From: a virus
Length of the DNA: 64,000 bases
Reading direction: 5' to 3' (one strand)
Virus record (IMG/VR): IMGVR_UViG_3300023502_000001
Location: 35,960 to 99,959 of that record
Part shown: piece by piece, positions 1-64,000 of the stretch
Numbering within the stretch: the stretch's first letter is position 1
Layout of the letters: each line of letters begins with the position of its first letter
Notes under the pieces: model-generated
Databases searched by the model: none
What the model was told of the DNA's origin: nothing
The model's input: the letters and a program-made list of their open reading frames with translations, nothing else
Made by a program: the position numbers and the translations under genes

Positions 1-265
1 ACTATGCCCAACAATGTTATACGACCCGGATTCTTAGTATCAGAATTGTATAGCATTTGTTCACAATGGTTATAAAACCGTCTCAATTGGTCATAATCAG
101 CGTCTACTAGTTTTACCTCTTCCTGGACCCCGTTTACTTTAGGACCTTTCCATACGTAACTATTGATGTCGTTTGCTTTATCATTTAAAGCTTCTTTCAG
201 CTTATCTCCTAATACAGTCATAAATTATTCTTTAATAATATTCCATAATTCATCTTATTTTAATG

Positions 266-589
266 TTAATCTAATAATATTTGCCCATTTTCAATCAACG
301 GCTTTTCGTGAATAAACTTCAGGAAAATTATATTCGTTTCTTTATATGGAACAAAATCTTTACCATCGTACCACTTATCGATGCCTTCTTCTACATACCT
401 CACAGTAACGTATCCGACATCTCCTAATTCCATAGAACACTGATTCCAGTTTGGGAACCTTACACACATTATATCTTTATAATCCAGATTATCATATTCA
501 AATCTTTCAAAAACATAACTAGCATAGCCCATCCCGTCCTCATTTTTAGCAACAAATTTTACATGGTAAGTTACTTCTTTGGTTTCCAC
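266..589 (-). CDS. hypothetical protein
   Basis: 107-aa ORF in track within co-oriented minus-strand gene block. Confidence 0.5.
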   Translation of the reverse strand: METKEVTYHVKFVAKNEDGMGYASYVFERFEYDNLDYKDIMCVRFPNWNQCSMELGDVGYVTVRYVEEGIDKWYDGKDFVPYKETNIIFLKFIHEKPLIENGQILLD

Positions 590-743
590 ACATCGAATGT
601 ATTAATATCCTCAAACATCTTGCAACCGTAGGATGCAAAATCTCCTTGGAGCTTATCCATATTCTGGAGACATGGATAATTCTTACACCTAGTACAACTG
701 CGTTCAGGATGTTTATAGTGAAAACCATCTTTGTCCTTAAACA

Positions 744-1118
744 TTATTTCAGTAATAGGCATAACAATATTAATACACATGAACCAGCAGCTCCGTATTT
801 TATAACGTTCTGCTTTCTCTTTAAAGACTTATTAAGACCTTCAATAGATCTATTTTTATCTTCGATTATGTTTCCATAATATAGTAACTGAACTCTGCGA
901 ACAGAATCCGTTCTTTCCCAACTCTTATTTATTAGTTCCAGATTAGTTATTTTGGTTTTCAATAACGGAACAGTCTCAGAAAGTTTCTGATGTTCAGCGA
1001 ATATTAGGTTCGCTGTCTTTAGCTGTTCTCCCGTTATTGTAACGGTCGATGTATTCTGAGAAGAAGCACAAATTGACGCTATCAGAACTAGACATAATAG
1101 TAGATACTTTCTCATCAT
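744..1118 (-). CDS. secreted hypothetical protein
   Basis: 124-aa ORF; hydrophobic N-terminal signal-like segment MMRKYLLLCLVLIASICASSQ. Confidence 0.55.
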   Translation of the reverse strand: MMRKYLLLCLVLIASICASSQNTSTVTITGEQLKTANLIFAEHQKLSETVPLLKTKITNLELINKSWERTDSVRRVQLLYYGNIIEDKNRSIEGLNKSLKRKQNVIKYGAAGSCVLILLCLLLK

Positions 1119-1303
1119 ACTTCTTGTCTATATATTCAATCTTCTTCACAATGGAATCATTAACTATAAAGATACTATCTCTAATAATAGAATCTCGTAC
1201 AATTTCTTGCACGTCTACTATAGGTAAGTCAATGTGGCTCTTCCTAGAAGATAGTAAGTATATAATTAATAATCCCATTAGTATGATTGTAATATAACAG
1301 AGC

Positions 1304-1891
1304 TTAACCTTGTTCATTTAACTCAATGCCCATCGCCTTAGCCTTCTCTACAAGCTCGACGCATTTAGCAACATCTACGCTTCCGCTTTTAGCAGCATTG
1401 AATATTTCTTTTTCAGAACCGTTCAAATCCTCTATTTCTTTCTTGACTGCTTCTTTTTTATCAAAGCGGGCTTTCATCTGGTTATATCCTTTGATGATTC
1501 GTTCAGGGTTTTCTTTAATAAACCCTATTTCTTGTTTCAAGAATGCCTTAACCAGAGTCTTGTTAATTACACCTCTAGACTTAGTGTAGATAGTAGGACA
1601 CTTAGGATCATGTAAAGCCTTATTATAGGCGTTAGCTTTTCCTCTCTCCTTATCAAACTCGTCAGTTGGGTGACATACACTGATACCTACAGATACTACT
1701 CTGCAAACTTCTGCATAGTCCGGATCGTCTACACAAATATAGCCGTCTTCACTTGCCCATCCAACTGAAAGTTTGTAGTCATCTTCACTTTCTTCTGGAG
1801 ACTGACTCAAAGCACACGCTACAATCTTATGTTCCTTACCCTTGAAATCTACAAATGAGTCAATCATGTACTCAATCACATCCTGTTTCAT
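1304..1891 (-). CDS. hypothetical protein
   Basis: 195-aa ORF in track. Confidence 0.6.
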   Translation of the reverse strand: MKQDVIEYMIDSFVDFKGKEHKIVACALSQSPEESEDDYKLSVGWASEDGYICVDDPDYAEVCRVVSVGISVCHPTDEFDKERGKANAYNKALHDPKCPTIYTKSRGVINKTLVKAFLKQEIGFIKENPERIIKGYNQMKARFDKKEAVKKEIEDLNGSEKEIFNAAKSGSVDVAKCVELVEKAKAMGIELNEQG

Positions 1892-2121
1892 TTTCTACAA
1901 TTTTAAAACCGTTATTAATTAGATATTCTTCTGGAGCAAACTGTAATTCAAAGAACCTTCTTAGTGAATAATTCTTTTTCTTTACAGAAAGATTTTTCTT
2001 TTTTATAGTAATCGGTTTACTAGAAGAAAAGTATTTCTCCTCCATTAGAGCCGCTCCCCAACTCCAAATTTGATAAATCGAACTACAATAGATAAACTTA
2101 TCATGTGTATATACAATTTGC

Positions 2122-2595
2122 TTATCCTTCTCGTAAGTCTTCCGTAAGGTCATTGTAAAACACTTTAATAGTTTTGAAAATAAATGAATTTTTTCTTGAA
2201 TTATAGCAATCGTTCCAGCTTCTACTCTGATAATGAGTTAAAAGTTCAGAGGCTTTTACTCCTGTATAAACATTTTTGCAGAAGCTACTATCGTCCTCAC
2301 AGTCACAAGAGTTTATTGTATACTCTCCTATACCTATGGCATAATGCCAATGACTACCTATTATTTCGCTAAATTTACCTCCAAGAAAATAATCTTCATA
2401 GATTATAACTTTGAATTTAAATTTATCTCTACTAAGTAGCCTAGCTAAACAATATGCTATATAACAACAGCCTCCAGCATTAATGTCATACTCCTCATCC
2501 AGAAACTTACAAAGCTTATTAAGCCTTTCCGCTAGAATCTCCTGCACTTCCGGTGATTTCGAGTTTAATCTCTTCTTTTGCCTTTTTAAACTCAT
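2122..2595 (-). CDS. hypothetical protein (possible Cys/His peptidase-like)
   Basis: 157-aa ORF; conserved-looking Cys and His clusters (GGCCYIAYC ... HWHYAIG). Confidence 0.5.
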   Translation of the reverse strand: MSLKRQKKRLNSKSPEVQEILAERLNKLCKFLDEEYDINAGGCCYIAYCLARLLSRDKFKFKVIIYEDYFLGGKFSEIIGSHWHYAIGIGEYTINSCDCEDDSSFCKNVYTGVKASELLTHYQSRSWNDCYNSRKNSFIFKTIKVFYNDLTEDLREG

Positions 2596-2818
2596 CTAAG
2601 TACTGACCTAAAGTTATAATTTCATCTTTTCCGAATTTCTTTCTAGTTGCGTAGTTTATACAACGTTCTACAGCAGCCTCTAGTGAATAGCCATAGCCTT
2701 CCACTTTAAATTCTTTTCTCGGATTTTTCCCTCCAATATCATATAGCAGCTCCAAGTCGAAACGAGGAGAAGCATCATTGATAGGGGTTAGCCTATAAAA
2801 GGAGCCTTCAATTATCAT
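2519..2818 (-). CDS. hypothetical protein
   Basis: 99-aa ORF overlapping neighbours in operon-like arrangement. Confidence 0.45.
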   Translation of the reverse strand: MIIEGSFYRLTPINDASPRFDLELLYDIGGKNPRKEFKVEGYGYSLEAAVERCINYATRKKFGKDEIITLGQYLDEFKKAKEEIKLEITGSAGDSSGKA

Positions 2819-3185
2819 TTTCTATTTCTTTAATAAGATTTTCGATGAAGTCTGCTCTGTTCTGTATAGCTTCATATAGTTCATCTAGACTTTCAGCAAT
2901 ATAGATAGCACAATAAGTATATTGGTTTATACACGGGACACTAAACTTATTTACATTATCCTTGTTCCAAGAATATAAACACCCAGTGCAATCTGGGTCT
3001 CCAGCCTCATAACCGCATTCGTTGCATAAACAGCAATTTCTAAGACTCCCAAATCCAGTTATCCTAGATAACGCCTCATGCCAGTAATCATCGTCCTCAT
3101 GCGCATTGCTTTCAAGTTCCTCTCTTGTAATACTTCTATACTTTTTTACAAGACGTCTTGCAGCGTCTAAATTCTTTATTTGCAT
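2808..3185 (-). CDS. Cys-rich zinc-finger-like protein
   Basis: 125-aa ORF; CCLCNECGYEAGDPDCTGC cluster. Confidence 0.5.
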   Translation of the reverse strand: MQIKNLDAARRLVKKYRSITREELESNAHEDDDYWHEALSRITGFGSLRNCCLCNECGYEAGDPDCTGCLYSWNKDNVNKFSVPCINQYTYCAIYIAESLDELYEAIQNRADFIENLIKEIENDN

Positions 3186-3988
3186 ACATCTATTACTGTT
3201 AAGTTATTATTACTAGGCTGATATTCATAATCACAGTATGAATTAGTTATCGTAACATGGTCAAAATTGTTACACAACTTTTTCAAGCCTTCTATATTTA
3301 CAGCATGGCAAACTATAATCTCGAATCTATAGTTAGGATACTTTTCTTTAAGAACTTTAAGTTCTCCAAGGAATGTTCCTCCAGCATCGCACAAATCATC
3401 AATGAATACAAACGTAGAATAGTAACAATTTACATTTCTACCTATAGAGAATTCCTTGATTTTTCCAGTTTCTAAGTCTCTTGTCTTATTGAACACTAAA
3501 TGTCCCCATACCTTAGAGTACTCCCTGTATCTCTGATACGCTCCAGCATCAGGGAATACAACATTAGATTGTTGTGGTATATAGCTTCCATAATTCAATT
3601 CTTGACACCAACATCTAGAACCTAGAAGATTCTTTGCTCTGTTAGAGTGAGCCTCTAAAATACAGACTGAACGATAGTTCATTCCATTTAAGATATTGCA
3701 CACAATTTTCAGAGAAAATGGACGGTTAAAATCCATTACCCTATCCATACGCATAGACATTAGATAGGTAATAAATAAGTCCCACTCAATTTCTTGTCTG
3801 TCTAGAATATCGCCAACTTGAGCTAACAGAAACAATTCTTCGGCAGAAGTAATTCTACACATAACCTTTACCGAATCTTTCCTATCAAATTCGTCTGGAA
3901 AACTTATTTGAGGCTCTCCGTCAGGGAATGTAGTGAGGTCATACTTAATCTCACTTTCATCCCAATTAATTAAGTTTAATAATTTCAT
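3176..3988 (-). CDS. PRPP-synthetase-like pyrophosphokinase (Adps-like of NAD+ reconstitution pathway)
   Basis: 270 aa; Prs-like motifs FPDGE, VFPDAGAYQR and PRPP-binding loop FVFIDDLCDAGGTF; overlaps and is co-oriented with the NAMPT-like gene. Confidence 0.7.
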   Translation of the reverse strand: MKLLNLINWDESEIKYDLTTFPDGEPQISFPDEFDRKDSVKVMCRITSAEELFLLAQVGDILDRQEIEWDLFITYLMSMRMDRVMDFNRPFSLKIVCNILNGMNYRSVCILEAHSNRAKNLLGSRCWCQELNYGSYIPQQSNVVFPDAGAYQRYREYSKVWGHLVFNKTRDLETGKIKEFSIGRNVNCYYSTFVFIDDLCDAGGTFLGELKVLKEKYPNYRFEIIVCHAVNIEGLKKLCNNFDHVTITNSYCDYEYQPSNNNLTVIDVCK

Positions 3989-4457
3989 CTACGACATATT
4001 TTAAGATTTCATAACTTTCTTCTAAGCCCGCCCTATCGTCTAGTAGAATATTGTAATAAGGCTTTCTAGAGTTCGGAAATAGTCTACTGCTTGTAAAAGG
4101 AGGTATAATCATATCATTAATAAGATTTCCTATCCCCATTTGGACACACTCTACTTGTTTCTCTATAATTTTATTTTCGTTTTCCTCTGTAGAAAGTAAA
4201 ATCATTTCAAAACCTAACATAGTACAACGTCTCAGTAGATTAATAACACAACTATAATCTCCTCCAGTATTATGATAGTCGAAGATAGTGTTATCAAAGT
4301 CGAAAGCGACTATTAGCTTTCCGTATTTCTTATACTCTTCTAATAGTCGCTTCTTACAAGCCTCTTTTCCAAATGGATGGTTAAAACTTTCCATGTAATC
4401 CATTATTAATTCTTTGCCTGATATCCTGTAGAGAATACTCCTTTTTAAGGATACCAT
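3966..4457 (-). CDS. HAD-superfamily phosphatase
   Basis: 163 aa; HAD motif I IVAFDFDNTIF (DxDxT). Confidence 0.65.
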   Translation of the reverse strand: MVSLKRSILYRISGKELIMDYMESFNHPFGKEACKKRLLEEYKKYGKLIVAFDFDNTIFDYHNTGGDYSCVINLLRRCTMLGFEMILLSTEENENKIIEKQVECVQMGIGNLINDMIIPPFTSSRLFPNSRKPYYNILLDDRAGLEESYEILKYVVDEIIKLN

Positions 4458-5943
4458 CTTCGAACACAGCCTCTAAACAGCCTCCCTCTTCTACTTCAGG
4501 ACTTACTTGGTCTTCCGCGTAGTAGACACCGTTGACATCCTGATAAACGGCAATTAACCCTTTCAAAGAGTTCTTAGTCCCATCATCAGTTTTCGGATGT
4601 TTAAAGATTTCCTTCAATTCTCCATTGATTACACAAGCAGTAGCCTTAACTGCAAAGCCTAGACTATCTCTACTTGCATACTGATATGAGAATGAACCAA
4701 CACCAAGAACAAGATTACAAGCTGCCATATGAGCATTTTCAAGTCTCATGTAGATTTGTTTCTGACGCTCTAAAGTAATAGAATCGCCATATAACAAGCC
4801 TATCTTAGTACTCGGATAACGATAGTCCTTGGAAGTAGTATTCCAGCCGAATATCTTACCAAGCATATAGTATGCTCCGTAATATTGACCTTCTGATACT
4901 TCTACGTATTCTGCATCGTCATTAAACGGAGCATAACAGCAGTAGTATTTACCTTCCTTTATTCTTGTATTGAAATGAGGATTAGTTCTCAAACCACAAA
5001 TAATATCTACCGGGTCTCCACTATCGGGACGAATAACTACACGACCGTCACGAGCCATAATGTCTTTCTTCAACTTAGGAAGGAAGTTTTCAACAACATT
5101 CCAGAAATCCCAAGTATCGGACACTATAGAAACAAACCCAGTAGGATATAACTCATTAATAAGACGTTTATATGTTCCTAACTCGTCCTCTTCTCCTCCT
5201 GCACACATTACCGAATGTTCAGTAGCCGGAACAGTAGCAGCAATTAATTCACTATCCGAATTAGCTCCATAATACTCTTCAAGAGCTGCAATAGCAGGAA
5301 TAGTTTCACTTCCTACAAATGAAGTCATATGAGCCATACCAGAAATAACAGATGCTTCCAAACCAGCCATTCCTCTCATAGAGAAGTCATGACACAAGAA
5401 ATCCAGGTTTACATCCTCCGGAAATCCAGTGTGTACTGAGTGTCTTTTGAGTTCTTTCTTATAGAGTCTTGCTCTAGTGGCAGAGGTACAAGGCATCCAC
5501 AAAGTACAACTAATCAAAGTCTCTAGATAATTAGTTAACCAAAAGAACTCTGGTTTCGTATTAGTAATAGTCATCATAGGAACTCTAATAGGACATACTG
5601 AACCTTCTGGCAACGCTTTAATACGAATAGGGAGATATCCTAAATCATACAAAGCCTCAATATGTCTATATCCCACGGACTCAATTCCAACGAAGTTGTG
5701 GACTCTCCGATAAAACATTTCTATAGCTTTCTCTTTAGGCAATACAAAGAAATTCTTATTAAATTCGTCGATCAAATACTTTTTAATTAAATATTGGATT
5801 CCGAATACTACAGAACCTTCGGTAGCTTCTGGAAAGTACTTGTTACTTCTCGGAGTCCAGTTACTATAAACTTGTTCAGTACCTTCTGGGTACATCCTGT
5901 GATGGCCTAATTTGTAACCATCTGTTGCATTAATTATTTCCAT
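4381..5943 (-). CDS. nicotinamide phosphoribosyltransferase family protein (NadV/Namat-like)
   Basis: 520 aa; N-terminal ATDGYKLGHH resembles the NAMPT DSYK motif region; size matches NAMPT. Confidence 0.75.
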   Translation of the reverse strand: MEIINATDGYKLGHHRMYPEGTEQVYSNWTPRSNKYFPEATEGSVVFGIQYLIKKYLIDEFNKNFFVLPKEKAIEMFYRRVHNFVGIESVGYRHIEALYDLGYLPIRIKALPEGSVCPIRVPMMTITNTKPEFFWLTNYLETLISCTLWMPCTSATRARLYKKELKRHSVHTGFPEDVNLDFLCHDFSMRGMAGLEASVISGMAHMTSFVGSETIPAIAALEEYYGANSDSELIAATVPATEHSVMCAGGEEDELGTYKRLINELYPTGFVSIVSDTWDFWNVVENFLPKLKKDIMARDGRVVIRPDSGDPVDIICGLRTNPHFNTRIKEGKYYCCYAPFNDDAEYVEVSEGQYYGAYYMLGKIFGWNTTSKDYRYPSTKIGLLYGDSITLERQKQIYMRLENAHMAACNLVLGVGSFSYQYASRDSLGFAVKATACVINGELKEIFKHPKTDDGTKNSLKGLIAVYQDVNGVYYAEDQVSPEVEEGGCLEAVFEDGILKKEYSLQDIRQRINNGLHGKF

Positions 5944-5956
5944 TCTAAAAATTATT

Positions 5957-6463
5957 TTAATAACTGATTGTTAATAAACTCTTCATGTTTTTACCGACAG
6001 CTAAGTTCTTAAAACATTGAGTAATAAACTCTTTTGTCTCTGGATGAATCGCTCTAGGAGCGCTAATATATTTAATCCACCAGTTGTACTCTCCTTGGAA
6101 ACTATTTCCATTATATACCTTACCAGCGGCTAAATAATCACACACTAACTCTAATGCATATTCTCTAGGGATTTTCACTGGGACTCCACCAGAATCTAAT
6201 TGAGTTACCCAATATTCATAATGATGTGGATTTCTTCCTCTATGATGTAAATAGGACCTAGAATAGCCCAGAATTTCTTTCTCCTTATTTAATGGAGATG
6301 TGTTATCATCGTAAAATTTAACAGAGCGAGAAAATTCATACCATCCGAACTTAGATAAATCGTGCAAAATGCCCTGCCTGTATAGTCCTAATTGGAAGCA
6401 ATAGTATGCAACCCAGAACTTATGCCTTAGTATCCTTCTTAAATGCTTTAATATCCGAATCAT
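5957..6463 (-). CDS. hypothetical protein
   Basis: 168-aa ORF. Confidence 0.55.
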   Translation of the reverse strand: MIRILKHLRRILRHKFWVAYYCFQLGLYRQGILHDLSKFGWYEFSRSVKFYDDNTSPLNKEKEILGYSRSYLHHRGRNPHHYEYWVTQLDSGGVPVKIPREYALELVCDYLAAGKVYNGNSFQGEYNWWIKYISAPRAIHPETKEFITQCFKNLAVGKNMKSLLTISY

Positions 6464-6752
6464 ATAACGAATCTCCTAGGAAGTTAAGAATAGGGACATC
6501 TACTGTATAGTCTTCATTGTACACTGCAAATGCGTATACTACCCACGATGCTAGTGAGGCACCTAAACCAAGCGGAGGGATAATCAAACTAGCTACAACA
6601 ATAATAATAGTCCATCTAGGGATTTTTATTCTTGTAGCTTTAGAAGTTAACCAATTTACCTGGTAGGTGTAGTACAGACAGTAATATAGAAGTGCATAAA
6701 GTATAAGCCCTATGCCGTCGCATATTAAATACACAAATTTAAGATCTTCCAT
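6420..6752 (-). CDS. small membrane protein
   Basis: 110 aa with multiple hydrophobic helices. Confidence 0.5.
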   Translation of the reverse strand: MEDLKFVYLICDGIGLILYALLYYCLYYTYQVNWLTSKATRIKIPRWTIIIVVASLIIPPLGLGASLASWVVYAFAVYNEDYTVDVPILNFLGDSLYDSDIKAFKKDTKA

Positions 6753-7072
6753 ATCTTCTTTATAATTTTAGTCAGAACATTTCTACCTCTTAACGTATAC
6801 TTGTGAGTATATCCGTCATTTCTGTTAGGATTCCACAAAGCATGGATTGCATAGTATATATAACCTACCATATATAGTACTATATTTAAGACAGGAACAA
6901 ATCCCAGAACTATGATTAGTAATACTGCCCAGATTGGAACTTTAATGTCATACTCTTCGTCTATGTTAGCATAGTTGCTACTATACCCAGTCCAATAAAC
7001 CGTAACATGAGTATCTTTTAAGATAAGCACCGTGACGATTATCATCACAGTGCATATTATTAAGTACATCAT
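6725..7072 (-). CDS. membrane protein
   Basis: 115 aa, predicted TM helices. Confidence 0.5.
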   Translation of the reverse strand: MMYLIICTVMIIVTVLILKDTHVTVYWTGYSSNYANIDEEYDIKVPIWAVLLIIVLGFVPVLNIVLYMVGYIYYAIHALWNPNRNDGYTHKYTLRGRNVLTKIIKKIWKILNLCI

Positions 7073-7074
7073 AG

Positions 7075-7899
7075 TTATTTCCCAGCTACATCCTTAAATA
7101 AGGTAGGAACAGTACCATAAGTAGGCAGTTTTCCATCCCACTTCTCCACAAAATTCTGTTGTACAATCAATGCAGATAAGGAAGCTGCAATCTTTCTGTT
7201 ATACTCAGCTTCTGCGTCTCCCTTAATTTTCAGAGCCTGAGCTGCTCCCTCTGCTTGGGCTACAGCCTTTTTAGCATTAGCTTCTACAGATTTAACCTCA
7301 TTTTCTATCTTAAGAGCATCCTGCACCGCTTTATTTTTAGCATCAATAGCATCTACTAGTGTCTTAGGATATTGAAGACCAGAAGTTAGCTGCTCAAGTT
7401 GGAAGTTTTCGGCAAGTAATTCTTTGCTTAATCTATCTTCTATAGATTTCTCAAACTCTTCTCTTTTGCTAACTAATTCATCAGTAGTATAATTATTAAG
7501 TTGTATACGGAATGCGTTTTTAACATAGTTATATAATGTAGTATTTACGACATCAAGTATATTGTCTTTTCTGTATTTCTTAAATACCTCAGGTGACTTT
7601 CCATCAACTATCTTAAGAGATATAGTAGGGTCAACAGTAAATGACGAACCATCCTTAGCGTTAATAGAAAAAGCCTCATAGTCCACAGTAAGCACATAGG
7701 TTGGGTATTCATATACAGCTGTGGTAATTGGATTATACCAAACAGCCCCCGTGACCAATGAGATGTCATCTACTCCTTTACCATCACCGTAAAGATTTAC
7801 CTTGATTCCTTCATGTCCAGCGTCTACCCGCTCGTAGCCGCAACTTGACAAACCAAATACTAGAGTTAATACACACAGAAACTTAATTATTGTCTTCAT
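7075..7899 (-). CDS. SPFH/band-7 family lipoprotein
   Basis: 274 aa; lipoprotein signal ...LVFGLSSCG; C-terminal Ala/Glu/Lys-rich helix typical of prohibitin/stomatin-like proteins. Confidence 0.6.
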   Translation of the reverse strand: MKTIIKFLCVLTLVFGLSSCGYERVDAGHEGIKVNLYGDGKGVDDISLVTGAVWYNPITTAVYEYPTYVLTVDYEAFSINAKDGSSFTVDPTISLKIVDGKSPEVFKKYRKDNILDVVNTTLYNYVKNAFRIQLNNYTTDELVSKREEFEKSIEDRLSKELLAENFQLEQLTSGLQYPKTLVDAIDAKNKAVQDALKIENEVKSVEANAKKAVAQAEGAAQALKIKGDAEAEYNRKIAASLSALIVQQNFVEKWDGKLPTYGTVPTLFKDVAGK

Positions 7900-8095
7900 C
7901 TTTTTTATTTTTAAAATGTTTTTTGAAATGTTTAATAGTCCTATAGACTAGACTAGGAATTGCTATAAATAATAACAATAGTCCTCCAAGGTTTGCAACC
8001 CATAGGGACTGAGATAATAACCACAGTCCCATATTATAGGCTACAAAAACTAATACTATGGCAATAAATGCCTTAATTAGGTTTTTCTCGACCAT
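7883..8095 (-). CDS. small membrane protein
   Basis: 70 aa, two hydrophobic helices. Confidence 0.45.
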   Translation of the reverse strand: MVEKNLIKAFIAIVLVFVAYNMGLWLLSQSLWVANLGGLLLLFIAIPSLVYRTIKHFKKHFKNKKDEDNN

Positions 8096-8336
8096 AAAAT
8101 AATATATTCTCTATTGCTTTTCTTATTATACCACAGTAGTACACTATCCTCCGCAATATCTACATAAGGATCATAGTAGATATATGCAATGAATAGTAAG
8201 CATATAATTATAAACGCAATCATAAATCACCGAGTTTTTACAGAACCTGGTCTAGTGGTAGCAGCTTGAAAATCCTTCCCTTGCTTATCCCACCATGCTT
8301 GCTTTGATTTCAACCAAGCTACTCTTTTCTTGTACT

Positions 8337-9353
8337 TCATTGCTCAGAAACTATTACAATTCTGTTAAATTCATTATCTCCAAAATCAGTAGTAACTCCA
8401 CACCCCTTTACTGTAAGTTTGTCCTCTGGAGCACCATAGTTAACCAGAGCCTTCTTCATAGATTCCGCTCTAGCATTAGCTAATTTGTTGTTGAAGTCGA
8501 TAGGTCCCTCTTCAGAAGCATATCCCTCTATAACATATGACTTACCACTATTTGCTATGTAAGCTGCTAATTCAGACACAGCAACATTAGAAGTAGCGGA
8601 TATTTCAGAGGAGTTTTGTAAGAATTGGATTTTAGGAGTAAGTAATTCTACCTTAGTAATTTCTATGGTATCTACCTTAACTACCTCAACAGGTTTGCGA
8701 GCCATAAGTTCATTATTCTTCTCTCTCAATTCATTAATAGACGCATTTAAGCTTTCTATTTCCGAATCGTTATAAAGTTTCATAACTGGGAAATTCCCTT
8801 TGCTCGACTTAAATCTGTAAGTAGCTCCTACATAAACATTGACTTCTTGGTTTAATGGAGTAGTTTTAGGAAGTAGCATATATTCTGGGGTTATATTTAA
8901 CGCCCACGTATCAGTAATGTTGAAATTACATCTTACTGCACCACGCGCAGATACATTGTTATAGACGTACCCATAGGTATGATACCAACCGGCTCCTATA
9001 ATCAATACGGGTTCAAACAGACGTCTATTACCTTCATAGCCACATACCAGATTACTAAGATTGGTAGTAACATTAGCCGTAAGGTTGTGTGAATCAAAGA
9101 ATGTCTTATTTCCCTGATTCATACCCGCTACCATGTCTAATTCTAGGCCAAAGATGGGTGTAATTTCTTTACCTACAGCAATATTCACCAGAATATCATT
9201 AGGTTCAGTCCAACTTCTCTGATTGTCCCAGACTGTAGTTCCAACATTACCGGAAATATACCAATTGTCTTTCAAACTTCCGGTTTCTACAACTTGCGCA
9301 CTTGCAAACGCACACATTAAACACAAACAAATAATACTAAAAATTTTCTTCAT
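8337..9353 (-). CDS. OmpA-family outer-membrane protein
   Basis: 338 aa; signal peptide MKKIFSIICLCLMCAFASAQ; C-terminal OmpA-like peptidoglycan-binding motif NNKLANARAESMKKAL...NRIVIV. Confidence 0.65.
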   Translation of the reverse strand: MKKIFSIICLCLMCAFASAQVVETGSLKDNWYISGNVGTTVWDNQRSWTEPNDILVNIAVGKEITPIFGLELDMVAGMNQGNKTFFDSHNLTANVTTNLSNLVCGYEGNRRLFEPVLIIGAGWYHTYGYVYNNVSARGAVRCNFNITDTWALNITPEYMLLPKTTPLNQEVNVYVGATYRFKSSKGNFPVMKLYNDSEIESLNASINELREKNNELMARKPVEVVKVDTIEITKVELLTPKIQFLQNSSEISATSNVAVSELAAYIANSGKSYVIEGYASEEGPIDFNNKLANARAESMKKALVNYGAPEDKLTVKGCGVTTDFGDNEFNRIVIVSEQ

Positions 9354-9371
9354 AATTACATTAATTAAAAT

Positions 9372-9806
9372 TTAATCCCACCAAGTTCTCATACGCTCAA
9401 ACTTAAGTTTGTTGTACAAGTACCAGGATTTTTCTCTTCTCAAAGAATCTTGGAGAATAGGTTCGCTCCAATCGAGATCAGCAGCTTTAGGACGGAATCG
9501 TTTCCAATTCTTAATGTTTATGTGCCTATCTACAAATCCTTTAGACCTAGGTCTGAAATCACAGTGGTAGGCAGAATCTATCTCTAACACAATGTCCAAG
9601 AGTCCTAGTGCTAGTTTTAGATCCCTTTCAACAAATTCATTACCTTCAGCAATTCTGGATACTTTGAAATATTCATACATCCTGATTAAGGCTTGCTTCT
9701 CTAGTGAGAGCACGAAACTATAATCAAACGGATAGAACTTCATAGCCTCTTTAATGAGCTTCTTGTTCTTACTCTTTCTTAGTTTCATATTCTTGACTTG
9801 CTTCAA
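9372..9806 (-). CDS. hypothetical protein
   Basis: 144-aa ORF. Confidence 0.55.
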   Translation of the reverse strand: MKQVKNMKLRKSKNKKLIKEAMKFYPFDYSFVLSLEKQALIRMYEYFKVSRIAEGNEFVERDLKLALGLLDIVLEIDSAYHCDFRPRSKGFVDRHINIKNWKRFRPKAADLDWSEPILQDSLRREKSWYLYNKLKFERMRTWWD

Positions 9807-10227
9807 CTGCTAATTTATCTGCGAGATTATTCATCTGAGAAAAGAAATCAGAATTGGAGGTATGTCCTTTTACCCAACAAAAGTTTATACTAGGACAGAA
9901 TTTTTCTGCCTTTTCTAAAACCTTGTCATACAAATTCCATAGTTCCACATTCTTTTTCCTTTTCCATCCTTTAGTAGCACATCCTATAACGTACTGAGAA
10001 TCTGAATAGATAGTAAGAGATTTAAGTTGACTGCTTACTGCATTAAGGGCATATATTACTGCTAACAACTCACATTTGTTATTAGTAGTATTAGGAATCA
10101 TTTTGCTAAATTCATAGACTTTTTCTCCATCAATTACAAATACGACTCCTACCCCTCCAGTGTTTCTAGACGAACTAAAAGCTCCATCAGTGAAGACTTC
10201 TAGAACCTTATTGGATTTCTCCATCAC
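9769..10227 (-). CDS. rnhA: ribonuclease H
   Basis: 152 aa; RNase HI motifs TDGAF, NNKCELLAVIYAL, YSDSQYV, KGHTSNSDFFSQMNNLADKLA. Confidence 0.75.
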   Translation of the reverse strand: MMEKSNKVLEVFTDGAFSSSRNTGGVGVVFVIDGEKVYEFSKMIPNTTNNKCELLAVIYALNAVSSQLKSLTIYSDSQYVIGCATKGWKRKKNVELWNLYDKVLEKAEKFCPSINFCWVKGHTSNSDFFSQMNNLADKLAVEASQEYETKKE

Positions 10228-10612
10228 GAGAATTTACTCTCATGTTAGTTCCTAGTAATATTGCAATCTTTATCAAATCATCATAATTATCACAAATTAT
10301 ATTTTCTAGAATATAGTTTGCGTAATCCTTAATCTTAACTCTCTTACCTATAGCTCCGTATTTGTCATTTAACCATTTAATTTGAGGATTGAAATCCTCT
10401 AACCCATCGGATAAGTGTCTAAGAGCTTTCCTAATAGGAACTGGAAACCACATTTTCTCCCCTATCCAATCTAAATGACAATATCCAAAAGCAAAAGCTC
10501 TACTCAAATCTCTTTGAATAAACTCGTCTAACTCAAAGTTTCTCTCATGTCTGCCCATTTCCTCAAAATCGTCTCTTAAGTCTAGGCAAAATACTTCGTT
10601 AAACTCAATCAT
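10208..10612 (-). CDS. hypothetical protein
   Basis: 134-aa ORF. Confidence 0.55.
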   Translation of the reverse strand: MIEFNEVFCLDLRDDFEEMGRHERNFELDEFIQRDLSRAFAFGYCHLDWIGEKMWFPVPIRKALRHLSDGLEDFNPQIKWLNDKYGAIGKRVKIKDYANYILENIICDNYDDLIKIAILLGTNMRVNSRDGEIQ

Positions 10613-10994
10613 CGCTCCAAGATCCTATAATGCAGTCTAACTCTAGTATACCATATCTGTATATAGCCTTAAATGGTCCAGTAGCCATAAAAATCACAGG
10701 AGCTTTGCTAGTTTCCTTAACCTTCATAACACCCTTAAGTAACCTGCTAGCACAGTCTCTAAGTTCACTTATGTCAGGTATTTTATATATACTAGGTGCT
10801 ACAAACATCTTCCAGGAGGACTTATCTATACAATTCCCCTCATCGTCATAGCTTCTTTTGCTCTTTTCCCAATTCATAAATTCGCGAACTCTGTCGAAAT
10901 CAAAGTTCCTCATTATGTTCTCGTACTGAACATTTAGAGGAGGGGAATCACTGTAGTTGTTTGTTCTCTTCACTTTCATTTTTGTAACATTCAA
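10605..10994 (-). CDS. hypothetical protein
   Basis: 129-aa ORF. Confidence 0.55.
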   Translation of the reverse strand: MNVTKMKVKRTNNYSDSPPLNVQYENIMRNFDFDRVREFMNWEKSKRSYDDEGNCIDKSSWKMFVAPSIYKIPDISELRDCASRLLKGVMKVKETSKAPVIFMATGPFKAIYRYGILELDCIIGSWSDD

Positions 10995-11265
10995 TAAGAC
11001 GTTGCAGATTTGAGAGTCTGTCAGGTTTTACACTGACAATTAACCCTCCCTTCCGCAAATTATAACTTAGTTTAATTCCGCAATGACTTAAGACATCTAT
11101 GAAGTCTTTCAAAGCGTTTCCCTTTAAAACATTTCTGTAGACTAACTTCTGACCATCTTCATAACCTTTACGATAATATTCATTCGCAACATCAGAAATA
11201 AGCCATCGCTTAATAGGCGAAATCCTACTTAAGAGTTCATTGACTCTGGTTGCGATGAAATCCAT
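10948..11265 (-). CDS. hypothetical protein
   Basis: 105-aa ORF. Confidence 0.5.
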   Translation of the reverse strand: MDFIATRVNELLSRISPIKRWLISDVANEYYRKGYEDGQKLVYRNVLKGNALKDFIDVLSHCGIKLSYNLRKGGLIVSVKPDRLSNLQRLIECYKNESEENKQLQ

Positions 11266-11266
11266 A

Positions 11267-11428
11267 TTACTGATTGATTACGAGGCTATCAACGCCTACA
11301 GTATCTACACTTAATGTGTCCACAACTTCCTCAATGACTACAATAGAGTCATTCTCTGAGGTCTTAGTGTTTCCTGCACAAGCAGACATCAATGCAATCA
11401 TTCCGAAAAGCAATAGTACTTTCTTCAT
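11267..11428 (-). CDS. small lipoprotein
   Basis: hand-called 53-aa ORF MKKVLLLFGMIALMSAC... with lipobox; below ORF-track size cutoff. Confidence 0.4.
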   Translation of the reverse strand: MKKVLLLFGMIALMSACAGNTKTSENDSIVVIEEVVDTLSVDTVGVDSLVINQ

Positions 11429-11908
11429 TTCCATTAGTTTTTTAAAATTAATAACTTATCTATCAAAAAAAAGAGTGGTTCCAATATCTGTGCTTCACCA
11501 GATATTTTCCCCACTCCCAATACTCCGAAGAGCTTGTACCGTTATTAGGTTGGCCAACCTCCCTTTTCATCTTGTTGAGAATTTGGGATAATAGTCACCA
11601 AGTTTAAAGATTACTTGTAACTGAAGCAAAGCTGAAATCCCGTTAAGGACTTCGTAACTCCTCCAACAACGTGGTTGGCGAGCTATTTTAGTAGGAAGCT
11701 AACGCGCAGGCAAAGATAAAAGCAAAGTCTAAGACCTGACCGTACTAACAAAGACTAAGGCAAAGACTCTTATATATTATAAGAGTAATTTTTTTTTAAT
11801 TTTGCACAGTCAGCGAATGAGTTGTCAGAAATCCAGTGATTTCTAATAGCAATTATTTATATTCCTGTTAAGTATAAATTGTTAGCTTCCTACAGAAAAT
11901 CTTCTAAA

Positions 11909-12823
11909 TTACTTAGAAGAAGGATCGCCTTGTTTCTTAATCTCTTCGAAGATTCCTAGGAGATTCTTTGGCAAGGTAATTTTTAACTGTGAAATCCGCT
12001 CCTTTTCGGAGGTCTTCCAATTATTAAAGCGGCTTCTTAATTCTTGTATCTTAGAATTATATCTCTCATAATCAGCCTTAAATTCTGCAAGTCTTTCCTG
12101 ATATTCCTCTTCTCTAGTCATATCAATCTTATTTACAGTCTCTTTAAGTTCAGCTTTAAGAGCGTTTAATTCTTTCTCGTAGGAACGGTATATGTCTTGG
12201 AGAGACATAAACATATCATCTACCTTACTTACACTAATAGTAGGGTCTTGGTAATAGAGAATTAAATCTCTACCAGATCCTTCCTTATAGATAGGACAAT
12301 TCTCAGCGGCATGGACATCCTTTCTAGCCTTACTGAAAGCCCCTTTAGGATGGATATATTTACCATAAGTAGAAGCAAACGCTTCAAGTCTTAGATACTT
12401 GTTTCGCTTATTGCCGTCCCAAGAATCTATAACTTCCTTCTCTTCTGCTCTCCGCAGAGATTCCGGATACTCAGGTTGTTCGGGGATTTCTATGCCGTTT
12501 TCCTTAGCCCATTTCTCAATAGAAGTAGCGGCAAGATAAGAAATCATCTCCTCTTTCTTTTTGATAGCTTCTCGTACCCAAGCACAGAAACTATTCATTT
12601 CAGCACATTTTTCCAAATCGTTCTTAATGAAGCCTATGGAAGTTTGCCCTACAGTCATTAGCTGTTTTTCTCCACCTCCAATAGAGGCTACAGATACTTG
12701 GTAAAACTTCACACCATTTAGACGCTCTGTGGCAGCCTGAATCATTTCCTGCGCAATATTAGCATAATAGTTAGCAGATGTGGAAGTTAACCCTTCGTTT
12801 CCAAAAAATACACTTTCTTTCAT
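11909..12823 (-). CDS. hypothetical protein
   Basis: 304-aa ORF. Confidence 0.65.
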   Translation of the reverse strand: MKESVFFGNEGLTSTSANYYANIAQEMIQAATERLNGVKFYQVSVASIGGGEKQLMTVGQTSIGFIKNDLEKCAEMNSFCAWVREAIKKKEEMISYLAATSIEKWAKENGIEIPEQPEYPESLRRAEEKEVIDSWDGNKRNKYLRLEAFASTYGKYIHPKGAFSKARKDVHAAENCPIYKEGSGRDLILYYQDPTISVSKVDDMFMSLQDIYRSYEKELNALKAELKETVNKIDMTREEEYQERLAEFKADYERYNSKIQELRSRFNNWKTSEKERISQLKITLPKNLLGIFEEIKKQGDPSSK

Positions 12824-13000
12824 TTTGTTAATTTATCAATTACGTTTACTATAGACTGTTCTCCAGCTATAAAGCCAGACTTATGAGCATTTCTAATAAG
12901 TTTTTTCAAACTTTCTAGCTCTTCTTTTGATTTAAGAGTATTACTATTGTATATCTCTTCAAGTTCCTGTATATATCTTTCCATGACTAAAAATATTTAG

Positions 13001-13749
13001 TACCCGAAGTGGCATTACTCTGGAAGTATGCCGTACTTCCATATGTAGCCATAAGCATGGGTTATTTTATGATTGCAACAATCGGTGATATGTCTTTTGC
13101 AATTAACAGTTTTTGCTAGACCATTATCTACAAGCCATTGAGCTGCTTCTTCTCTTCCCCAGAAGTGCTATATATAATTGCCAGCCATATCAAATTGATC
13201 AATTTTCTTAGCAGACCCACCTCTGATTTTAATGTCATGAGCTTTCAATACTTTTCTTACAGTATCATCACTACATCCCACTTTCTCCGCAACTTTTTTG
13301 CAAGTATATCCCATATTGTACAGTTCGATTATCTCTTGATAATCATATAACTATGTTCCGTCACCACCCTTAGTAGCATTATAGCCTTTGGAGCCATAAG
13401 TTTCCAACTCTTTTATCCAATATACCTCTCTTTCTGAAAGTATGTTTTCGTCCTTTACATATTCTAATTCCTCTACTATAAAGTTTTCAACTCCATATTT
13501 ATTCATAGCATCATATAATGGACGTTTTTCACATCTTTCTTTTCGAGAATCCTTGCAGTGTTCCTAAAATCTTTCCTATATAGTAAAGAGGGTTTTACCA
13601 ACGTATCTTTTATTGTTGATAATATTTGTAATGCAATAGATATATCCCATATCATAAACTATTTATAACATTATTAATAATTGATTGAATTAGCTTTACC
13701 CAAAACACACCACGTGGAGGTTTCAATCTTGTGTTTCTACCCGAAGTGG
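13001..13749 (-). mobile_element. GIY-YIG homing-endonuclease cassette flanked by 12-nt direct repeats (tacccgaagtgg) derived from a tRNA 3' end
   Basis: direct repeats at 13001-13012 and 13738-13749; a 3'-fragment of a tRNA (T-arm GTGGGTTCGAGTCCCAC plus acceptor) at about 13735-13790; motif cacaccacgtggaggtt shared with the second cassette. Confidence 0.5.
13015..13650 (-). CDS. GIY-YIG homing endonuclease (TAG-recoded)
   Basis: hand translation of minus strand gives MGYIYCITNIINNKRYVGKT...KRFQEH...NKYG (GIY-YIG motifs), 211 aa, with 4 in-frame TAG codons. Paralogous to 25854..26429; invisible to standard-code ORF calling. Confidence 0.7.
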
Positions 13750-13791
13750 GACTCGAACCCACACGCCCGCAATGGGCATCAAATACATCTG

Positions 13792-13876
13792 TGACACAGA
13801 AGGGAATCGAACCCTCAATCCCATAAAGGGCAACGCATTTTAAGTGCGTTTCGTATACCAGTTCCGACACTGTGCC
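13792..13876 (-). tRNA. tRNA-Leu(TAA)
   Basis: hand fold: acceptor GGCACAG/CTGTGTC, anticodon stem ACGCA/TGCGT, loop CTTAAAA, long variable arm, T-loop GGTTCGATTCC. Confidence 0.65.
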
Positions 13877-13882
13877 ATCCTA

Positions 13883-14377
13883 TTATTTACCTATGTTCTT
13901 GCCACGGTAGTTATCAGTAAAAGCATGACAATTTGGACAGAGTAGTTGTAAATTCTCTATTCTCAAATCATCCTTAATACCATTTACATGATGTAATTCT
14001 AGAGCAATAGGTTTACCCATCCACTCTGTATTACCACAACATTCACATTTGTACTCTTTCACACATTCCTTTAACAATCTGTCTTTTAAATGATAGGTAC
14101 TTCTATAGGAAGAGTGCTCTATTAAAATAGATTCTAACGATTGTGCTTCCTTTATAGGTTTATATCTATCTCCTTGATTCCAAGCTTGTCCAGTCATGTG
14201 AGATGTATCTAAGTTAAGTTCACTAATCTTACGCTTTACAGTTTCATAGTTACTGCCAGCAGGTTTAAGTCCTAACTTTCTCATTACTTCTGCATGAGAT
14301 AGGCTAGTCTTTACTGCTTCAATGAATTGTTCGTCTGTCCATTTTCTCTTACTCATCCTTGTATATTTAATACACAA
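13883..14377 (-). CDS. HNH endonuclease
   Basis: 164 aa; C-terminal HNH motif ...LELHHVNGIKDD...LCPNCH. Confidence 0.7.
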   Translation of the reverse strand: MCIKYTRMSKRKWTDEQFIEAVKTSLSHAEVMRKLGLKPAGSNYETVKRKISELNLDTSHMTGQAWNQGDRYKPIKEAQSLESILIEHSSYRSTYHLKDRLLKECVKEYKCECCGNTEWMGKPIALELHHVNGIKDDLRIENLQLLCPNCHAFTDNYRGKNIGK

Positions 14378-14575
14378 AGATAGTAATTAAATTTGAGTCT
14401 ACCTAATTCATTAAGTTAAAATTTGTGAACGCCTGACGCGTCTACCAATTTCGCCATTCGGGCATAATGACAGCTATTCTCACGAACCACTGTCGAGAAT
14501 AATCCTAATTATTTATTTCTTACTAGATTAGTCTCTAAATTGTTAAATTCAAAGTTAAAATCCGTTAAGAAATGT

Positions 14576-14974
14576 TTATCTAGTTCGAACCACATTATAA
14601 ACCCAAGATATATCGGCATAATCTACATAGATTTGGGAATTTCCATTATTCTCAACTCTAAGTCTTAGAAATCCTTTATCATAGTCCTGGTCTAGGACTC
14701 TAAACTTCACCTGAGTTCCATTAGAATCATAGGGAGACTTGACTTGCTCTAAAACTTTGTATATTTGAGTTTCTTGGCTGTAAATTATAATTAGGTCATT
14801 GGATAGGTCAAATTTTATATTTATATCAACTGATTCCCAATCAGACCATTTTGTCCAACGCCCATTATCAACTACTCTTACAGCAAACTCGGTAGCCTTA
14901 AACCATTGGGTTTGAGCTTGGACTGCTCCTACACAGAACAGCCCAAACATAATTACAATAAGAATCCGTTTCAT
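14576..14974 (-). CDS. secreted hypothetical protein
   Basis: 132 aa; signal peptide MKRILIVIMFGLFCVGAVQA. Confidence 0.55.
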   Translation of the reverse strand: MKRILIVIMFGLFCVGAVQAQTQWFKATEFAVRVVDNGRWTKWSDWESVDINIKFDLSNDLIIIYSQETQIYKVLEQVKSPYDSNGTQVKFRVLDQDYDKGFLRLRVENNGNSQIYVDYADISWVYNVVRTR

Positions 14975-15345
14975 CCCAATTCAGCGAGGCGCTGTCTCAG
15001 TTCCTCCTCTGACAAGTTCTCCAACTTCTCAGATTGCTTCTTATCTAACAGATCCAGCAATTTAGCCTTCTCAGCAGCCTTTTGCTTGGCCTGGTCTCTG
15101 TCTGCCTTTTCTTTCAACTTGTCAGTAATGATGTCTTTCACAATGTTGAACTTTAATTCAAGTTCATCATTCTTAGGTGAATCATTACTAATAAAAGATT
15201 TTCTAGGACTCTTAGCTAGTTCTTCGTCATAGGAGACAGCTAATTTATCCAACACTGGCAGGCTCAAGTCCCACAAATCTTCAACACTCAGATTACCTTT
15301 ACTAGTTGCAAAGCGCAACTTCATTCTTGATGCTTGTTTAAACAT
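14971..15345 (-). CDS. hypothetical protein
   Basis: 124-aa ORF. Confidence 0.5.
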   Translation of the reverse strand: MFKQASRMKLRFATSKGNLSVEDLWDLSLPVLDKLAVSYDEELAKSPRKSFISNDSPKNDELELKFNIVKDIITDKLKEKADRDQAKQKAAEKAKLLDLLDKKQSEKLENLSEEELRQRLAELG

Positions 15346-15347
15346 AG

Positions 15348-17363
15348 TTAGAAAATGATTTTAAATGATTTATTATCTACTTTTACAATAACGTCGTTAC
15401 GAGATGTTGAAGAGAACCCAAGTCCACTTAACTGCTCGTCACTATATTCAGTTTTAGCCCTAGCTCCCAGAGCTTCAAATACTCTCTTATGGTCTCTCTC
15501 AAGGTCAGCTCTTAAGTACTCATTAAAGAACCCTCGAACCGGCTCAGGATTCTTACATCCATCAACCATAAAGAATAGGTGCTTATTACCTACAGAGTTT
15601 CCTTCCCAGTGGTTAGGAGAGAACATTATACAAGAAACCTTTTGGAATTTCATAGTATCTATTCCCCACTCGTTTACCGATTTGAAAGATGTAGTCCCTT
15701 CTGGAATAGAAGGAGTTAGGCTAATGTTGCCTTGTCTGTCTACTTCAATACGAGCAACATCAACGTAGTCACCGTGCGGAATCATCTTGCTATAATTAAA
15801 CTTATGGATCTCTCCGTTGATTTCAATTTCCATCTCGAAGCCTACGTCTATACTTTCTCTTCTAGCGAAGTTATGAACACGTACCCTATAGCTCCCAGTT
15901 CTTATTCTAGATGGGTCTGTCCAGATAATATTCTCAACAGCATCTCTAGTTTTACCACTTCCAGCATTCATGTCTACGTCTAGAACGCCACCACTGTACC
16001 CGTTCTTATGTCCAAAATAAATTTCACTACCACCAGGCTCAGTTACATGAAGATCCAAATCGTCGTAGTTAAACCAGTGTAGAGAACATCTTAGGAATCC
16101 ATTAACATTACCTCCTGCTGCTTTAACCTTTTCTTTGAATGAATCAGCTACAGAACCGTTGTAAACCCAAGCAAAGTTATTGTTCCACTTAAACAACTGA
16201 TTAGCGTCTGGATTCTCAGGAGCAGTTAAAGTAACAAAGTTAGGAATGTGCCTATTCTCTACCAAGATAGAGACATCCTTTGCTCCTGGCAATATATCAG
16301 TTACAAACTTCTGAGCGGATACTTCAGTAGCTTTAGTAAATTCCTTCGGGTTTACCATAGCAGTCTCCGTAAGAGCGTCAAACATTCCGCCTTTCATTCT
16401 AGCACGAGTATCTCTATTTACGAATAATACATCGTTTACAGAAATATCTTCTACATGTGCATGACGTCTAGGAAGGGCATCAGTTAGTCCAAGTTCCTCA
16501 ACTTTCTTTTGGGCGGCTTCTATTTGCTTCTTGGTAATAAGAGCAGTAGGTCTCTTGTAGTTAGCAGGAGCCATGATATTCTCATATGCTCTTACAGCCC
16601 TTTCCAGTTCTACTCCATTGCTTAGGTCAATCAGTAGAGTTCCCATAGCTGTATTTCTAATCTTAGCTATTGGAGATTTGAAGTTAAACCAACAATAGTT
16701 AGTGCGAACCTCTGGTGAGAGATTATCGGCCTCAAGCATAGTTCTTCTGAACTCTTGCAGAGTCTTTAGGAACTCCTCTCCGCGATAGAGATTATTATCC
16801 TCTATCAACTCAATTACGGTTTCTACCGCACTTAGTTTAAGCTCGGAAAGAGAGCGTTCAAAGACACCAGCTCTAGCTCTAACATCTCCGCGATAACCTG
16901 CGGCAGAATCGAAATGATGTACTCTCTTGTTGAATTTAAACTTGTTAGGAATAGTCACGTACAAGTGAGTCCAAGTTCTAGTAGTTCCATCAGGAAGAAG
17001 TTGCACATTATGGTCACAACCGTGAAACTCATTAACATCCTGAATGAATATATCTCCTATTCCAGCTTCCTTAACGAGCTTAGCTAAATCAGATGCGGTC
17101 TTTTCATAGCCAGGAGTGTGAACATCATCCCAGAAGGTTTTCACCTTGTAGGTTTGAGGGTCTATAGCGACTACCTTACCATAGTGACGTATGAAAGACT
17201 TACAAGCATTACAATTGTGATCTTGCCGAATTGTTTCGTCCTCAAAGGAGAGAAGATAACTCATCCACAAAAGGTCTTTGTCTACATTAACTACAAATAA
17301 ATTATCTGCAATCATAGCATTGAAAGCAGACTCTACATCTTTCTTGAAATCTTTAAAATTCAT
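15348..17363 (-). CDS. large hypothetical protein
   Basis: 671-aa uninterrupted ORF. Confidence 0.75.
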   Translation of the reverse strand: MNFKDFKKDVESAFNAMIADNLFVVNVDKDLLWMSYLLSFEDETIRQDHNCNACKSFIRHYGKVVAIDPQTYKVKTFWDDVHTPGYEKTASDLAKLVKEAGIGDIFIQDVNEFHGCDHNVQLLPDGTTRTWTHLYVTIPNKFKFNKRVHHFDSAAGYRGDVRARAGVFERSLSELKLSAVETVIELIEDNNLYRGEEFLKTLQEFRRTMLEADNLSPEVRTNYCWFNFKSPIAKIRNTAMGTLLIDLSNGVELERAVRAYENIMAPANYKRPTALITKKQIEAAQKKVEELGLTDALPRRHAHVEDISVNDVLFVNRDTRARMKGGMFDALTETAMVNPKEFTKATEVSAQKFVTDILPGAKDVSILVENRHIPNFVTLTAPENPDANQLFKWNNNFAWVYNGSVADSFKEKVKAAGGNVNGFLRCSLHWFNYDDLDLHVTEPGGSEIYFGHKNGYSGGVLDVDMNAGSGKTRDAVENIIWTDPSRIRTGSYRVRVHNFARRESIDVGFEMEIEINGEIHKFNYSKMIPHGDYVDVARIEVDRQGNISLTPSIPEGTTSFKSVNEWGIDTMKFQKVSCIMFSPNHWEGNSVGNKHLFFMVDGCKNPEPVRGFFNEYLRADLERDHKRVFEALGARAKTEYSDEQLSGLGFSSTSRNDVIVKVDNKSFKIIF

Positions 17364-17444
17364 AATCTTTATTCGTTAAATATTTGATTGCATAATATAA
17401 TAGTTAGACCAGTCATAACTGCGGTCTCAAAACCCATTACTTCC

Positions 17445-17711
17445 CTAGTTACTAATAGTATTGTTCCCATCAGAACTATTACTAGTAATCTTACTAATTC
17501 CTTTTTCCACCATTTCATGCTCTAGCTTCTTCAAAGTTTCTACACTCTCCTCATTGAACTTATCCACTCCCAGCTCACTAATCTTATATATAATAAGAAT
17601 TTGGTGAAATCTTAGATAAGGATATTGGTCAATGATTTGACTTAATCTAGTTAATATCTTGAAATTAGCTTTCTTTCTAAATTTGATAGCTTCTTCAATT
17701 TGAGCTTCCAT
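17445..17711 (-). CDS. hypothetical protein
   Basis: 88-aa ORF. Confidence 0.45.
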   Translation of the reverse strand: MEAQIEEAIKFRKKANFKILTRLSQIIDQYPYLRFHQILIIYKISELGVDKFNEESVETLKKLEHEMVEKGISKITSNSSDGNNTISN

Positions 17712-18189
17712 ATTTATTAAGTATATCTAATTCCAATTCCTTAACTTTACTTTCATACAAGGAATCCTCAGCGTAGCCAATTCTGTCTAGGAATTTGTAA
17801 TAATCCTCTTCTGGGTTATACTTACTAAGGATAAATTGCTTATAAGCGAACACGCAGCTTATCCAACTATCGAACTTGAAGTAAGACATTGTTCTGGAAT
17901 TATACAATCCGAACAGATTGTTATTGTCCTTACAAAGTTTCGATTTAAAATTGCCAGATTCCAGAACAGCCTGAGCTGTTATAATTGCTGGATTTGGAAA
18001 ATCGTAATGCTTCAAAGTATTGTACAATACTTCTTCGTTTACTTCATCCAATAAGTAGAATGGATGCTCTGGCAGCAATACCATTTCCTCCTGTTTCTGA
18101 TTGAAATGTATCAGATGATGCAAAGAATAACCAGTTGCAAATCCGGATACAATACTAATCATAAGGATAATTAAAACTTTCTTTTTCAT
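17695..18189 (-). CDS. peptidoglycan hydrolase, glucosaminidase (FlgJ-like) domain
   Basis: 164 aa; N-terminal TM/signal; motif AQAVLESGNFKS...NNLFGL resembles mannosyl-glycoprotein endo-beta-N-acetylglucosaminidase. Confidence 0.55.
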   Translation of the reverse strand: MKKKVLIILMISIVSGFATGYSLHHLIHFNQKQEEMVLLPEHPFYLLDEVNEEVLYNTLKHYDFPNPAIITAQAVLESGNFKSKLCKDNNNLFGLYNSRTMSYFKFDSWISCVFAYKQFILSKYNPEEDYYKFLDRIGYAEDSLYESKVKELELDILNKYGSSN

Positions 18190-18343
18190 AAAACTTCTTC
18201 TTCTATTAATCTAATATCCCAGTAATTTTGAGTTACCGCCCATTCTATAGCGTCTTTCTTCTCTAGAAAAAGAGGAGAGATCTTCTCATAGTTTATAGGG
18301 ACTTGCCCGTCATATGCCGTGGGAATTGAAATATAATATACTT

Positions 18344-18646
18344 TCATATCTCAATTGAATTAATAAATCTCGCATCATTAGCTAATTGATATACAGTAGT
18401 ATTTAGCTCTGGCACATAGACTATATAGTAGTAATCAAAGAATTGATTATTATCCTCAAATCCTATGATTACTCCTTTTCGTCCTCCATCTACAATGCAG
18501 TCTCTATACATATATTTTGCAATATCTTGACGGATTCCGTCATGATTTATTACAGCCTGCAATGCAGAAAGTCCGTAGTAAGATGTATTTACACCCCTTA
18601 TCTCATGTCCAAGCAAATCTTTATCAAAAGGAGAACTTACTATCAT
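18344..18646 (-). CDS. hypothetical protein
   Basis: 100-aa ORF. Confidence 0.5.
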   Translation of the reverse strand: MIVSSPFDKDLLGHEIRGVNTSYYGLSALQAVINHDGIRQDIAKYMYRDCIVDGGRKGVIIGFEDNNQFFDYYYIVYVPELNTTVYQLANDARFINSIEI

Positions 18647-18966
18647 AACAATACTTTAGTTAGGTCCTCTACAGTTAGATTAGCTATCTTCGATAATTCA
18701 CAGATTTGGTTTGAGAAATCTAGCCTTGTTTTAAGTTCTAAATCCCTCCATTGCCGTACCTCCTCTCGACTCTTTCTAAGTTCTTCTTGTAAGTAGGATA
18801 TAGCCGCCCTTGCTGACTTTAATTGCTCTGTAGAACAAACGACAAAGTGCTTAGCTCCCTTCTTATTTGTAGAAGGAAGAGCGGCCTCAGCCTCTTCAAT
18901 ACTATCGAACTGTCCTAAGATAAAAGGAATATTATTACATTCCTTAATTAAATAGTACTTACTCAT
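18643..18966 (-). CDS. hypothetical protein
   Basis: 107-aa ORF. Confidence 0.5.
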   Translation of the reverse strand: MSKYYLIKECNNIPFILGQFDSIEEAEAALPSTNKKGAKHFVVCSTEQLKSARAAISYLQEELRKSREEVRQWRDLELKTRLDFSNQICELSKIANLTVEDLTKVLL

Positions 18967-19183
18967 CTTTAATTCCTAGATAATCCTTTAATAATTGAAT
19001 GTTTCCTTCTCTCAAATGCCGAATAAAAGCCTCCCTTTCTCTCTCAAATAGCAGAATTTTACTCTCTAACAGGTCTATTCGTCTTTGTTGATTTTCCTCG
19101 TATTCTTCAATAGCGTCAGAAATTGCTTTAAGTATAGAAGATTCCTTCATAGCGCTACTCATTGTAGAACTCTTCGTCCCCAT
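18959..19183 (-). CDS. hypothetical protein
   Basis: 74-aa ORF. Confidence 0.45.
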   Translation of the reverse strand: MGTKSSTMSSAMKESSILKAISDAIEEYEENQQRRIDLLESKILLFEREREAFIRHLREGNIQLLKDYLGIKDE

Positions 19184-19580
19184 TATCGTCGCCTATAGGA
19201 TTCTCCCATCCATACTTTACAGCAGTAGCCTTAAACAAAGGCAACCCATACATAGCATAATTCTCTTCAGGATAATTCTCTAAGCCCTCTTCTAGAACTT
19301 GATTCCACCTTAGTACCACGTAGAACATTAGGCTAGCTGAAATGCCTCTCTGGTCTAGAGCCTTCTCAAAACCAAACTCCACGTCAGACTTAAGTTGCTC
19401 TAGGATATTCTCTCTAGTCCATTCCTTAGGCTCTGGATAAGGCTCATCACCATCGTACTTGAAGCCTATTTTTTCTAACTGCTCTTCTGTTAAAAACTTT
19501 GCTAATCTAGAACCGAAACGGTCATCGAGAACTACGGCATAGTCTTTGTAATTGTCTAAAATCTCATTTAACGTTTTCAT
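19155..19580 (-). CDS. hypothetical acidic protein
   Basis: 141-aa ORF. Confidence 0.55.
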   Translation of the reverse strand: MKTLNEILDNYKDYAVVLDDRFGSRLAKFLTEEQLEKIGFKYDGDEPYPEPKEWTRENILEQLKSDVEFGFEKALDQRGISASLMFYVVLRWNQVLEEGLENYPEENYAMYGLPLFKATAVKYGWENPIGDDNGDEEFYNE

Positions 19581-19583
19581 TTT

Positions 19584-19904
19584 TTACATATCTTTTAGGT
19601 AAATATTTTGAGGATATTCCCCGAATACTGATAGAGTTACAGCACAAATCCATACCCTGTCATTGTAATTCTTACTTTTGCATAAGTAAGTTGCTCCACA
19701 TTCATCCTCCTCAATTTTAGACAACGTTATCTTAGCTGCAGCTGGGTCAACCATCTGCAATCTAACAAACTTATTATCTAGAGAATCAAGAAGTTCATCT
19801 GCACCACCAACCATTGCTAGTTCCTCTGGTGTTCCGTCATAATCTGGCCACCAATAGAACCAGACTCCTCCAACCTTTACAAACTCAAATGTTTTTCTCA
19901 TCAA
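19584..19904 (-). CDS. hypothetical protein
   Basis: 106-aa ORF. Confidence 0.5.
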   Translation of the reverse strand: MMRKTFEFVKVGGVWFYWWPDYDGTPEELAMVGGADELLDSLDNKFVRLQMVDPAAAKITLSKIEEDECGATYLCKSKNYNDRVWICAVTLSVFGEYPQNIYLKDM

Positions 19905-19920
19905 TTATTAATTATATTAA

Positions 19921-19957
19921 ACAAAAAATACCCCAACAACTTTCGCTGCTGGGGTAC
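19921..19957 (-). terminator. rho-independent terminator-like hairpin
   Basis: minus-strand sense GTACCCCAGCAGCGAAAGTTGTTGGGGTA followed by TATTTTTTTGT, immediately after tRNA-Glu. Confidence 0.45.
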
Positions 19958-19961
19958 ATAG

Positions 19962-20033
19962 TAACGCCAACGGGATTCGAACCCGTATGGCAGGCGTGAA
20001 AAGCCTAAATCCTAACCATTAGATGATGGCGCT
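19962..20033 (-). tRNA. tRNA-Glu(TTC)
   Basis: hand fold: acceptor AGCGCCA/TGGCGTT, anticodon stem TAGGC/GCCTG, loop TTTTCAC. Confidence 0.6.
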
Positions 20034-20036
20034 ATC

Positions 20037-20711
20037 CTACTGCACAATCAAGCTATAAGCTTCTTGCAACAGTTTAATAGTTGGAACCATACGGTTATCA
20101 ACAACTATTATTTTATAAATGTTCAGAATTTCTTTGTAGGTTAAAGATGTACAAGTTAGAAATATCTGCACATCTTCGTTTACAGAACCATTTGACAATC
20201 CCAAATCTACTTTAATCATACTGGGTAATGTTCCAATCTGAGAAATATCCCAAGTAGATTTAGTTCTCCTGAAAACTTCCCGCTGTTTGGAGGTAAGTTG
20301 CTTTTCTTTCAATCTAGACTCGATAATAGTACCATCGAACGTTAACGAACCTCCATCGGTATTACTATTATTTAATGCTAGCTGAATCTTCTGAACTGCA
20401 GAGTCTTTAGGTTTTGGCTTAAGTTGTACTCCTTCCTTCAAGCCCTTAATAATCTGCAATGAAGGAATAAAGTCTTTTATTTGAGTTGCATTCCATACAA
20501 GAAATTTTCCAGGACTATCCTTAACAGTAACTATATACTTAGTCCCTCCGTTCAATGGAATAATCACTTGTAAGTCTGCATCACTCATTTTACTTAAATG
20601 GTCTGATACTCTAACTTTGACGTTTCCAATGACAAAGTAGCGAGAAACAGTTGTTTCCGCTTCGATAATCTCAGTAGCAGTTGCTACTAAATACTTTTCT
20701 AATCTAGTCAT
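20037..20711 (-). CDS. hypothetical protein
   Basis: 224-aa ORF. Confidence 0.6.
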   Translation of the reverse strand: MTRLEKYLVATATEIIEAETTVSRYFVIGNVKVRVSDHLSKMSDADLQVIIPLNGGTKYIVTVKDSPGKFLVWNATQIKDFIPSLQIIKGLKEGVQLKPKPKDSAVQKIQLALNNSNTDGGSLTFDGTIIESRLKEKQLTSKQREVFRRTKSTWDISQIGTLPSMIKVDLGLSNGSVNEDVQIFLTCTSLTYKEILNIYKIIVVDNRMVPTIKLLQEAYSLIVQ

Positions 20712-20739
20712 AAAAATTAATCTGATTTAATGGTTAAGA

Positions 20740-20811
20740 TCCCCCACTCGGATTCGAACCGAGGTCTCGAGATTACAAATCACGTGTTCTAACCAACTAA
20801 ACTACAGGGGA
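20740..20811 (-). tRNA. tRNA-Thr(TGT) (one mismatch in anticodon stem)
   Basis: acceptor TCCCCTG/TGGGGGA, loop TTTGTAA, T-loop GGTTCGAATCC. Confidence 0.5.
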
Positions 20812-20855
20812 ATAAATGCCGAGACTGGGGGATTCGAACCCCAACCTTCACAGTG

Positions 20856-20927
20856 CCGAGAGTACCAGACTCGAACTGGTGACCTTCGCATAGACAGTGC
20901 ACTATTCTACCACTGAACTAACCCTCG
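20856..20927 (-). tRNA. tRNA-like, reads as Asp(GTC) with imperfect anticodon stem; followed by a 3'-half tRNA remnant at 20822-20855
   Basis: acceptor CGAGGGT/ACTCTCG, D-arm GTTC..GAAT, loop CTGTCTA, T-arm ACCAGTTCGAGTCTGGT; downstream second T-arm TGGGGTTCGAATCCCCA without a 5' half. Confidence 0.4.
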
Positions 20928-20938
20928 GTGTAACTGGA

Positions 20939-21490
20939 TTACTCCAGACTAATTAAACCCTTCTCTAACATAATATGGTGATTCGGACATAACCATACTA
21001 AATTATTCTCGTTGTTAATCTCCTTAATAAGAGTGTCTTCGTCAAATTCTAATATTCCTTTAAGATGATGTACTTCAAGTATTGCATCAAATTCATGATT
21101 ATGACAATATTGACATACTTTCTCACGTTCGGAACTTTCTAATACTCTACGAGCATTAGTCCTTATTTCTTGACATTTAGATGATAAGTACTTCTGCCCA
21201 GATGTATAATAACCTAATGTTTTGTTACCAATTCCATTAAGTTCTTCCCAGCAACTACGACACATTTCTGAATCTTTATGCTTAGGTTTACCACATCTAG
21301 GACATATCTTGTTTTCATCGTGCTTTATCCTACCTCTATTATTGTAAGAAGCAGCACACGAATGACTACAAAACTGTTTCTTCCTCACATCTGCGACCCT
21401 CTGATTATCTAGTACTTCGATTACCTTACCACATTCCTTACAGTGGTTAGGATTCTCATAATACAATTTAAGAGATTGTTCTCGATTCAC
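20939..21490 (-). CDS. HNH endonuclease
   Basis: 183 aa; zinc-binding CxxC pairs and HNH motif ...EVHHLKG...NLVWLCPNHH. Confidence 0.7.
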   Translation of the reverse strand: MNREQSLKLYYENPNHCKECGKVIEVLDNQRVADVRKKQFCSHSCAASYNNRGRIKHDENKICPRCGKPKHKDSEMCRSCWEELNGIGNKTLGYYTSGQKYLSSKCQEIRTNARRVLESSEREKVCQYCHNHEFDAILEVHHLKGILEFDEDTLIKEINNENNLVWLCPNHHIMLEKGLISLE

Positions 21491-21627
21491 AGATAAGTTT
21501 AATTAATTTTAATGACAGTGTGATATGCAAGCCATTACACCACAGCCTCGAAAATGCAGGTATTTATCTCGTTACACCTGCGAGTCCGGCAATCCTTTCT
21601 TATATACCGCGTGAGCTGGCGGTTTTG

Positions 21628-21701
21628 TAGGGCTAATCAGACTTGAACTGATAACCTCCACATTATCAGTGTGGTGCTCTAACCAGTTGAGCTATAGCCC
21701 T
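21628..21701 (-). tRNA. tRNA-Ile(GAT)
   Basis: acceptor AGGGCTA/TAGCCCT, D-arm GCTCAACTGGTTAGAGC, anticodon stem CCACA/TGTGG, loop CTGATAA. Confidence 0.65.
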
Positions 21702-21707
21702 ATTATG

Positions 21708-22269
21708 TGGACCTAACGGGAGTCGAACCCGTGTCCAAACAACCCTCGTTACAAGGATAACGTGCGTCTCATTTTTATTATATCAGCTAGGGAGTTCTAG
21801 CATTTAGGTAGTTTTATAAGTCTTACAAGAGTCCATACTAAGTATTTCTCTAGATGCTTATCTACAAGCTACCAAACTATAGGGCTGACCGAAGTCAACG
21901 TTCCACCACTCCATTTACGTTGGAGAACGGGATGATACTTTAGAGATTCGTCACATCTCACGGAACACATCTTCCATCTGTTTTATGACATAGGAGATTC
22001 AGTCTTACTAACTCTTAGAGTGTTCTGATTAAGAGCATATTACTAGGATTAGAGCCTAGCTCTCCATTATATCAATATACTCAACCTCTTCTGTTTCTAG
22101 GTCTCTCCCGTAACCCGACTTAGTTAATAGTGTCTACCAACAAGCCAGCAGCTTAGGCTGCCATTCTTACTTCGCTATAAGCAGCATTTATTGTTTTTTC
22201 TTCGTTTAAAGAGATTGCGCTCTACACGTCCTTATAATTTGTAATCGCCTGTCAAATCCAAGTAGGCCC
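21708..22269 (-). ncRNA. ssrA: tmRNA (ssrA)-like
   Basis: 3' end GGACACGGGTTCGACTCCCGTTAGGTCCA closely parallels the E. coli tmRNA 3' end; 5' end GGGCCTACTTGGATTTGACAGGCG parallels GGGGCUGAUUCUGGAUUCGACGGG; acceptor GGGCCUA/UAGGUCC pairs with a G3-U70 (Ala identity); a possible tag ORF ends ...MAA-TAA. About 560 nt, longer than typical. Confidence 0.6.
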
Positions 22270-22309
22270 ATACCCAGTTTATCTTTAATTAGAAAACTGG
22301 AAAAAGAAA

Positions 22310-22561
22310 TTATAACATTATAGTTGTACCCTCAGGTAGTGTCCGTAACTTAGTATTAGTATAGTCTCTAGCACCCTTACTAAATATCTCAGGATAGTAA
22401 GAACAACTTCCTAATATAAATAGTGCAAGTCCACATCTTTGAATTATATCTCCGTTAGATACTGTTCCATCCTCAAACCATTCTATCACTTCTGCAAATT
22501 CCCCATCCTTTAGGTCTTTAAGTTGGATTATATCAGAGGCCCTATTTACTACTTTTGCCAT
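22310..22561 (-). CDS. hypothetical protein
   Basis: 83-aa ORF. Confidence 0.45.
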   Translation of the reverse strand: MAKVVNRASDIIQLKDLKDGEFAEVIEWFEDGTVSNGDIIQRCGLALFILGSCSYYPEIFSKGARDYTNTKLRTLPEGTTIML

Positions 22562-23123
22562 AAATACATTGTTTGATTATGTCTTTAGTAATTATTCCAC
22601 TATCACGAGTAAGAGAATCTAGTTTCTCTATATCAAACTCGTCTTTATGAAATTTGAATTGAATCCACGTTGGTTCACTTGGTCTGAAATCTAGATAAGT
22701 CTTACACTTGTCAGTTCCTAACACTTCATGCACCATAGCTAGAATACGCTCACCAGCAGCTTTGGTCTTTACAAAGCCAGAAACATCTGGATAGCCAGGA
22801 CCACGAGAGTTCCAATATTCTCCTTCTTCTGGACGTTCGTCAACTGGTTCCCAATTCCATGCAGGAATACCTTTTCTAGGATGTTCAATTCTGATTGCGC
22901 TTTCCATAACCCATTTAGATTTCGGGTCTGAGGGATTTTCTGGATGGCAGCCATATTTGACTATTCCCATTGGATTTTCGCTTCTAACTTCAAATTTTAA
23001 CTTGCAATGTCTACAAGTTCCAGATGTTAGACCTCCTCCAGAAACTCCACTACTTATAACAGAATCGCACCCACAATTAGGACAACCCCACAGCTCATAT
23101 TCGCTATATAATACTGATAACAT
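22542..23123 (-). CDS. hypothetical protein with N-terminal zinc-ribbon
   Basis: 193 aa; CPNCGC...CRHC. Confidence 0.55.
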   Translation of the reverse strand: MLSVLYSEYELWGCPNCGCDSVISSGVSGGGLTSGTCRHCKLKFEVRSENPMGIVKYGCHPENPSDPKSKWVMESAIRIEHPRKGIPAWNWEPVDERPEEGEYWNSRGPGYPDVSGFVKTKAAGERILAMVHEVLGTDKCKTYLDFRPSEPTWIQFKFHKDEFDIEKLDSLTRDSGIITKDIIKQCIYGKSSK

Positions 23124-23419
23124 TAGTTATTCAATTTAAATTCTACTTCTCTTAAAACAACATACGACTTGCCATCTTCTCCTTCTTGAACACATCCGTT
23201 AGCCTGCAAGAAGCTAATAATGAACTCCATAGGGATATGATAACTATCTGTAACAAGCATACCGTTACTTATATGGTAACGTTCTTTTCTTTCTAATCTA
23301 GTGGGATTACCGTTTAGAGTAATCTCACCAGAATATTCATTCTCTTTATCAGGTTTAATTCCCTTTATGTAAATAGAACTGCCTGATTCAGCTAAGTAGA
23401 CCTGTTGTATTACGCTCAT
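23123..23419 (-). CDS. hypothetical protein
   Basis: 98-aa ORF. Confidence 0.5.
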   Translation of the reverse strand: MSVIQQVYLAESGSSIYIKGIKPDKENEYSGEITLNGNPTRLERKERYHISNGMLVTDSYHIPMEFIISFLQANGCVQEGEDGKSYVVLREVEFKLNN

Positions 23420-23841
23420 AGTTCTGGAACATCTGAACGGTCATCATAATAGCCTTCATCCCCAACGAGCTGAGCCAAGCATCCGTGCATATACGGAACT
23501 AATTCCGGTCTTTCTCGATAAGTTCGGAATAAAAGCCAACTCATGCTCATAGAGTTTCCAGTATGTCCGTTATCAAAGAACTGAAGTTTGTCCTTAATAG
23601 CATCAACTAAGTCGTATAAGCTCTCATATTGCTTCAAGAAGTCTTGATACTGTTCATCACCGAAATCTTGGAAAAATTCCGAGAATGAAAGAGCTTGCTT
23701 TATACATAACATTTCATACTCAAACAAGTCATCCTCTTCGAAGGAATGGTCGGTTGCAGCTGAGAATAGACGATTAAATCGTTCGATTCTGTTTTGAAAC
23801 TCTACAGGGAGAGTTTCTTTGGTAAGATTTTCGTAATTCAT
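23416..23841 (-). CDS. hypothetical protein
   Basis: 141-aa ORF. Confidence 0.55.
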   Translation of the reverse strand: MNYENLTKETLPVEFQNRIERFNRLFSAATDHSFEEDDLFEYEMLCIKQALSFSEFFQDFGDEQYQDFLKQYESLYDLVDAIKDKLQFFDNGHTGNSMSMSWLLFRTYRERPELVPYMHGCLAQLVGDEGYYDDRSDVPEL

Positions 23842-23864
23842 AATCTAAAAATTAAGTATCTAAT

Positions 23865-23937
23865 TAATTACTAGTAGCGGGAGAGGGACTCGAACCCTCG
23901 ACCTTCAGGTTATGAGCCTGACTAGCTACCTCTGCTA
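23865..23937 (-). tRNA. tRNA-Met(CAT), initiator-like
   Basis: 5' CGCGGGG as in bacterial tRNA-fMet, 1-72 mismatch (C1/U72), anticodon stem TCAGG/CCTGA, loop CTCATAA. Confidence 0.6.
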
Positions 23938-23950
23938 ACACCCCGCGATA

Positions 23951-24136
23951 TTACAAATGCTTTTTAAATATTTCACAATGATTGTATTCACCTCCCCAAC
24001 GTATGGGATATTCTTCTTCCTTGGCTTTCTTATAGCCTTCGGCTTCCTTTTTATCCAGAAATATCTGACACTCAGTTTTATAGTTCTGAGGCGCATTAGC
24101 TGGATGATGGTTCACTACGACTACGTATACTTTCAT
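23951..24136 (-). CDS. hypothetical protein
   Basis: 61-aa ORF between tRNAs. Confidence 0.4.
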   Translation of the reverse strand: MKVYVVVVNHHPANAPQNYKTECQIFLDKKEAEGYKKAKEEEYPIRWGGEYNHCEIFKKHL

Positions 24137-24154
24137 AATTATTTAATTTTGTTG

Positions 24155-24227
24155 TGGACACGCAGGGACTCGAACCCTATCTTCCGGTGTGCAAAACCAG
24201 CGCTCTAGCCATTTGAGCTAACGGCCC
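24155..24227 (-). tRNA. tRNA-Ala(TGC)-like (weak acceptor stem but G3-U70 present)
   Basis: D-arm GCTCAAATGGCTAGAGC, anticodon stem CTGGT/ACCGG, loop TTTGCAC; acceptor GGGCCGT vs CGTGTCC pairs only 4/7. Confidence 0.45.
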
Positions 24228-24491
24228 ATGTTTGAGATTTTCTTTTTAATTGGTGACATAACTCATAAATTTCCACTGTTAGGATTCCATAACCTAACAT
24301 CACCAGATAAGTCTTTAATTAGTTATATTCTGGATACATAAGTTTGTAACTATATATCTTTTAACGGCAACCATCCGTTTAACAATTCTCAAGTTCAGCT
24401 TGCCTATTATAACTACGCAGGGACTGGCTTCGACTTATTAGCATAAATGCTAACAGACCCCGACTGGATTTTTACCTTGCCAGGTTAGTAT

Positions 24492-24689
24492 TTACTTAAT
24501 AATTACTTTCTTAGCGCTTTCTCTAGCTTTAGCTTGCCTAATCTTATAGTCTCTAACTACTTCCTTCATATGGGTATTAAATTCTTTCATATCCTCCCAT
24601 GATACAGGATTAGATAGTTTAGGCTTAGTAAATATGCTATAACTTTCTAGGCTTTTCATTTTCTTCTTTCTGTTTACGAGCCTTCTCAC
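24492..24689 (-). CDS. hypothetical basic protein
   Basis: 65-aa ORF. Confidence 0.4.
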   Translation of the reverse strand: MRRLVNRKKKMKSLESYSIFTKPKLSNPVSWEDMKEFNTHMKEVVRDYKIRQAKARESAKKVIIK

Positions 24690-24926
24690 ACGCTTTCCGT
24701 CTCATTACGTATGGACAATCACAGCACCCACTGGCAGGATTATACCAACAACAATAATCACATTGATGCATATCTAACAGCAAATTGTTTATTTCTCTTT
24801 GTTAATACTTTAATCGCTTCCCATATGTCTTTAATATCATTTGGAATTTTACCTTTCTTGTCCATCATATTCCTCTTTCTGCACTCTCTAGACACTTCCC
24901 TAAGAACTCGTCTTTTGATAGTGGAG

Positions 24927-25292
24927 TTAACCTTCCTTATTTTCATACAAATCTAATTTTTCAAATCTAACAAAATGTCCACCGCCTTGTTGAGGCGGAA
25001 GTATCAAGTTTGGGAAGCGACTACTCCATAGTGCTAATCCAAGAGGAGACGTGCTTGTGAAAAACTCTCCAAGTTCCGATATAGGTTTTTTCAGTTCTCT
25101 AAGTTTTTCCGAAATTTCCTTATACCTTTTACTCTTTTTATTAATCCCACTTCGCTGTGCCTCTAACTCAGCTATATTATCTAATATAGGTTTGACAATA
25201 GACTTGTAGTCTTCCTGAGTTATTAACAGCTTAACTTGACTTATACCATTTGCATAAGTAAGTTTAAACTTTCCAATAGGTTGTACTATCAT
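24927..25292 (-). CDS. hypothetical protein
   Basis: 121-aa ORF. Confidence 0.5.
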   Translation of the reverse strand: MIVQPIGKFKLTYANGISQVKLLITQEDYKSIVKPILDNIAELEAQRSGINKKSKRYKEISEKLRELKKPISELGEFFTSTSPLGLALWSSRFPNLILPPQQGGGHFVRFEKLDLYENKEG

Positions 25293-25452
25293 ATCTAATT
25301 AATTAAAAGTTGGTGGATGCTAGCCGTTTCTATTCCACCATTGCGTACTACAGTGCTAGCTACCGTCTAGACGACTCTCTTCCTCACATCGGTCTAGAGT
25401 TTGCTGGATTACTATTGCTTAGTTAAAAACTAAGGAGGGTTCAGCAAAAAGG

Positions 25453-25536
25453 CGTATGGTGCAGGATTCGAACCTGCGATGGGATTTCTCACGACGGGTT
25501 AACAGCCCGCTGCCGTCGGCCACTTGGCTAACCATA
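25453..25536 (-). tRNA. class-II-like tRNA with anomalous anticodon loop (reads GTT)
   Basis: acceptor GTATGGT/ACCATAC, discriminator G, anticodon stem GCGGG/CCCGT, loop CTGTTAA, 16-nt variable arm, T-arm GCAGGTTCGAATCCTGC; a class II tRNA with anticodon GTT is not canonical. Confidence 0.4.
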
Positions 25537-25780
25537 CATATTATTTCCTCCCAGACATCTGTAAGTACCCCATTGGTACTTACCTTTTAATGATATTTTT
25601 ACTCTTGTCCTCTGTATGGAGGAGGTATTGTTCCAGACACTAACCAAGTGTAGTTCTTAGAACTCTGTTCAAAATACCATTTAGCAGCTTTCTTTACAAC
25701 ATTAATTACTTTCTTCATAACATTAAAGTTTAAAATTGTTAATAATTAATCTAATAACAGAGCCACAAAAGGAGTTTAGT

Positions 25781-26529
25781 TGCGGAGGTAGGATTATTTC
25801 CAAATAAATTTATATGCAGTTTTCAATTTCCCTTTTACACATAAACTAATCTTCTAGCGAACACCTCCATTATAAGTTTTAGCATAGCCATTGTCTACTA
25901 ACCAGTGTGCAGCATCGGCTATACTGTTCCAAGTCCTGATAAAGTTATTATTTAAATCATACTGAGATATTGATACAGGTTGCTTGCAACTTCCCAAATA
26001 AAATTTGTTCTTTGGTATATTGTTTATATTTATTACTTTAGAAACTGTATCAACAGAACATTGCATTTTGGCGGAAACTTCAATCATTGTCATTCCGCTA
26101 GTATATAAAGATATTATTTCTTTATAATCGAATAAGATAGCTCCATCGCCTCCCATAGTAGCATTATAGCCATTTGAGTATGTGTCTAGCTTATCTATAA
26201 ATTGAATTTCATAAGAAGCTAATTCCTCATCATCACATTCATACAGCTACTCAACTATGAAATTCTCAACCCCGTACTTATTCATAGCATCATATAGCGG
26301 CCTCTTTTCACATCTTTCCTTCTTGCAATCATTACAATGTTCTTTAAATCTCTTAGTTACAGAATAAGTAGTTTTTCCAACATACTATTTTCCATTAATT
26401 AAATTTGTAATACAATAAATATATCCCATGTTCTATTCTTATTTAAAATTAAACATATTAGTAAGATTAGCGTTATCCAACTCACACCACGTGGAGGTTC
26501 TTACTTGCGAGTCTTGCGGAGGTAGGATT
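25781..26529 (-). mobile_element. GIY-YIG homing-endonuclease cassette flanked by 16-nt direct repeats (ttgcggaggtaggatt) matching the 3' end of the adjacent tRNA
   Basis: direct repeats at 25781-25796 and 26514-26529; shares cacaccacgtggaggtt with the cassette at 13.0-13.75 kb. Confidence 0.5.
25854..26429 (-). CDS. GIY-YIG homing endonuclease (TAG-recoded)
   Basis: track ORF 25854..26156 extends upstream through 2 in-frame TAGs to MGYIYCITNLINGKQYVGKT...KRFKEH...NKYG (GIY-YIG motifs); about 191 aa. Confidence 0.7.
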
Positions 26530-26593
26530 CGAACCGTTTATGACGATTTCTAGGTTATGAGCCTAGCGAGATGACCAACTTCTCTACTCCACT
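26514..26593 (-). tRNA. tRNA-Met/Ile2(CAT)-like, imperfect
   Basis: acceptor AGTGGAG/CTCCGCA (1-72 A/A mismatch), D-stem GAGA/TCTC, anticodon stem CTAGG/CCTAG, loop CTCATAA, weak T-stem. Confidence 0.4.
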
Positions 26594-26599
26594 ATATTG

Positions 26600-26673
26600 A
26601 CTCGGTGGTCAGATTCGAACTGACGAACTAAGGATTTGCAGTCCTAGCCATTAAACCACTCTGGTACACCGAG
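26600..26673 (-). tRNA. tRNA-Cys(GCA)
   Basis: acceptor CTCGGTG/CACCGAG, loop CTGCAAA, T-arm GTCAGTTCGAATCTGAC. Confidence 0.5.
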
Positions 26674-26677
26674 ATTG

Positions 26678-26758
26678 TTCCGATTAAAGGATTTGAACCC
26701 CTGACCTCCCGCTGATGTTTTGGATGCGGACGCTCTAACCAGACTGAGCTAAATCGGA
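26678..26758 (-). tRNA. tRNA-Trp(CCA)-like with expanded 13-nt anticodon loop
   Basis: good acceptor TCCGATT/AATCGGA, D-arm TAGCTCAGTCTGGTTAGAGC and T-arm, but anticodon stem TCCGC/GCGGG encloses ATCCAAAACATCA. Confidence 0.35.
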
Positions 26759-26764
26759 ATATTG

Positions 26765-26836
26765 AGTAGGTAATGAGAATCGAACTCACATCATCGGCAT
26801 GGCAAGCCGATGCACTAACCGTTGTGCTATACCTAC
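26765..26836 (-). tRNA. tRNA-Gly(GCC)
   Basis: acceptor GTAGGTA/TACCTAC, D GCAC/GTGC, anticodon stem TCGGC/GCCGA, loop TTGCCAT. Confidence 0.65.
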
Positions 26837-26841
26837 AAATG

Positions 26842-26916
26842 TGCAGATAGAGAGACTCGAACTCTCCCCTTCAGATTGGAAGTCTGACGTGCTCAAACCA
26901 TTAACACCACATCTGC
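26842..26916 (-). tRNA. tRNA-Gly(TCC)
   Basis: acceptor GCAGATG/TATCTGC, anticodon stem TCAGA/TCTGA, loop CTTCCAA. Confidence 0.55.
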
Positions 26917-26952
26917 ATTGAGGAGAGTTATGCGATACTCTCCTAAACGCTA

Positions 26953-27297
26953 CTACGAATGTAGTAATTCTTGGGCTTCAATTTCGCCAATTATTTTAGT
27001 AAGTGCGATCTTGAATGGATTTCCCTTGATTTTGTCGAAGAGATTGGCATCGCGTACCTCCTCAACTTTGTCTGGAACATTCAATTTTCTTTTACCGTTG
27101 TCTACGGTTTTCCATGTGATAACTGTGCAACGCTTCACGTCATAAACGCTGTCGTTGCGGTCAACGAACACCTTGAAGAAGTTTCTTTTGTGCTTTACTA
27201 CCTCAACTCTTTTAAAGTTTTTGATAGGTGCGTGCATTTTCAAGTCACATCTTCCATTAGCTAAGAAAATCAATTCTGCCATAATAATACTCTGCAT
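26953..27297 (-). CDS. hypothetical protein
   Basis: 114-aa ORF. Confidence 0.5.
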   Translation of the reverse strand: MQSIIMAELIFLANGRCDLKMHAPIKNFKRVEVVKHKRNFFKVFVDRNDSVYDVKRCTVITWKTVDNGKRKLNVPDKVEEVRDANLFDKIKGNPFKIALTKIIGEIEAQELLHS

Positions 27298-27419
27298 AGT
27301 CAGAGATTCAAAGTTAAACTATGTTAATTCCAGTCTTTCGTCTGGCACTCCACCTCGTTTTAACCAATAGCTACTGTCCTTCACTATCTGAGCTAAGCTC
27401 TAAACTGGGATAAAGGTAT

Positions 27420-27806
27420 TTATTCTATAAATATAAAAGAAGTTCCGTATCTGTCCAAGAATGATTCCAGATATTCAGTCATTTCATTGTTAGTTTCGAA
27501 ATACAGAACCTCATCACATTCATCGCTTAATTCAAAAACTATGTGAGGTTTAGTATATACTACCCCATTTTTAAAGAAGTCCTTCTTGGGGTCTAATTCT
27601 GCGATCATTTCTTCTTCAGAAAAACACTCTCCAAGATACAGACAATTGTACCAGTAGTCGTGGTGCCTCTTCCAGAAAAAGAAAACAGAGGAATCATACA
27701 CATAGTGTTCCCAATACCTATTAGTTCTAGTTTTATAAGCTAAAACTCTCCTAACCAAATTTCCATTAATATACGTATCCATAATTAATCCCAATATTCT
27801 GGACAA
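27420..27806 (-). CDS. hypothetical protein
   Basis: 128-aa ORF. Confidence 0.55.
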   Translation of the reverse strand: MSRILGLIMDTYINGNLVRRVLAYKTRTNRYWEHYVYDSSVFFFWKRHHDYWYNCLYLGECFSEEEMIAELDPKKDFFKNGVVYTKPHIVFELSDECDEVLYFETNNEMTEYLESFLDRYGTSFIFIE

Positions 27807-28258
27807 TTATCCACTGTTAATAATCCTTTTTCGCATAGACCTCCGTCATAAAATATACATGACGAGCAAGAAAGATTATCTCTGGATTCATATTCCTGAA
27901 TACCCTCCTGAATATCTTTCTTAGCTTTGTATCTATCTTTTCTATTCTCTTTCTTGTATTCGTATTGCATCATTTTACTTCTATAAGGAGAAGTACAATT
28001 TTTTAGCATTTTAGCATACTTAGAACCATCTAGAAAATCTGTAATTGATTCGCAAACTCTCAATGCTTTATTCCTAAAAATAGGAACATTGTATTTTACA
28101 GTAGCTTTAATTCCATTAACAGGAATATAGAACCTTCCGCAAGAATCATAGACCTTTTTAGCCCTAGAAATCCACTTTCTTTTAGAAAGTTCTCTTCTTA
28201 ATTCTCTATCCATAAGCAATAAGATTAGTGTAGAATCTAGAGTGGGATTCGAACCCAC
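27785..28258 (-). CDS. hypothetical protein
   Basis: 157-aa ORF. Confidence 0.55.
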   Translation of the reverse strand: MGSNPTLDSTLILLLMDRELRRELSKRKWISRAKKVYDSCGRFYIPVNGIKATVKYNVPIFRNKALRVCESITDFLDGSKYAKMLKNCTSPYRSKMMQYEYKKENRKDRYKAKKDIQEGIQEYESRDNLSCSSCIFYDGGLCEKGLLTVDNCPEYWD

Positions 28259-28298
28259 GAAACACGGTTTTGCAGACCGTTCCCTTAGACCGCTCGGG
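28225..28298 (-). tRNA. tRNA-Cys(GCA)-like, second copy with 3-bp D-stem
   Basis: acceptor GTCTAGA/TCTAGAT, anticodon stem ACGGT/ACCGT, loop CTGCAAA, T-arm GTGGGTTCGAATCCCAC. Confidence 0.45.
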
Positions 28299-28343
28299 CA
28301 TCTAGACGTGATGGGAGACTAGCTTCTAATTCTTCCCGTGTCA

Positions 28344-28502
28344 TTAGTACGAATCCTCTGAATTTTTAATTAGGTTGCGAGCTTTGTCCATTCCGGACTC
28401 GTAGGCCTCCACAACATACTGTATAGCAGTTTTTGAATCAACTTGATTCATGGAATTGCTATTTTCTACCAATTCTTGAACAATTTCACTTAATTCTCTC
28501 AT
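28344..28502 (-). CDS. small hypothetical protein
   Basis: track ORF 28344..28589 trimmed to internal Met (MRELSEIV...) because its N-terminal 29 codons overlap tRNA-Leu(TAG). Confidence 0.4.
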   Translation of the reverse strand: MRELSEIVQELVENSNSMNQVDSKTAIQYVVEAYESGMDKARNLIKNSEDSY

Positions 28503-28522
28503 ATTTTTAGTAAATAAAAGTG

Positions 28523-28603
28523 TAGGGTAGGAGAGACTCGAACTCTCACGCCCGAAGGCACTAGATCCTAAGTCTAGCGCGTCTACCATTCCGCCACTAC
28601 CCC
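28523..28603 (-). tRNA. tRNA-Leu(TAG)
   Basis: acceptor GGGGTAG/CTACCCT, anticodon stem CTAGA/TCTAG, loop CTTAGGA, long variable arm TGCCTTCGGGCG. Confidence 0.65.
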
Positions 28604-28608
28604 AACAA

Positions 28609-29070
28609 TTACAGCTCCATACTTTTTATTTTAGGAGCCATATTAATCATTTCCTCGTAATAATTACGTATTTTATCAAAAGTTTCATCAGAAATCATCT
28701 CGCATTTACGCACTGAATTACTATAATATGGGTCTTTAGGAAAAACCCAATATACATTCACTGCCCTTTGCTTAGAATAACTAATCCTAATTTCATTAGA
28801 ACTTATATAGACTTCATAACAATCCTCATTCACAGTGGTATGATTACCAAACTCTTTAGATAATCTGAAATACATAAAGGATTGACCGTTAAAGTCTATT
28901 CTAAAGCACTTGCCTACATAACTTTTTAGAATTCTTTCATTTTCCTCATCTTCTGCCCTTTTGGCATCCTTCCTTTTCTGCTCTTCTCCATCTAGGTATT
29001 CACAATACTCCTGTAATGAACAACCAGGATGATTCTTAGCATAGATTTTCATGGGATTTTCATTCCACAT
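28609..29070 (-). CDS. hypothetical protein
   Basis: 153-aa ORF. Confidence 0.55.
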   Translation of the reverse strand: MWNENPMKIYAKNHPGCSLQEYCEYLDGEEQKRKDAKRAEDEENERILKSYVGKCFRIDFNGQSFMYFRLSKEFGNHTTVNEDCYEVYISSNEIRISYSKQRAVNVYWVFPKDPYYSNSVRKCEMISDETFDKIRNYYEEMINMAPKIKSMEL

Positions 29071-29071
29071 A

Positions 29072-29494
29072 TCACACCATTTTAAGTTTTCCGTATACGT
29101 TGAATTCTGTAATAGGAATCCAGTTCACAATTTCGTTGCTATCTACCGGCTTTCCTCCATTAATTGTGCAAACAGTAATATGAGGTTTAGCATTAGCACA
29201 AGGTAATGTTGAATCTCCTATAGCAATCTTGAAAGCTATAGCTTTATTAGAGATACCTATTCCCTGTACTACCATTCTGTAATTATCACTGTAATTGCTC
29301 ATAATACGATCCATTAAGGCATTGTATACTTCTGAATCATTCTGATTCTTATGGAGTAAAGTACAATGATCTAAATACAAAGTACTTCCTCTTTGGAAGA
29401 CTAAGTCACATATAATAGGATTATCAATGATAACACGTAAAAGTGCATTTCTATCTTCCTCAGATAAAAATAATCCAAAATACTGATATTTCAT
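29072..29494 (-). CDS. hypothetical protein
   Basis: 140-aa ORF. Confidence 0.55.
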   Translation of the reverse strand: MKYQYFGLFLSEEDRNALLRVIIDNPIICDLVFQRGSTLYLDHCTLLHKNQNDSEVYNALMDRIMSNYSDNYRMVVQGIGISNKAIAFKIAIGDSTLPCANAKPHITVCTINGGKPVDSNEIVNWIPITEFNVYGKLKMV

Positions 29495-29514
29495 ATTTTT
29501 TCATTTTAGGTTTG

Positions 29515-29588
29515 TGGGCCTGGCCGGGCTTGAACCGACGACCTACTGATTATGAGTCAGGTGCTCTAACCAACTGAGCTACAGGCCC
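29515..29588 (-). tRNA. tRNA-Met or Ile2 (CAT)
   Basis: acceptor GGGCCTG/CAGGCCC, anticodon stem CCTGA/TCAGT, loop CTCATAA, T-loop GGTTCAAGCCC (resembles both elongator Met and Ile-lysidine tRNAs). Confidence 0.65.
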
Positions 29589-29600
29589 TAAATAAGTTTC

Positions 29601-29879
29601 TTATTCTCTTTCTAATAAGTCTTCCTCATAAACGTATTCTACTAATAGTTCATCATTTCCAAATACCATGATTTGTAGTACTACGAGTTTACGTGAAGAG
29701 TCCTTAGTTAGTCTAGGAAAGTCAGAAAGTACATATTCCGCTCTTGGCGACCTAGCATGGAATCTAGTAAAATTACTTCTAGGATGAGATTTCTGAATTA
29801 TTCCAGTGCTAGGTGTATTTAGAGATACTTTACTAGTTATCTCCCCAATATTGAAAGAAGTTACGTTAAGCATAAGCAC
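29601..29879 (-). CDS. hypothetical protein
   Basis: 92-aa ORF. Confidence 0.45.
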   Translation of the reverse strand: MLMLNVTSFNIGEITSKVSLNTPSTGIIQKSHPRSNFTRFHARSPRAEYVLSDFPRLTKDSSRKLVVLQIMVFGNDELLVEYVYEEDLLERE

Positions 29880-30075
29880 TTATTGATTGACATTTAAATA
29901 TTATAGTTTTACCAATAATATCATCAGGCTTTATATTAAACTTAGAAAACTCCTCAACCAGCTCATTCATATCTTCTACAGAATATGTCTCTCCAATAAC
30001 TCTCATATTATCTAGAGAAGTTTGGAAGTTCTTCAGTAGCTCTGTAAGTAAACAGCTATTAATTATTACTTTCAT
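29866..30075 (-). CDS. hypothetical protein
   Basis: 69-aa ORF. Confidence 0.45.
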   Translation of the reverse strand: MKVIINSCLLTELLKNFQTSLDNMRVIGETYSVEDMNELVEEFSKFNIKPDDIIGKTIIFKCQSISAYA

Positions 30076-30394
30076 TTTACTATGATTTGCTCTTCAGGTT
30101 TTAACTTAGCTGGAGCATCAGAATGTAATTTACCACATCTTACACACCAACAAACTCCAAATGAATTTTCTCTCACTTTACATCTGCCTTTCTCACAGAT
30201 TTTAACTACTTTTCTATAATTCTTCTTATCCATAATTATATAATTTAGAAATACAGCCTTACTACCCTTATGTTCCTAGTTATTCTTTAGCTAGCTTTAG
30301 ATTATTACTAGGTAATACCTCAACGGATTTATTCAGCTGACTTTACCGCCTCTTGGTATGCAAGGCTAGGTCTCCCTAGCGAAGCTGTATTTAG

Positions 30395-30466
30395 TTGGGC
30401 TACCAGGATTCGAACCTGGACTCTCAGAACCAAAATCTGATGTGACTACCATTACACCATAGCCCA
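30395..30466 (-). tRNA. tRNA-Gln(TTG)
   Basis: acceptor TGGGCTA/TAGCCCA, D GTGTAATGGTAGTCAC, anticodon stem TCAGA/TCTGA, loop TTTTGGT; strongly resembles the CUA suppressor tRNA. Confidence 0.6.
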
Positions 30467-30530
30467 ATTTTGACTTAGCTATTCTCACGAACCATTAAGT
30501 CCTTATTTACCATGAAAAACACACAATATG

Positions 30531-30607
30531 TGGGACGAGGCAGGATCGAACTGCCGCTATCGTCCTGGATTTTCAGTCCAGCGCTCTACCTACTGAGCTA
30601 TCGTCCC
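30531..30607 (-). tRNA. tRNA-Phe(GAA)
   Basis: acceptor GGGACGA/TCGTCCC, anticodon stem CTGGA/TCCAG, loop CTGAAAA. Confidence 0.6.
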
Positions 30608-30613
30608 ATGTAA

Positions 30614-30853
30614 TTAGATACTCAAATCTAACACATTTTTGTTCCACCAGTTAGTTAAATCTTGCAAAGAAAATTTAAATACAGTTTCAAAGTCCTCAAC
30701 GGAGACAACTTCTTCTCCTATAGCTACAGCCCACATCCAACAAGCTTTTGTTTCTTCCAAAGAAATGGGTTCTTCTGTAAGCCACGTATCATCTAATAAC
30801 ATATCCATAAATGGCTCATGTAATGATGCGAATATTCTAATTTTATCTTCCAT
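30614..30853 (-). CDS. hypothetical acidic protein
   Basis: 79-aa ORF. Confidence 0.45.
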   Translation of the reverse strand: MEDKIRIFASLHEPFMDMLLDDTWLTEEPISLEETKACWMWAVAIGEEVVSVEDFETVFKFSLQDLTNWWNKNVLDLSI

Positions 30854-30869
30854 ACTATTATTTATTTAG

Positions 30870-30954
30870 CGGGGGCAGCTGGATTCGAACCAGCGGGACC
30901 CGTAGGCCCTCCGTCTTAGCAGGACGGTGGTTTAAGCCACTCACCCATACCTCC
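30870..30954 (-). tRNA. tRNA-Ser(GCT)
   Basis: acceptor GGAGGTA/TGCCCCC (A3/C70 mismatch), anticodon stem CCGTC/GACGG, loop CTGCTAA, long variable arm. Confidence 0.55.
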
Positions 30955-31015
30955 AGATTGCAAAGGGGCTTTTGTTATACTTTACTAGAGAATTGTAAAG
31001 CCCCTTTGCTGTGAA

Positions 31016-32980
31016 TTACTTCACTTCTTCAAACTCAGTTGTTTTGCTCTCAATCTGATTCTTTCCCAATACACTCTTAACGGTGTCAGCGAAAGGAATT
31101 GAGCGGAGCAGATCGAATGCAGGATTCAGACTTTCAGCCGTTTTAGCCATGAAATTACCAGCGGTATTCTCGTTACCATAAACAGTAACCTGTCCAAGGT
31201 GAACGTGTTCAAACATCTTAGCAGATGCTTCAGCAATACCAGACAACTGGTCAACTGTCTTGTACTGAACTACCATTTCTGGAGTCAAGCCAGATTCAAT
31301 CATCTTCTGGACTGCCAAGGCAGGAGCCATTTCAATAGCCTGAACTTTATCAGCCTCAGCCATTAATGATGCTCTCTTACCTTCTGCTTCAGCAAGCAGT
31401 TTCTTTCTTGTACCTTCAGCTTCTGCTTCAAGTTGCAACTTCGTTGCATCAGCTTTAGCTTCTGCTTCTTTCAGAATTTCAGCAGCCTTAGCTTCTGCTT
31501 TAAGAATTGCTTCTTGCTTTACAGCTTCTGCATCAATGATAGCCTTCTCCTTAGCTTTCTCAGCCGGAATAATGATTGCAGCTTTCAGCTTAGCTTCTTC
31601 AGCCTTAGCTTTAGCTTCATTAACTTCCACCTGGCGTTCTTGCTCCGTTTTAGCAACCGCCATCTGAGCTTCAACCTTAGAAGTGCCAGCTACTTTCTCA
31701 GCTTCAGCCTTAGCTTTCTCGGCTTCTCCCTTGGCTTTAGAGACTTCAATTGTAGCATTTTGCTCTGCTACTCCTGCAATCTTATCAGCTTCGGCTGCCT
31801 TTACACGCTTGTCTGATTCATACTTGGCAACTGCAGCTTCCTGCTCGTTGACAGCTTTCTCGGTTTCAGCTACCTGCTTTTGTTTAGCTTGAGCAATACG
31901 AGTCTGCTTTTCAGCTTCTGCTTCTGCTTTCTTAGCATCAGCTTGAGCTTTAGCTTTAGCTACGTTAGCTTCAGCTATAGACTCAGATTCGGCTCTGCTA
32001 GAATCAGCTTCTGATTGTGCTTTAGCCAAAGCAGCGATTCTCTCTGCTTCTGCCTTTGCTTTCTCAGATTCTGCTGTAGTATTAGCTCTTGCGATGTTAG
32101 CAACCTGTTCTGCTCTTTGGTTAGCAACACCAGATTGTTTGTTCTTTTCAGCCTCGGCAAGTCTAATTTCCTTCTCCTGATTGATTTCGGCAACCTTTAC
32201 TTCCTGCTCTTGCTTGGTTTGCGCAACAGTAGTTTCACGTTCCTTTTCAGCATCAGCTACAGCAATTTCACGCTGTTTGTTGGTTTCTGCAATCTGAATA
32301 TCTCCCTTCTTTTTCTCTTCTGCAATGTCAGCTTGTGCCTGAGCGAGAGCTTTAGTTGCAGCTTTCTGTCCAAGATTCTTGATATAGTTTGCATCGTCAG
32401 AAATATCGGCATTGTTAATGTTGATAATACTGAAACCTACCTTGTTAAGTTCGCTTTCAATATTTTCCTTAGCCTTACCGATAAACTTGATTCTGTCAGC
32501 ATTAATTTCCTCAATCGTCATTGTAGCCATCAAGCTTCTCACTTCACCAATGAGAATATCTTTGATTTGGTCTGAGATTTCAGAAGTTTTAGCTGTTAAG
32601 AATCTGCTTGCAGCATTTTGCATTAGCACCTGAGTAGTTCCAATACCAGTAGTTAATGTTACAGGAATATTTACCTTAATCATTTGACTAGATACACCTG
32701 ATACATTTACCTGAATCTGGATTGGTTTCAGCGACATCTTAGCCCAGTCTTGGATTACCGGCATCACGAATGTGCCACCTCCATGAATAATTTTAGAAGG
32801 CAAGATAACTTCTTCCGACTTTCCAGTCTTTTCATTAATTACCTTCTTCTTACCAGCCTTACCAAACACAACCAAGATTTCATCACTGGCACACTTGCGA
32901 TATCGCGACAAAAGTCCGATAAAAGTTAGTACTACCAATAATACAATAACACCTGCTACAATAAGAGTTTCTGTTGTCAT
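31016..32980 (-). CDS. flotillin-like SPFH-domain protein
   Basis: 654 aa; N-terminal TM helix, SPFH/band-7 region, then about 350 aa of Ala/Glu/Lys-rich coiled-coil repeats typical of flotillins (FloT/YuaG-like). Confidence 0.7.
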   Translation of the reverse strand: MTTETLIVAGVIVLLVVLTFIGLLSRYRKCASDEILVVFGKAGKKKVINEKTGKSEEVILPSKIIHGGGTFVMPVIQDWAKMSLKPIQIQVNVSGVSSQMIKVNIPVTLTTGIGTTQVLMQNAASRFLTAKTSEISDQIKDILIGEVRSLMATMTIEEINADRIKFIGKAKENIESELNKVGFSIININNADISDDANYIKNLGQKAATKALAQAQADIAEEKKKGDIQIAETNKQREIAVADAEKERETTVAQTKQEQEVKVAEINQEKEIRLAEAEKNKQSGVANQRAEQVANIARANTTAESEKAKAEAERIAALAKAQSEADSSRAESESIAEANVAKAKAQADAKKAEAEAEKQTRIAQAKQKQVAETEKAVNEQEAAVAKYESDKRVKAAEADKIAGVAEQNATIEVSKAKGEAEKAKAEAEKVAGTSKVEAQMAVAKTEQERQVEVNEAKAKAEEAKLKAAIIIPAEKAKEKAIIDAEAVKQEAILKAEAKAAEILKEAEAKADATKLQLEAEAEGTRKKLLAEAEGKRASLMAEADKVQAIEMAPALAVQKMIESGLTPEMVVQYKTVDQLSGIAEASAKMFEHVHLGQVTVYGNENTAGNFMAKTAESLNPAFDLLRSIPFADTVKSVLGKNQIESKTTEFEEVK

Positions 32981-32994
32981 CTTTTAAATTTTTT

Positions 32995-33519
32995 TTAATT
33001 AAAATAGTATTTTCCATCCTCAAATTTTGAAATTCTCACCCTTTCCCCTCCCTTCAAAGGTTTGTTGTCCTCTGGATAGGCGGGAAGTTCCTGCAACATC
33101 CCATTTATCTCTATTAGCAAGATAGAATGAGAATTAGGAAGATCATTAGGGATTGAGATAAATCCAACTCTTCCGACTAAGGCTTCGCCTTCTTCTGGAA
33201 TAACTTGATGCTGGAGTTTTAAACAAAGTTTATATAAGTAGTAAAGTATAACCACAAAAAGAATACCGCACACTAGTGCGATTAGATAGTCGTACCATTC
33301 TACAGAATGAGATATAGACTGCTTAATGCAAAGCCATCCACTTGCTCCCATTACAAAATGTACTAGTCCTTTAAAAGAGACAATATCACTCACATCCATG
33401 TCCAATTCTCCATCTAAATCTACATCCAAGTCAGTGTCGCCACCAAACCAAGAGAGTATGAACTGAACAATAAAAATGCCATACGAAATGGCTGCTAAGA
33501 GATAATAAGTTTCGCTCAT
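32995..33519 (-). CDS. NfeD-like membrane protein (flotillin partner)
   Basis: 174 aa; N-terminal TM helices plus C-terminal soluble domain; sits immediately upstream of the flotillin gene as in yuaF-floT operons. Confidence 0.55.
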   Translation of the reverse strand: MSETYYLLAAISYGIFIVQFILSWFGGDTDLDVDLDGELDMDVSDIVSFKGLVHFVMGASGWLCIKQSISHSVEWYDYLIALVCGILFVVILYYLYKLCLKLQHQVIPEEGEALVGRVGFISIPNDLPNSHSILLIEINGMLQELPAYPEDNKPLKGGERVRISKFEDGKYYFN

Positions 33520-33734
33520 TGTAATTTACATAACCCTCCTTGAGTCGTATTATGAAGTACGTAATACACTCTCCCAGGAACGGAGACTCTATAGACATTC
33601 ATGTGACTATTAGGGTCGGTATATACCTTTATAACCGAAAAATGATTTCGGTCTTCCCTAGAAGTAAACGAACAACAGACTGCCGTAACTATTGCTACAA
33701 CAGCCATCATACAAATTAATCTAATTCTCTTCAT
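33516..33734 (-). CDS. small secreted protein
   Basis: 72 aa with signal-like N-terminus. Confidence 0.45.
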   Translation of the reverse strand: MKRIRLICMMAVVAIVTAVCCSFTSREDRNHFSVIKVYTDPNSHMNVYRVSVPGRVYYVLHNTTQGGLCKLQ

Positions 33735-33757
33735 AAGTTTTTAGTTATTGATATTTG

Positions 33758-33829
33758 CATAGGATAAAAGGGTCGAACTCTTACTTTCAGTTTTGGAGAC
33801 TGACGTGCTAACCATTAACACTAATCCTA
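33758..33829 (-). tRNA. tRNA-Trp(CCA)
   Basis: acceptor ATAGGAT/ATCCTAT, D GTGT..GCAC, anticodon stem TCAGT/ACTGA, loop CTCCAAA. Confidence 0.6.
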
Positions 33830-33835
33830 TAGATT

Positions 33836-33927
33836 GAGGAGGCAGTGGGACTCCAACCCACACATCGCTGTTACACGATTACTGGCAGTTTTCAAGACTG
33901 CTGCCTTAGCAATTAGGCTTATACCTC
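33836..33927 (-). tRNA. tRNA-Ser(TGA)
   Basis: acceptor GGAGGTA/TGCCTCC, anticodon stem GCAGT/ACTGC, loop CTTGAAA, long variable arm. Confidence 0.6.
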
Positions 33928-33929
33928 CA

Positions 33930-34322
33930 TTATAATGAAACCTTATATTTATCCCAATCACTGGTTAATGTCAAGGCTCCTTTAACATTTATTTCACTTG
34001 AGGGAATCTCATACATGTCCCCAGTTATAACTACTACAAATACTACATCACAAGTAGAATTATCAAAATGTCTAATCTTAGAATCTCCAGATGAACCTCC
34101 GCAATTCTTCAACAAGACTTCATAATTTCCACTCTTTACCTAATGTTGAGTAGTTTTAACTGATACTCTCTTCAAACCCTCTTTATCTACTACAATGTCA
34201 TATTTCTATGTATCATTCAAGGGAATTAGGACCGGAATGCAATGAGCAGTATAGTATGCTATAGCTCTTCCTAGTCCTAAATTCCCTTGATGAGATTTAT
34301 ACTAACTTTCCCAAGCGTTCAT
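33930..34322 (-). CDS. hypothetical protein (TAG-recoded)
   Basis: track ORF 33930..34115 extends upstream through 3 in-frame TAGs to MNAWES(Q)YKSH...; about 131 aa; fills a standard-code ORF gap. Confidence 0.5.
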
Positions 34323-34483
34323 TTTTACAAAATTTGTATTAGATTTTCATCTTTACGATTACATTAAACCTGACTCTGCCACCCTTCCAAAAGCTAGTCT
34401 TACGACTAGCCAAGAATCATACAAAGAAGCACTAATACACAGAATATAGCTAGAATACACCAGCCTATAGCCTGGACTGCTCC

Positions 34484-34963
34484 TCAGCCAAATATACAAA
34501 TCATTGAAGCTATGAAGAACACTGCTCCTCCTACTACACTTATCCAACCTCCAGCATCCTCATCGTTTTTAGATAGTTTGCCTCGACCAGTTAGAAGCAT
34601 AAATAAGGATATTCCTAATAGGAGTATGCCTACTATAACTCCAGCTATTTCTTTGTAAAGAAGTTTCCATACTACAATAGTTATTGCTGTCTGCCCTAGA
34701 CTAGAATCTGCTATTCTTATAGCGGAATCTTCTACTGCTTTCAAGGTTTCATTAACTGCTACGCCAATTTCCTTGCCAAGATTTGCATACTCAGAAACTT
34801 CCTTGATTTCGCCTTTTACAGCTTTCTCTGTAGTAAGTTTCTCAATTTGGGTCTTAGTTTCTCCAGGCAACTTATCATAATCTTCTTGCGAGATAGTTAT
34901 CTGAGAAAAAGCTGCTACGCTCATCCAGAGCATAGCAAGCATAAGTATAAAGAATTTCTTCAT
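34484..34963 (-). CDS. membrane protein
   Basis: 159 aa; signal peptide plus C-terminal TM helices. Confidence 0.55.
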   Translation of the reverse strand: MKKFFILMLAMLWMSVAAFSQITISQEDYDKLPGETKTQIEKLTTEKAVKGEIKEVSEYANLGKEIGVAVNETLKAVEDSAIRIADSSLGQTAITIVVWKLLYKEIAGVIVGILLLGISLFMLLTGRGKLSKNDEDAGGWISVVGGAVFFIASMICIFG

Positions 34964-35280
34964 TTTTTGTCTTTGATTCTTAGTTGTTCAACTGGAATGA
35001 AAAGTCTGTCTGCAATTTCTTCTAGAGTAAGCTCTACTACTGGTTTTCCTTCCCAGACAAGTTGTCTATCTCCAATCTCTAGTTTACGAGCATCACGTGG
35101 ATGTGTACGGTCGTACACCCTAGTTATCCTCCACATTTCTACATCCTCTACTGGGCACCAGTGATCTACTCCACAAAGGCACAGACCGCTTGTACTTCCA
35201 ACTACAAGACATAACTCACCACAGTACTCTACCAACATTCCAGACTTAATGTCTTCTTTTCTCAAGTATTTCTTATTCAT
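34960..35280 (-). CDS. hypothetical protein
   Basis: 106-aa ORF. Confidence 0.5.
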   Translation of the reverse strand: MNKKYLRKEDIKSGMLVEYCGELCLVVGSTSGLCLCGVDHWCPVEDVEMWRITRVYDRTHPRDARKLEIGDRQLVWEGKPVVELTLEEIADRLFIPVEQLRIKDKK

Positions 35281-35292
35281 TTTTTTAGAATT

Positions 35293-35853
35293 TTAGTCTA
35301 ACCATTCAAATTCTTCACCCTTGAAATGTCTTGCAAAACAAGCATCGAACACTAGCTTTCCAAACTGGGTTGATACGTATTTGGCAATTTCTTCAGATTT
35401 GCACGCTAGCATCCCGACACTGGAAGCGGCACCGCCGACGCCATCGTCAGAATGGAAATAGCTGAGACCCGCATTGCCGCCATAAAACGCGAGGCCGCCC
35501 ACCAACGCGAATTTCTCGCCCTGATAACGGAAGTGTCCAATGACCTCTGCATCTTTCGGCACTGATTTCATTCTAAAGAACCGAACCCAAGGATACCATA
35601 CAGTTCCAGTCAGCAGATTGAACTTGTGCTTTTCGTTCAGCGCATCCAGAATTGTTTGCAACTTAGCTAGAGCCTTTACAGATTCAGTGTAATGGATTTC
35701 ACTATTAAATAAGTACCCAAGATAGTCTCTAGCGTCCTCATAGGTCTTTATTCGTCCCATAATATTCTCTGGAACAATTTCAACATTACCTGTTTTGGCA
35801 TTGTAGATAGGCTTGTAGCCATCTGGACATTCAATTTCAATAGTTCTTTTCAT
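35293..35853 (-). CDS. hypothetical protein
   Basis: 186-aa ORF. Confidence 0.6.
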   Translation of the reverse strand: MKRTIEIECPDGYKPIYNAKTGNVEIVPENIMGRIKTYEDARDYLGYLFNSEIHYTESVKALAKLQTILDALNEKHKFNLLTGTVWYPWVRFFRMKSVPKDAEVIGHFRYQGEKFALVGGLAFYGGNAGLSYFHSDDGVGGAASSVGMLACKSEEIAKYVSTQFGKLVFDACFARHFKGEEFEWLD

Positions 35854-35883
35854 TTGTTATAATATTTAATAAAACATGGTTTG

Positions 35884-35958
35884 GGTGTTATAGCGGATTC
35901 GAACCGCTGACCTCTACAGCCACAATGTAGCGTTCTGACCAACTGAACTAATAACACC
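35884..35958 (-). tRNA. tRNA-His(GTG)
   Basis: extra G-1 pairing with discriminator C, acceptor GTGTTAT/ATAACAC, anticodon stem CTACA/TGTAG, loop TTGTGGC. Confidence 0.65.
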
Positions 35959-35964
35959 ATCAAA

Positions 35965-36420
35965 TTATTCGAATAGCGGCAGCAACTTCTTTCCTAGTAT
36001 CTTCACCGCTTTCTGTACATCAGCTACAGTTCTAAAATAAACAACACCTGGATATTTTACGTTTTGATGCATAACGACGTACACTCCTTTTATATCAGTT
36101 TCCGTCTTTCCAGATAGAGAAGAACCCCTTCCAAGGAAATAACCGCTGTTACTCTCTGTTTTATTCCAACCATTGTTTAAGTAATTAGCTACTATTTGTA
36201 GACAAATTAGAGACTTAGTTTGCTCTGATATCCCTAAAGGTAAAAATAGCACATCCCAATCCTTTTCAGATTCTAATATTTCTCCAAGAGAAGGGACTAG
36301 AACTTCTTCACTAAAAGCGGTAAGAGCTAATTTTTTCAAGTCTTCATTGCCACTCTCATACCATTTACGTGCTTGTTCTAAAGTTACTTCAAGGCAAGCT
36401 TTTGTTTTAATTCCGTTCAT
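35965..36420 (-). CDS. hypothetical protein
   Basis: 151-aa ORF. Confidence 0.55.
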   Translation of the reverse strand: MNGIKTKACLEVTLEQARKWYESGNEDLKKLALTAFSEEVLVPSLGEILESEKDWDVLFLPLGISEQTKSLICLQIVANYLNNGWNKTESNSGYFLGRGSSLSGKTETDIKGVYVVMHQNVKYPGVVYFRTVADVQKAVKILGKKLLPLFE

Positions 36421-36421
36421 C

Positions 36422-36667
36422 TTATTTATTAGTTTTTAATGGACACCAATCGGGAATGCAAACCTTTTCGTAAGGTCTTAACATTCCTTCAATTAGTTTA
36501 TTCTTAGACTCTTTACAGAGTGCTTTCTCGTCATCATCATTGAACCAGTCATTAGGATCTGGGTCAGGAGCAATTAAACAGTGTGGACACTCTCTACACT
36601 GTTTAATTTCTTTTTGGAATATTACACTAGTACCAGATTTCTGGCAAGTATCCTTCTCCATACTCAT
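36422..36667 (-). CDS. Cys-rich small protein
   Basis: 81 aa; CQKSG...CRECPHC...CIPDWCP. Confidence 0.45.
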   Translation of the reverse strand: MSMEKDTCQKSGTSVIFQKEIKQCRECPHCLIAPDPDPNDWFNDDDEKALCKESKNKLIEGMLRPYEKVCIPDWCPLKTNK

Positions 36668-36906
36668 AAGTTGTCATTTTTTATGTCTTTAAATTCTTTA
36701 ATTATAGATTTTATTTCAATCCTTCTAATTCTTCCAATCCCAAATGCAAATATTATTACTGTAAGAGCAAATAAGGTATTTACAACAGGAATGAGAGTTA
36801 CTGCTAGCCTGGCTGCAGTGGGTTCTTTCAATCTTCGTGACATATAGCTAGCATCCACAAGAGAGCTTATTGCCCATATCAAAAATGACCAAAAAAGTAC
36901 TGCCAT
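36664..36906 (-). CDS. small membrane protein
   Basis: 80 aa, two TM helices. Confidence 0.45.
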   Translation of the reverse strand: MAVLFWSFLIWAISSLVDASYMSRRLKEPTAARLAVTLIPVVNTLFALTVIIFAFGIGRIRRIEIKSIIKEFKDIKNDNL

Positions 36907-36907
36907 A

Positions 36908-37231
36908 TTAGTTAGTTATTTGCTCCCACATTTCTAGTGTCAGTTCTTTTACCACTATACCATTCAGTTCGCACGGTTTGTATTGATTTCCATTCTCTTC
37001 TACCATTATTAACCACTCGTGTCCATATTGAGTACTGTAGTCTCTGATGATTTCTTTAATGGTTTCAATACCAAAGGGAGTAAGAATCTTCTGTCCTTCT
37101 TTATAGAGATATCTTTTGTTGATATCATTCATATCTTTACTGTTAGTAAAGTGAGAATTTGGATTCGAAGTTATTACTACATGCTCTCCCATAATACACA
37201 CGTAGTAATCTTTTCTGTAAAAAAAGTACAT
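36908..37231 (-). CDS. hypothetical protein
   Basis: 107-aa ORF. Confidence 0.5.
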   Translation of the reverse strand: MYFFYRKDYYVCIMGEHVVITSNPNSHFTNSKDMNDINKRYLYKEGQKILTPFGIETIKEIIRDYSTQYGHEWLIMVEENGNQYKPCELNGIVVKELTLEMWEQITN

Positions 37232-37255
37232 TTTTTTTGTTTTTTAAAGTTAATG

Positions 37256-37339
37256 TGGGATTGGGAGGACTCGAACCTCCAGTCTCAAAAGAGAGCAGAT
37301 TTACAGTCTGCGCGGCTACCAATTACCGGTTACAATCCC
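37256..37339 (-). tRNA. tRNA-Tyr(GTA)
   Basis: acceptor GGGATTG/CAATCCC, anticodon stem GCAGA/TCTGC, loop CTGTAAA, variable arm TCTCTTTTGAGA. Confidence 0.6.
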
Positions 37340-37448
37340 TTTAATTACTCACAGACAGATTCATAATAATCTATCCAATAGTCAGCTTGGTCATCTTCGA
37401 AGATTTCTTTAAGTTCTTCGTCAGATAATCCTTCATACTTATCTTCCA

Positions 37449-37820
37449 TTATATCTTTCTTCTATTAAATAGTTTAAAATATTCACTGGAATACACATTA
37501 CATAGGTCCTTGTATCTTCTCGGCATAGGATAATCAAAATCGTCAAATGCTGATTCCTTAATGAACCTATCATAAAGAGCCATGTTTGCTGTGGTAACAG
37601 CTGTGTTACAATTATGCTTCTTTCCCCATTCAACAATATTATTCATTATACTGTTGAAGTATGATGTATCATCATCTACTTGGAGATAGATTTCTACTCT
37701 GCAAATTGCAGGATTTTTGAATCCTTGTCTTCCCTGCCTTAATTCTACTTTAGACACGTACTTAAGGTCTAGTAAATCTGCAATTCTTTCTTTAGCTATA
37801 ATTCTAGAAATTCTTATCAT
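37449..37820 (-). CDS. hypothetical protein
   Basis: 123-aa ORF. Confidence 0.5.
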   Translation of the reverse strand: MIRISRIIAKERIADLLDLKYVSKVELRQGRQGFKNPAICRVEIYLQVDDDTSYFNSIMNNIVEWGKKHNCNTAVTTANMALYDRFIKESAFDDFDYPMPRRYKDLCNVYSSEYFKLFNRRKI

Positions 37821-37945
37821 CTTTGTTATATTTAATACGAAAACATTCTTTTATAGCTCCGCAGATTATTGCTACAACTGGTATAGCGCAAATCAATATA
37901 ATGCTAATTTCTCCTCCGTCCATATTCTTAAAATTTAAATACTAG

Positions 37946-38029
37946 TGGGATAGGTAGGATTCGAACCTACTAAGCCTAAAGGCAACGGATTTACAGTCCG
38001 TCCCAACTCACCATCGTTGGCGCTATCCC
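37946..38029 (-). tRNA. tRNA-Tyr(GTA)-like, second copy (C8 instead of U8)
   Basis: acceptor GGGATAG/CTATCCC, anticodon stem ACGGA/TCCGT, loop CTGTAAA, variable arm GCCTTTAGGC. Confidence 0.5.
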
Positions 38030-38250
38030 GTAAAGCAATTAACAGATTTGTTCTAATTAACATAACTACTACAATTCTTCCTCTTAGCATCCTAAGTCCT
38101 CTAGTAGCTAATAGCCGCAATGCGTGGTAACAATTTTAAGGAAATTTACCTCTGTTAATTGGAGTAATCAGGGATTCTTTCTAGATAGGCACCCTATAGT
38201 TCTTATATCGTAAGACTATACTATTCTAGCGAATGATGATTACTTCTTTT

Positions 38251-38323
38251 GTCTGGATAGCAAGGTTCGAACTTGCGATCTCTGCATCCCAAATGCAGCG
38301 TGTTACCAACTCCACCATACCCA
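38251..38323 (-). tRNA. tRNA-Pro(TGG)
   Basis: acceptor CTGGGTA/TATCCAG, anticodon stem CTGCA/TGCAG, loop TTTGGGA. Confidence 0.6.
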
Positions 38324-38391
38324 GATATAAGCACCTGTTTCACAACAGATACTTACTACAAAAAAAAAGAAATTTAAGAAAACTATTAAAG

Positions 38392-38465
38392 TGACCCCGC
38401 TGCGACTCGAACGCAGGACCCCCAAATTAAAAGTTTGGTGCTCTAGCCAGCTGAGCTACGAGGTC
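38392..38465 (-). tRNA. tRNA-Lys(TTT)
   Basis: acceptor GACCTCG/CGGGGTC, D GCTCAGCTGGCTAGAGC, anticodon stem CCAAA/TTTGG, loop CTTTTAA. Confidence 0.65.
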
Positions 38466-38673
38466 ATTCTTTCTTAAGAAGAACTATCTTATTAGATATA
38501 GTGCATAAGAGTAATGCTACCGCAAGCCAAGAGGCAGCAGAAAGCGCTAAAGATAGCACCAAATCTAATAGCGTGAAGATATAGACTTTTTCTTTTTTGT
38601 ATTGGTTTCTCTCATATACATAAAGCAGAAACCACGATGACAACACTCCCAAAAGGTAAATAAATAATACCAT
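38464..38673 (-). CDS. small membrane protein
   Basis: 69 aa, two TM helices. Confidence 0.4.
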   Translation of the reverse strand: MVLFIYLLGVLSSWFLLYVYERNQYKKEKVYIFTLLDLVLSLALSAASWLAVALLLCTISNKIVLLKKE

Positions 38674-38696
38674 ATCTTTATTTTTTTAATTGTTAG

Positions 38697-38770
38697 TATC
38701 CCGTGAAGGATTCGAACCTTCGACCCACAGCTTAGAAGGCTGTTGCTCTATCCAACTGAGCTAACGGGAC
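38697..38770 (-). tRNA. tRNA-Arg(TCT)
   Basis: acceptor GTCCCGT/ACGGGAT, D GCTCAGTTGGATAGAGC, anticodon stem ACAGC/GCTGT, loop CTTCTAA. Confidence 0.65.
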
Positions 38771-38822
38771 ATCGTGTTCGCTATTATATACAGCGAACTA
38801 CGTTCTTCTTAGTTAATAATTG

Positions 38823-39782
38823 TTAAATATGTTCTTCTGCTATTAACGCATTTCCGCATGTGATTCTGTCTGAATCTTCTTCCTTGGATGGGACAAATAC
38901 TATTACATCCCAGCCTTCTTCCAATAATGGCTGTTCAAACATGCGGTAAACATTGTAGTCAGAATAACCAGTAACTTCAAACCCGTTCTCGATGGCCGAT
39001 GCTGTCTCATGTATTGGAGTTATTTTAACAATGAATTTATCCTTGTCAAATAAACTTGTCAATTCCTTTGCATCGAGTATAGTTTGTGCGGTTACTGGAA
39101 AGTTTAAAGTATACTTTCTGCCCTTAGGCATAGGTAACTTGTCAGCAATTTTGGATATTGCAGATAATGAAAGACTCCTAGAGTCAAATAACTCTAGCCT
39201 CTGCTTATCACTTGTGGAGTTGATGGATAACTGAAGACCTGCTTCTCCTCCATACAAGTCATTCTTAATACTACACCAAACATGAAGAAAATTCTCCAGT
39301 TTTGTATTAGCTCTCGGAAGCATAGTAGATACTACTGGATGTACTGTGTCAGCTCGTAACCCGCATCTTCTTACTACTCCTTTAAGGGCTATTCCAAATG
39401 CTAACACGTCTTGGTTCCAAGTCGGTTCTCCCATTCTTGCAAAGTGTACATTAAATCTTTCGGTGTATCGCACACTTTCGTTCTCTATAATAGTTCGGAT
39501 TTGTCTTTCCATGTCTTCAATAGAAGCATTTCCATAAAATCCGAACTTTGGGACGTCGCAGAATTTGCAGTTCATAGGGCAACCTTTCTGAGTTGAGATT
39601 GTCGCAACCCACTTCTTACTTAGGTTAACCTCAGTATTAGCCACTCCGTTAATCTCCTTAGTTAAACCCAAGAAGTTTGCCTTGATATTGTTCTCTTTAC
39701 CATAGTCTCCTACGGTTAAGAACTCTAATTTATGCTCAGTGTCAACATAAATCTTTCCTGTGTGAGTTAATATTGTTTTCAT
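38823..39782 (-). CDS. radical SAM enzyme, RlmN/Cfr-like RNA methyltransferase family (putative)
   Basis: 319 aa; CxxxCxxC cluster GCPMNCKFCDV plus MGEP motif (FARMGEPTWN) reminiscent of RlmN GMGEPL. Confidence 0.55.
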   Translation of the reverse strand: MKTILTHTGKIYVDTEHKLEFLTVGDYGKENNIKANFLGLTKEINGVANTEVNLSKKWVATISTQKGCPMNCKFCDVPKFGFYGNASIEDMERQIRTIIENESVRYTERFNVHFARMGEPTWNQDVLAFGIALKGVVRRCGLRADTVHPVVSTMLPRANTKLENFLHVWCSIKNDLYGGEAGLQLSINSTSDKQRLELFDSRSLSLSAISKIADKLPMPKGRKYTLNFPVTAQTILDAKELTSLFDKDKFIVKITPIHETASAIENGFEVTGYSDYNVYRMFEQPLLEEGWDVIVFVPSKEEDSDRITCGNALIAEEHI

Positions 39783-40059
39783 TAATCCTCAATCATTTTC
39801 CACATGATAATTATTACTATAAATACTGCTATGTACATGGCACAATTCTCCAGTCTAATCTCCCTCTAGTTATACGAAATTTGTCAGCTTCTGACCAGCT
39901 TCGGAAAGGTCTAATAACCTTTCCATAGCCGTCCAATAGATAGTATTTCATAATCTATAAGTTCTCCATTTATGTGAATTGTACACAACGCTATATCTCC
40001 AACAATTATCATAGTTTCCACCATGATTATATTATTGTTAATCTCTGTGGTTCTTCTTA

Positions 40060-40299
40060 CTATTGCCATAGTTCAAATACTGTTTTTGTGAGTGGGTAAT
40101 TTCCTTGCCATTTTGTTGCATATCTAAATATGCTTGAATTGTCCATACGACGCCAAGTAGATCGGAATAGCGGGAACAAAATCGCCATAACGATGAGTGC
40201 AAACACCAGAACTACAAAGGTTAATCCTTTTAGTATAAATTCTAGTAACCATACAGGCAAAGTTATTGCCCATCTAACAACTGTTAACAACTCGTTCAT
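40060..40299 (-). CDS. small membrane protein
   Basis: 79-aa ORF with TM helices. Confidence 0.45.
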   Translation of the reverse strand: MNELLTVVRWAITLPVWLLEFILKGLTFVVLVFALIVMAILFPLFRSTWRRMDNSSIFRYATKWQGNYPLTKTVFELWQ

Positions 40300-40532
40300 T
40301 TTTCTACAATTATTAAGGTGTTATGGATTTTCATTTCCTCTTCTGAAATCGGAATTAATTCTCCAAATACTCTTATGTACTTTTGTTTATTAACTACTAA
40401 AGATGTTGTAATCTCAGTAATAGTCTCGATATTGTCATTATGCCAATTCTCGATATACTGAGCATGGATTCTTCTAGATAACTCATAGTTATCAGAGGAT
40501 GCTAATCTGTTAATCTTAAATCTCTTTCTCAT
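40296..40532 (-). CDS. hypothetical protein
   Basis: 78-aa ORF. Confidence 0.45.
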   Translation of the reverse strand: MRKRFKINRLASSDNYELSRRIHAQYIENWHNDNIETITEITTSLVVNKQKYIRVFGELIPISEEEMKIHNTLIIVEK

Positions 40533-40612
40533 GGTAAATTTTCTTAATGTTAATCCTGACTACCTATTTCTAGGTAGTTTCGTCTTAATTTTCAAAGACT
40601 CATCAGAGGATT

Positions 40613-41410
40613 TTATCTGAAGAAGGCTACTATAGTAACATCTTCCTCTTTGTTACAATACATGTTCCAGGCCTTATTGATTACTTCAATCTTTTCTACA
40701 TTCCTGCTGGTTGCAGCAATCATGTTTCTAGCCTGCTTGTACATCGGTTTCCCAGAAGATGCCAGCATTTCAAAGAATGTTGAAACTGTTTTAACTGGAT
40801 GTTCTAGCGAAATGATTAATAGGGCTGATACGGCTCCTATAATAGATGCTCCACATATTCCTTTCAACCCATTCTTAACGGCAGTACTACCAATGTATGA
40901 GCAACAATCATATATAAGACGGTTGTCAAGGTAAATTGTCAGTAGATCTTCCGGAGTGTGTTTCTTCCTTAGTTTACTGTAAGACCCTTCGTCCAATGAC
41001 TTTAATTGGTCTTTTAGCAACATGTGCTTGCCAACAATTGCAGCCTTTACTAAGGAATCTGTTACTCCAGCTATGCCAAATACATCTCCCATAGACCTAC
41101 TCTTACCTTGGTCTATTGTAGTCCATGTTTTTCTCGGCACACCTGTAATGAGAATAGTATCAAAGGGTGTGTTAGCTTTTATACACGCTAACAGTCTGTG
41201 ATGGCCGTCAGACACGTCTCCATTCTCATCTAGTATTATGGATTCTCCATTTAATTCCCACTTTCCAGATGCCATCAGGTTGGCGTATTCAGTTACCCTA
41301 CTTCTATTAATAGTTCTATTACCTTTAGATTTCCCATAAAGTCTTTCTGCGTCTTCAGGGTAAATTCTAACCGTTTTACATTTGATTGCTGAGTTTGTTA
41401 AGTTTTCCAT
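40613..41410 (-). CDS. ParB-like nuclease domain protein
   Basis: 265 aa; ParB/Srx N-terminal-domain signature ...ILDENGDVSDGHHRLLA. Confidence 0.55.
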   Translation of the reverse strand: MENLTNSAIKCKTVRIYPEDAERLYGKSKGNRTINRSRVTEYANLMASGKWELNGESIILDENGDVSDGHHRLLACIKANTPFDTILITGVPRKTWTTIDQGKSRSMGDVFGIAGVTDSLVKAAIVGKHMLLKDQLKSLDEGSYSKLRKKHTPEDLLTIYLDNRLIYDCCSYIGSTAVKNGLKGICGASIIGAVSALLIISLEHPVKTVSTFFEMLASSGKPMYKQARNMIAATSRNVEKIEVINKAWNMYCNKEEDVTIVAFFR

Positions 41411-41962
41411 AATCTAAATTTTTTTTGCATTTTACACCTAAAACTTATATTTATAGCATTATACGGCATCAATTGACAAAGGCTTTAAATCCTTTTCGTT
41501 CATCTTTGAACTAATCAATCGAATTTACGATATAGTTTTGCTTTTCAATAAGAAACTGGTGCCCTCAATGTCTTGGGAAGTTATTGAGTTTTTTAAATGT
41601 CAGTCTTCCAACCTGACCGTGTAGTGATACTTAGTAGGCAAAACACTAAGCGGAACTACCTTGAACCTGCCAGACCTCTCCTATTTAGTTACCACATGTT
41701 TCGGCTTTCAATATCCATGTGCAATCTTTTTGCCAATCTTTATAGCGTTGGCGTTATTTGCATTCTCTAATAGATATTATATTAGTCTTTGCAATAGTAC
41801 ATAAGGGTTTACCATTAGAATTAAGTGGCTGTATGAACCGCTCATCTTCATGGTACTCATTACAGTATACATAGTCTTTACCGTAACGATAGTTAAATTC
41901 AATCTTATATTTCATATGCTAATTAAATGATGAAACTATTAGAGCTATCATTACGATAGTTC

Positions 41963-42454
41963 CTACTCGTTTATCAGAGAGTTGCTAAAAATGCAGAGCA
42001 GGCAGTCAATTAGTTCTCCGAAACCTATTCCCTGATGATCGTTCTTCAGTTCGTCTGGAATCCAGTACAAAGCCTTTATCAGTTGCTGTATTTGAAGAGC
42101 ATCGAAAGTTATGTCCCCGGCACTCTCTGCTTCTTCCAATATCTCTATGAAAGCCTCCATAGCAAAACAGCTAGCGTGAGAAAAGTGGTGAATGTTTCCA
42201 TTCTTCTTCTTAAACAAAACGCCACGTTCGTCCGAGCCTATCACTCTGTCCTTGTTGCGGAACAACATTTCCATACAGGCATCGATTCTCATTCGTAATG
42301 CTTTGATGCACACCTCTCGCCATGCCATAACTACTTCATGCGGGCTGTAGCACTTGGCCTGCGACGTTGGATCTTCAACTGCTTTGAAAGGAATAGTAAA
42401 CGACATTACGAATTCTGCGCGCTTGTTTACATGATCTAATGCTAATGTATTCAT
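41963..42454 (-). CDS. hypothetical protein
   Basis: 163-aa ORF. Confidence 0.55.
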   Translation of the reverse strand: MNTLALDHVNKRAEFVMSFTIPFKAVEDPTSQAKCYSPHEVVMAWREVCIKALRMRIDACMEMLFRNKDRVIGSDERGVLFKKKNGNIHHFSHASCFAMEAFIEILEEAESAGDITFDALQIQQLIKALYWIPDELKNDHQGIGFGELIDCLLCIFSNSLINE

Positions 42455-42623
42455 ATTATAAAAGTTTATAAGTTACTAAAAAAGTGCTGGTTTCTGTTTC
42501 ACTTCTAAGCCAGCAAAGGACGAAGGGAGATGGGCTTACCATTCCAATTCTCTTTTTACATTCTCAACCTTATAAAGAGTAATTAGGTTAGCTAGTTTTA
42601 ATTCACCAAGCTTGGAATTGTTG

Positions 42624-42848
42624 CTACTCGAGCAAGGAGTTCATCCCAGCAGTATAAGCTCCCCATATTTCTTTGTAGATATTGCTACTTGAATCTGGGT
42701 CTTCTTCTAACATTTTAGCTAGTAATTCTCTCATTGCTTTTGTGAACTTTTCAATACGTTTCAGTCTTTCTTCCATGGTAATTTTTCTTTTAATTGTTTT
42801 TGAACTATTAGTTTCAGCTTTAGTAAGCTTACTTATCTCCCAAACCAC
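42624..42848 (-). CDS. hypothetical protein
   Basis: 74-aa ORF. Confidence 0.4.
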   Translation of the reverse strand: MVWEISKLTKAETNSSKTIKRKITMEERLKRIEKFTKAMRELLAKMLEEDPDSSSNIYKEIWGAYTAGMNSLLE

Positions 42849-43136
42849 GTAACGGTTGTTCTTATCTTGGGAGTAGGAGACCTAAGTCTCCCAGTATGCA
42901 CAATTGTTTCTCAACAACCTGCACCACTATGTACGATAAAAGAAGATGAATTATCCTGTGCCTACAATCATTTAAGATTGTCTTCGATTGTTAGTACAAT
43001 CTCACAATACTTTGCCTTATCTCACGATAAGACACCTCTATTCATAAGAGATGCTCTGCATTAGTCTCAGGGCGTACCCATTATAATCTTTAACTGCAAC
43101 AGAGTCTACAAGTAGTTGTAGTCCTCAAATACCAAG

Positions 43137-43207
43137 TTCCCCATTCTGGACTCGAACCAGAATCTCCTTCTTTAGAGGAAGGCGCAATAGCATTATACTA
43201 ATGGGGA
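43137..43207 (-). tRNA. atypical tRNA-like gene (anticodon loop CTAAAGA, reads AAA), possible pseudogene
   Basis: acceptor TCCCCAT/ATGGGGA and T-arm TCTGGTTCGAGTCCAGA are good; D-arm weak; A34 is unusual. Confidence 0.3.
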
Positions 43208-43929
43208 AATCCTATCTTGACAACTAGTATAAGATAGGAGATTATTTAGTATGTTTTCCAGACATACAACGTTATCAACGTTCACTAAATTCTGAGGTAG
43301 CTAATCTCAAAACTTGCGAATAGATTCGAGATGGAAAATGACGCCTTATGAGCGTCTCTCTTACTATCTAGCCTATATCTATCTGATGGCTTACTTCAGG
43401 CAACTTCCAATATTGCATACGAATACTTATAGGTGATATACTTTGGTCTACCAGCATATCAGTGGTACTTTGTAATATTGCCATAAGTGACCATTCATAT
43501 GGCTCAATCCTCTTGTAATAGTGTTCAAGTTTGCGAATATACACATTACAATCGTAGCAGTTATTTTCGGATATTGGGTTCTTCTGCGTAACCCGCTTTT
43601 TGTTACCTTTTTATAGGCAAATGTTAGAGTAAATAATCATTGTAGTATGTGTTATAAAACTCATCCTACTGGCGATTTTTTGAGAACTGGAGAAAGTCGG
43701 AAAATCGGCTGTCTTTTGCGTGGACAATTTCTCTCAGCCCTTACCATATTTTCACGTGCAACAATAGTCCCAATCTACATTAGAACCACATTACTTAATA
43801 TAATACTAAAATAAAATAACTACGACGAATTGATTTTGAAGTTTTTGTTTTGTTTTGTTGTTTTCTCCGTTAACCAATGGTCCGATGATGGAGTTCATGT
43901 GGGTATCTTATTTTGAAACCCATAATACC

Positions 43930-44130
43930 TTAGGGTTCATCTATAAAGACTATTCTTACTATCTTCGGAATATCTTCTTCTGACTTTTGATAAGTCATAA
44001 TCCAAGCCCAAGAAGTTTTGCAATAAACTCTATCGGCTTTGAAATTTAACTTTTCATCTGTCTCTGGGTCATAGATGGCTCCCCAGTGATACAAACATTT
44101 TTTAGTCTTGAACTTTTCTCTTGTGTTCAT
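43930..44130 (-). CDS. hypothetical protein
   Basis: 66-aa ORF. Confidence 0.4.
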   Translation of the reverse strand: MNTREKFKTKKCLYHWGAIYDPETDEKLNFKADRVYCKTSWAWIMTYQKSEEDIPKIVRIVFIDEP

Positions 44131-44181
44131 AACTACAAAGACTATTTGTATTTAAAAGAAAGGGGATTTCTCCCCAATCTT

Positions 44182-44676
44182 TTACTCGTAATCCTCAACC
44201 TCAAGTTTGTAAGTTTTCTTTACGTAAGCCGGAGTTGTATCCGACTTCGGAATGTCCTCTGTGCTGATACTTTTGATTGAAAATACTACTTTGTGGTCTA
44301 TACACCAAACAAGGAAATTTGCATTTTCCAACGGTGTACTACCAACAGCCGGAGCGTTTTCGTCGATTTCCACACCTGCAAAGTGTTTTGCGCCGATAGA
44401 TGCACCGTTATCAGTTGTGAAAGTAATAGGAATAAAACGGGCTTGTCCTTCTCTTTGTTGGGTCTGTATGGTTAGTTCTACTTTGTTCATGGCAGCAAGG
44501 GAGAACTTGTCCCCCTTTTTCAAGCCAATCACAACCGAACGTTCATCACCATTTAAGCCTAAGTCTTTTACTACGCTTTTCGCGCGTTCTTCTATACTCA
44601 CATTCTGATTTTTCAATTCTTCTAAGTTCATAACTGTAAATTTTAAAGGTTTATACTTGTTTTTTGTTTTTAACAC
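44182..44676 (-). CDS. hypothetical protein
   Basis: 164-aa ORF, last gene of minus-strand block. Confidence 0.55.
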   Translation of the reverse strand: MLKTKNKYKPLKFTVMNLEELKNQNVSIEERAKSVVKDLGLNGDERSVVIGLKKGDKFSLAAMNKVELTIQTQQREGQARFIPITFTTDNGASIGAKHFAGVEIDENAPAVGSTPLENANFLVWCIDHKVVFSIKSISTEDIPKSDTTPAYVKKTYKLEVEDYE

Positions 44677-45053
44677 ACTAAAGCTGAATTATCATAAAAG
44701 TCGTAATAACTTACCTCTCTTAAAACTTCTGCCAATGTGTAATCATACTCGTTTAATAAATCTTTTTCGTACATAGTTATTTTATTTTTAGTTTTATATC
44801 AATATACAGGGGGGGACTAAGGGGGTTGTGGACCGTAACTACACTCACTCTTATAATTTTCGGAATATAGGTCAGTACCTTCTCTATAAAAATCCGGACT
44901 TTATTTTAACCCCAGGGGGCTATTTATATAAAGTACCGGTACTTGTTTGCCAGTAACTAAATGAAATATGTATAATATTGGAATTAGAATTTTTTAACTT
45001 TGCGTTTAACTTTTGAGAGTTTATTGTTGTATATAACTAAAAAGAAAACAATT

Positions 45054-45461
45054 ATGATTACAGACTTAGAAACTTTGTTAAATTAGGATGAGTTTAAAGA
45101 ACTCGTTAAAGCAATTAATTAGAATCAAGAGTTTTATTGTTCAAAAAAAGGACTCACCATTAAATCAGAGTCTACTGATGATTCTCTATTCTTATTAATA
45201 TCCTATGATAGATAGGAAGAAGAAAGTTGTTTAGCGAACAAGGAAGCAGATACATTCCAAAAATATCTAGAATCTTTAGATGATGATTTATTTGTAGGAG
45301 TATGTGAATATTTGGGAGAAGATAATATTCATAGAATACAAGCATGTTTAGAGAGTGGTAAACTAGAAACAGTAAGAAGTGGGATTGCTAAGTTTAGAGA
45401 AGCTCTATCAAAATTAGTTAATCAACAAATTGAATATTTAAAATCATTGCTAAATGTATGA
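45054..45461 (+). CDS. hypothetical protein (TAG-recoded)
   Basis: hand-called ORF MITDLETLLN(Q)DEFKELVKAIN(Q)NQEF... with 3 in-frame TAG, ends TGA; first gene of plus-strand block. Confidence 0.45.
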
Positions 45462-45594
45462 ACAAATAGCTCAAATAAGAATACTTCTTGCTAACTTGAA
45501 TACTACTATGCAAGCATTATTCCAAGAAAATGAATAGCTAAAGAAAGAACTAGAGAGACTAACAGAAGAAAACAAATCTCTAAAGGAGAAATAA
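45454..45594 (+). CDS. small coiled-coil protein (TAG-recoded)
   Basis: about 46 aa with heptad-like LKKELERLTEENKSLKEK, 1 in-frame TAG. Confidence 0.3.
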
Positions 45595-45598
45595 ATAC

Positions 45599-45670
45599 TG
45601 CCCTATGGTGTAATGGTCAGCACAGATGACTCTAAATCATTTAGTCTGGGTTCGAATCCTAGTAGGGCAA
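45599..45670 (+). tRNA. suppressor tRNA, anticodon CTA (reads TAG), Gln-derived
   Basis: hand fold: acceptor TGCCCTA/TAGGGCA, discriminator A, D-arm GTGTAATGGTCAGCAC, anticodon stem GATGA/TCATT, loop CTCTAAA (C34 T35 A36), T-arm CTGGGTTCGAATCCTAG; near-identical architecture to tRNA-Gln(TTG) at 30395..30466. Confidence 0.75.
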
Positions 45671-45687
45671 CTCCAAAATTAATAGCT

Positions 45688-45915
45688 ATGATAAAATTAA
45701 ATGAGAATTATGCAGTAACTCCAACTGGAGCTAAAACCCTCATTATTGAAGAGGGAGATGATTGGAATAAAGTTTGTGATAAGGTAGTTGGATGTAGGTT
45801 CGATTACATATTTATACCTCAAGAATTTGAGAATCAAGCCTGCTACTTTCTTCCACAAATAACAGTTCAAGGAAAGCAGATAGGTAAAATATGTACTTAT
45901 AAAGTAGTAAAATGA
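45688..45915 (+). CDS. hypothetical protein
   Basis: track ORF 45613..45915 trimmed to Met at 45688 (MIKLNENYAV...) because the upstream part overlaps the suppressor tRNA. Confidence 0.5.
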   Translation: MIKLNENYAVTPTGAKTLIIEEGDDWNKVCDKVVGCRFDYIFIPQEFENQACYFLPQITVQGKQIGKICTYKVVK

Positions 45916-46226
45916 AGCAATGCGCAGTTGTATTGAATGGTAATGATGTTATCAAGGTTTCCAACTTAAAAAGGAAATATGATAAAATAAAGAATAACCC
46001 TAATATGAAAATATTAGAGGAATGTGATATGGATATGTTAGATGAAAAATACAGCTACTGGAATAGAACTTTAAATAGAAATCCAGAAGAAGAGAAAAAA
46101 GAGGAGTCTAAATTACACCACTTTAGAAATCCCAAAACAGGGTGGTTAATAACTAGCATCTATCCAGACTTGGAAGATTGTAAGAATTATATAAAAGACT
46201 GGAGGGATTATGAAAGAATTGATTGA
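45912..46226 (+). CDS. hypothetical protein
   Basis: 104-aa ORF. Confidence 0.55.
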   Translation: MKQCAVVLNGNDVIKVSNLKRKYDKIKNNPNMKILEECDMDMLDEKYSYWNRTLNRNPEEEKKEESKLHHFRNPKTGWLITSIYPDLEDCKNYIKDWRDYERID

Positions 46227-46391
46227 GAGGTATCACGAACTTACTAATCCGAAGGTAGAATCTTTAGCAAGGGTTACATTAGTACTTATTGAAACCATTA
46301 TTGAAGATATTGAAGAGAACGGAAGACAGAATGAACAATGGTTTCTGGATTACTTAGATAGACTAAATGAACTAAGTGTAACGCATTAAAT

Positions 46392-46631
46392 ATGTGGGAT
46401 AGGGAATTTAAGTTTGAAGTCCTAATTAATGGACAATTATTAAATATGGTAAAGGCTAGTTATTTGGAAAGCATTTTAAAAAGCCTTCCGGAAAATAAAT
46501 CCTTACTAATTGATATATGGAATGTAGTTGATAACTCCGTTAGAAATATAATCAAGAACGGACTATATAAAGATACCACAGTAGAAAAAGCTATAATTGA
46601 TAATACATTTAAAGGATATGATAGACTTTAA
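46392..46631 (+). CDS. hypothetical protein
   Basis: 79-aa ORF. Confidence 0.5.
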   Translation: MWDREFKFEVLINGQLLNMVKASYLESILKSLPENKSLLIDIWNVVDNSVRNIIKNGLYKDTTVEKAIIDNTFKGYDRL

Positions 46632-46824
46632 AAAGACATTAACAAATTTACATGATGAATTTCCAGAATTTGATTTGGATACATTATTCAAAATACTAGA
46701 TGCTATAGTAGAAACTTATACTCCTACAATAAATATTCCAAGTAATATTAGACAACCATCGGATAAACCTTGGTGGAATGATATAAATAGAATCACTTGT
46801 ACTTATAATGCGAAAGTTAAATAA
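46597..46824 (+). CDS. hypothetical protein
   Basis: 75-aa ORF. Confidence 0.45.
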   Translation: MIIHLKDMIDFKKTLTNLHDEFPEFDLDTLFKILDAIVETYTPTINIPSNIRQPSDKPWWNDINRITCTYNAKVK

Positions 46825-47118
46825 AAATAGGCGAACCTAATCTCTAGGCTCGCCTATTTTGTTATATGATATAATACCAATCAGTTCTCTCCATAACTCC
46901 TTTTTCTCGGAGCTATTTATTATCCAAATGATAATCCCCATTTCTAAAGTTCAATTCCTATTTATTATAATCCCAATAAAAATATCCCTTCCAGCCTGGA
47001 AGTAGTAGAGTACGACCAGTAGCTGCATGTAAAGTTGCTTTGTTATAGTCCATGTTACTTTTTAAATATAAATAGTAAATACAGATATATTCTCAATACA
47101 ATCTCTTTAATGCACTTA

Positions 47119-47470
47119 ATAATGTTTTTCATCGTTTCTTAGTTTTAATAAATCCATAATTTCCTTTCTTTAATCTAGTAGTAGGAATCCATCCATTATC
47201 TAATATAGACCTATGCCCTCCTGGTTTGTGTATCTTAGCTCCGTCTTCGTGTTTCCATTTAGAAGCATTTCTAGCAAAATTAGCTCGCTTCTTCTAAAGA
47301 GGAGTAGCTTTAGGATTATTTAATACCTTTGTAGCGTGCTCTTGCACTGATTCTCCTGCAGCTTTAGCCGAGGCTGTAAATTTGCCTCTGTTCTCTTTCT
47401 TAATATGAATGCCTGATCCATTCTTGAAAATAGGACATCCAAATGTTGTAATTTTTCTACTGTTAGACAT
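47119..47470 (-). CDS. basic hypothetical protein (TAG-recoded)
   Basis: hand-called 117-aa minus-strand ORF MSNSRKITTFGCPIFKNGSG...KATPL(Q)KKRANF..., one in-frame TAG; fills ORF gap. Confidence 0.45.
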
Positions 47471-47584
47471 TTTTAATATAATGTATTATTTATTGATTTG
47501 TGTCTTACAAAGAATATTAATATACTTGAAAAGTATCAAATAAATATAGATAAATGTGATAAATGATTAAATGAATTATGACTA

Positions 47585-48499
47585 ATGGACAAAAGTAAAA
47601 TTACAAAACAAAATGGGAACATAGCTTTCGAGGAGGAGGCTCATATTTATTATGATGTTACAGAGCCTGAACAGAAATTTATATCTGTGACGACTTTAAT
47701 ACATTCTTTCACCCAACCCTTTGACAAAGAGTTCTGGTCAGCCTATAAAGCATTAGAGAAACTTCTGTCTAAAGAAGATTGGGCTATTGAGAAAAAGTCA
47801 TTACTGAATACTAAGAAATTTGACAAAGTTCTACTTGAGCTTCATAACATTACAGAAGACGAGTTTAATAAGGAACAACAAGCTATCTTAGATGCATGGG
47901 ATTTAGAGAATAGGAACTCTTGCGAAAGAGGAACTAAGATTCATGCAGATTTAGAAAACTCTTTTTACAAAAAGAAAAAGAACATAGACCTTAGTAAATA
48001 TCAAATAGGTGGCAAGTTTGAGTGTGTAAAAGACCATAATGAATTAGATTTAGAGAATGGGGTATATCCTGAGTATTTAATATCTAGAGTATCAGAAGAT
48101 GGGAAACTTAGAATAGCTGGACAAATCGACTTGCTAGTTAAAAGAGGTAACAAGATAATTATAGGAGACTGGAAAACCAATAAGAAGATAGAAACTAAGA
48201 GTTTCTTTAATTCTAAAACTAAATCATCAGTTAAGATGAAATATCCTCTAAATAATTTAGATGATGTTAATTATTGGCATTATGCACTTCAATTAAGTAC
48301 TTACGCCTGGATGATACAAAAAAAGAATCCGGAGTTTGAGATTGAAGATTTAGTATTGGTTCACTTTGATCACAGTGATAATATGACAGTATATCATCTA
48401 CCTTACCTAAAAGATGAAGTAATTAGAATGCTGTTGTTTTATAAAAAAGAATCTGTACTAGCTGAAAACAAAAGAAAACGTCAACGTATTGAATATTAA
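47585..48499 (+). CDS. PD-(D/E)XK nuclease-family protein (putative)
   Basis: 304 aa; ...GQIDLLVKRGNKIIIGDWKT resembles the D...(D/E)xK core of RecB/YqaJ-like nucleases. Confidence 0.5.
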   Translation: MDKSKITKQNGNIAFEEEAHIYYDVTEPEQKFISVTTLIHSFTQPFDKEFWSAYKALEKLLSKEDWAIEKKSLLNTKKFDKVLLELHNITEDEFNKEQQAILDAWDLENRNSCERGTKIHADLENSFYKKKKNIDLSKYQIGGKFECVKDHNELDLENGVYPEYLISRVSEDGKLRIAGQIDLLVKRGNKIIIGDWKTNKKIETKSFFNSKTKSSVKMKYPLNNLDDVNYWHYALQLSTYAWMIQKKNPEFEIEDLVLVHFDHSDNMTVYHLPYLKDEVIRMLLFYKKESVLAENKRKRQRIEY

Positions 48500-48501
48500 T
48501 T

Positions 48502-48717
48502 ATGACATTAGAAGAAATTGAAGAACGGTGGAAAATATGTAGACGATGTCCTATATGCGACCAAGATAATGGATTATGTAATGGAAATTTATATCTAAAT
48601 CCAAAAAATAATGATATAAGTATAGGACCAAAAGAAGGTTATATAAAAGGATGCGGATGTCTACTAGAGAAGAAGATTCCAAACGAGAAAAAACATTGTC
48701 CTGCAGGGAAATGGTAA
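48502..48717 (+). CDS. zinc-ribbon protein
   Basis: 71 aa; CRRCPIC ... CGC ... HCPAGKW. Confidence 0.5.
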   Translation: MTLEEIEERWKICRRCPICDQDNGLCNGNLYLNPKNNDISIGPKEGYIKGCGCLLEKKIPNEKKHCPAGKW

Positions 48718-49034
48718 TGTACGGAACTCCCGTACTGTATAGACCTGATAAGGCTTACGTACTTACTTATCAGGAAACAAAAGAAGAAAATAAAGAAGAT
48801 ATGACAGAAAAATGGATTAAGGCAATATTTACTAAGCCTCTAACAATATTAAAGAGTATATATTTTAATATATTTGGAATAAATCAAGATTTAGCAACCA
48901 AGAGATTAAAGATTTGTAATACTTGTCCTCACAAGTTATATACTTCTGTTGGAGAAGTATGTGAGGAATGTGGTTGTATATTAGAGAATAAAACTAGAAT
49001 AGAAGATGAACATTGTGATTTATGTAAATGGTAA
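48711..49034 (+). CDS. zinc-ribbon protein
   Basis: track ORF 48651..49034 trimmed to Met after the upstream stop; CNTCPH...CEECGC...HCDLCKW. Confidence 0.45.
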   Translation: MVMYGTPVLYRPDKAYVLTYQETKEENKEDMTEKWIKAIFTKPLTILKSIYFNIFGINQDLATKRLKICNTCPHKLYTSVGEVCEECGCILENKTRIEDEHCDLCKW

Positions 49035-49042
49035 AATGAATT

Positions 49043-49768
49043 ATGGAAAATTTAAGAACAGAATTAAACAGTAACGAGAAACTAGCCTTATCTTTGACCG
49101 GAATGGAAGGAACAGGAGAACACTTTATTTTAAATGGTGAAGCTGCAGATAAGACATTACTTAGAGAGAAACAAGAAAGATTTAATACAGCGGTAGATGA
49201 AATAGAAGATAAATTCTCAAAACATAATAAGGCTTTAGAGGATTACGCTAATTCATTATCAGAAGATATGAATGGTGTAGAGATTATGCCTATGTATGGA
49301 TATGCTCTTATCAAGCCGTTTGAACAGAACCCATTCCAAAAAATTAAGACTACTAAATCAGGATTAATTACAGACTTAGGAGGGTTTGCTCCAACATACA
49401 AGTCTAACGAGACTGGAGAAATTGAGGAAGAACAACAGTTTATCAAGGTAGGTACTGTAGTAGAGGTAGGTCACAAGTGTGAGTTCTTAAAGCCTGGTGA
49501 TATTGTATTCTATACTATAGCTAGTGAATGTATGGTTCCATTTTACAAACTAGGATTCGTAGTAGTTAATGAGAATAGAATCATGGCTGTAGTTAATGAG
49601 AAACTAACTGAAAGAAGAGACCAAATTAAGCAATCTCAAGATTGTATAAATGTAGATATAGATAAGATCCCAAAAGAGCTTGGAGATAGCTTACCTGAGA
49701 GAATAAAGAATTGGATGGAATACAAAAAGATAGGAATTAATTTACTTAGAGAAGATGGAAACAATTGA
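49043..49768 (+). CDS. hypothetical protein
   Basis: 241-aa ORF. Confidence 0.6.
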   Translation: MENLRTELNSNEKLALSLTGMEGTGEHFILNGEAADKTLLREKQERFNTAVDEIEDKFSKHNKALEDYANSLSEDMNGVEIMPMYGYALIKPFEQNPFQKIKTTKSGLITDLGGFAPTYKSNETGEIEEEQQFIKVGTVVEVGHKCEFLKPGDIVFYTIASECMVPFYKLGFVVVNENRIMAVVNEKLTERRDQIKQSQDCINVDIDKIPKELGDSLPERIKNWMEYKKIGINLLREDGNN

Positions 49769-49979
49769 TGAGAAAGTTTATTTCAAACCTGGGGATTGTG
49801 TTACTTTACGGTAGTGTAAGGTAATGCATTCTCCAGTAATGCTTGTTCTGAGAAGAGAATCAGCATTATTTAAAGATAACCAGGGATTGCGCGGACTTAG
49901 ATGTAGATGGTTTACTGATTCTGGACTGATGCAAGAAGCAGTATTTAATACAAAAGACTTAATTAAAGTAGAAGAATAA

Positions 49980-51193
49980 TGGCGAAAATACAATTTGATC
50001 CAGAGTTAATGTAGCATATCAAGACTATATATGGAGACGCAGAGTTAGACGGAAGAACTTTACAACAGTTGCATTAGACTTGGCAAAGTAATCCGAACTC
50101 TATTAGAAATACTGCATAGTAGAAGAAAAGAAGTGCTGTGCCAGCTATACAACAAAAACCTATATTAGGATTAAAGCTGTCTACTCCTACTATTCCTAAA
50201 AAAATAAATGCACCTTAGCAACAAATTCAAAACGACGACTTAAGAGGAGTCTAGGGGTTTGGTACGGCATTTAGAGAAGCCAGAAAGAGAGGACTAACTC
50301 AATTCAAATGGGGGAAAGGAGTGTATGGAACATAGTTAGCTAATGGAAAGAAAGCAACAGTAGAGGTAGGAACTCCAGTAATGAATAATCCCTATGTTAC
50401 ATATAGTCAAGACGGAAAAAGAGCTACTACGTACCAAAATCAAGTAGACTAGGAAACTGGAGAGCATACTGGAACTATCCAAGAACAATGGATAAAGCCG
50501 CCTACAACTAATATGTATGGGCAGAAACTAACTCCAGAATAGCTCAAAAATTAGAGAAGTTGGGAACATATACCAAAGGCAACTGCTAGATAGCAACGAG
50601 TTAAATATCAACAAGGAGGAGCAATGGCTAATTAGGAAGAATTACAAAAAGCATTTATGGCATACTTAATACAGGATGCCGCAGCACAAGGAATACAATT
50701 ACAATCTGAGTAGGATTTAGAACAATATGCTCAGCAATTAGGAGAAGACGGAATTAAAGCCAAATACCAGGAATTTATGCAAAAAATGCAAGGTGGGGTT
50801 ATGGCTAGATTAGGAGCTAAGCTTGAGTACTATAAAAAATTAAAAGGAGTTTGCCCAGAAGGGGAAGAGCTTGTTTATTTTAAACAAGGAGGGAGAATAT
50901 GTAAAGCCTGCCAGAAAGCTTAGAAAGGTGCCAAGGTAAAAGGTAACGAGGTAGACAAATTTAAGAAAGGAAGAGCACAGTATAAGAAAGATATGAAATC
51001 AGCGAAAGATGAAGCTTCTAGAGATTCTATATCTATTAATAAGTATAATGATTAGGAAACCATGTCTAATAAAGGACATAAAGGAAACTTCCAAAAGGGA
51101 AAATGGGTTCCTGATAGAAAGCAATATACTAAAAAGGATGCTTGTGGCTCTAAAATGAAAGTAAGCAAGTGTGGCTCTAAAATGAAGAAGTAA
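49980..51193 (+). CDS. Gln-rich hypothetical protein (TAG-recoded)
   Basis: about 404 codons open when TAG is sense (about 17 in-frame TAGs), terminated by TAA; MAKIQFDPELM(Q)HIKTIYGD... Confidence 0.6.
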
Positions 51194-51226
51194 GAAAAGA
51201 TTGTCGAATGTTAATGATTAATGATT

Positions 51227-51817
51227 ATGAATGTATTTAACTATAACACTTTAACTAAATAGTTAGAAATAAATGAACCAGAGATTCTTCTAGTTAAAGA
51301 GTTCAAAGCTTTACTACAAAGAGATAAATCTGTGGAAAAGGATAGAGCAATTAGAGAACTATCATACATTTATTTAGCTATTGATTGGAAGAGTCCGTAT
51401 AGCTAGTACTCTGAATATGAAAGGCACGATGAAGCAATTAATGATTCTGGATTAACAGAATCAGAATTTAATGATCCGATATTTAGGGAAGCATGTAGAA
51501 AATATAGAGCATTATAGGACTCAAATAAATCAATTAAATTATTAGAAGCTGCTAGAAGAGCTGCTGACTAGTTTATTGATTACTTCGATACTATTGTAGA
51601 CTTAAATGAACGTGACACTAATGGAAAGCCAGTATTCTCTGCTGAGAAAGTAATGAAGGAAATGGCTAGCCTTCATAAAGTTCACGAAGAATTAATTACA
51701 TTAGAAGATGAGGTTAAAAAAGAACTTACTGAATAGTCTACCGTTAGAGGAGGGGCTACAGATGGTTTTGATCCCGGAGAATTTTAATTATGCCAAGAAA
51801 GAAAAAGATATTACCTG
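51227..51817 (+). CDS. hypothetical protein, possible terminase small subunit by position (TAG-recoded)
   Basis: about 196 codons, 4 in-frame TAGs, ends TGA; directly precedes the terminase large subunit. Confidence 0.45.
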
Positions 51818-54150
51818 ATGAACTATAGACTATAGTAGATTAGGTAAGAGAAAAAGAACATAAAGAAGATGCTGTAGAGGCAAGAGAGCTAGTATAGAAA
51901 ATAAGAGAAGAAAGGGTCAAAAGTGCAGACTATTGGGATGTCAAGAAAGGAGACAAGATAGATGTTTTTGACCCTACTTTGTCTTATGAGATAACTGGCT
52001 ATAGACCTATTGATGAAACGCATGGTTTGGACTTTAATCCCGAATGGTTCACCGAAACCAGAGAAGTATACAGAAAGACTGGGAAGTATTGTCCCTACTT
52101 AAAAGACAGTAAGAGATACAATGAATTTTGGAAAGAGTAGTACAGAAGATGTAAATATGGAATGACAGTTAATGGTTATACTATTACTGGAGATAACTAT
52201 TTCTTCTTAAATTTCTATTAGCTTCCTATTATTGATGATAATAAAGCATCCGGTGAAGGAACTAATAGTGACTTCCCTATATTCTTTGCATCCCATTACA
52301 TGTTCTTCCATTACTTACAAATGGCTAGAGTACTACATAGACATGCAGCTTTAATGAAGGCTCGTTCAATCGGATTCTCAGAAATAAATGCCTCACTATC
52401 CGCTCGTATGTATTCTGTAATTAGAAGAAGTAGAGTAATGATTACTTGCTTTAATGATACCTTCCTTAAAGGTACATTTAGTAAGTTTGATAATGCTCTA
52501 ACATTTTTAAATACTTGCACAGGTGGAGGATTCTTTAAGCTTCGTCTAATTGACCAGGATTTAAGAAAGAAGTCTGGTAAGTAGGTTAAAGTAAACGGAT
52601 AGTTTGAAGATGTTGGATTTAAATCAGAAGTAGTAGGAATAAATGGAGCTAAACCATCTAATATTCGTGGAGACCGTGTTGACTTATTAATATATGATGA
52701 AGCAGGGTCTTGGCCAGGATTAGATACTGCTGTGGTACAAGGACAAGAACTTTGTGAAGTCTAGGGTAAGCCTCGTGGAACAATGTTGTTTGGAGGTACT
52801 GGTGGTGATATGGGTGCTCCATTAGCAGGTCTTAAAAAGATTTACTATAATCCAAAAGCTTACAAAGTTCTTCCCTTTAGACATAATTATACTCAAGATG
52901 GGACTACTATTGAGAGTGGATTCTTTATTCCATATTTTGTACAGTCTTTGAACTCCGAATACATGGATCATAGAGGTGTATGTAATACCGTAGAATATAA
53001 GAAGTATCTGTAGGAAGAAAGAGATAATCTATTAGCAGTACCCGATGACTATTTAAAGAAGTGTGCTGAACGTTGTTGGAATGCAGAAGAGGCCTTCAAT
53101 CTAGAAGGTGTTAACAAGTTTAACAAAATTCTTATTTCTGATCAATTAGCTAATATAAGACTAAAGAAAATAGGTCCCAGACCAGAATGTGGTTATATAG
53201 ATTACTTCTATAAAAATAATAAACACACTGCTGATAACATTGATGGATTTAAGTGGATTCCTAATACTAAGGGAAAGGTAAAGATTCTGGAACATCCAGT
53301 ATGGTCTGACCTATATAAGGAGTAGATGGATAAACTTAGATAGGAAGCAGAGGAAAGAGGAGAGGAATTTGAAGCACCTGTATATAAAGAAATGCATAAT
53401 CTTTATATTGCAGGAATAGACGGTATTGATATAGGAGCTAATTAGACCTCAAAGGAAACTAAAGATCCTTCTGACTTCTGTATAACTATTAAGAGAAGGG
53501 CATTTGGTATGAGTGAGCCATAGTATGTAGCAATGTATAAGGACAGACCTGGAGACATTCGAGAGGCTTACAAAATAGCTATGTGTTTACTTAGATACTA
53601 CAACTGTAAGGTAAATATAGAAGCAACCCGTGTTGGTATGATTACCTGGGCTAGAGAAAAGAAATGTTTGAATTACTTTATGAAACGTCCTAGAGCTACT
53701 CTTACTGATGTTAAAAATGGAACTACTAAATAGTATGGAACTCCAGCTACTAAAACTATTATAGAACAACACACTGATCTAACTGCTGCGTTTGTGGAAG
53801 ATTATTGTCATACTATATGGTTTGAAGAAATGTTGGAATAGCTTACTGGATATAATGACGAGAATAAAGGTAAGTTCGATATTATAGCAGCTATGGGTAT
53901 GACAGAATTAGCAGATGAAGAGTTGTCTGGAAGATAGCCTATAGTTGTGGAAAAAGAAGTTGAATTGTTCAGGGATTTTGGTTATTATTACGATGAGAGA
54001 GGAATAAAAAGATTTGGAGTTATACCAACTAGCGAAACTCCAGAATTAAATATGCAAGACGACGAATACGATGACCCATACAGAATTGAAACAAGTGATC
54101 CTAGAGTATATGAGAGACTTATACCAAATGGAATATATAGGCGGACTTGA
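51790..54150 (+). CDS. terL: terminase large subunit (TAG-recoded)
   Basis: about 786 codons in one frame joining track ORFs 52300..52584, 52783..53013, 53533..53733 and 53947..54150 through in-frame TAGs; ATPase-like RGDRVDLLIYDEAGSW and nuclease-like LYIAGIDGIDIG / DIIAAMGM segments. Confidence 0.6.
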
Positions 54151-54347
54151 GATTGAGGATTTGAATCCAGTTGGTTACAAAATATCTTTTAACTTTGACA
54201 GGTCTGAGATGCCATTAGTAATCATAGCTGATTTACCCGATGATGAATTTCTGCCTTTTATTAAAGAAGAATTAAGAAGTAGGAAGTTATAGAGAGTTAA
54301 GTATTATAACGCCACTAAGCTTCCTCCAGAACAACATAATACATGTT

Positions 54348-56519
54348 ATGAAAGAGAAAGAATTGATAGACAAAACAAACGAGGCTATTGCGGAACTTGT
54401 GTATGATAAATATGAGCTTTAGAAAGCTTATAATTATTATAATGGTAAAAGAGATCCAGAATAGTTTCGCTATCTTGAAGAGAATTTTGGAATAGGCAGT
54501 CCTACATCAGTAGAATTTACACCACTACTTAAGAAGCATGTAGATGCTTTAGTAGGGGAATATCTAGGAACTCCAATACTCCCGAAAGTCTCTTGCAAAG
54601 ATTCAGATACTATCAGTAATATAACCAGAGAAAAATAGCTAGAGATAACTAAAGGAATAGTTAAGTTTTTAAAAGATCACTTAAGTAATGCTATCTTAAG
54701 CTTTATTGACGGAAAAGATATTACTGATAAAGCTGTAAAGACTCAGCTAGATAAGGTTATATAGGATATTGATTAGTCATTCATTTCTCAGTATGAAATT
54801 GCTGCGCAGAACATTATTCACTACCTAATGCAATCTAGGGAAACTGATCTTATTACTAAGTTGCGGTAGTTATTAACTGACTTACTAATTACTGGATACA
54901 CATTCTTTAGAGTAAAGTCTTCTTTCTCCGGAACTAATGTGGAGATAGAGGTTCTTAACCCGTTAAATACGTTTGTTGATAGAAATCCAGAATCTCCATA
55001 TGTCAAGAAATCATATAGAGTTGTTATTAGAAAATGGATGAGTAAAAGCCAAATACTAGCTAAGTATGGTAAAGAAATATCTAGAGAAGACTTAAAGAGG
55101 TTAAAAGATGAATGGAGAGCAGATGATTCTGCTGCTGTATACAGAAGAGTTTATGGAGATGTTTGTACAGTGGTTAATGAAGATCAAAATCATGAGACCA
55201 TTCCTGGGTATCCAGATAATGAATATAGTGCTCATAGATTTTAGTTAATTCCGGTCTACGATGTAGAGTGGATAGAGACTGATGATGATTTCAAAATGCA
55301 GAGATACAATACTATAAGGATAGGAGAGGAAATCTATATTCTTAGAGGATTAGACAAGACTGCAATGAGGTCTAAAGACGATCCTAACTCTTGTTCATTA
55401 TCAGTAAATGGAGTTTATTTTCTAAATCGTTCTCAGTAGCCATATTCTTTAATACTTAAGTGTGCACATCTACAGGATAGATATGACTTACTTAACTACT
55501 ACAGAGACAACTTGATAGCTAATAGTGGAACCTCAGGAGTTATTATGGATATGTCATTACTTCCTACTAACTTAGGAGTGCATTGGCCAGAAAGAGTATA
55601 GAAATGGTTAGCTTATAAAAAGGGTGGTATTATGTGGATTGATTCCACTTAGGAAGGAAGAAATGATGGAGCGCAGGCACCTAACTAGATATACAATGGA
55701 TTTGATGATACCCTTAAAGCGTAGGCTGTATAGGCTATTGAGTTAGCTATTCAATCAGTAGAATAGACTACATCATCTATAACTGGAGTATTTAGGGAAA
55801 GACTTAATGGAATAGAGACTCATGATGCTGTAACTAATATTAAGCAAGGAGTAGCTAATTCTTATATAGTAACTAAACACTACTTCCAACAAATGGATTT
55901 AATAACTTGTGAGATATTGTTGGATAGTCTTAATCAGGCTAAAGTAACTTACAAGAAAGGATTAACTGGAACCATTATATTAGGAGACAAGTATTAGCAG
56001 ATATTTACTGCACTTCCTGAATATTTCACAATGACTGATTTTGATATTCATATAACCTCTAGCACTGAAGTTATGGAAGATCTATAGACTATTAAAGCTA
56101 TGATTCCAGAGTTCCTTAAGAGTTAGTAGATGGATGCTGGTATAGTTTTTGAAGCATTAACAGCTAAGAGTTTAACAGACTTAAAGTATAAGGTTAAGAA
56201 AGCTATGTAGGTTTAGAAGGAAGAGAACAATCAATTACAATAGTTGTAGCAGAAGTTGGAGGAAACTTCATAGCAAGCACAACAATTACAATAGGAATTA
56301 GAAAAAGCTTAGTAGAAAATAGAGAGGTTAGATGAACAAAAACTTGGACTAGAGCAATAGAAAATGCAACTCGAATACAAGGTTAATTGGCTTAAAGCCC
56401 AATCAGATTCTACTTATAAAGATAGACAAATGGATATTGAAGAGAAGAGAACTGAAATAGAATTAGCATAGCTTCATGATGGAAATCCATATAACGATAA
56501 AATAAGACAAATACATTAA
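54348..56519 (+). CDS. portal protein (putative, by size and position; TAG-recoded)
   Basis: about 723 codons in the frame of track ORF 54939..55244, many in-frame TAGs, ends TAA; follows terL. Confidence 0.45.
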
Positions 56520-56520
56520 T

Positions 56521-57390
56521 ATGGCTACAGCAGGTACAATAGTATATAATAAAGATTAGCAACAAATATATCCAGTTTCTCATGCAGAGGTGGTAATTAG
56601 TAATGCTTCTGGAAGTAAGTCAGACGTGGAAGACAACCTTATAAAATTATGGAAAAAGGTCTCAGAATTAAGTGGAGACTAGGAAGCAGCTAGTAATATC
56701 ATGGTAGTAGTTACTTATTGTAAAACAAATACCAGAGATGAATCTGAAGTAAGAAAGTTATCATCATGGAGTGATATTTTTGAACTACCAGACTCAGAAA
56801 GACCATATGTTTGGAAGAAAACTTTATATACATATAAAGGAGACACAGCTAAACTTAATGAGATTTACGAAATTGTTGCTACAGATATTGCTGAAAAAAT
56901 TCAGAATATCTATATTGCAAGATCAACTGGGGTTGCTCCAGTTATTACTTATCCAATACTAACGGATGGATATGGAGATCCTATATTAGACTCTGAAGGA
57001 AATACTTAGGAAGATTTGACTGCTTTTGATAAAAAATTACCAGAAGGCTGGTCAGAAACTCCAGTTAGTATTGGTCCAGCTACTCCATATGTATTTATAT
57101 CAACACGTAAGAGAGTAGAAGGATTATGGAAAAGATATTCTGAACCAGCTCAATACGGTAGGTGGGCATTCGACAGTTAGTTAGAGTTACGATATACTAT
57201 TACTTCTGGAGATAAACCAGCTGTTAATACTACAAGTGATGATCCAGGAAGTTAGTGGTCTAGTGATACTCCAGATAGTTTTACTGGAAAAATGTGGATG
57301 ATTACTGCAACATCAGTAAATGGAGTATTGAATAGTGATGAAAACAACGTTAGATGGCATGGTCCTCATTTGATGTCAATTATACAATAA
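56521..57390 (+). CDS. virion-associated hypothetical protein (TAG-recoded)
   Basis: about 289 codons incl. track ORF 56701..57009; stop overlaps next start (TAATG). Confidence 0.5.
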
Positions 57391-58121
57391 TGGAATTTAG
57401 TATTGATATACATACCCAGATTACTGGGGAAATAACTATTGAAGACTTCTCTAAGGAATATGGATAGTATATTGATGAAGATTTAGAAGTAGTAACCTCT
57501 TACGACTCTTATAAGTACAGTGAGAGTGCTACTCTAAATACTATCATCAAGGTAAGTATAGGAGATGCCACATTAATAGATGTCCTTTTAAATGACCATA
57601 CAGAAGATTTAGATTCCTGTACATTTAAAGTAAAAGAGGACGGATATTATGTGGTAGATCATATAATACTTCCTAATATGAAGTGGTATGAAAATTCATC
57701 TGATGAATATAAGGAATACTACGAAACTATCTATGTTACAGATGGGGAGAAACTATATAAAGAAGTAGAAGGAGAGTTAGAAGAGTGTACAGTAAAGGAA
57801 ATTCTAGAAAGAAACATAGAAGGCACTACTATCAAGAAATGTAAGGTCGATGTATTCTTTACTGGGAATTTACAATAGTGCTATATTAATTATTGTAAAA
57901 AATTATTTGATGGTCTCCTAAATAAATGTGTTACCAATGAACATGAGGCAGATATTTTTGCTAGAGATTTTATTTGGATGACTCTCAACATTATAGATTA
58001 TTTAATAGGCTTTAAACAATTCATGGAAGCCGAAAGATTGCTAGCAATGTTCCGCACTTGTGGAGGATTCTGTAACACTCGCTATCATGGACATAAACAT
58101 ATAAGTTGTGGATGCTCTTAA
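57390..58121 (+). CDS. hypothetical protein (TAG-recoded)
   Basis: about 243 codons incl. track ORF 57651..57878; C-terminal Cys/His-rich tail. Confidence 0.5.
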
Positions 58122-58276
58122 AAGAAAGGCTATTAAAAGGTACGAAGAGTTTCTTGGAAGAATTAAGAAAGGATATAGACCAGATTATCAAGATATTTTG
58201 AATTTAATCTGTTTTATTAATCTACCTGTAAAACTAGATAATCACGAATTTATTAAATAGCAACTATTAAATCATA

Positions 58277-59866
58277 ATGATACAGCCTATTTACACTTCG
58301 GTAAGCAATGCTGATATAAAGCCTTGTGGAAAGAAAGGACATTTAATAAAAAGTGAGCCTATACCACTTCTAAGAGATAATTACTTAGGAGAATATAGAA
58401 CAGAACTAGAAAGAGCTAAGGTTAGAAAAAACTTAGGAATTGCTGATGAGTAGAGTCTTCTTTGGGGAAATATTAGTGGAACCATAGAGGCTTAGAAAGA
58501 CTTGGTTTAGTATATTGAACAAAAATGGACATATACTAGCGATGTTGCAGAAAATATTAACACCGTAAAAGATGCATTAGACTATGCATTATTTTTTATT
58601 AGTTAGTATGAGGCTAATACTGAGGAAATAGAAGAGATAAAGGTTGATATAAGTAATATTAGGACTAGTATTTAGGTATTAGGAGAAGATCTGAAAAGAG
58701 AGATTGATACTAATAGGGAAGGACTAAATAACTTATCTTAGGATATAATCGAAATTAATTAGGCAATATCAGACCTCAACACTGCTATAGAAAATATAGA
58801 TGTTGATAAGAACATTCTTAATTGGATTAAAAACAACCTTTAGAACTCTAAGACTGTAGAGATAAAGGAGGATAATACTATAGAAGTCATTCTTTCTAAG
58901 TAGGATAATAATGCTATTCATTTAATCGAATAGGAATTACCTCCTACAGAAGAAGGAGAGGAGCCTTCTACTATAACCCTTCCAGGAATTTATGTAAAGA
59001 ATCTAGAACCTTAGTTAGAAGAAGCTTAGAAATCTATAGGAGAAGTATAGAAAGCTCAAGAAGAGACTAATGAAAAGGTTAGCACTAATAGCGAGAGTAT
59101 TACAAATATCTAGACTAGTCTAGAAACTATAGCTACCTATTAGACAGAACTTCCTGATGATACAACTTCTACTGTTATAGAAGGTACTACCGTTGAAAAA
59201 TTAAAAGGGAAACCATTTAATGAAATCATAGATACTTTACTATTCCCAACAGTAGTTAGAGATTTAATATATCCATAGTTGTATTATAGCTTTGCTTCCC
59301 AAATTGTGGAAGTAGGAACTGCGCTACTAACTCCAACCTTAACTTTCGTAAAAAATGATGCAGGAGAAGAAACTGACAGAGAAGAAGTCATTACTTATAA
59401 CGGTTCTCCTATAGAGTCTGTTACATATGATTCTATTGGGATTTATACTCATTCTGGTACAGTGAATTATGCTGCTGGAGAATACTTAGTAAACAATAAG
59501 GGAGAAGTTACAGATAAAAGGGTGGAAGCTGGTTCTATATCAGCAACTGCACAAGTAACAGCTACTTATCCTTGGTATTCTGGAAATACTGATGGATTGA
59601 TAAAATAGTCCCTAGTTCCATTTAATTAGGCTTCTGGCACTATTACATTCTCATTAAGTGGTAAGGCTATTATAAAATTACCAGGAAGTAATACTCAGCT
59701 AAATTCCTTCACAGTAGATGGAGGATTGGGATATTTGAATGTCGATTTAAATGGTTGGGAAGCTTCTACTGAACAAATAAATGGATTCCCATATAAAGTA
59801 TGGACTAAGAAGGATACCTACTCTTCAGCACTGCCTCACCAAATTAACTTTATTCTATCACAGTAA
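58277..59866 (+). CDS. tail fibre-like protein (coiled-coil N-terminus; TAG-recoded)
   Basis: about 529 codons incl. track ORF 59279..59608; extended Q/E/L-rich heptad region then beta-rich C-terminus. Confidence 0.5.
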
Positions 59867-61734
59867 TGGCATTTAAATATACAGGTGATGCTACCCTAGG
59901 TGTTGGTTTAACCGTAGAAACTCCGAAGCCTCTGGATAATAGAACAGTAGTTGATAACCTAGAGGAGCTATATTCTATTCCAGAGAAATATGCTTATCAG
60001 GGCATGACCGTATCTAATATAGATAACGGAAATATTTATATGCTTATTGATAAGTCCAAGATTAAATATAAAGAAGGATGGAAAGCATCTTATGAGTCTA
60101 TCCAGATAATAGCTTGTACAGAAGCTGAATATAAAGAATGGTCTGCTAATACTACAGAAAACTTTAAACCAATAGATGAGAGTAAAACATATCTTCATGC
60201 TGAAACATATTATTATATATATGAGGACAGCCTAGATGATAATTAGTTTTATCTATCAGCAGAATGGGGTAAGAAAATAGAAGAGTAGTTAAAGTAGAAA
60301 GCTCTTAATACTACAGTTGTATAGATTAGAAATGATCTAGACCAGACTATTTAGAATCTTTCTAAGTATGCAACATTAGAAGAATTAACTGCCAACTATG
60401 CTCCTAAGACAGACCTAGATTTGGAAGATCCAGAATCCCTTTTATCTAAAGCTTTATCTAATCACTATACTAAGTAGGAAACAGATGATATATTTGTTAC
60501 TAAGGAAAGTCTTAGAGGAGAAGGAATGGAAGGAGATGATTTCGTCTTTGTTACTAAAAAACAATATGACGAAGACTAGTAGGCTATCCAGAGTGAATTA
60601 GATAAGACTTTAAAAGTAGATGGGGATGGTTCTCTAGAAAGTATTACTGTAGGATAGATAAAATCTCCAGTAATTGAAGGAGAGGATTAGTTAGTAGTAG
60701 ATGTTAAATCAGACGGATTGTTTGTTGGAGAAGATCAATTTGCTATGATGTCTGATGTTCCAAATTTAGTTACATTAACTGAAGAGGAATATTTAAAACT
60801 GGTAGAAGATGGTACTCTAGAACCTGACACATACTATTATGTGTATGACGTGACAAATGACGCTAAAGTCTATATTACTAAAGAGTATCTAGATTAGAAT
60901 TACCATACTACTCATTAGTATTAGTCATGGGTAGCTACCAACTACTACTCAAAATCTCAGATTGATGAGATCGTTGCTGGTTTACAGAAACTTGGGAGCT
61001 ACGTCACTACAGAAGATATTAAAGCATATTACACTAGTCAATAGGTAGATGAAAAGTTTCTTACAAAAGAGAATGCTCAATCTACATACGCTACCTAGCA
61101 GTCGTTAACTGAGCTGTCTGGATAGATAGCAGAAGAGTATGTAACAAAGGATAGTTTGAGAGGAGATTCTCCCGAGACTGGTGATGATGACTTTATATTT
61201 GTTACTTAGAATAAATATCAATAGGATTAGACTGCTGCTTCCCAAGAATTTAATACTAAGCTATTAAAATCAGAATAGATAGAAACTTCTGACATTACTA
61301 TTTAGAAAATTGTAGAAAAAGAAGTACAATAGGGAACAACTGAAGAAAGTCCAGGAGATATAGTAATAGAGCAAACTATTGAAAGCTCTGTTAATCTTAC
61401 TACTAAAGATAATAGGTTATTAGCATCAGGTAAACAAGTTGCTCTTATTGAAGAAGTTCCAAAATTAGTATGTTTACCTTAGACTGATTATGATAACCTA
61501 GTTGAAAATAATAAGACAGAGAACGATACTTATTACTGTACTTACGGAGAAAAAGATATATAGGATACAGGATATGTTAGAAGCGAATATCTTACTGAAA
61601 AGTACTATACTAAAGCAGAGGTAGAAGCTTTGATACAGGAAGCTGTAAGCGAATTATAGAAAAAGATAGATGCAATATAGCCTGGTTCGGGCAGTGCATC
61701 AGTAGATGAATCAAATGAACAATTAATATTTTAA
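59866..61734 (+). CDS. tail fibre-like protein with two tandem repeats of about 120 aa (TAG-recoded)
   Basis: about 622 codons incl. track ORF 59866..60246; repeated blocks KESLRGEGMEGDDFVFVTKKQYDEDQ... and KDSLRGDSPETGDDDFIFVTQNKYQQDQ... Confidence 0.5.
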
Positions 61735-61739
61735 ACAAG

Positions 61740-61949
61740 ATGGGAACAATTTATATTGACGGACAGTTTAAAAGCTCTGCTAAGCCTGTAAAAGTTGTTG
61801 GTGGCAGTGTAGGAGGGTCTGGAGTAGATCCTGATACTCTCAAGAACTATGCTACTAAAGCAGAACTTCAGAAAGCTGTTGAGGACTTAACTGCTTCCAT
61901 AGAAGGAATAGATCATGATGTAGTTGAAGAAACTTTAATAATATAGTAA
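61740..61949 (+). CDS. small hypothetical protein
   Basis: track ORF 61740..61946 reads through TAG to TAA. Confidence 0.4.
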
Positions 61950-61950
61950 T

Positions 61951-63771
61951 ATGGCAGCTATCAAATCTATAAAGGTAGGAGAAATTACATACGACTTAAA
62001 GGCTACTTATGATGGTTCTGGCAACAATATTGCCGAGACCTATGCTAAATCTAGTGCTATTCCGACTAAAGTATCATAGTTAAGTAATGATAAAAACTAC
62101 CTAACAGAACATTAGGACATTAGTGGTTTAGCAACTAAAGAATAGATAGACGAAAAAGTAGACAAGGAATTAGGAAAAGGTCTTTCTGAAGCTAATTATA
62201 CTGAATTAGAAAAATAGAAGCTTTAGGGTGTAGAAGATGGTGCAAATAATTATGAACACCCAACTACAGCAGGATACAAACATATTCCCTCTGGAGGAGC
62301 AGCAGGATAGATTTTAACTTATTCTAATGATGGTACTGCCCAATGGGCAGATTCTAGCACTAAGTTAGATTAGCAATTCTAGGCACTTAATGAGGCTTGG
62401 GAAGAACTTCAGAAAGCTTAGCAAAATTTAGATAGCTAGGTAACAGCTATGACTAGTAACGCAGATCTTTACTCCTATGGAGTAGAATGGGATATAACTG
62501 TATCTTCTCCGGTTCTCACCAGAATTGGAAACCCGTTACTGCATAAATCACTTCCTATTCAATCTGCTTATAGAGGATGCGTAGCCAATGAAGCTAATAT
62601 AAACTATTTCTTACATCCAGATAATTGGGCTTATAAGGAAGACGGTACTACTCCCTCTGTGCTTGATGGTAGTGAAGGAACTGTTAGGGTTAACACTCCT
62701 AAGTTCTATGGTAAGTCTGGTTCCAATGGAAATAAAAGATGGGTAAGAGAATCAACTGTTAAGATAGACGACTCTTGGGTTGAAATACCGGAATTGTTAA
62801 TTGATGCATATAGAAGCACAGTTGATACTACAGTATCTGCAACTCCAAAGGCTGTATCAGTAGTTAATACTACTACAGCATTTAGAGGAGGTGGAAATAG
62901 AGCATAGTTCGACGAGTACTTGACTACTGAGCTGGAGACTAAAGATATTTTCAGAAGCGACTTAGGAAAACCAAGAACGAATATTTCCAGAGCCACAATG
63001 AGAACTTATGCTACAAACGCAGGTTCTGAATTACTATGTTACGAATATTACAAGTGGATATTCTACTGGAATTATGTAATAGAATATGCTAACTTTAACT
63101 CTTAGGCTACATATGAGGCAGAGCTTACTGCTGATGGCTATCATTAGGGAGGTCTTGGACCCGGAGTTACGGATTGGAGTAATTCTGCCACAAGTTGGTC
63201 TGGATATAACGGAACTTATCCTCTTACTCCATGCGGTCACTGTAACGATATTGGTAACTTCACAGGAGTTAAAGATTTAGTTATCCCAGGATGCACTGCA
63301 ACAGATGGGACTAGTATAGTAGCTACTCATACCTTTAAAGTACCACGTTGGAGAGGCTTTGATAATCCATTTGGAGACATTTGGACAAACCTAGATGGAG
63401 TAGTTATTCAAAGAACTGCAGCGAATGAAATAAGTAGTGTATATACTACCACAGATAAAGCGGAGTTTACTGACGTAATTGGCAACAAGACTATAGCCGG
63501 ATACGAGGTAGCACAAGATGGATACATTAAAGAGTTTGATTTAGGAAAGACAGCGGAGATTATACCATCTTCTTGTACTGGAGCTTCAATTACTACTTAT
63601 ATGTGTGACTACCACTATTGTAACGCTAGCTCTACAGCGCTTCGCACGCTGCTGGTGGGCAGCAGCGCGATTAGTGGCGGCTTTGCGGGTCTCGGCTATT
63701 TCTATTCTAACTTTGGCGTCGGCGCTGCCAATTCCAATGTCGGGTTCAGAACTCTAAATAGAGTATCTTAA
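61951..63771 (+). CDS. tail fibre protein, DGR target (C-terminal variable region; TAG-recoded)
   Basis: about 606 codons incl. track ORF 62449..62907; collar-like motif YEHPTTAGYKHIPSGGAAGQILTYSNDGTAQWA; C-terminal 99 bp form the VR of a DGR. Confidence 0.65.
63649..63747 (+). repeat. DGR variable repeat (VR)
   Basis: 99-bp match to 63852..63950 with 21 mismatches, every one opposite an A in the downstream copy. Confidence 0.75.
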
Positions 63772-63851
63772 GATATAAAAATATAAAAAATCAGTTTAGA
63801 TAATAAACTGTAGGATATTACTTCTAAAAACCGTTGATTGGCAAAAAAGAA

Positions 63852-63950
63852 CTGCTAGTAGGCAGCAACGCGAATAATGGCAGCAATGCAGGTCTCAGCT
63901 ATTTCAATTCTAACAATGACGTCAGCAATGCCAATTCCAATGTCGAGTTA
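63852..63950 (+). repeat. DGR template repeat (TR)
   Basis: non-coding copy downstream of the target gene; adenines at all 21 variable positions; would encode an Asn-rich (AAY) peptide, as is typical of TRs. Confidence 0.75.
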
Positions 63951-64000
63951 TTATATATTTAGAAACAATTTTAATTTTTACCTTATTTAGTTTGCTAAGT

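Follow-up and report, generated by a model that had tools for sequence, protein, structure and literature searches.

Organization of the locus

Three overlapping genes, all on the minus strand, lie between positions 3176 and 5943 of the window, the whole 64,000-nt stretch of DNA analyzed, and are transcribed in the order Namat, HAD, Adps (Table 1). The source is described as a gut phage with a genome of roughly 185 kb, about one third of which falls in the window. The overlapping, co-directional arrangement is that of the original prediction, which left the strand unstated. The NAMPT-like open reading frame marked by TDGYKLGHH (residues 7-15) and the Prs-like frame marked by FPDGE and the PRPP loop FVFIDDLCDAGGTF are both present as predicted. 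The frame marked by DFDNT had been given as 163 aa; this is correct for the longest open reading frame (4457..3966), but homologues, as well as gene calls in public records, favour a shorter start, either at Met19 (4403), resulting in a protein of 145 aa, or at Met22 (4394), resulting in a protein of 142 aa.

Table 1. Position of the genes in the window
Gene	Product	Coordinates	Strand	Remarks
Namat-like	nicotinamide ADP-ribose transferase, NAMPT fold	4381..5943	-	520 aa
HAD	small, capless phosphatase of the HAD superfamily	3966..4403	-	145 aa; longest open reading frame from 4457
Adps-like	ADP-ribose diphosphokinase, PRPS fold	3176..3988	-	270 aa
DUF5662		5957..6463	-	PF18907, E 1e-27 (Pfam); 13 nt upstream of Namat

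The Namat and HAD genes overlap by 23 nt (77 nt if the longest HAD frame is used), the HAD and Adps genes by 23 nt. All three end at a TAA codon, and none contains an internal TAG. The operon resides in the portion of the phage genome using the standard code, the late structural genes being TAG-recoded, a placement which fits expression ahead of the recoded late genes. No terminator-like site was seen on the minus strand from 6463 to 3176 in a promoter/terminator scan, a result compatible with co-transcription; promoters were searched with a sigma-70 consensus, ill-suited to a phage and host of this kind, and were given no weight.

The Namat-like and Adps-like proteins

NARP1 is made up by two enzymes, Adps and Namat, and is known in Bacillus phage SPbetaL1, E. 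coli phage Bas63 and Vibrio phage ICP1 (bioRxiv 10.1101/2024.02.11.579819, Osterman et al.; structures in PMC12774641 and PMC13586617). Both the NAPRTase (PF04095) and the NAMPT_N (PF18127) Pfam models match the Namat-like protein of the window. Its top match in the PDB is SPbetaL1 Namat (9W5X/9W5W; E 3e-148, 497 bits), human NAMPT scoring 222 bits, and identity is 49% (398 bits) to validated SPbetaL1 Namat vs. 29% (171 bits) to KVP40 Nampt, a validated NARP2 enzyme. The window protein retains the catalytic HDFSMRG and RPDSGDP motifs, both of which align with SPbetaL1 Namat. An insertion of 39 residues is found at a site of variable length across the Namat family.

The clamp providing selectivity for ADPR-PP consists of two parts, SCH and SCL. 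The SCH motif of Namat reads GS-X-phi-X-phi-X-phi-TRD, and its aromatic X residues stack on adenine (PMC12774641). The corresponding segment is GSFSYQYASRD in the window protein (F, Y and Y at the X positions, S replacing T) and GGGLLQQLDRD in KVP40 Nampt. The third position of the SCL is Arg, Lys or Tyr, Lys and Tyr being followed by a stacking residue at the fourth; by alignment, the S-N-K-Y of the window protein corresponds to S-D-K-W in the Bas63-like protein and T-S-R in SPbetaL1 Namat. Judged by its sequence, with both parts of the clamp and close to SPbetaL1 Namat, the NAMPT-like protein is identified as a Namat rather than as a common NAMPT.

The Prs-like protein is matched by PHROG 619 (E 7e-53, 180 bits), a similarity which, like that of the Namat-like protein to 9W5X, is well outside what chance would give. 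It scores 59 bits against TIGR01251, the PRPS family model, vs. a cut-off of 113, and is far under the cut-offs of the equivalog models. BLASTP scores range from 59 to 82 bits with four validated or nearly validated Adps (SPbetaL1, Gary, ICP1, Bas63-like), vs. 39 bits with E. coli PRPS and 27 bits with human PRPS; identity to characterized Adps enzymes is 24-30%. Archaeal PRPS were the only matches in the PDB set searched, which does not include the Adps structures of PMC13586617. ICP1 gp228, identified by agreement at 16/16 published residues, was used as the ICP1 Adps reference. Residues R80, H114, D147, K168, D197, D198, C200 and D201 of the window protein are the equivalents of ICP1 R87, H121, D161, K185, D212, D213, C215 and D216; seven of them, all but the Cys, are also kept in PRPS, and are therefore of no use in telling the one family from the other.

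Adps share the fold of PRPS without the C-terminal alpha11-alpha12 module (PMC13586617). This tail is absent from the window protein, which in the alignment stops where the ICP1, SPbetaL1 and Bas63-like Adps stop, some 40 residues short of the PRPS C-termini. ICP1 Adps also has a remodelled PP loop (C215-S220), to which the ATP donor binds. The loop of the window protein, DDLCDAGGT, is intermediate between those of ICP1 Adps (DDICDGAAS) and PRPS (DDMIDTGGT); the GGT of the segment C200-D-A-G-G-T205 is PRPS-like, whereas its Cys and the Phe next to it (F206) resemble those of Adps. The loop of validated SPbetaL1 Adps is S-S-F-G-G-T, and the PP loop thus varies within the Adps family. Three ICP1 residues contacting adenine are lost in the window protein, and likewise in the aligned Bas63-like homologue. 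With all validated Adps nearer to it than PRPS, a score under the PRPS cut-off and no PRPS C-terminal module, the protein is best classified as Adps-like.

The NARP1 reading initially put forward for these two genes is thus supported by the Namat clamp, by the closeness of both proteins to validated enzymes, and by the missing PRPS C-terminal module; sequence scores favour Adps over PRPS, and scores and clamp together favour Namat over NAMPT. At the sequence level, the operon is NARP1. By homology, the Adps-like protein would move pyrophosphate from ATP onto ADP-ribose to give ADPR-PP, which the Namat-like protein would couple to nicotinamide to give NAD+. Together, the two enzymes would refill the NAD+ pool destroyed by NADase-based defences such as Thoeris, DSR, SIR2-HerA, SEFIR and others.

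The HAD family

Members of the HAD superfamily were recognized by motifs I (DxDx(T/V)), II (S/T), III (K) and IV (DD). In the protein of the window and its relatives these correspond to D35-F-D37-N-T39, T71 (S70/T71 in the window protein), K114 and D122-D123, with little or no variation across 34 sequences; the Asp+2 residue, a marker of phosphatases, is conserved. A conserved N-terminal helix and four additional invariant residues (R19, D42, H44, R124) are also found in the family. The AF2 model (pLDDT 92) confirmed a Rossmann-like HAD core fold. The closest solved structure is BT_0820 (PDB 2obb), a protein without known function, other neighbours being the T4 Pnkp 3'-phosphatase, deoxyribonucleotidases and viral 5'-nucleotidases. 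BT_0820 and the 3'-phosphatase domain of T4 polynucleotide kinase share with the window protein a capless HAD core with the DxDxT, S/T, K and DD motifs, but identity to them is just 15-23%. No Pfam match was found for the family, and the label "phosphoheptose isomerase" attached to PHROG 1238 is misleading and is corrected here.

Among 1.84 billion proteins, 826 representative clusters belong to the family, a small and discrete group. In some members the HAD domain is joined to a nucleoside 2-deoxyribosyltransferase-like, DUF4406 or GIY-YIG domain, next to YopX and DNA ligase genes. Fusions to nucleoside 2-deoxyribosyltransferase-like domains, found in DNA-metabolism contexts, suggest that the family may act on nucleotides or ribose phosphates generally. 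No NARP1 genes were seen around the fusion proteins, on contigs which are short and thus weakly informative.

HAD genes were surveyed in viral and genome contigs. Of 79 viral loci, 75 have Adps and/or Namat next to HAD, and 73 have both partners within about 1.5 kb, in at least four gene orders. In Bacillus phages of the Herelleviridae, the order is Adps-HNH-Namat-HAD. Loci of Lak megaphages feature HAD-Adps, with no Namat within 6 kb. Among genome contigs, 39/62 HAD loci are linked to NARP1 genes, including loci of cultured Flavobacteriia, Mucilaginibacter and Paenibacillus; the remaining 23 relatives stand alone, and nothing NAD-related was found among the neighbours of these loci. One locus (L144) contains Macro, Adps and HAD genes together. 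In the family tree, the linked members extend across its depth. The Namat and Adps proteins of the source phage recur unchanged in more than 100 public contigs each.

HAD-type NARP1 operons are found mostly in phages of Bacillus, Prevotella and Bacteroides. Macro-type NARP1 neighbours are from phages of Proteobacteria in the available part of Table S1 of bioRxiv 10.64898/2026.01.28.702374; genomes of Bacteroides, Prevotella and Bacillus are listed as containing aRES genes.

The DUF5662 gene lies upstream of Namat in 45 of the 79 viral loci, and between HAD and Adps in one (L075). The modules of cr126_1, DAC15 and the Bacillus phages do not have it, and it was found in 10 phage records only. 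DUF5662 was considered as a fourth module gene and rejected, being rare, absent from other HAD-carrying lineages, and with no mention found in the literature. It looks like a lineage-specific neighbour, of uncertain membership in the module.

Relation to known systems

The window resembles NARP1 in its neighbouring genes for the two enzyme families, in the Namat clamp, in the acceptor residues of Adps and in the truncated C-terminus, and differs from it in gene order (Namat-HAD-Adps) and in the HAD gene embedded between the two partners. The remark, made in the original prediction, that the HAD gene falls outside the published two-gene pathway and might dephosphorylate an intermediate was well aimed: a three-gene version, NARP1-AP, has since been described in Vibrio phage Gary, in which the third enzyme, encoded along with Adps and Namat, is the phosphatase Adpp, a Poa1p-like Macro domain acting on ADPR-1''-phosphate, an input of the pathway rather than an intermediate; Adpp turns it into ADPR, and NARP1-AP overcomes aRES (bioRxiv 10.64898/2026.01.28.702374). 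As in NARP1-AP, the operon of the window comprises three genes, the middle one, flanked by Adps and Namat, encoding a small phosphatase. In contrast, its phosphatase has a HAD fold with an aspartyl-phosphate mechanism, unrelated to Macro in sequence and fold. No Macro domain was detected in the window, either by Pfam in the scanned open reading frames or by an Adpp HMM in the six-frame translation.

The two versions meet in Vibrio phages Noelle and VPT02, close relatives which share 85% identity in the RNA ligase, 80% in the Nudix protein, 83% in Adps and 87% in Namat. Between Adps and Namat, Noelle has a gene for a Macro protein which matches the assayed Adpp of Gary at about 97% identity (a count over the two sequences), and VPT02, a close relative of Gary as well, has a gene for a member of the HAD family; no Adpp-like Macro was found anywhere in the VPT02 genome. 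A one-for-one exchange of Macro and HAD beside nearly identical Adps and Namat genes would most simply mean that the two do the same job.

An accessory enzyme next to NARP1 is also found in mycobacteriophage DyoEdafos, where RyDEP, a glycosidase of RyR fold, turns cyclic ADPR isomers into linear ADPR (bioRxiv 10.64898/2026.05.28.727677). Conversion of a NAD+ derivative which is not a substrate of NARP1 is proposed here for the HAD protein too, which unlike RyDEP is a phosphatase. NARP2 (Nampt and Nmnat, Vibrio phage KVP40) shares with the window a NAMPT-fold enzyme rebuilding NAD+; unlike NARP2, the window protein has the Namat clamp, not a sequence of the GGGLLQ type, and no NMNAT was found in the window. 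NARP1 and the Macro-type NARP1-AP were thus already known; new here is a HAD phosphatase in a NARP1 operon, of which no mention was found in the literature searched.

Function of the HAD protein

The HAD protein is a predicted phosphomonoesterase, and would turn a phosphorylated ADP-ribose unusable by NARP1 into ADPR, with ADPR-1''-phosphate, made by RES-domain (aRES-type) defences, as the foremost candidate for its substrate. The HAD phosphatase may well be, at about even likelihood, a non-homologous analogue of Adpp, serving the NARP1 operon as a third enzyme which converts ADPR-1''-phosphate to ADPR. The substrate is probably this one, as read entirely from position, chemistry and the Macro/HAD swap. 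Counted against this explanation were the presence of Macro and HAD together in L144, the 23/62 HAD loci standing alone in genome contigs, the fusions to nucleoside 2-deoxyribosyltransferase-like domains, the lack of known function of BT_0820, the nearest structure, and, in Adps, the intermediate PP loop and the three adenine-contacting residues which differ from ICP1.

Somewhat unlikely is that the HAD protein serves NARP1 via another substrate, such as 2'-phospho-ADPR, released by NADases acting on NADP+, or NADP+ itself, or by the removal of a product slowing the pathway, either AMP or pyrophosphate. The route through NADP+ would channel the NADP pool into NAD+; pyrophosphate is released by Namat, and AMP inhibits ICP1 Adps, about 35% of the activity being left at 500 uM. 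Nucleotide 3'- and 5'-phosphatases are among the nearest structures, and the tight linkage to NARP1 fits any role serving the pathway. The presence of both a Macro-type Adpp and a HAD gene by Adps in locus L144 suggests non-identical roles, and argues against simple redundancy of two phosphatases. However, the Noelle/VPT02 swap points most simply to the same job as Adpp, and pyrophosphatase and adenylate kinase of the host already clear pyrophosphate and AMP. The presence of both genes in L144 also keeps alive the view, itself unlikely, that the HAD protein does more than replace Adpp and handles a different phosphorylated product of NAD+, be it the 2'-phospho-ADPR left by cleavage of NADP+ or what arises from an undescribed mode of NAD+ destruction in Bacteroidota and Bacillota.

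The protein could alternatively be a general phosphatase of nucleotides, ribose phosphates or nucleic acid ends, involved in nucleotide metabolism or repair and travelling with NARP1 genes while leaving NAD-derived metabolites untouched. Structures such as the T4 Pnkp 3'-phosphatase, deoxyribonucleotidases and viral 5'-nucleotidases are in line with this, as are the domain fusions next to YopX and DNA ligase and the 23 stand-alone loci in genomes. It is nonetheless quite unlikely: adjacency to Adps and Namat is kept in Crassvirales-like, Lak, Herelleviridae and Demerecviridae phages, and in bacteria, despite rearranged gene orders, which would be difficult to account for if the genes had no function in common; moreover, HAD occupies the exact slot of validated Adpp, and its reading frame overlaps those of both neighbours.

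Highly improbable is ordinary salvage, in which a true PRPP synthetase and a NadV-type NAMPT would make NMN, converted to NAD+ by a host or phage NMNAT as in NARP2, the HAD protein being unrelated: public annotation and family models do read ribose-phosphate pyrophosphokinase and nicotinamide/nicotinate phosphoribosyltransferase, and Namat keeps some PRPP activity in vitro, but both elements of the selectivity clamp are present, the NAMPT-like protein is far nearer to validated Namat than to NARP2 Nampt, the Prs-like protein is under the PRPS cut-off and has no PRPS regulatory C-terminus, and no NMNAT or Nudix domain was detected by Pfam among 37 open reading frames scanned in the window, about a third of the genome, so that the NadV-type alternative in the original prediction goes unsupported.

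Depletion of NAD+ is among the commonest antiphage strategies of bacteria, and its rebuilding by phages is a young and active field, in which the HAD protein is a defined, small and easily expressed enzyme. If the HAD protein handled a different phosphorylated NAD+ product, its presence in NARP1 operons would mark a defence chemistry still to be found. If it is a phosphatase of ADPR-1''-phosphate, phages would offer a clear example of counter-defence by convergence, with two unrelated folds, Macro and HAD, recruited to the same operon slot, and NAD+ cleavage of the RES type, or of a similar non-canonical type, would act as a genuine selective pressure among Bacteroidota of the human gut and in Bacillus.

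Module core

The three co-directional ORFs of the original prediction were all found on the minus strand, at the positions assigned to them, and its motifs TDGYKLGHH, DFDNT, FPDGE and FVFIDDLCDAGGTF are each present. According to homologues and public gene calls, the middle gene begins at Met19 or Met22 (4403 or 4394) and its product has 145 or 142 aa; with such a start, both gene junctions overlap by 23 nt. All three genes end with TAA, and none has an internal TAG.

Features of the window mentioned in the text
Feature	Position	Strand	Remark
NAMPT-like ORF	5943..4381	-	520 aa
Middle ORF (HAD)	4457..3966	-	163 aa
Prs-like ORF	3988..3176	-	270 aa
DUF5662 gene	5957-6463	-	directly upstream of Namat
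SPFH/Band-7 gene	7075-7899	-	
OmpA-family gene	8337-9353	-	outer-membrane protein
tRNA array	13791-38770	-	25 genes
HNH endonuclease gene	13883-14377		
HNH endonuclease gene	20939-21490		
PF08302 ORF	29072-29494	-	140 aa
SPFH/Band-7 gene	31016-32980	-	
Suppressor tRNA	43136-43207	-	CUA anticodon
Suppressor tRNA	45599-45671	+	CUA anticodon
Late-gene block	49967-63771	+	
Terminase large subunit	51772-54150	+	16 in-frame TAGs
Portal	54276-56519	+	28 in-frame TAGs
Tail protein	61942-63771	+	TAG-sense ORF

The NAMPT-like protein, a predicted Namat, matches the Pfam models NAPRTase and NAMPT_N. Its closest solved structures are 9W5X and 9W5W (E 3e-148, 497 bits; human NAMPT, 222 bits), both SPbetaL1 Namat (PMC12774641). 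Namat is distinguished from Nampt by a selectivity clamp, formed by the SCH part (GS-X-phi-X-phi-X-phi-TRD, X aromatic) and the SCL loop, with R, K or Y as third residue (PMC12774641). The window protein features GSFSYQYASRD at SCH and S-N-K-Y at SCL; the validated NARP2 Nampt of KVP40 reads GGGLLQQLDRD at the SCH site. Identity is 49% to SPbetaL1 Namat vs. 29% to KVP40 Nampt (reference sequences from Table S4, bioRxiv 10.64898/2026.01.28.702374). A 39-residue insertion after RPDSGDPV..CG is not unusual, because Gary, Noelle and Bas63-like Namats carry still longer insertions at the same position.

The Prs-like protein falls below the PRPS family model TIGR01251 (59 bits, cut-off 113), matches PHROG 619 (E 7e-53), and is probably an Adps. 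Bit scores of 59-82 were obtained with Adps sequences (SPbetaL1, Gary, ICP1, Bas63-like), and of 27-39 with the PRPS of E. coli and human. ICP1 gp228 was taken to be the Adps whose structure is described in PMC13586617 (UniProt F1D1Q1), since 16 out of 16 residues named there fit the gp228 sequence. R80, H114, D147, K168, D197, D198, C200 and D201 are retained in the window protein. Its C-terminus coincides with Adps ends, and the protein is therefore devoid of the PRPS alpha11-alpha12 module, the absence of which is an Adps family signature (PMC13586617). The PP loop reads DDLCDAGGT, intermediate between ICP1 Adps and PRPS, and that of the validated SPbetaL1 Adps differs as well; three residues that contact adenine in ICP1 Adps are changed, as they are in the aligned Bas63-like homologue.

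The Namat clamp, the Adps-side scores and the absent PRPS module support the NARP1 interpretation already proposed, and the core of the module is very probably NARP1; set against the same features, ordinary NadV/Prs salvage is unlikely.

The HAD family and its linkage to NARP1 genes

The middle protein matched no Pfam or NCBIfam model, and is a predicted HAD phosphatase on the basis of motifs and fold. The four HAD motifs (DFDNT, S/T71, K114, D122-D123) are invariant or nearly so across 34 sequences, and DFDNT includes Asp+2, the general acid that is typical of phosphatases. Confidence in the AF2 model is high (pLDDT 92.2, pTM 0.87), and a cap domain is absent. The family is small and discrete: only 826 clusters were returned when 1.84 billion representative proteins were searched by profile. 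PHROG 1238, matched by the protein, is labelled 'phosphoheptose isomerase'; HAD motifs and fold do not bear out this label, which has also spread to phage entries in RefSeq (e.g. NC_055884.1 KNV42_gp045). Fusion partners in some library members are nucleoside 2-deoxyribosyltransferase-like (PF15891) or DUF4406 domains (P0241, P0248, P0249, P0154), and GIY-YIG in one (P0209). P0241 adjoins YopX and DNA ligase genes; no informative neighbours were seen on the 1.8 kb contig of P0154.

In annotated phage genomes, HAD relatives reside in 82-84 records (54 Bacillus phages, 15 Prevotella Lak megaphages, crAss-like phages, one Vibrio, one Aeromonas and three Tenacibaculum phages), and Adps-like genes in 1391. 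The gene order is Namat-HAD-Adps in the crAss-like cr126_1, cr111_1 and DAC15, and Adps-HNH-Namat-HAD in Bacillus phage DIGNKC. Adps adjoins the HAD relative in 75 of 79 IMG/VR loci, and both partners are found in 73, figures that overstate independence, as many loci are closely related and from one sample (identities reach down to 40%). Three of the four exceptions are interrupted by a contig end. The orders Namat-HAD-Adps, Adps-HAD-Namat, HAD-Adps-Namat and Namat-HAD-DUF5662-Adps were observed. Linkage holds for 39 of 62 loci in genome and MAG contigs, including cultured Tamlana, Tenacibaculum, Mucilaginibacter, Cohnella and Paenibacillus. The other 23, mostly from two derived clades, are stand-alone, with no NAD-related neighbours. 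The HAD gene is quite likely a functional member of the operon.

In the IMG/VR loci L078 and L080 (the latter on a 416 kb contig) and in Lak phage records HAD lies beside Adps, with no Namat within 6 kb. The DUF5662 gene of the window encodes the His-rich motifs HDLSKF and HHRGRNPHH. DUF5662 is found upstream of Namat in 45 of 79 related loci and between HAD and Adps in locus L075; elsewhere among phages it is uncommon (10 records). A five-gene variant occurs in the code-15 phage Phass-1 (L151; OQ749652.1 93810-102178, locus 881-5319), made up by nicotinamidase-like, Adps-like (321 aa, DDICSRGGTF), Namat-like (GIGAYTYQYVTRD), HAD and NAD synthetase-like (SGGKDS motif) genes; this set hints at a deamido (nicotinate) route tied to NARP1.

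Genomic setting

The source is a large gut phage (nearest contigs 185-193 kb, 'Caudoviricetes sp.' in public records), and its NARP1 module shares 40-50% identity with the modules of crAss-like Steigviridae. From 49.9 kb, long plus-strand ORFs appear solely with TAG as sense: eight, of 259-792 aa, and zero of at least 150 aa under table 11. Genes for the terminase large subunit, the portal and tail proteins have 13-28 in-frame TAGs each. Two suppressor tRNAs accompany 25 other tRNAs, and GC skew reverses at about 44 kb. The late-gene block is TAG-recoded, a type of recoding known from gut phages; the NARP1 module belongs to the standard-code part.

The tRNA array is interspersed with small ORFs and HNH genes. 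The window has two SPFH/Band-7 genes, and in cr126_1 a gene of this kind closely follows the NARP1 module on its downstream side. The OmpA-family protein (N-terminal beta-barrel, C-terminal OmpA domain) is surrounded by several small ORFs that resemble membrane proteins or lipoproteins. A Pfam scan of 37 window ORFs found no NMNAT, Nudix or Macro domain. One ORF matches PF08302, the fungal tRNA ligase cyclic phosphodiesterase domain (29 bits, cut-off 23). Yeast enzymes of this class convert ADP-ribose 1'',2''-cyclic phosphate to ADPR-1''-phosphate, the substrate of Poa1p; a tRNA-repair role is equally possible, because the ORF sits in the tRNA region.

Macro and HAD phosphatases

NARP1 is a two-gene pathway. 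The RES-domain defence aRES converts NAD+ to nicotinamide and ADPR-1''-phosphate, unusable by NARP1; in NARP1-AP, the operon-encoded Macro-domain phosphatase Adpp restores ADPR (January 2026 preprint, bioRxiv 10.64898/2026.01.28.702374). A second accessory, RyDEP, is a glycosidase feeding in cyclic ADPR isomers (bioRxiv 10.64898/2026.05.28.727677). The searched portions of the NARP1 papers and supplementary tables make no mention of a HAD-type gene. The phosphatase of NARP1-AP is a Macro domain, whereas the window operon has a HAD protein in its stead.

The key comparison is between the Vibrio phages Noelle and VPT02 (subfamily Ermolyevavirinae), ordered Adps-Macro-Namat and Adps-HAD-Namat, respectively. 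Orthologous flanks are highly similar (RNA ligase 85%, Nudix 80%, Adps 83%, Namat 87% identity), but the middle genes are unrelated. The Noelle protein matches PF01661, and its identity to Gary Adpp, which has been assayed, is ~97%, counted over both sequences; searching back from the VPT02 protein retrieved the same HAD family. Aeromonas phage PhAER-3 is also ordered Adps-HAD-Namat. An HMM of seven Adpp proteins found no match in the complete genome of VPT02, in the window or in the HAD loci, save L144. In the parts of Table S1 of the NARP1-AP preprint that were covered, Macro-type neighbours come solely from Proteobacteria phages, and Bacillus, Bacteroides, Prevotella and crAss are not among the entries; the aRES table includes Bacteroides, Prevotella and Bacillus genomes.

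The likeliest role of the HAD protein, with odds about even or slightly lower, would be the job of Adpp. Caveats apply. L144 (DAORGW010000032.1, locus 4139-6200) has Macro Adpp-like, Adps-like, two small ORFs and HAD jointly, the sole locus with both phosphatase types among about 147; and some members show the deoxyribosyltransferase-like fusions and DNA-metabolism contexts. The main rival has HAD serving the pathway, in keeping with its linkage, via another substrate, e.g. 2'-phospho-ADPR, NADP+, AMP or PPi. Less likely, beside the linked loci, is a nucleotide phosphatase with no NAD connection, as the stand-alone ones might be read. Overall, the module reads as a NARP1 operon whose accessory phosphatase is of the HAD type.

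Follow-up and report, generated by a model that had tools for sequence, protein, structure and literature searches.

A predicted theta ribozyme travels with a recoded GIY-YIG homing endonuclease gene at the 3' ends of phage tRNA genes

Three modes of persistence are known for homing endonuclease genes (HEGs), which reside in self-splicing introns, in inteins, or in intergenic regions as free-standing genes. Enzymes of the GIY-YIG/I-TevI type work through double-strand-break repair, and the classic group I intron site of tRNA-Leu(UAA) lies between U34 and A35 of the anticodon. Outside the phage world, the 5' HDV-like ribozyme of the R2 retrotransposon and GIR1 of the twin-ribozyme introns cut at the 5' junction of their elements and so free the mRNA of the element from the host RNA. 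Maturation of tRNA 3' ends is tolerant to what follows them, since RNase Z normally accepts arbitrary trailers. In phage T4 the GIY-YIG enzyme SegB recognises the T-loop sequence GGTTCRANTCC and cuts near the tRNA 3' end (PMC2330249; PMC13096335). The theta ribozymes (Kienbeck et al. 2024, PMC10879173) are HDV-like ribozymes of phages whose likely hosts are Bacteroidota, and Mg2+-dependent self-scission, abolished by a C to U change of the catalytic C, was demonstrated in vitro for four of them, all distinct from those treated here. A recoded HEG located in an intron of an early gene has been regarded as a delay device (Borges et al.).

The window, that is, the whole stretch of 64,000 nucleotides of viral DNA analysed, contains a mobile unit of 737 nt (13001-13737) inserted next to an A-type tRNA-Leu(UAA), at its 3' end. 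Read along the minus strand it comprises a predicted theta ribozyme, a GIY-YIG HEG and a 12-nt copy of the tRNA 3' terminus. A sister unit, copy 2 (25780-26513), is located at tRNA-Met. The features of both loci are the following.

13001..13012, minus strand: distal repeat of 12 nt from the tRNA-Leu 3' terminus (minus-strand sequence CCACTTCGGGTA), separated from the HEG stop codon by 2 nt
13015..13650, minus strand: GIY-YIG HEG of 211 aa with 4 in-frame TAG (codons 25, 29, 99 and 161); stop codon TAA at 13015-13017
13651..13682, minus strand: AT-rich leader of 32 nt, from the ribozyme to the HEG start codon
13683..13737, minus strand: predicted minimal HDV-like (theta) ribozyme of 55 nt; G1, the predicted cleavage site, at 13737
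13738..13790, minus strand: dead tRNA remnant, the 3' exon of the A-type tRNA-Leu(UAA) with variable arm, T-arm, acceptor 3' strand and discriminator
13791..13876, minus strand: intact B-type tRNA-Leu(UAA), which accompanies the HNH ORF in the position of the group I intron core of relatives
13883..14356, minus strand: HNH endonuclease ORF of 157 aa without TAG, 79% identical to the HNH ORF in the tRNA-Leu group I intron of L045 and L047
14433..14463, minus strand: what remains of the 5' exon of the A-type tRNA-Leu(UAA), acceptor 5' strand through anticodon stem, with a degenerate anticodon loop
25780..25795, minus strand: distal repeat of copy 2, 16 nt from the tRNA-Met 3' terminus (AATCCTACCTCCGCAA), which shares 2 nt with the HEG stop codon
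25794..26429, minus strand: GIY-YIG HEG of copy 2, 211 aa with 3 TAG, 54% identical to that of copy 1
26460..26513, minus strand: predicted theta ribozyme of copy 2; G1 at 26513, directly past tRNA-Met (26514-26594)

The arrangement combines traits of several described systems. As in the theta ribozymes, whose cleavage site lies within 5 nt of a phage tRNA 3' end, the predicted site directly adjoins such an end, and tRNA-Leu and tRNA-Met of TAG-recoded gut phages serve as partners; the core also follows the order P1-J-P2-ACC-T-CC-ACGT-GGT-P1'-GG-..-CTAA-P2' with a minimal P4. The ribozyme differs from them in being the cargo of a mobile HEG cassette and in its absence from cassette-free alleles. 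The main text of that publication (PMC10879173) makes no mention of endonuclease, homing or GIY, and the pairing of a theta ribozyme with a mobile endonuclease was not found in the literature searched. T4 SegB is likewise a free-standing GIY-YIG HEG located directly downstream of a tRNA in a phage tRNA cluster and has a tRNA gene as its target, but it lacks the ribozyme, the duplicated tRNA 3' end and the recoded codons. With R2 and GIR1 the cassette shares the insertion of a mobile element in a structural RNA gene, co-transcription, and a dedicated ribozyme at the 5' junction, whose cleavage is here predicted; those are eukaryotic retroelements and introns, in contrast to a phage cassette homing at the DNA level, and here the same predicted cut would also make the tRNA 3' end. 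With the HEGs of group I introns it shares a catalytic domain that aligns to that of I-TevI and an RNA catalyst that, as we propose for the cassette, renders the insertion harmless. In relatives, this same tRNA-Leu is interrupted between U34 and A35 by a genuine group I intron that contains an HNH ORF. However, the GIY-YIG cassette is not part of an intron, it does not interrupt the tRNA, and its RNA would be cleaved instead of spliced. Finally, it differs from the tRNA islands of integrases and transposases in having no recombinase gene and no repeats of fixed length.

The initial annotation had read positions 13015-13650 as a GIY-YIG ORF of about 211 aa with four in-frame TAG codons, and the translation, Pfam and the match to I-TevI bear this out. 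The ORF, the sole plausible coding ORF of the 737-nt insert, matches the Pfam GIY-YIG domain PF01541 (E 1.3e-11) and, with its N-terminal domain, the I-TevI catalytic domain 1MK0/1LN0 (E 6.5e-9), with GYIY, YVG, ERF..EH, ERE and GYN kept in the alignment and thereby the conserved Tyr, Tyr-x-Gly, Arg, His, Glu and Asn positions of the family. A separate C-terminal DNA-binding region is marked by HTH_28/HTH_7 at residues 103-137 (Pfam), and the product is predicted to be a nuclease of the GIY-YIG/I-TevI type. With T4 SegB the similarity, 36% identity over 96 aa, is confined to the GIY-YIG catalytic domain. Aligned with the ORF of the second cassette, as the annotation had suggested, the two 211-aa products prove related, and the C-terminal half of the HEG diverges between the Leu and the Met cassettes. 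Inspection by eye of the distal repeat and the HEG 3' end in copies 1 and 2 revealed no conserved structure. The use of TAG as a sense codon within the cassette is likewise sustained by the homologous cassettes found, each of which carries 1-5 in-frame TAG. The minus-strand neighbours are nearly TAG-free, and late plus-strand genes contain 5-28.

A conserved 17-mer just upstream of the start codon, CACACCACGTGGAGGTT, had been reported as shared with the second cassette. It is shared (13706-13722 and 26483-26499 only; 0.03 expected), but instead of being merely an upstream motif it appears to be the catalytic core of an HDV-like theta ribozyme, in which positions 13706-13722 run from the terminal part of the 5' strand of P2 through P3/L3 into the 3' strand of P1, of which they include the first four bases. 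G1 is located at 13737 and 26513, directly past the discriminator base of the tRNA (A 13738 for copy 1), and the predicted catalytic C, the first position of J4/2, is 13693. At Rfam gathering thresholds no ribozyme was detected in the whole window. The HDV-type match emerged only in a small E-value scan, in which RF02682 was matched over its full length with 28.7 bits (E 4.9e-4), below the gathering score of 44 of a model that expects a full P4; P4 is reduced here, and no dedicated theta model was found among the Rfam matches. Perfect pairing of P1 and P2 occurred in 110 of 148 core matches versus 24 of 2960 after shuffling. The covariation score was 0.555 against 0.160 (0 of 500 shuffles as high), with compensatory changes in 13 of the 14 P1 and P2 pairs, in a set that was pre-filtered for perfect pairing, a bias which the shuffle control offsets only partly. 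In the alignment, 94% of the cells were paired in P1, 70% in P2, 100% in P3 and 93% in P1.1, in agreement with a nested double pseudoknot, and the C of GCTAA was invariant in all 43 aligned ribozymes. The same parse of the core is found in the theta-ribozyme supplement and in the published descriptor output (PMC10879173); the exact sequences of the two window ribozymes are not among the supplement entries examined. Positions 13683-13737 are therefore described as a predicted minimal HDV-like theta ribozyme, its fold backed by covariation and its self-cleavage predicted. The class is not exclusive to HEG cassettes. Both ribozymes of the window lie within HEG cassettes, and the notion that every ribozyme with this core is HEG-linked was rejected, a recognisable HEG being present downstream of only about 17 of the 81 unique ribozymes with the core and missing from those adjacent to suppressor tRNAs.

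That the tRNA 3' end harbours a mobile cassette with a GIY-YIG homing endonuclease, as proposed, was upheld by precise empty and filled junctions in near-isogenic genomes, and the clean tRNA locus that the annotation expected in relatives exists at both sites in related gut phages of about 185 kb. In 28 related loci the tRNA-Leu passes directly into the trailer (...CCCACTTCGGGTA|CTA...), without ribozyme. Fifteen contigs contain the predicted empty site at tRNA-Met, the Leu cassette being present in two of them, and all 15 cassette-free Met alleles were devoid of ribozyme. In L001 the 260 nt on either side of the cassette show 100% identity to cassette-free L044 and L045. The flanks in L038 show the same identity to cassette-free L048 and L037, and so do those of copy 2 of the window, over 250 nt on either side, to cassette-free L080 and L073. 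The whole block, including the ribozyme, is present or absent as a unit with exact junctions in otherwise identical genomes, and since the empty sites have no ribozyme, the latter travels with the endonuclease gene. Across genomes the cassettes are 97-99.9% identical and their flanks 63-88%. The window differs from L001 at one position over 13001-13768, and over 12201-13000 identity is about 58-85% per 100-nt window, rising from about 70% to 100% exactly at 13001, and the distal 12-nt copy at 13001..13012 marks the outer edge of the mobile block. Three different trailers follow beyond an identical junction, starting within 3 nt of the distal repeat, and no downstream co-conversion was visible in the genome comparisons, the cassette-linked identity ending exactly at the outer edge of the repeat. 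Decayed copies were also observed, frameshifted in L038, truncated in L007 and mostly deleted in L043. The decayed allele of L043 and L023 has kept the ribozyme and lost the HEG, which indicates a route to HEG-less ribozymes.

The tRNA next to copy 1 has a history of its own. As had been described, positions 13738-13790 are the 3' part of a tRNA, with variable arm, T-arm and acceptor 3' strand, adjoining the tRNA-Leu(taa) at 13791-13876; positions 13738-13781 clearly match A-type alleles. Its interpretation as a product of the GIY-YIG cassette was not sustained. It is the orphaned 3' exon of a disrupted tRNA-Leu(UAA) with its 5' partner at 14433-14463, the removal of the cassette in silico, proposed as a check, yields no complete tRNA, and L001 has the same cassette behind an intact, uninterrupted tRNA-Leu. 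The idea that an HNH-plus-tRNA cassette simply replaced the 5' half was revised as well, because L045, L047 and L065 show a group I intron between U34 and A35, the site at which the tRNA-Leu(UAA) of relatives contains a group I intron with an HNH gene. Within positions 13700-14560 of the window no group I intron match was obtained. A separate HNH/intron-derived element split the A-type tRNA-Leu(UAA), and the B-type tRNA-Leu took the place of the intron core and probably the function; the tRNA served by copy 1 is already dead in the window. A single phage tRNA-Leu is thus heavily contested by a group I intron with HNH, a replacement tRNA and a ribozyme cassette.

The 12-nt repeat TACCCGAAGTGG, given in the initial annotation as the boundary of the insert, occurs at 13001-13012 and, inside the dead tRNA-Leu 3' exon, at 13738-13749 only (about 0.08 chance matches expected; at least two in 0 of 100 shuffles). 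The corresponding repeat that delimits copy 2, at 25780-25795 and 26514-26529, measures 16 nt. In general, a repeat of 12-16 nt just past the HEG stop codon reproduces the last nucleotides of the structured RNA and ends exactly at the predicted cleavage site. Its start falls in the T-loop or in the 3' strand of the T-stem in seven distinct ribozyme-endonuclease cassettes on six target sequences (eight cassettes with the degenerate L018), and its length is 12 nt at Leu (two ribozyme variants), 16, 16 and 13 nt at Met, 14 nt at Pro and 14 nt at a tRNA-like 3' end. Among 13 distinct GIY-YIG cassettes whose end could be scored, 5 lacked an exact repeat, which was degenerate in L018 and missing from L020b, L073, L143 and L184, where no repeat of at least 9 nt was detected; for this reason a repeat that is always duplicated was rejected and the repeat is not obligatory. 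Hence the duplication of the tRNA 3' terminus stands, and its reading as a fixed-length target-site duplication of transposon type does not, the repeat measuring 12-16 nt according to the tRNA and sometimes being absent. It may be a built-in homology arm or a footprint. As a homology arm, 12-16 nt is short. The cassette-free tRNA-Leu of L041 exhibits a 10-nt deletion of exactly the T-loop region, possibly a cleavage scar.

We consider it quite probable that ribozyme, HEG and tRNA end form one mobile unit that would operate as follows. The cassette, which has no recognised promoter of its own, would be transcribed together with the tRNA, and the ribozyme would cut its own 5' end exactly past the discriminator, generating a defined tRNA 3' end and an HEG mRNA with a 5'-OH. 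With the tRNA end so defined, the insertion would be nearly harmless to the tRNA, in the manner of a self-splicing intron; given the tolerance of RNase Z, the tRNA does not necessarily gain from the ribozyme. The TAG at codons 25 and 29, which flank the catalytic Arg, would block translation until the suppressor tRNA(CUA) of the phage is active, late in infection. The nuclease would then recognise the region from the T-arm to the trailer in cassette-free alleles of co-infecting phages, as T4 SegB recognises the T-loop, and cut in or near the T-loop. During repair, which would copy the cassette, the left end of the break would pair with the donor tRNA, and the right end, the last 12-16 nt of the tRNA, would anneal to the distal repeat. 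By virtue of this annealing, the homology that homing requires would be confined to the conserved tRNA, and the variable flanks would not have to match.

Other explanations were weighed against this unit. The ribozyme might be a resident element of tRNA maturation or recoding beside which a plain free-standing HEG landed, as the published role of theta ribozymes in tRNA maturation and the lack of a downstream HEG at most tRNA-adjacent ribozymes with the core, including those by suppressor tRNA(cta), would suggest. Nevertheless, 28 of 28 cassette-free tRNA-Leu and 15 of 15 tRNA-Met alleles of this phage lineage lack a ribozyme, the ribozyme is part of a 99.9%-identical block, among the roughly 29 tRNAs of the window only those beside the two HEG cassettes have a ribozyme, the suppressor tRNAs having none, and the allele of L043 and L023 keeps its ribozyme after HEG loss. 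This explanation is improbable in general, and for the two loci of the window it is already contradicted. An insertion by a transposase or integrase, with the 12-nt repeat as a target-site duplication or rebuilt att, has in its favour that the insert lies between direct repeats of the tRNA 3' end, an arrangement also seen in integrase-mediated tRNA islands; we regard it as very improbable, given that the 737-nt insert encodes a GIY-YIG ORF and no integrase or transposase, that it has no terminal inverted repeats, that the repeat varies with the tRNA (12, 13, 14 or 16 nt, or none), and that enzymes of this type employ double-strand-break repair.

The distal repeat could also be a functionless scar of a single founding illegitimate insertion in the T-arm, carried along passively by homing through flank homology. 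A break in the T-loop followed by one-ended copying and end joining would yield such a repeat automatically, some cassettes do without it, and its 12-16 nt are short for recombination. Yet independent repeats with the same geometry in seven cassettes on six target sequences, together with identity that stops at the outer edge of the repeat before three different trailers within 3 nt and the lack of visible downstream co-conversion, make a mere scar somewhat unlikely, although it retains a real chance. As for copy 1 of the window, it might be an inactive relic whose ribozyme and HEG lie idle beside a dead tRNA, of which only the 3' exon remnant is left upstream, and copies in L038, L007 and L043 have indeed decayed. 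This is rather unlikely: the ORF is intact and 1 nt away from the L001 copy, which follows an intact tRNA, every conserved ribozyme position is kept, and homing into other phages does not require a working local tRNA.

The mobile unit of ribozyme, HEG and tRNA end suggests a fourth way of persistence for HEGs, at the end of a structural RNA gene with a self-cleaving ribozyme that would part the host RNA from the endonuclease mRNA. It is conceivable, and we advance it tentatively as a little less than an even chance, that in gut phages a sizeable share of the theta ribozymes beside tRNAs do not serve housekeeping tRNA processing but are 5' modules of a family of selfish ribozyme and HEG cassettes at the 3' ends of RNA genes with a T-arm (tRNAs, and tmRNA in L020), in which the ribozyme silences the insertion, by cleavage where an intron would splice itself out, and the tRNA-end copy is a portable homology arm, HEG-less ribozymes often being remnants of HEG decay. 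Under the standard code, ORF callers split the HEG wherever it has a TAG codon, and this may be why the link has been overlooked. A concrete origin and role is offered for part of the theta ribozymes, for which only tRNA maturation and code switching have so far been considered. If the proposal is true, the cassette homes into any phage sharing the tRNA, whatever its flanks, and the homology arm, if functional, would explain the spread between phages with flanking genes only about 70% identical. Moreover, so compact a unit, with a 55-nt ribozyme, a recoded nuclease and an arm of 12-16 nt, could be a template for engineered phage gene drives.

The cassette of copy 1 (13001-13737) and its sister at tRNA-Met, copy 2 (25780-26513), each carry a GIY-YIG open reading frame:

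13015-13650, minus strand, GIY-YIG ORF of copy 1, 211 aa, four in-frame TAG codons
25794-26429, sister ORF of copy 2, three TAG codons, 54% identical to the copy 1 ORF

With TAG read as Gln, the copy 1 ORF matches the Pfam GIY-YIG model (E 1.3e-11), and its protein also matches PHROG homing-endonuclease families and, at residues 103-137, Pfam helix-turn-helix models. A further match is to the I-TevI catalytic domain of known structure (E 6.5e-9), and the alignment brings GYIY and YVG as well as the Arg, His, Glu and Asn positions into register. Translation and these matches confirm the endonuclease of about 211 aa with four in-frame TAG codons proposed in the initial annotation, and alignment of the two cassettes' ORFs showed that the second is also real.

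The proposal that the element is mobile was borne out for both copies by relatives with a clean tRNA locus and by near-identical cassettes in diverged flanks. In a gut-phage fragment from GenBank, MT836666 (locus L001), the cassette stands directly after an intact tRNA-Leu(taa), and 1 position differs from the window over 13001-13768. In the neighbouring gene (12201-13000), identity per 100-nt window drops to about 58-85%; the switch in identity falls exactly at 13001, the outer repeat edge. Among 41 related loci from IMG/VR phages of about 185 kb, fetched via the downstream 304-aa gene, 28 are clean: the A-type tRNA-Leu(taa) ends in ...CCCACTTCGGGTA, with CTA... immediately behind it and then the next small ORF, and both the endonuclease and the 17-mer that precedes it are absent at these 28 loci. 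The filled allele equals the empty site plus 737 nt, and three trailers (CTAAATATT, CTATAAAAT and CTAATTTAA) follow one identical junction. The 260-nt flanks of L001 are 100% identical to those of two cassette-free loci (L044 and L045), and the flanks of another filled locus, L038, to those of cassette-free L048 and L037. For copy 2, the empty site was predicted by deleting the cassette in silico and then searched for; it was found clean in 15 contigs, two of which carry the Leu cassette. The copy 2 flanks in the window are 100% identical to cassette-free alleles, and the cassette itself shares 99% identity with copies for which the upstream flank gives only 70%. Decayed copies also occur, frameshifted (L038, L003), truncated (L007) or mostly deleted (L043, L023). 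Invasion, decay and loss are the stages through which homing endonuclease genes usually pass, and the decayed copies fit this cycle.

The 17-mer just upstream of the start is common to both cassettes, as initially described, but it is more than a shared motif, being the core of a predicted ribozyme. Its only positions in the window are 13706 and 26483, and a scan of IMG/VR gave 29 loci, where it lies almost always 13-16 nt past a tRNA 3' end and often just ahead of a GIY-YIG ORF. The flanks covary as two helices in the order P1-5', P2-5', core, P1-3', linker, P2-3', which is that of a pseudoknot, and the core, ACC-T-CC-ACGT-GGT, is similar to HDV-ribozyme P3/L3. The Rfam model HDV-F-prausnitzii aligns over its full length to 13683-13737, with a reduced P4, at 28.7 bits (E 4.9e-4), below its gathering score of 44. 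A wider scan returned 148 core hits, 110 of them with perfect P1 (6-7 bp, G first) and P2 (at least 5 bp), compared with 24 of 2960 once the upstream 25 nt were shuffled. Across 43 aligned ribozymes, 86% of cells were paired versus 63% in shuffles, the covariation score was 0.555 versus 0.160 (0/500 shuffles as high), compensatory changes were present in 13 of the 14 P1 and P2 pairs, and the J4/2 cytosine was invariant. In their supplement, Kienbeck et al. 2024 (PMC10879173) parse theta ribozymes, minimal HDV-like ribozymes, with exactly the same core and layout. Because of the Rfam match, the pairing, the covariation and the published parse, 13683-13737 and 26460-26513 are predicted to be theta ribozymes. 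G1 of both directly follows the tRNA discriminator base. No ribozyme was found at the window's other tRNA genes (about 27, suppressor tRNAs included); the Rfam tRNA model gives two more tRNA-like genes, at 26678-26758 and 24155-24227 (minus strand), unreported by ARAGORN. Since the predicted ribozyme is absent from all empty sites of the lineage, forms part of a 99.9%-identical block and is confined, within the window, to the two cassettes, it travels with the endonuclease gene. In the tRNA-Leu alleles of L043 (3607-3900) and L023, the ribozyme and the first 30 GIY-YIG codons are kept and the remainder of the gene is replaced by an ORF with the motif FIDFYLPD..IEYNGKQH, which may be a different nuclease.

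The 12-nt direct repeats reported around copy 1 are real and beyond chance, the 12-mer TACCCGAAGTGG occurring in the window at 13001 and 13738 only (about 0.08 matches expected; two in 0/100 shuffles). Around copy 2, the tRNA-Met 3' end is repeated over 16 nt, at 25780 and 26514. In seven distinct cassettes with six distinct target sequences, the repeat consists of the 3'-terminal 12-16 nt of the tRNA or tRNA-like RNA upstream; the first copy stops exactly at the predicted ribozyme cleavage site, and the second starts 0-2 nt past the endonuclease stop codon.

Length of the tRNA-end repeat by target
tRNA-Leu (two ribozyme variants, L001 and L006), 12 nt
tRNA-Met (window copy 2, L011), 16 nt
tRNA-Met (L013), 16 nt
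tRNA-Met (L024), 13 nt
tRNA-Pro (L021), 14 nt
unassigned tRNA-like 3' end (L145), 14 nt

The repeat copy is degenerate in a further cassette (L018), and a search for a tRNA-end repeat found none of at least 9 nt in four others (L020b, L073, L143, L184). On the left, the repeat always begins within the T-loop's 3' part or among the first bases of the 3' strand of the T-stem. Identity linked to the cassette ends at the outer edge, differing trailers starting at most 3 nt beyond, and on the tRNA side the variable-arm variants differ among filled alleles and agree with each one's cassette-free partner. Hence, exchange has been limited to an interval reaching approximately from the T-arm at one end to the repeat at the other.

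We infer the activity of the ribozyme, the specificity of the nuclease and the role of the repeat. Alleles that lack the cassette would be cut by the nuclease in the T-loop or close to it; the right break end would start with the last 12-16 nt of the tRNA and could anneal to the distal repeat, and no homology beyond the tRNA would then be required for homing. It could just as well be that the repeat is no more than a scar left by the founding event. With regard to the proposed T-loop cut, T4 SegB, a GIY-YIG enzyme within a tRNA cluster, recognises GGTTCRANTCC (PMC2330249). In one cassette-free tRNA-Leu (L041, about 3771-3860), a 10-nt deletion (gggttcgagt) has taken out the T-loop together with the 5' strand of the T-stem, and ARAGORN calls no tRNA there. 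Such a deletion would be expected if a cut of this kind were misrepaired; this lone example is only suggestive.

The half-tRNA next to copy 1, initially ascribed to insertion of the GIY-YIG cassette, has another origin: it is the 3' exon of an A-type tRNA-Leu split as in three related loci (L045, 2901-3790; L047; L065). There the A-type tRNA-Leu(UAA) is interrupted exactly between U34 and A35 by an insert that ends in G. Within it lie an HNH ORF and the core of a group I intron, which matches Rfam RF00028 over the full length (41.8 bits, E 4.6e-9). This position is the classic site of cyanobacterial and plastid introns and is here occupied in a gut phage. The window contains:

14433-14463, remnant of the A-type tRNA 5' exon, upstream of the HNH ORF, anticodon loop degenerate
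13883-14356, minus strand, HNH ORF, 79% identical to the relatives' intron ORF
13791-13876, intact, different tRNA-Leu(UAA) of B-type, downstream of the HNH ORF in the intron core's place
13738-13790, old A-type 3' exon, after the B-type tRNA

With both exon remnants and the HNH ORF present and no intron core found, 13738-14463 is a degenerate derivative of the relatives' arrangement. The HNH and B-type pair recurs in L034/L035 (3408-3973) with a different right-hand junction; the B-type tRNA always lies 6-9 nt after the HNH ORF and two right-hand junctions are known, as if the HNH gene and the replacement tRNA moved together. Since the A-type tRNA was split and its 3' exon left over, copy 1 now stands behind a dead exon; it is still intact, 1 nt from the L001 copy behind a live tRNA. 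Nuclease genes are scattered throughout the tRNA array of the window. A small HNH ORF (20939-21265, minus strand, 108 aa, PF13391) lies beside tRNA-Asp/tRNA-Thr, and an ORF at 33930-34322 (minus strand, three in-frame TAG), whose first 60 aa match PD-(D/E)XK PF11645 (E 2.2e-6), adjoins tRNA-Ser(tga) at 33836-33928 and could be a further recoded, mobile nuclease gene beside a tRNA.

In-frame TAG is almost absent from the minus-strand genes of the early and tRNA region (1 to 45 kb) and numbers 5-28 in each plus-strand gene from 49979 (49979-63771); the ORF set treats TAG as sense, so that by construction no kept ORF ends in TAG and the set is uninformative on TAG as stop. The four and three TAG codons of the GIY-YIG genes fit the suggested spread among recoded phages. 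Codons 25 and 29 of copy 1, both TAG, flank the catalytic Arg, an arrangement that fits delayed, suppressor-tRNA-dependent translation; Borges et al. likewise proposed delayed translation for the recoded endonuclease of an intron within an early gene. A RAGATH-14 RNA (43236-43408, minus strand; Rfam 166 bits, above the gathering score) lies immediately upstream of a suppressor tRNA(cta) at 43137-43207, and a second tRNA(cta) is located at 45599-45671 (plus strand).

Forty of 81 unique ribozymes with this core adjoin a tRNA called by ARAGORN; for about 14 of the 81 a GIY-YIG ORF (xYIYCITN..., 1-5 TAG) lies no more than about 60 nt downstream, and at least 3 are followed by HNH ORFs. Many are without an endonuclease, among them those adjoining suppressor tRNA(cta), and the link is frequent, not universal. 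In a sister phage (L020, 6477-6536 and downstream) a theta ribozyme and a GIY-YIG ORF (216 aa, five TAG) follow the tRNA-like 3' end of the phage-encoded tmRNA, for which the window's tmRNA (21705-22269), with tRNA-Ile directly after, is the matching empty site.

A literature search gave no paper linking theta ribozymes with endonucleases or homing, of which the main text of Kienbeck et al. 2024 (PMC10879173) makes no mention. The parts are known: GIY-YIG homing endonucleases, theta and HDV-like ribozymes, tRNA-cluster endonucleases such as SegB, and recoded late genes. R2 elements in rRNA genes have an HDV-like ribozyme at their 5' junction, and twin-ribozyme introns carry the GIR1 ribozyme; by analogy, the cassette would resemble both in function. 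Unlike them, it is a DNA-level homing cassette of a phage, with a single predicted cut that would serve the tRNA and the endonuclease mRNA alike. The combination itself, in which ribozyme, endonuclease gene and spare tRNA end enter tRNA 3' ends as one unit, appears to be unreported.

Follow-up and report, generated by a model that had tools for sequence, protein, structure and literature searches.

The 64-kb stretch of viral DNA analysed here (the window) carries, on its minus strand, a complete one-piece tmRNA gene embedded in a tRNA array. The locus is confirmed as a real phage-encoded gene and is unusually long. Position p of the RNA corresponds to window coordinate 22270 - p, and the parts shared with other tmRNAs lie as follows.

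21708-22269, minus strand: complete one-piece tmRNA gene, 562 nt, identified by the RF00023 match, the ARAGORN call on a shortened construct and the relatives
22263-22269, minus strand: 5' strand of the acceptor stem (P1), GGGCCUA, with G3 of G3·U70; pairs with 21709-21715
22224-22251, minus strand: 5' strand of the P2 connector helix, RNA 19-46; pairs with RNA 505-534
22210-22223, minus strand: hairpin AGAG-CGCAAU-CUCU, RNA 47-60, placed by cmscan at the PK1 position of the model
22153-22185, minus strand: tag frame, RNA 85-117 (ARAGORN on the shortened construct), with resume codon GCU at RNA 85, AAYSEVRMAA and stop UAA at RNA 115-117
22149-22160, minus strand: P5 hairpin CAGC-CUAA-GCUG, RNA 110-121, with the tag stop in its loop; 100% paired
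21736-21765, minus strand: 3' strand of P2, RNA 505-534, from pairing and covariation
21708-21732, minus strand: T-arm ACGGG-UUCGACU-CCCGU (RNA 538-554), 3' acceptor strand UAGGUCC (RNA 555-561) and discriminator A562, from the cmscan alignment

The gene starts with GGGCCUACUUGGAUUUGACAGGCG at 22269 and ends with ...ACGGGUUCGACUCCCGUUAGGUCCA at 21708, a span of 562 nt. When the whole 64-kb window is scanned, RF00023 (Rfam) matches 21705-22269 on the minus strand over model positions 1-374 with 61.2 bits (gathering score 47) and E = 1.7e-21. The covariance model thus recognises a tmRNA above threshold, and the initial annotation, made from the letters alone, had its identity, strand, coordinates and end sequences exactly right. 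The acceptor it described, seven base pairs with G3-U70, can be read both from the sequence and from the cmscan alignment (G1-C, G2-C, G3·U, C4-G, C5-G, U6-A and A7-U, with A as discriminator), and the T-loop is intact in the same alignment. CCA is absent from the gene, in which CAU follows ..GGUCCA, and is likewise unencoded in all relatives; tmRNA genes do not always encode it (PMC11915505). The annotation had also allowed that the true 5' end might lie elsewhere. We judge the end at 22269 to be correct because the full model matches there and P1 and P2 covary in relatives. No nearer 5' partner for the 3' end was found, the sole candidate within 900 nt being the one at 562.

The tag frame reads GCU GCU UAU AGC GAA GUA AGA AUG GCA GCC UAA (RNA 85-117), and the frame ending AAYSEVRMAA-UAA that had been picked out by eye is the one called by ARAGORN on the shortened construct. 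Upstream of the resume codon lie U(-5) and A(-4). All 41 relatives keep these two bases, the frame itself and the [R/K]MAA at its end, while individual codons differ by synonymous and conservative changes (GCC/GCG/GCU, AGA/AAA/AAG). Across the relatives the tag stops are TAA or TGA, and TAG occurs in none. Some of the phage tags read GNTEVRMAA or GNTTYRMAA. The native Bacteroides tag, a strongly destabilising one, is GETNYALAA (bioRxiv 10.1101/2025.03.18.644028), ending in ALAA where the phage tag ends in RMAA.

These relatives, at least 41 distinct sequences of 514-601 nt that lie mostly on viral contigs of 60-200 kb, were collected by scans with the 15-mers TGGATTTGACAGGCG and TAGAAACAGAAGAGG; many unrelated contigs among the matches listed were removed by nhmmer. 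Against RF00023, 11 of 12 divergent relatives pass, at 47.8-96.4 bits, and one (L211) falls below threshold. Across the 41 relatives, pairing in P2a, P2b and P2c ranges from 97.5 to 100%, with compensatory changes at 7/9 pairs in P2a (97.5% paired) and at 5/9 pairs in P2b (100%). In the T stem pairing is 100% and 3/5 pairs show compensatory changes; in P1 it is 96.9% in the MAFFT alignment, with covariation at positions 5-7. G3·U70 is invariant in 22 close relatives; it was a prerequisite of end-finding for all 41, so its presence there is preset. A D-loop-like UGGAUUUGAC precedes the 5' strand of P2. The hairpin at the PK1 position is invariant in 41/41 relatives; no convincing second stem of a PK1 pseudoknot was found in this region, whose invariance leaves no covariation signal. 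Conservation of the tag frame together with compensatory changes in the 41 relatives shows purifying selection. All sequence-level hallmarks of a tmRNA are present, and the gene is one of a conserved family found on contigs of large gut phages.

The excess length sits entirely in RNA 124-484, between the tag and the 3' strand of P2, and is organized as follows.

21786-22146, minus strand: expanded structured domain, RNA 124-484, 361 nt, from cmscan inserts, a module table and covariation
22117-22146, minus strand: module Ha, RNA 124-153, GGCU/AGUC around nested GUUGGUA/UAUUAAC, from covariation
22084-22103, minus strand: purine-rich anchor GACCUAGAAACAGAAGAGGU, RNA 167-186, identical in 40/41 distinct members
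22033-22083, minus strand: module V1, RNA 187-237, a long hairpin whose base is 188-197/228-237 and whose tip is CUAGG/CCUAG, from the anchored helix test
21930-21992, minus strand: module V2, RNA 278-340, hairpin GAGAU/AUCUC, from clade comparison
21879-21929, minus strand: modules B3 (RNA 341-368, CUCCA/UGGAG) and V3 (RNA 369-391, GUUGAC-UUCG-GUCAGC), from pairing and folds
21786-21878, minus strand: module V4 (RNA 392-468) and last hairpin (RNA 469-484, GCUAG/CUAGC), from covariation of the closing helix

In this region cmscan sets 213 nt against 26 model positions, adds smaller inserts, and aligns the model helices PK2, PK3 and PK4. With about double the normal size, the domain has at least eight predicted helices, several of them backed by covariation. 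Ha pairs completely (100%) in all 22 close relatives, one pair showing AU<->GC covariation, and its outer stem is 100% paired in 41/41. V1 varies from 28 to 76 nt, and 22 of 22 distinct sequences close a helix of 5-11 bp at the anchored ends using at least eight unrelated helix sequences, a result that shuffles match in 0-55 of 2000 trials; compensatory pairs are also present. V2 (28-64 nt) has GUGGU/ACCAC at the same position in another clade, and the deletions seen in two relatives (L018 and L004) fall at the same V2 sub-hairpin position. Pairing in B3 is 93.7%, 2/5 pairs show compensatory changes, and another clade has CCUACUUU/AAAGUAGG in its place. V3 (20-61 nt) folds into a minimum-free-energy (MFE) hairpin in 6/6 clade representatives. 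The anchored test gave no terminal helix for V3 and part of B3 because module boundaries shift between clades, and the V2 and V3 helices align poorly. V4 spans 75-101 nt in relatives and consists of a closing helix, GGUAG/CUACC, around a variable branch; the helix is 99% paired with compensatory changes at 2/5 pairs. By inspection of two clades, V4 contains a candidate H-type pseudoknot, formed by GGAGG/CCUCU and GCUGG/CCAGC in one and by AAGCGGA/UCCGCUU and GCUAGAU/AUCUAGC in the other.

An all-against-all helix search on the 22-sequence alignment was too noisy, most columns being invariant, and was replaced by a hand-specified structure with controls and by anchored tests of each module. In the same alignment the specified structure is 95.1% paired, against 34-45% in slid controls, and contains 51 compensatory cells, a number reached by 0/500 shuffles. 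Folding energies do not stand out (z = -1.7 for the whole RNA and -0.4 for the expanded domain), so it is covariation that carries the structure. Whole-domain MFE folds of clade representatives gave inconsistent long-range pairings and were left out. A search by eye for pseudoknot partners of the V1 loop, B2, the GGAGA/UCUCC motifs and GACCUAGAAACAGAAGAGGU produced several candidates of 4-5 bp, none with convincing covariation. Four modules change length independently of one another, interspersed with nine segments of constant length. Judged from this comparison, the extra length is an expansion distributed over four predicted stem-loop modules and not a single insertion. Of the two explanations that the initial annotation had offered for the length of about 560 nt, which it had rightly called unusual, the insertion therefore fares no better than a misplaced 5' end, as the smallest relative still measures 514 nt.

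Compared with the standard one-piece tmRNA (RF00023, ssrA, for example that of Bacteroides), the phage RNA has in common the acceptor with G3·U70, the T-arm, the D-loop-like element and the long P2. Both have an Ala (or Gly) resume codon after U(-5)A(-4), a tag of 9-10 residues that ends in AA and stops within the P5 loop, and a structured domain between the tag and the 3' strand of P2. In contrast, the phage gene has 562 nt (514-601 nt in the family), whereas the Rfam consensus has 374 positions. Its post-tag domain comprises at least eight predicted helical modules in place of the three pseudoknots PK2-PK4, and a hairpin alone was found at the PK1 position. It also differs in having no encoded CCA, in lying inside a tRNA array and in being missed by ARAGORN. 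With two-piece (circularly permuted) tmRNAs it shares only the tRNA-like domain. The permuted model scores 19.7 bits against a cut-off of 47, and the gene order is standard, from the 5' acceptor strand through the tag to the 3' acceptor strand.

The failure of ARAGORN is due only to length. On the native sequence the program makes no call here; once at least 160 nt of the middle are deleted, it reports the gene with the same ends and tag. Conversely, a 515-nt relative padded past about 520 nt loses its call. The expectation that ARAGORN would find the gene is thus borne out for the shortened construct and not for the native one. The tmRNAs of the huge-phage survey were detected by ARAGORN (PMC7162821), and ARAGORN plus BLAST is the main protocol of a database of 97,179 tmRNA sequences (PMC11915505). 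Family members longer than about 520 nt are invisible to this program, which is used in the usual phage pipelines, and an entire clade of tmRNAs on the contigs of large gut phages may for this reason be unrecorded. Phage tmRNAs as such are known from mycobacteriophages of the Bxz1 type, Bacillus phage G and 'huge phages' (PMC4131195, PMC7162821), likewise large phages with many tRNAs and translation-related genes. These were found by ARAGORN or BLAST and are set apart here by their descriptions. Those found by ARAGORN should be shorter than most members of the present family, because the program stops calling the latter above about 520 nt. The carriers also differ from earlier tmRNA-bearing phages in being crAss-type gut phages, probably of the Zeta group.

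This assignment draws on the genome around the tmRNA, in which three tRNA genes are of particular relevance.

21627-21701, minus strand: tRNA-Ile(GAU), 6 nt downstream of the tmRNA and on the same strand
43136-43207, minus strand: amber suppressor tRNA (CUA), part of the recoding context and outside the tmRNA
45599-45671, plus strand: another amber suppressor tRNA (CUA), which heads the TAG-recoded block of late genes

The phage is a large one of the human gut that translates TAG as an amino acid. The window contains 27-30 tRNAs, including the two tRNA(CUA), and its late genes have 13-28 in-frame TAGs each. TerL is 26% identical to that of cr1_1 and ProJPt-Bp1, and the remaining matches are crAss-like phages too. 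Contigs of the relatives reach 192 kb, with single ones of 202 and 270 kb. As yardstick for the Zeta group we took a crAss-type TerL and portal, a genome of 145-192 kb, many tRNAs and a suppressor tRNA with late-gene recoding. By its TerL, tRNAs, suppressors and TAG-rich late genes, the phage looks like a Zeta-group crAss-like phage, in keeping with published descriptions (PMC7886860, PMC12386605). Two papers dedicated to this group mention no tmRNA. For a tmRNA coupled with stop-codon recoding, the searchable literature gave no match, although prior publication is still possible.

A tRNA-Ile lies 6-130 nt from the tmRNA in 28 of 30 loci of the window's clade; in one locus the distance is 812 nt and in another tRNA-Asp is the neighbour. 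The two RNAs are probably co-transcribed and processed by the same enzymes. A sigma-70 scan, which does not cover Bacteroidales promoters, gave one 10/12 match about 48 nt upstream (22345-22317, minus strand), and the number of such sites is not above chance. SmpB accompanies tmRNA in nearly all bacteria (PMC11915505). None was found in the 64-kb window of the genome of about 190 kb by tblastn with an approximate E. coli query or by Pfam, nor in the short loci, which counts as a weak negative.

The whole of these observations is best explained by a functional phage-encoded one-piece tmRNA with an expanded structured middle, a reading that we regard as highly probable. Following established tmRNA biology, we infer that the RNA would be transcribed together with the minus-strand phage tRNA array, cleaved by RNase P at G1 and by a 3' processing enzyme after A562. 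The missing CCA would be supplied by a CCA-adding enzyme, such as that encoded by a Zeta crAss-like phage (PMC12386605). Host AlaRS would charge the RNA with alanine through G3·U70, and EF-Tu and SmpB, presumably of the host, would carry it to ribosomes stalled at an mRNA 3' end. With the conserved U(-5)A(-4) fixing GCU (RNA 85) as the restart point, translation would then append (A)AAYSEVRMAA and stop at the UAA of the P5 loop. In vitro, tmRNA can do without PK2-PK4, which help in folding and processing (PMC3985003). The extra ~200 nt would be stem-loops that expanded in a lineage-specific manner where these pseudoknots normally sit. The chemistry of trans-translation does not need this region, which does influence how the RNA is folded and processed and how stable it is, so the expansions probably tune stability or partner binding and leave the core mechanism untouched.

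tmRNA acts on ribosomes that have reached the end of a truncated or non-stop mRNA (PMC3985003), and suppressor tRNAs create such substrates through readthrough (Ueda 2002, as cited in PMC3985003). Non-stop ribosomes probably accumulate in the infected cell through mRNA decay and through readthrough of UAG-terminated ORFs after suppressor expression. The phage's own genes would rarely give rise to non-stop complexes, because in its early ORFs that end in TAG a back-up stop follows within 2-19 codons. With additional tmRNA, ribosomes would stay free for late-gene translation; of all the steps, this benefit is the least certain. The connection with recoding is circumstantial, and phage tmRNAs occur also where recoding is unreported (PMC4131195).

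It is quite improbable that the tmRNA acts as the initial annotation proposed, by rescuing ribosomes at in-frame UAGs of late mRNAs before the suppressor tRNA accumulates. The late genes do contain many such codons, and in recoded E. coli lacking RF1 unassigned UAG is partly resolved by tmRNA (PMC6207430). However, that result hinges on the RF1 deletion, whereas a host with the standard code should have RF1 and terminate at UAG without a stall, which weakens the proposal. No RF1 inhibitor or release-factor gene was found among the window ORFs scanned, and tagging would destroy the premature products without helping the phage. Rescue after UAG readthrough, once the suppressor is present, fits better. 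That the main role is tag replacement and not added rescue capacity is also unlikely, though less so. Here the phage tmRNA would out-compete the host tmRNA for SmpB or stalled ribosomes, so that ...RMAA replaces ...ALAA and alters proteolytic fate, or would act as a partial SmpB sponge. The [R/K]MAA ending of all 41 relatives, set against that of the Bacteroides tag, speaks for this, and GNTEVRMAA and GNTTYRMAA share the length and initial G of the host tag yet retain RMAA, which points to selection on these positions. On the other hand, the terminal AA, the main ClpX determinant, is retained, so the tag may remain a degron, and the RMAA codons overlap the P5 helix, where RNA structure may contribute to the conservation. 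Inhibition of host tmRNA has a precedent in a TLD-only tmRNA like that of mycobacteriophage DS6A (PMC4131195, PMC11915505).

As for the gene itself, it could be a normal-sized tmRNA split outside the T-loop by a self-splicing intron or another excised sequence, with a mature RNA of about 300-400 nt. It shares a size above 500 bp with intron-form tmRNA genes, which carry a group I intron in the T-loop (PMC11915505), and its lineage is rich in introns, as Zeta crAss-like phages are unusually intron-dense (PMC7886860). Group I introns likewise vary as conserved anchors with variable peripheral hairpins. All 883 known tmRNA introns lie in the T-loop, but the curators, whose screen used a 500-bp size cut-off and a bit-score cut-off against non-intron forms, admit that other sites may have been systematically missed (PMC11915505). 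In our gene the T-loop is uninterrupted, and no intron family, group I included, matches the internal 381 nt at E <= 10 or the 900-nt region at E <= 1. The excess is moreover not contiguous, being dispersed over four modules between segments of constant length; model PK2, PK3 and PK4 align within it, and none of the 41 relatives lacks a block, making a spliced gene very improbable. That the locus is a relic, either a host-derived pseudogene or an attP-type fragment left by integration at ssrA, is hardly credible. tmRNA genes are frequent integration sites of genomic islands (PMC11915505), but this one is full-length with both ends present, is no 3' fragment, lies inside a tRNA array and is under purifying selection. 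In addition, among 185,579 species-representative genomes its internal anchor 20-mer occurs on only two contigs, one shown to be a mis-binned phage and the other probably phage.

For the functional phage tmRNA with an expanded middle, a more far-reaching version can be put forward, which we hold to be doubtful as a whole. An abundant human-gut phage lineage would carry the largest standard-form tmRNAs known, with its own degron ending in RMAA, as an integral part of recoding. After suppressor expression, UAG readthrough of host and early mRNAs would be met by recycling of ribosomes to late genes and by phage-specific tagging, and the enlarged RNA domain would act as a scaffold that confers stability or receives phage-specific partners. 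The pairing of a tmRNA with amber suppressors, in a phage whose early and late genes use different codes, offers a concrete hypothesis for how such a phage copes with genome-wide readthrough. The conserved RMAA ending provides a peptide signature that can be searched for in gut metaproteomes. The family also amounts to a natural experiment, in which the pseudoknot-rich region of tmRNA has been enlarged and reshuffled while the tRNA-like and mRNA-like parts stayed fixed.

The 562-nt gene at 21708-22269(-), where the minus-strand sequence quoted in the initial annotation is exact, belongs to the tmRNA family: it matches the curated model, shows five of the defining features that could be examined, and carries the hallmarks that a tmRNA needs at the level of sequence. 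The Rfam tmRNA covariance model RF00023 aligns to 21705-22269(-) over its whole length (model positions 1-374), scoring 61.2 bits where the gathering score is 47, with E = 1.7e-21 for the 64-kb window. ARAGORN called 27 tRNAs in the window but not the tmRNA, a discrepancy caused by length alone. When the middle was shortened by at least 160 nt, ARAGORN called the gene with unchanged ends and the tag AAYSEVRMAA, including its stop, at 85-117; it called 515-nt relatives unmodified and lost them when they were padded past ~520 nt. The end-to-end Rfam match and the call on the shortened molecule bear out the proposed tmRNA identity, G3.U70 pair and tag. The annotation had also considered that the true 5′ end may differ, and a search for an alternative 5′ partner nearer to the 3′ end found none.

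Parts of the window tmRNA, as RNA positions p (window coordinate 22270 - p, minus strand)
RNA 1-7 with 555-561: acceptor stem, followed by discriminator A562
UGGAUUUGAC: D-loop-like segment
RNA 19-46 with 505-534: connector helix P2
RNA 47-60: invariant hairpin at the PK1 position
Between this hairpin and the resume codon: A-rich leader
RNA 85: resume codon GCU, with U(-5)A(-4) just before it
From the resume codon: tag frame of ten sense codons, then UAA within the P5 hairpin loop
RNA 110-121: P5 hairpin
RNA 124-484: structured domain, 361 nt
RNA 167-186: purine-rich anchor GACCUAGAAACAGAAGAGGU, identical in 40 of 41 members
Between the structured domain and the P2 3′ strand: linker, 20 nt
RNA 538-554: T-arm

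CCA is not encoded by the window gene, in which CAU comes next, nor by any of the 41 distinct relatives. We sought a second stem for PK1, a pairing partner for the anchor GACCUAGAAACAGAAGAGGU and the overall pseudoknot topology, and established none of them. A 7-bp hairpin (CCAGUUU ... AAACUGG) at 22274-22299(-), 4 nt before G1 of the tmRNA, may act as a processing signal or else as the upstream ORF's terminator.

Exact matches to the 3′ 29-mer occurred on 33 viral contigs, mostly of 95-192 kb. Pattern scans and an nhmmer profile gave a family of at least 49 complete copies, at least 41 of them distinct, measuring 514-601 nt with identity down to 65%; G3.U70 was a precondition of end-finding for all 41, and the rule assigned no ends to two more copies (loci L095 and L267). 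Eleven of 12 divergent members pass the RF00023 threshold (47.8-96.4 bits). Compensatory changes occur among the 41 relatives in P1 (2/7 pairs), P2a (7/9), P2b (5/9) and the T stem (3/5). Our hand-specified structure is 95.1% paired in the 22 close relatives, compared with 34-45% when partners are slid, and has 51 cells changed on both sides, a number reached by 0 of 500 shuffles. The case for the structure rests on this covariation, the folding energy being unexceptional (z = -1.7 over the full-length RNA and -0.4 within the expanded domain). The tRNA-like part, the connector helix and the tag frame are under purifying selection.

In each of the 41 sequences the frame stays open, its last residues are [V/Y/N][R/K]MAA, and it stops at TAA (38) or TGA (3), never at TAG. 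Substitutions in the frame are synonymous or conservative (GCC/GCG/GCU; AGA/AAA/AAG). Tags start with alanine (AAYSEVRMAA, ATYSEVRMAA, AEIAPVRMAA, AERSD[V/Y]RMAA, ATTSVRMAA, AEIDYNRMAA) or, with a Gly resume codon, with glycine (GNTEVRMAA, GNTTYRMAA, GNTRVKMAA, GNTEVKMAA), and U(-5)A(-4) precedes both codon types. The Gly-type tags share length and start with the native Bacteroides tag GETNYALAA (bioRxiv 10.1101/2025.03.18.644028), a likeness that points to a Bacteroidota tmRNA as ancestor; the RMAA ending, in place of ALAA, is the phage family's own. Locus L007 (794-1354) combines the AEIAPVRMAA tag with a backbone that shares 97% identity with the window tmRNA; tag modules therefore recombine.

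In the cmscan alignment 213 nt lie opposite 26 model positions, together with smaller inserts, which places all of the excess length between the tag and the P2 3′ strand. Cutting the alignment of the 41 sequences at conserved anchors yielded nine segments of near-constant length in every sequence and four modules that vary independently.

Variable modules of the expanded domain
V1: 28-76 nt
V2: 28-64 nt
V3: 20-61 nt
V4: 75-101 nt

Module lengths combine as a mosaic among the relatives: V1 and V2 are both long in L273 (601 nt in total), V3 is long in L283 and L298, and V1, V2 and V3 are all short in L294. The module minima still add up to a molecule of ~490 nt. Every module folds into a stem-loop at a fixed anchored site in each clade despite differing sequence. 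The two ends of V1 pair in a 5-11 bp helix in 22 of 22 distinct sequences. At least eight of the helix sequences are unrelated to one another, and shuffled versions achieve the same closure in only 0-55 of 2000 trials. By inspection, V4 can form an H-type pseudoknot in two clades, with both stems differing between them. L018 and L004 belong to different clades. Each is missing a short V2 stretch at one shared site, covering the 3′ half of one small hairpin, and the two deletions look independent.

The excess is spread over four modules, unlike the insertion that the initial annotation had considered possible. That the extra length is an intron deserved a real test, because Zeta crAss-like phages have intron-rich genomes (PMC7886860) and the curators of a database of 97,179 tmRNA sequences caution that tmRNA introns are reported from the T-loop only and may have been missed at other sites (PMC11915505). 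We consider an intron very improbable: the internal 381 nt match no intron family even at E <= 10, the excess is scattered instead of contiguous, none of the 41 distinct relatives lacks a block, and the T-loop of the window tmRNA is uninterrupted. Pseudoknots PK2-PK4, which normally occupy this region, are dispensable in vitro, although they help folding and processing (PMC3985003). The modular expansion would accordingly be expected to act on stability or on the binding of partners, with the core mechanism unaffected.

When TAG is read as sense, plus-strand genes from ~50 kb contain 13-28 in-frame TAGs each. On the minus strand, the block with the tmRNA and almost all of the tRNAs has hardly any.

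Genes bearing on TAG recoding
51790-54150(+): large terminase, among the TAG-rich genes
54348-56519(+): portal, among the TAG-rich genes
43136-43207(-): tRNA(CUA) suppressor
45599-45671(+): tRNA(CUA) suppressor, heading the plus-strand late-gene block
19155-19580(-), 20037-20711(-), 22542-23123(-), 25854-26156(-), 26953-27297(-), 41963-42454(-): early ORFs ending in TAG

The position of the second suppressor could tie its expression to late transcription. The terminase is a distant crAss-type TerL; its identity is 26% with those of cr1_1 and ProJPt-Bp1, and 44-46% with unannotated gut contigs. The Zeta crAss-like group as described in PMC7886860 and PMC12386605 agrees in contig sizes, tRNA number, possession of an amber suppressor and recoding of late genes; neither report mentions a tmRNA. 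In GenBank phage records this tmRNA lies on two unannotated fragments only, and a set of 185,579 representative genomes of bacteria and archaea has the internal anchor on just two contigs, both carrying this phage tmRNA. One, L195 (CALEBD010000016.1, 30 kb, MAG label 'uncultured Clostridium sp.'), is a mis-binned phage, since its tRNA arrangement is that of the phage; the other, L196 (CAZEMQ010000001.1, 130 kb, 'uncultured Muribaculaceae bacterium'), whose tmRNA copy is partial and lies at the limit of the fetched sequence, is probably phage as well. In the window's clade, tRNA-Ile(GAU) follows the tmRNA on the same strand at 6-130 nt in 28 of 30 loci; it is 812 nt off in one, and tRNA-Asp comes next in another.

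The tRNA/tmRNA region of these phages is a cluster site for small structured RNAs and ribozymes. Two HNH ORFs in the tRNA-rich region of the window may encode homing endonucleases of the free-standing kind; one of them lies ~140 nt beyond the tRNA-Ile, on the side away from the tmRNA.

Other elements in the window and in related loci
43236-43408(-): RAGATH-14 RNA (RF03145), an RNA of unknown function, 166.3 bits (cut-off 149.1), ending 29 nt upstream of tRNA(CUA) 43136-43207 on the same strand
L273:3252-3359, L097:324-430, L283:6732-6831, L298:3086-3183, L123:10331-10435: RAGATH-34 RNAs, 70-121 bits, ~1.3-2 kb from the tmRNA
L204:13016-13099: Hatchet ribozyme, 81.8 bits, ~500 nt upstream of that locus's tmRNA
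20939-21490(-), 13883-14356(-): HNH endonuclease-domain ORFs within the tRNA-rich region
26678-26758(-), 51.6 bits, and 24155-24227(-), 39.5 bits: tRNA-like genes found by the Rfam tRNA model and not by ARAGORN
4381-5943(-), 7075-7899(-), 9769-10224(-): early-block ORFs for nicotinamide phosphoribosyltransferase (PHROG 448, E = 2e-180), an SPFH/Band 7 protein and RNase H

By analogy with established tmRNA biology (PMC3985003), the transcript would mature along with the tRNA array, through RNase P and 3′ processing, gain its CCA and be charged with alanine through G3.U70. Host SmpB and EF-Tu would deliver it to non-stop ribosomes, where translation would resume at GCU, append the tag and terminate at UAA. 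The window ORFs that were scanned yielded neither SmpB nor a release factor nor a CCA-adding enzyme; CCA-adding enzyme and peptidyl-tRNA hydrolase genes have both been reported from a Zeta-group phage (PMC12386605).

The least secure step is the phage's need for a tmRNA of its own. The initial annotation proposed rescue of ribosomes stalled at UAG before suppressor tRNA accumulates. This is unlikely, as it requires stalled ribosomes whereas RF1 is expected in a standard-code host, and in E. coli, where tmRNA is known to act at UAG, it does so only once RF1 has been deleted (PMC6207430). Better documented is the production of tmRNA substrates by suppressor tRNAs, through readthrough that takes ribosomes to mRNA 3′ ends (Ueda 2002, as cited in PMC3985003). 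Six of 52 early ORFs end in TAG, each with a TAA or TGA back-up 2-19 codons downstream, so that early genes look buffered against amber readthrough, or their terminal TAGs are read as sense. With back-up stops this close, readthrough would weigh mainly on host mRNAs. It is also conceivable, if rather doubtful, that the tag itself matters, with ...RMAA replacing ...ALAA on rescued proteins.

Phage tmRNAs as such are already known (PMC4131195, PMC7162821). The window tmRNA differs from known standard tmRNAs in its size, the number of post-tag helical modules, its tag ending and the blindness of ARAGORN to it. Its invisibility to ARAGORN matters in practice for annotation, and the tmRNA offers a testable link to stop-codon recoding.

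Follow-up and report, generated by a model that had tools for sequence, protein, structure and literature searches.

A GIY-YIG homing endonuclease gene paired with a predicted theta ribozyme at tRNA gene 3′ ends in a TAG-recoded gut phage

R2-type retrotransposons lie in a highly transcribed structural-RNA gene, are co-transcribed with it, and carry a 5′ HDV-like ribozyme that frees their RNA at the 5′ junction. Minimal HDV-like ribozymes, termed theta ribozymes, have been described beside the tRNAs of recoded gut phages (Kienbeck et al. 2024, PMC10879173), and T4 SegB, a free-standing GIY-YIG homing endonuclease encoded in the T4 tRNA cluster, targets tRNA genes via a T-arm motif, GGTTCRANTCC, and cuts at the 3′ end of the gene (PMC2330249). 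Theta ribozymes and SegB-type tRNA targeting are each known already. A theta ribozyme, a homing endonuclease and a target duplication within one mobile unit were not found described in the open-access literature, in which the only work found to bring together an HDV-like ribozyme and a homing endonuclease is that on R2 retrotransposons. The sequence comparisons described here make it probable that the locus under study is such a composite homing cassette, i.e. a GIY-YIG gene with a theta ribozyme at its 5′ edge, inserted at the 3′ end of a tRNA gene.

The window, that is the whole stretch of 64,000 nt that was analysed, has a G+C content of 36% and 27 tRNA genes called by ARAGORN, two of them CTA-anticodon suppressors. 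Two further tRNAs are detected by Rfam without an ARAGORN call (26678-26758, minus strand, 51.6 bits; 24155-24227, minus strand, 39.5 bits), and a tmRNA match (21705-22269, minus strand, 61 bits versus a threshold of 47) directly follows tRNA-Ile within the tRNA cluster. The plus-strand structural genes beyond 49979 have 13-28 in-frame TAGs each, and most minus-strand genes have none. PHROG assigns the large terminase and the portal to head-and-packaging families, the former being ~26% identical to crAss-like phage terminases and 44-46% identical to proteins of human-faecal phage contigs. Related contigs in IMG/VR measure 180-190 kb, and the source is accordingly classed as a large, TAG-recoded, crAss-related gut phage. 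The features of the locus near 26 kb (cassette 2), its flanks and the suppressor tRNAs are as follows.

26514..26593, minus strand: tRNA(CAT), initiator-like (26513-26594 by ARAGORN; also found with the Rfam tRNA model)
26514..26529: proximal 16-mer, the functional tRNA 3′ end, AATCCTACCTCCGCAA on the minus strand
26457..26513, minus strand: predicted minimal HDV-like (theta) ribozyme, 53-57 nt, G1 at 26513, core end at 26461
26430..26456, minus strand: AT-rich leader between the ribozyme and the endonuclease ATG
25794..26429, minus strand: putative GIY-YIG homing endonuclease gene, 211 codons plus a TAA stop at 25794-25796
25780..25795: distal 16-mer, an orphan tRNA 3′-end remnant with a 2-nt overlap with the TAA stop
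25599..25718, minus strand: conserved 39-codon ORF just downstream, part of the flank and not of the cassette
43137..43207, minus strand: suppressor tRNA(CTA), needed to read TAG codons
45599-45670, plus strand: second copy of the suppressor tRNA(CTA), from ARAGORN

A RAGATH-14 RNA (43236-43408, minus strand, 166 bits versus a threshold of 149) lies immediately upstream of the minus-strand suppressor tRNA.

The two 16-mers form a direct repeat. The sequence TTGCGGAGGTAGGATT has exactly two copies in the 64-kb window with two mismatches allowed, against a chance expectation of 0.01, and the recurrence at many unrelated sites that the earlier note had raised as a concern is not seen within the window. 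That note had placed the proximal copy correctly and the distal copy one base off (25781-25796 rather than 25780-25795). Its identification of the repeat as the 3′ end of a CAT-anticodon tRNA stands, the proximal copy being the last 16 nt of the minus-strand tRNA, where it covers the end of the T-loop, the 3′ strand of the T-stem, the 3′ strand of the acceptor stem and the discriminator. In empty sites CTAAACTCC..., the bases that follow the distal 16-mer here, come directly after the tRNA. In a scan for promoters and terminators, sigma-70-like sites occurred at chance level, and the minus strand from the tRNA to the endonuclease gene yielded no terminator.

The open reading frame of cassette 2 runs from 26429 to 25794 and includes three in-frame TAGs, at 26385-87, 26247-49 and 25854-56. 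The GIY-YIG identity previously given to it is retained, whereas its previous end (25854..26429, with two TAGs) arose from taking the third TAG as the stop codon. The 19 C-terminal residues beyond that TAG (KISLCVKGKLKTAYKFIWK) are kept in homologues, one of which (L249) has CAG in place of the third TAG, and among 38 homologues the TAG columns often align with Gln. The Pfam GIY-YIG profile (PF01541) is matched over its whole length at 40.7 bits versus a cut-off of 22.6; matches to C-terminal modules are weak and under their cut-offs (NUMOD1, 20.7 bits; HTH_28, 18 bits). A PHROG search with the protein leads to homing endonuclease families. Alignment with the catalytic domain of I-TevI (1MK0/1LN0), the closest solved structure, reveals retention of the Y, YxG, R, H, E and N positions, and T4 SegB is 35% identical over the N-terminal ~100 residues. 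The gene is accordingly annotated as encoding a free-standing GIY-YIG homing endonuclease.

The ribozyme, which is absent from the earlier note, was recognised from the likeness between the leaders that directly follow the tRNA ends in cassette 2 and in the cassette near 13 kb (cassette 1), when the two were aligned. In cassette 2, P1 is formed by GACUCGC/GUGAGUU, with a G1.U wobble, P2 by GUAAGA/UCUUAC and P3 by ACC/GGU; L3 is UCCACGU, P1.1 is GG, which would pair with CC of L3, and J4/2 is CUAA, its first base being the candidate catalytic C. These parts make up a predicted nested double pseudoknot, with P4 short or absent as in minimal HDV-like ribozymes. The predicted cleavage nucleotide, G1 (26513), is the first base past the tRNA discriminator (26514), and in both cassettes G1 lies within +/-5 nt of a tRNA 3′ end (a fragment end in cassette 1), the distance by which tRNA association has been defined in published work. 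Matches to the HDV ribozyme family of the F. prausnitzii type (Rfam RF02682) begin at G1 in both cassettes and score 22.7 bits (cassette 2) and 28.7 bits (cassette 1), which is below the gathering threshold of 44, so that neither is filed under that family. A covariance model (R1) was built from seven relatives, with the cassette 2 copy excluded and the cassette 1 copy included; it scores cassette 2 at 58.8 bits (E = 2e-12) and cassette 1, a member of the training set, at 75.2 bits. With filters off, it detects only the two cassette sites in 64 kb and none behind the other tRNAs; neither suppressor tRNA in the window is followed by a theta ribozyme. A type III hammerhead is weakly matched elsewhere (40578-40620, minus strand, 26.4 bits versus a threshold of 48.5, E = 0.12).

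Among 56 distinct ribozymes, pairing is 100% in both P1 and P3, both sides vary in six of the seven pairs of P1, and covariation scores 0.859 versus 0.197 for shuffles, as calculated on an alignment that was fitted to the model and in which many loci had been pre-selected with a descriptor already requiring P1 pairing. The P2 pseudoknot reaches at least 6 bp in 87.5% of ribozymes paired with their own tail versus 10% in cross-pairings. The first P1 pair is G1.U in 42 of the 56 and G-C in 13. The two window copies differ from one another by compensatory changes in P1 and P2. Both have GG and CUAA, and the C at the catalytic position is nearly invariant in the alignment (A5); P1.1 is without variation, so covariation speaks neither for nor against it. 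Minimum-free-energy folding of both ribozymes gave z-scores near 0, which are uninformative because the fold is pseudoknotted, and a plain MAFFT alignment, which misaligned P1, was set aside. The stretch from 26513 to 26457 is thus assigned as a minimal HDV-like (theta) ribozyme, with a fold backed by covariation and with predicted cleavage at G1.

The earlier note had also proposed that a paralogous cassette at 13 kb has the same layout, and this proves correct, the exact repeat there being 12 nt long (14/16 if extended).

13738..13790, minus strand: 3′ fragment of the original tRNA-Leu(TAA), adjoined by the cassette 1 ribozyme
13680..13737, minus strand: cassette 1 ribozyme (predicted), P1 GAAACAC/GUGUUUU, P2 GAUUGAA/UUCAAUC
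13015..13650, minus strand: cassette 1 GIY-YIG gene, 211 codons, four TAGs, protein 54% identical to that of cassette 2
13001..13012: cassette 1 distal remnant, CCACTTCGGGTA on the minus strand, with its partner at 13738-13749

In related loci (L010-L013), the counterpart of the cassette 1 ribozyme adjoins a full tRNA, not a fragment. In this genome it adjoins a dead fragment because tRNA-Leu(TAA) has been split by an insert of another type (13738-14465, minus strand), in which the old 5′ part (14465 to 14433) is followed by an HNH ORF (14356 to 13883, 157 aa), a new complete tRNA-Leu(taa) (13876 to 13791) and the old 3′ part (13790 to 13738). A cassette of this second type is also present at 20818-21560 (minus strand), where tRNA-Asp(GTC) is split in the anticodon loop, after ..CACACTGTCA at 21513, by a 657-nt insert (21512 to 20856) comprising an HNH endonuclease ORF that ends at 20939 and a complete, different tRNA-Asp(GTC) (20927 to 20855); the old 3′ half follows, from 20854 to ~20818. 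In two loci with flanks ~98% identical (L090 and L189), the old tRNA-Asp is intact and there is no HNH insert.

Relatives of cassette 2 were found by a scan with the tRNA(CAT) anticodon arm, and the locus sample is therefore pattern-driven. The site is empty in 35 fetched loci, where C[T/G]AAACTCC... comes straight after the identical tRNA, versus eight filled loci, some of the 35 and eight being overlapping fetches of one contig. An empty locus (L117) is 99.9% identical to window positions 23993-25795, and for the filled loci L003 and L184 the identity is 98.7-99.5% as far as 26598. From such near-identical empty and filled genomes, the cassette is a 734-nt indel consisting of the theta ribozyme, leader, GIY-YIG gene and one 16-mer, and it constitutes a clean presence/absence polymorphism. 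Beyond it, the region 26599-28324 is only ~80% identical to every relative, which places a mosaic boundary at the 5′ end of tRNA-Met. Two other filled loci (L001 and L004) match the window at 99% in the gene and at 99-100% in the ribozyme, but at only 90% in the adjoining small ORF, a value equal to that in diverged empty genomes; a cassette ~99% identical beside an ORF ~90% identical is the signature of recent lateral transfer. The tRNA-Asn at 25451-25537 (minus strand), 87 nt long in the window, is 73 nt long in the same two loci. Empty tRNA-Leu(TAA) sites, which were found with a tRNA-body pattern, the exact 29-nt trailer pattern having given filled sites only, are without both ribozyme and endonuclease gene.

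The poor T-stem and the 1-72 mismatch previously remarked on in tRNA(CAT) are both present. Its Rfam score of 36.7 bits is above the threshold of 29, although it is the lowest tRNA score within the scanned region 12000-46000. The mismatch is A1xA72 here and C1xA72 in most relatives. A 1-72 mismatch is a normal hallmark of bacterial initiator tRNAs. The suggestion that the tRNA had been damaged by the insertion does not hold, since the same sequence, odd T-arm region included, is found in every empty-site locus. In that region the 5′ strand of the T-stem is lengthened by ~7 nt (CATAAAC), and in the predicted fold an AAUCGU/ACGGUU hairpin replaces the T-arm; similar inserts at the same place occur in the CAT tRNAs of other phages (L152, L164 and L168). 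The GGTTCGAATCC DNA motif is retained, and is intact in tRNA(CAT) of the window at 26525-26535. Motifs of this type occur at 20 sites in the window, in tRNA genes and fragments, and two of these are occupied. The tRNA genes here do not encode CCA.

The association of this endonuclease family with tRNA genes extends well beyond the window. Among the 53 endonuclease loci of IMG/VR closest in homology, ~50 lie just downstream of a tRNA on the same strand, or of a ribozyme after a tRNA-like end, the tRNAs including Met, Cys, Pro, Leu(TAA), Leu(TAG), Thr, Asn, Ser and Glu. Together with empty sites in flanks 98-99.9% identical and a cassette that is more conserved than its flank, this adjacency bears out the proposal of the earlier note that the cassettes are homing-type elements tied to tRNA 3′ ends. 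The spacers between tRNA and gene fall into two classes, one of ~80 nt, holding the ribozyme, and one of ~20-40 nt, without it, in which several of the tRNAs encode CCA. A further GIY-YIG gene (L001 4200-5072 and L022-L031; 50% identical, six TAGs), without ribozyme or remnant, starts 19 nt past an 86-nt tRNA-Cys and lies between this and tRNA-Met, two genes that are 4-5 nt apart in the window. In nine tRNA contexts, an exact 12-17-nt copy of the 3′ end of the locus's own tRNA is present at the endonuclease stop codon, with the following lengths.

Cassette 2, 16 nt; L289, 16 nt; L311/L305, 15-16 nt; L076, 17 nt
Cassette 1 and L010-13, 12 nt (14/16 if extended); L009, 14 nt
L050, 12 nt; L014, 12 nt; L035, 14 nt

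As a control, the same 18-mers were compared with the 1.3 kb upstream, where at most 9 nt matched and none of 50 reached 11 nt. The right junction is mostly at the end of the T-loop (..TAA|TCC..). There are also cassettes with ribozyme and gene and no remnant (L017, L032, L041 and L048), a decaying cassette in which the gene is internally deleted (L076/L249), and recombinants of two neighbouring endonuclease genes (L005, L006 and L008) from which tRNA-Met has been deleted and in which its remnant is kept. In another locus (L126, ~3490) tRNA-Met keeps only its 5′ part, joined at GGTTCGAATCC to a 3′ end of other sequence that runs straight into a homologue of the window ORF 20019-20711, as if a deletion had brought two tRNA genes together at their T-loops. 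When sampled by the ribozyme core, this endonuclease gene, or its wreck, follows the ribozyme in 11 of 58 contexts. The link between ribozyme and endonuclease is thus frequent, not universal, and the ribozyme also exists alone. No remnant was found at the solo ribozymes, which rules out that they are simple deletion products retaining the remnant.

In the composite cassette model, the endonuclease would bind the T-arm motif (26525-35) of empty alleles and cut near the end of the tRNA gene, as SegB does, and, during co-infection, repair of the break would give the cut allele a copy of the cassette. Both the site recognised and the positions of the cuts are proposed by analogy with SegB, the catalytic domain of which is 35% identical and the C-terminal half of which is different; the positions of the junctions are compatible with targeting of this kind. 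Once in place, the cassette would be transcribed together with the tRNA cluster, and ribozyme cleavage after the discriminator would yield an exact tRNA 3′ end and a freed endonuclease mRNA. By restoring the tRNA end, the ribozyme would make the insertion cheap for the phage, as self-splicing does for intron-borne endonucleases. The three UAG codons, the first of which is codon 15, may delay full-length translation until the suppressor tRNA is active, in parallel with the middle or late expression of T4 endonuclease genes. Among the points against the model, the filled allele keeps an intact T-arm motif, so that self-immunity is not accounted for, and none of eight neighbouring ORFs scanned with Pfam matches a CCA-adding enzyme, an RNA ligase or a kinase/phosphatase. 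The sub-threshold Rfam scores, the ribozymes that exist alone and the cassettes without a remnant also count against it. A group I intron was considered and rejected, there being no intron family in Rfam E-value scans and the tRNA being complete upstream of the cassette.

The origin of the repeat can be read in two ways, which, because the repeats are perfect, are inseparable by sequence alone as to the point of insertion, i.e. in the T-loop or at the tRNA end. In the model preferred here, the 11-17-nt duplication would be made from the target itself on invasion of a new tRNA, possibly when the stretch from the T-loop to the 3′ end is cut in staggered fashion or several times, or by microhomology-mediated repair at the conserved T-loop ..TCC, illegitimate repair at microhomologies being documented for T4 introns. 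Alternatively, and differing only as to the origin of the repeat, the cassette may be inserted inside the T-loop and consist of a tRNA 3′-end copy, as its own repair patch, plus ribozyme and gene, in which case the distal 16-mer would be the end that the recipient had before, displaced by the cassette and renewed whenever homing takes place. The common position of the right junction in most contexts is as expected for T-loop insertion, as is the perfection of the remnants in six contexts despite protein identities of 48-77%, which fits a neutral remnant renewed from recipients; moreover, the HNH cassettes of the window do bring a whole replacement tRNA. A foreign patch would, however, mismatch the 5′ strands of a new tRNA, whereas both copies match the local tRNA in nine contexts. 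At the orthologous tRNA-Pro loci L009 and L050, the proteins of which are 77% identical, the T-stems are not alike, and each remnant agrees with the tRNA of its own locus. That each remnant matches its own tRNA implies that the duplication was made, or is renewed, from the local target. On balance, T-loop insertion with a carried patch is considered the less likely of the two readings.

It might also be argued that the endonuclease gene simply landed beside an existing tRNA-ribozyme unit, in which the ribozyme is a tRNA-processing device and the repeat is incidental. Such a chance association would account for the 47 of 58 sampled theta ribozymes that have no endonuclease gene behind them, and for two loci (L260 and L271) with tRNA-Met, ribozyme and a small ORF, without the endonuclease gene. 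At both window targets, however, the empty alleles also lack the ribozyme; ribozymes in the window occur solely in the two cassettes, behind none of the other tRNAs, and where the background has diverged, ribozyme and gene are conserved to the same degree. The leader after the ribozyme in L271 resembles the cassette leader, which suggests a cassette that has lost its gene. A chance association therefore appears improbable. Much less probable still is an origin of the 16-mers as an attL/attR-type duplication left by an integrase element, or as what survives of a tRNA duplicated in tandem. Integrases that target tRNA genes do classically leave direct repeats of the tRNA 3′ end, but the sole ORF in the 734-nt unit encodes the GIY-YIG protein and there is no recombinase; the empty sites have a single tRNA followed by the trailer, not two tRNAs, and the remnant always adjoins the endonuclease stop codon, in nine tRNA contexts.

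Beyond the composite cassette itself, a broader and more tentative proposal is that self-cleaving ribozymes form a third partner of homing endonucleases, after introns and inteins, with a GIY-YIG family that invades phage tRNA genes, duplicates 11-17 nt of them and has the end regenerated by a theta ribozyme; this reading of the sequences is possible, without our holding it to be the likelier outcome. It may be, with the same reserve, that the HNH endonuclease with its complete replacement tRNA is a different solution to the same problem in the same genome. If these proposals are correct, a selfish endonuclease gene would have a new way to occupy an essential RNA gene without destroying it, and theta ribozymes, so far read only as tRNA-maturation or code-switch devices, would gain a setting in mobile DNA, part of their gut-phage population having been spread, or left behind, by such cassettes. 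There would also be a reason for the mosaic nature of phage tRNA clusters. The target duplication hints at a mode of repair or cleavage without description for GIY-YIG enzymes in the literature examined. The short ribozyme, the 211-residue enzyme and the natural empty and filled alleles make a ready experimental system, and compact tRNA-ribozyme-gene modules may serve in engineering.

Among known systems, theta ribozymes (PMC10879173) are one of the closest. In the part of that work's supplement covered, the published ribozymes have the same order (|P1|J|P2|P3|L3|P3'|P1'|GG|short P4|CUAA|P2'|) and the same CCUCCACGUGG core, which occurs there at least 1439 times; the exact window sequences have no match in the part of the supplements covered. 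The cleavage site at the tRNA 3′ end is also shared, as is the setting in Bacteroidota-type gut phages with TAG recoding and tRNA genes without encoded CCA. By contrast, theta ribozymes are interpreted there in terms of tRNA maturation or code switching, the main text making no mention of endonucleases, homing or mobility, whereas the ribozyme of the present locus is gained or lost as one indel along with a homing endonuclease gene and a duplicated piece of the target. T4 SegB likewise has a GIY-YIG catalytic domain and a gene between same-strand tRNA genes; it differs in having no ribozyme and no tRNA-end remnant after its stop codon, in its unrelated C-terminal half, and in its spread, which is described as carrying the neighbouring tRNA genes along, in place of a compact cassette that sits at the end of its target (PMC2330249). 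In group I intron-borne endonucleases, such as I-TevI, a catalytic RNA also removes the cost of gene occupancy and the insertion is also inside the target, but the RNA here is predicted to cleave without splicing, and the downstream 'exon', i.e. the tRNA 3′ end, is duplicated, not re-ligated. Finally, the R2 retrotransposons share with the proposed cassette a place in a co-transcribed structural-RNA gene and an HDV-like ribozyme that would free the element's RNA at the exact 5′ junction. Unlike them, the cassette has no reverse transcriptase and has a phage host, and its mobility would be DNA-based and driven by the endonuclease.
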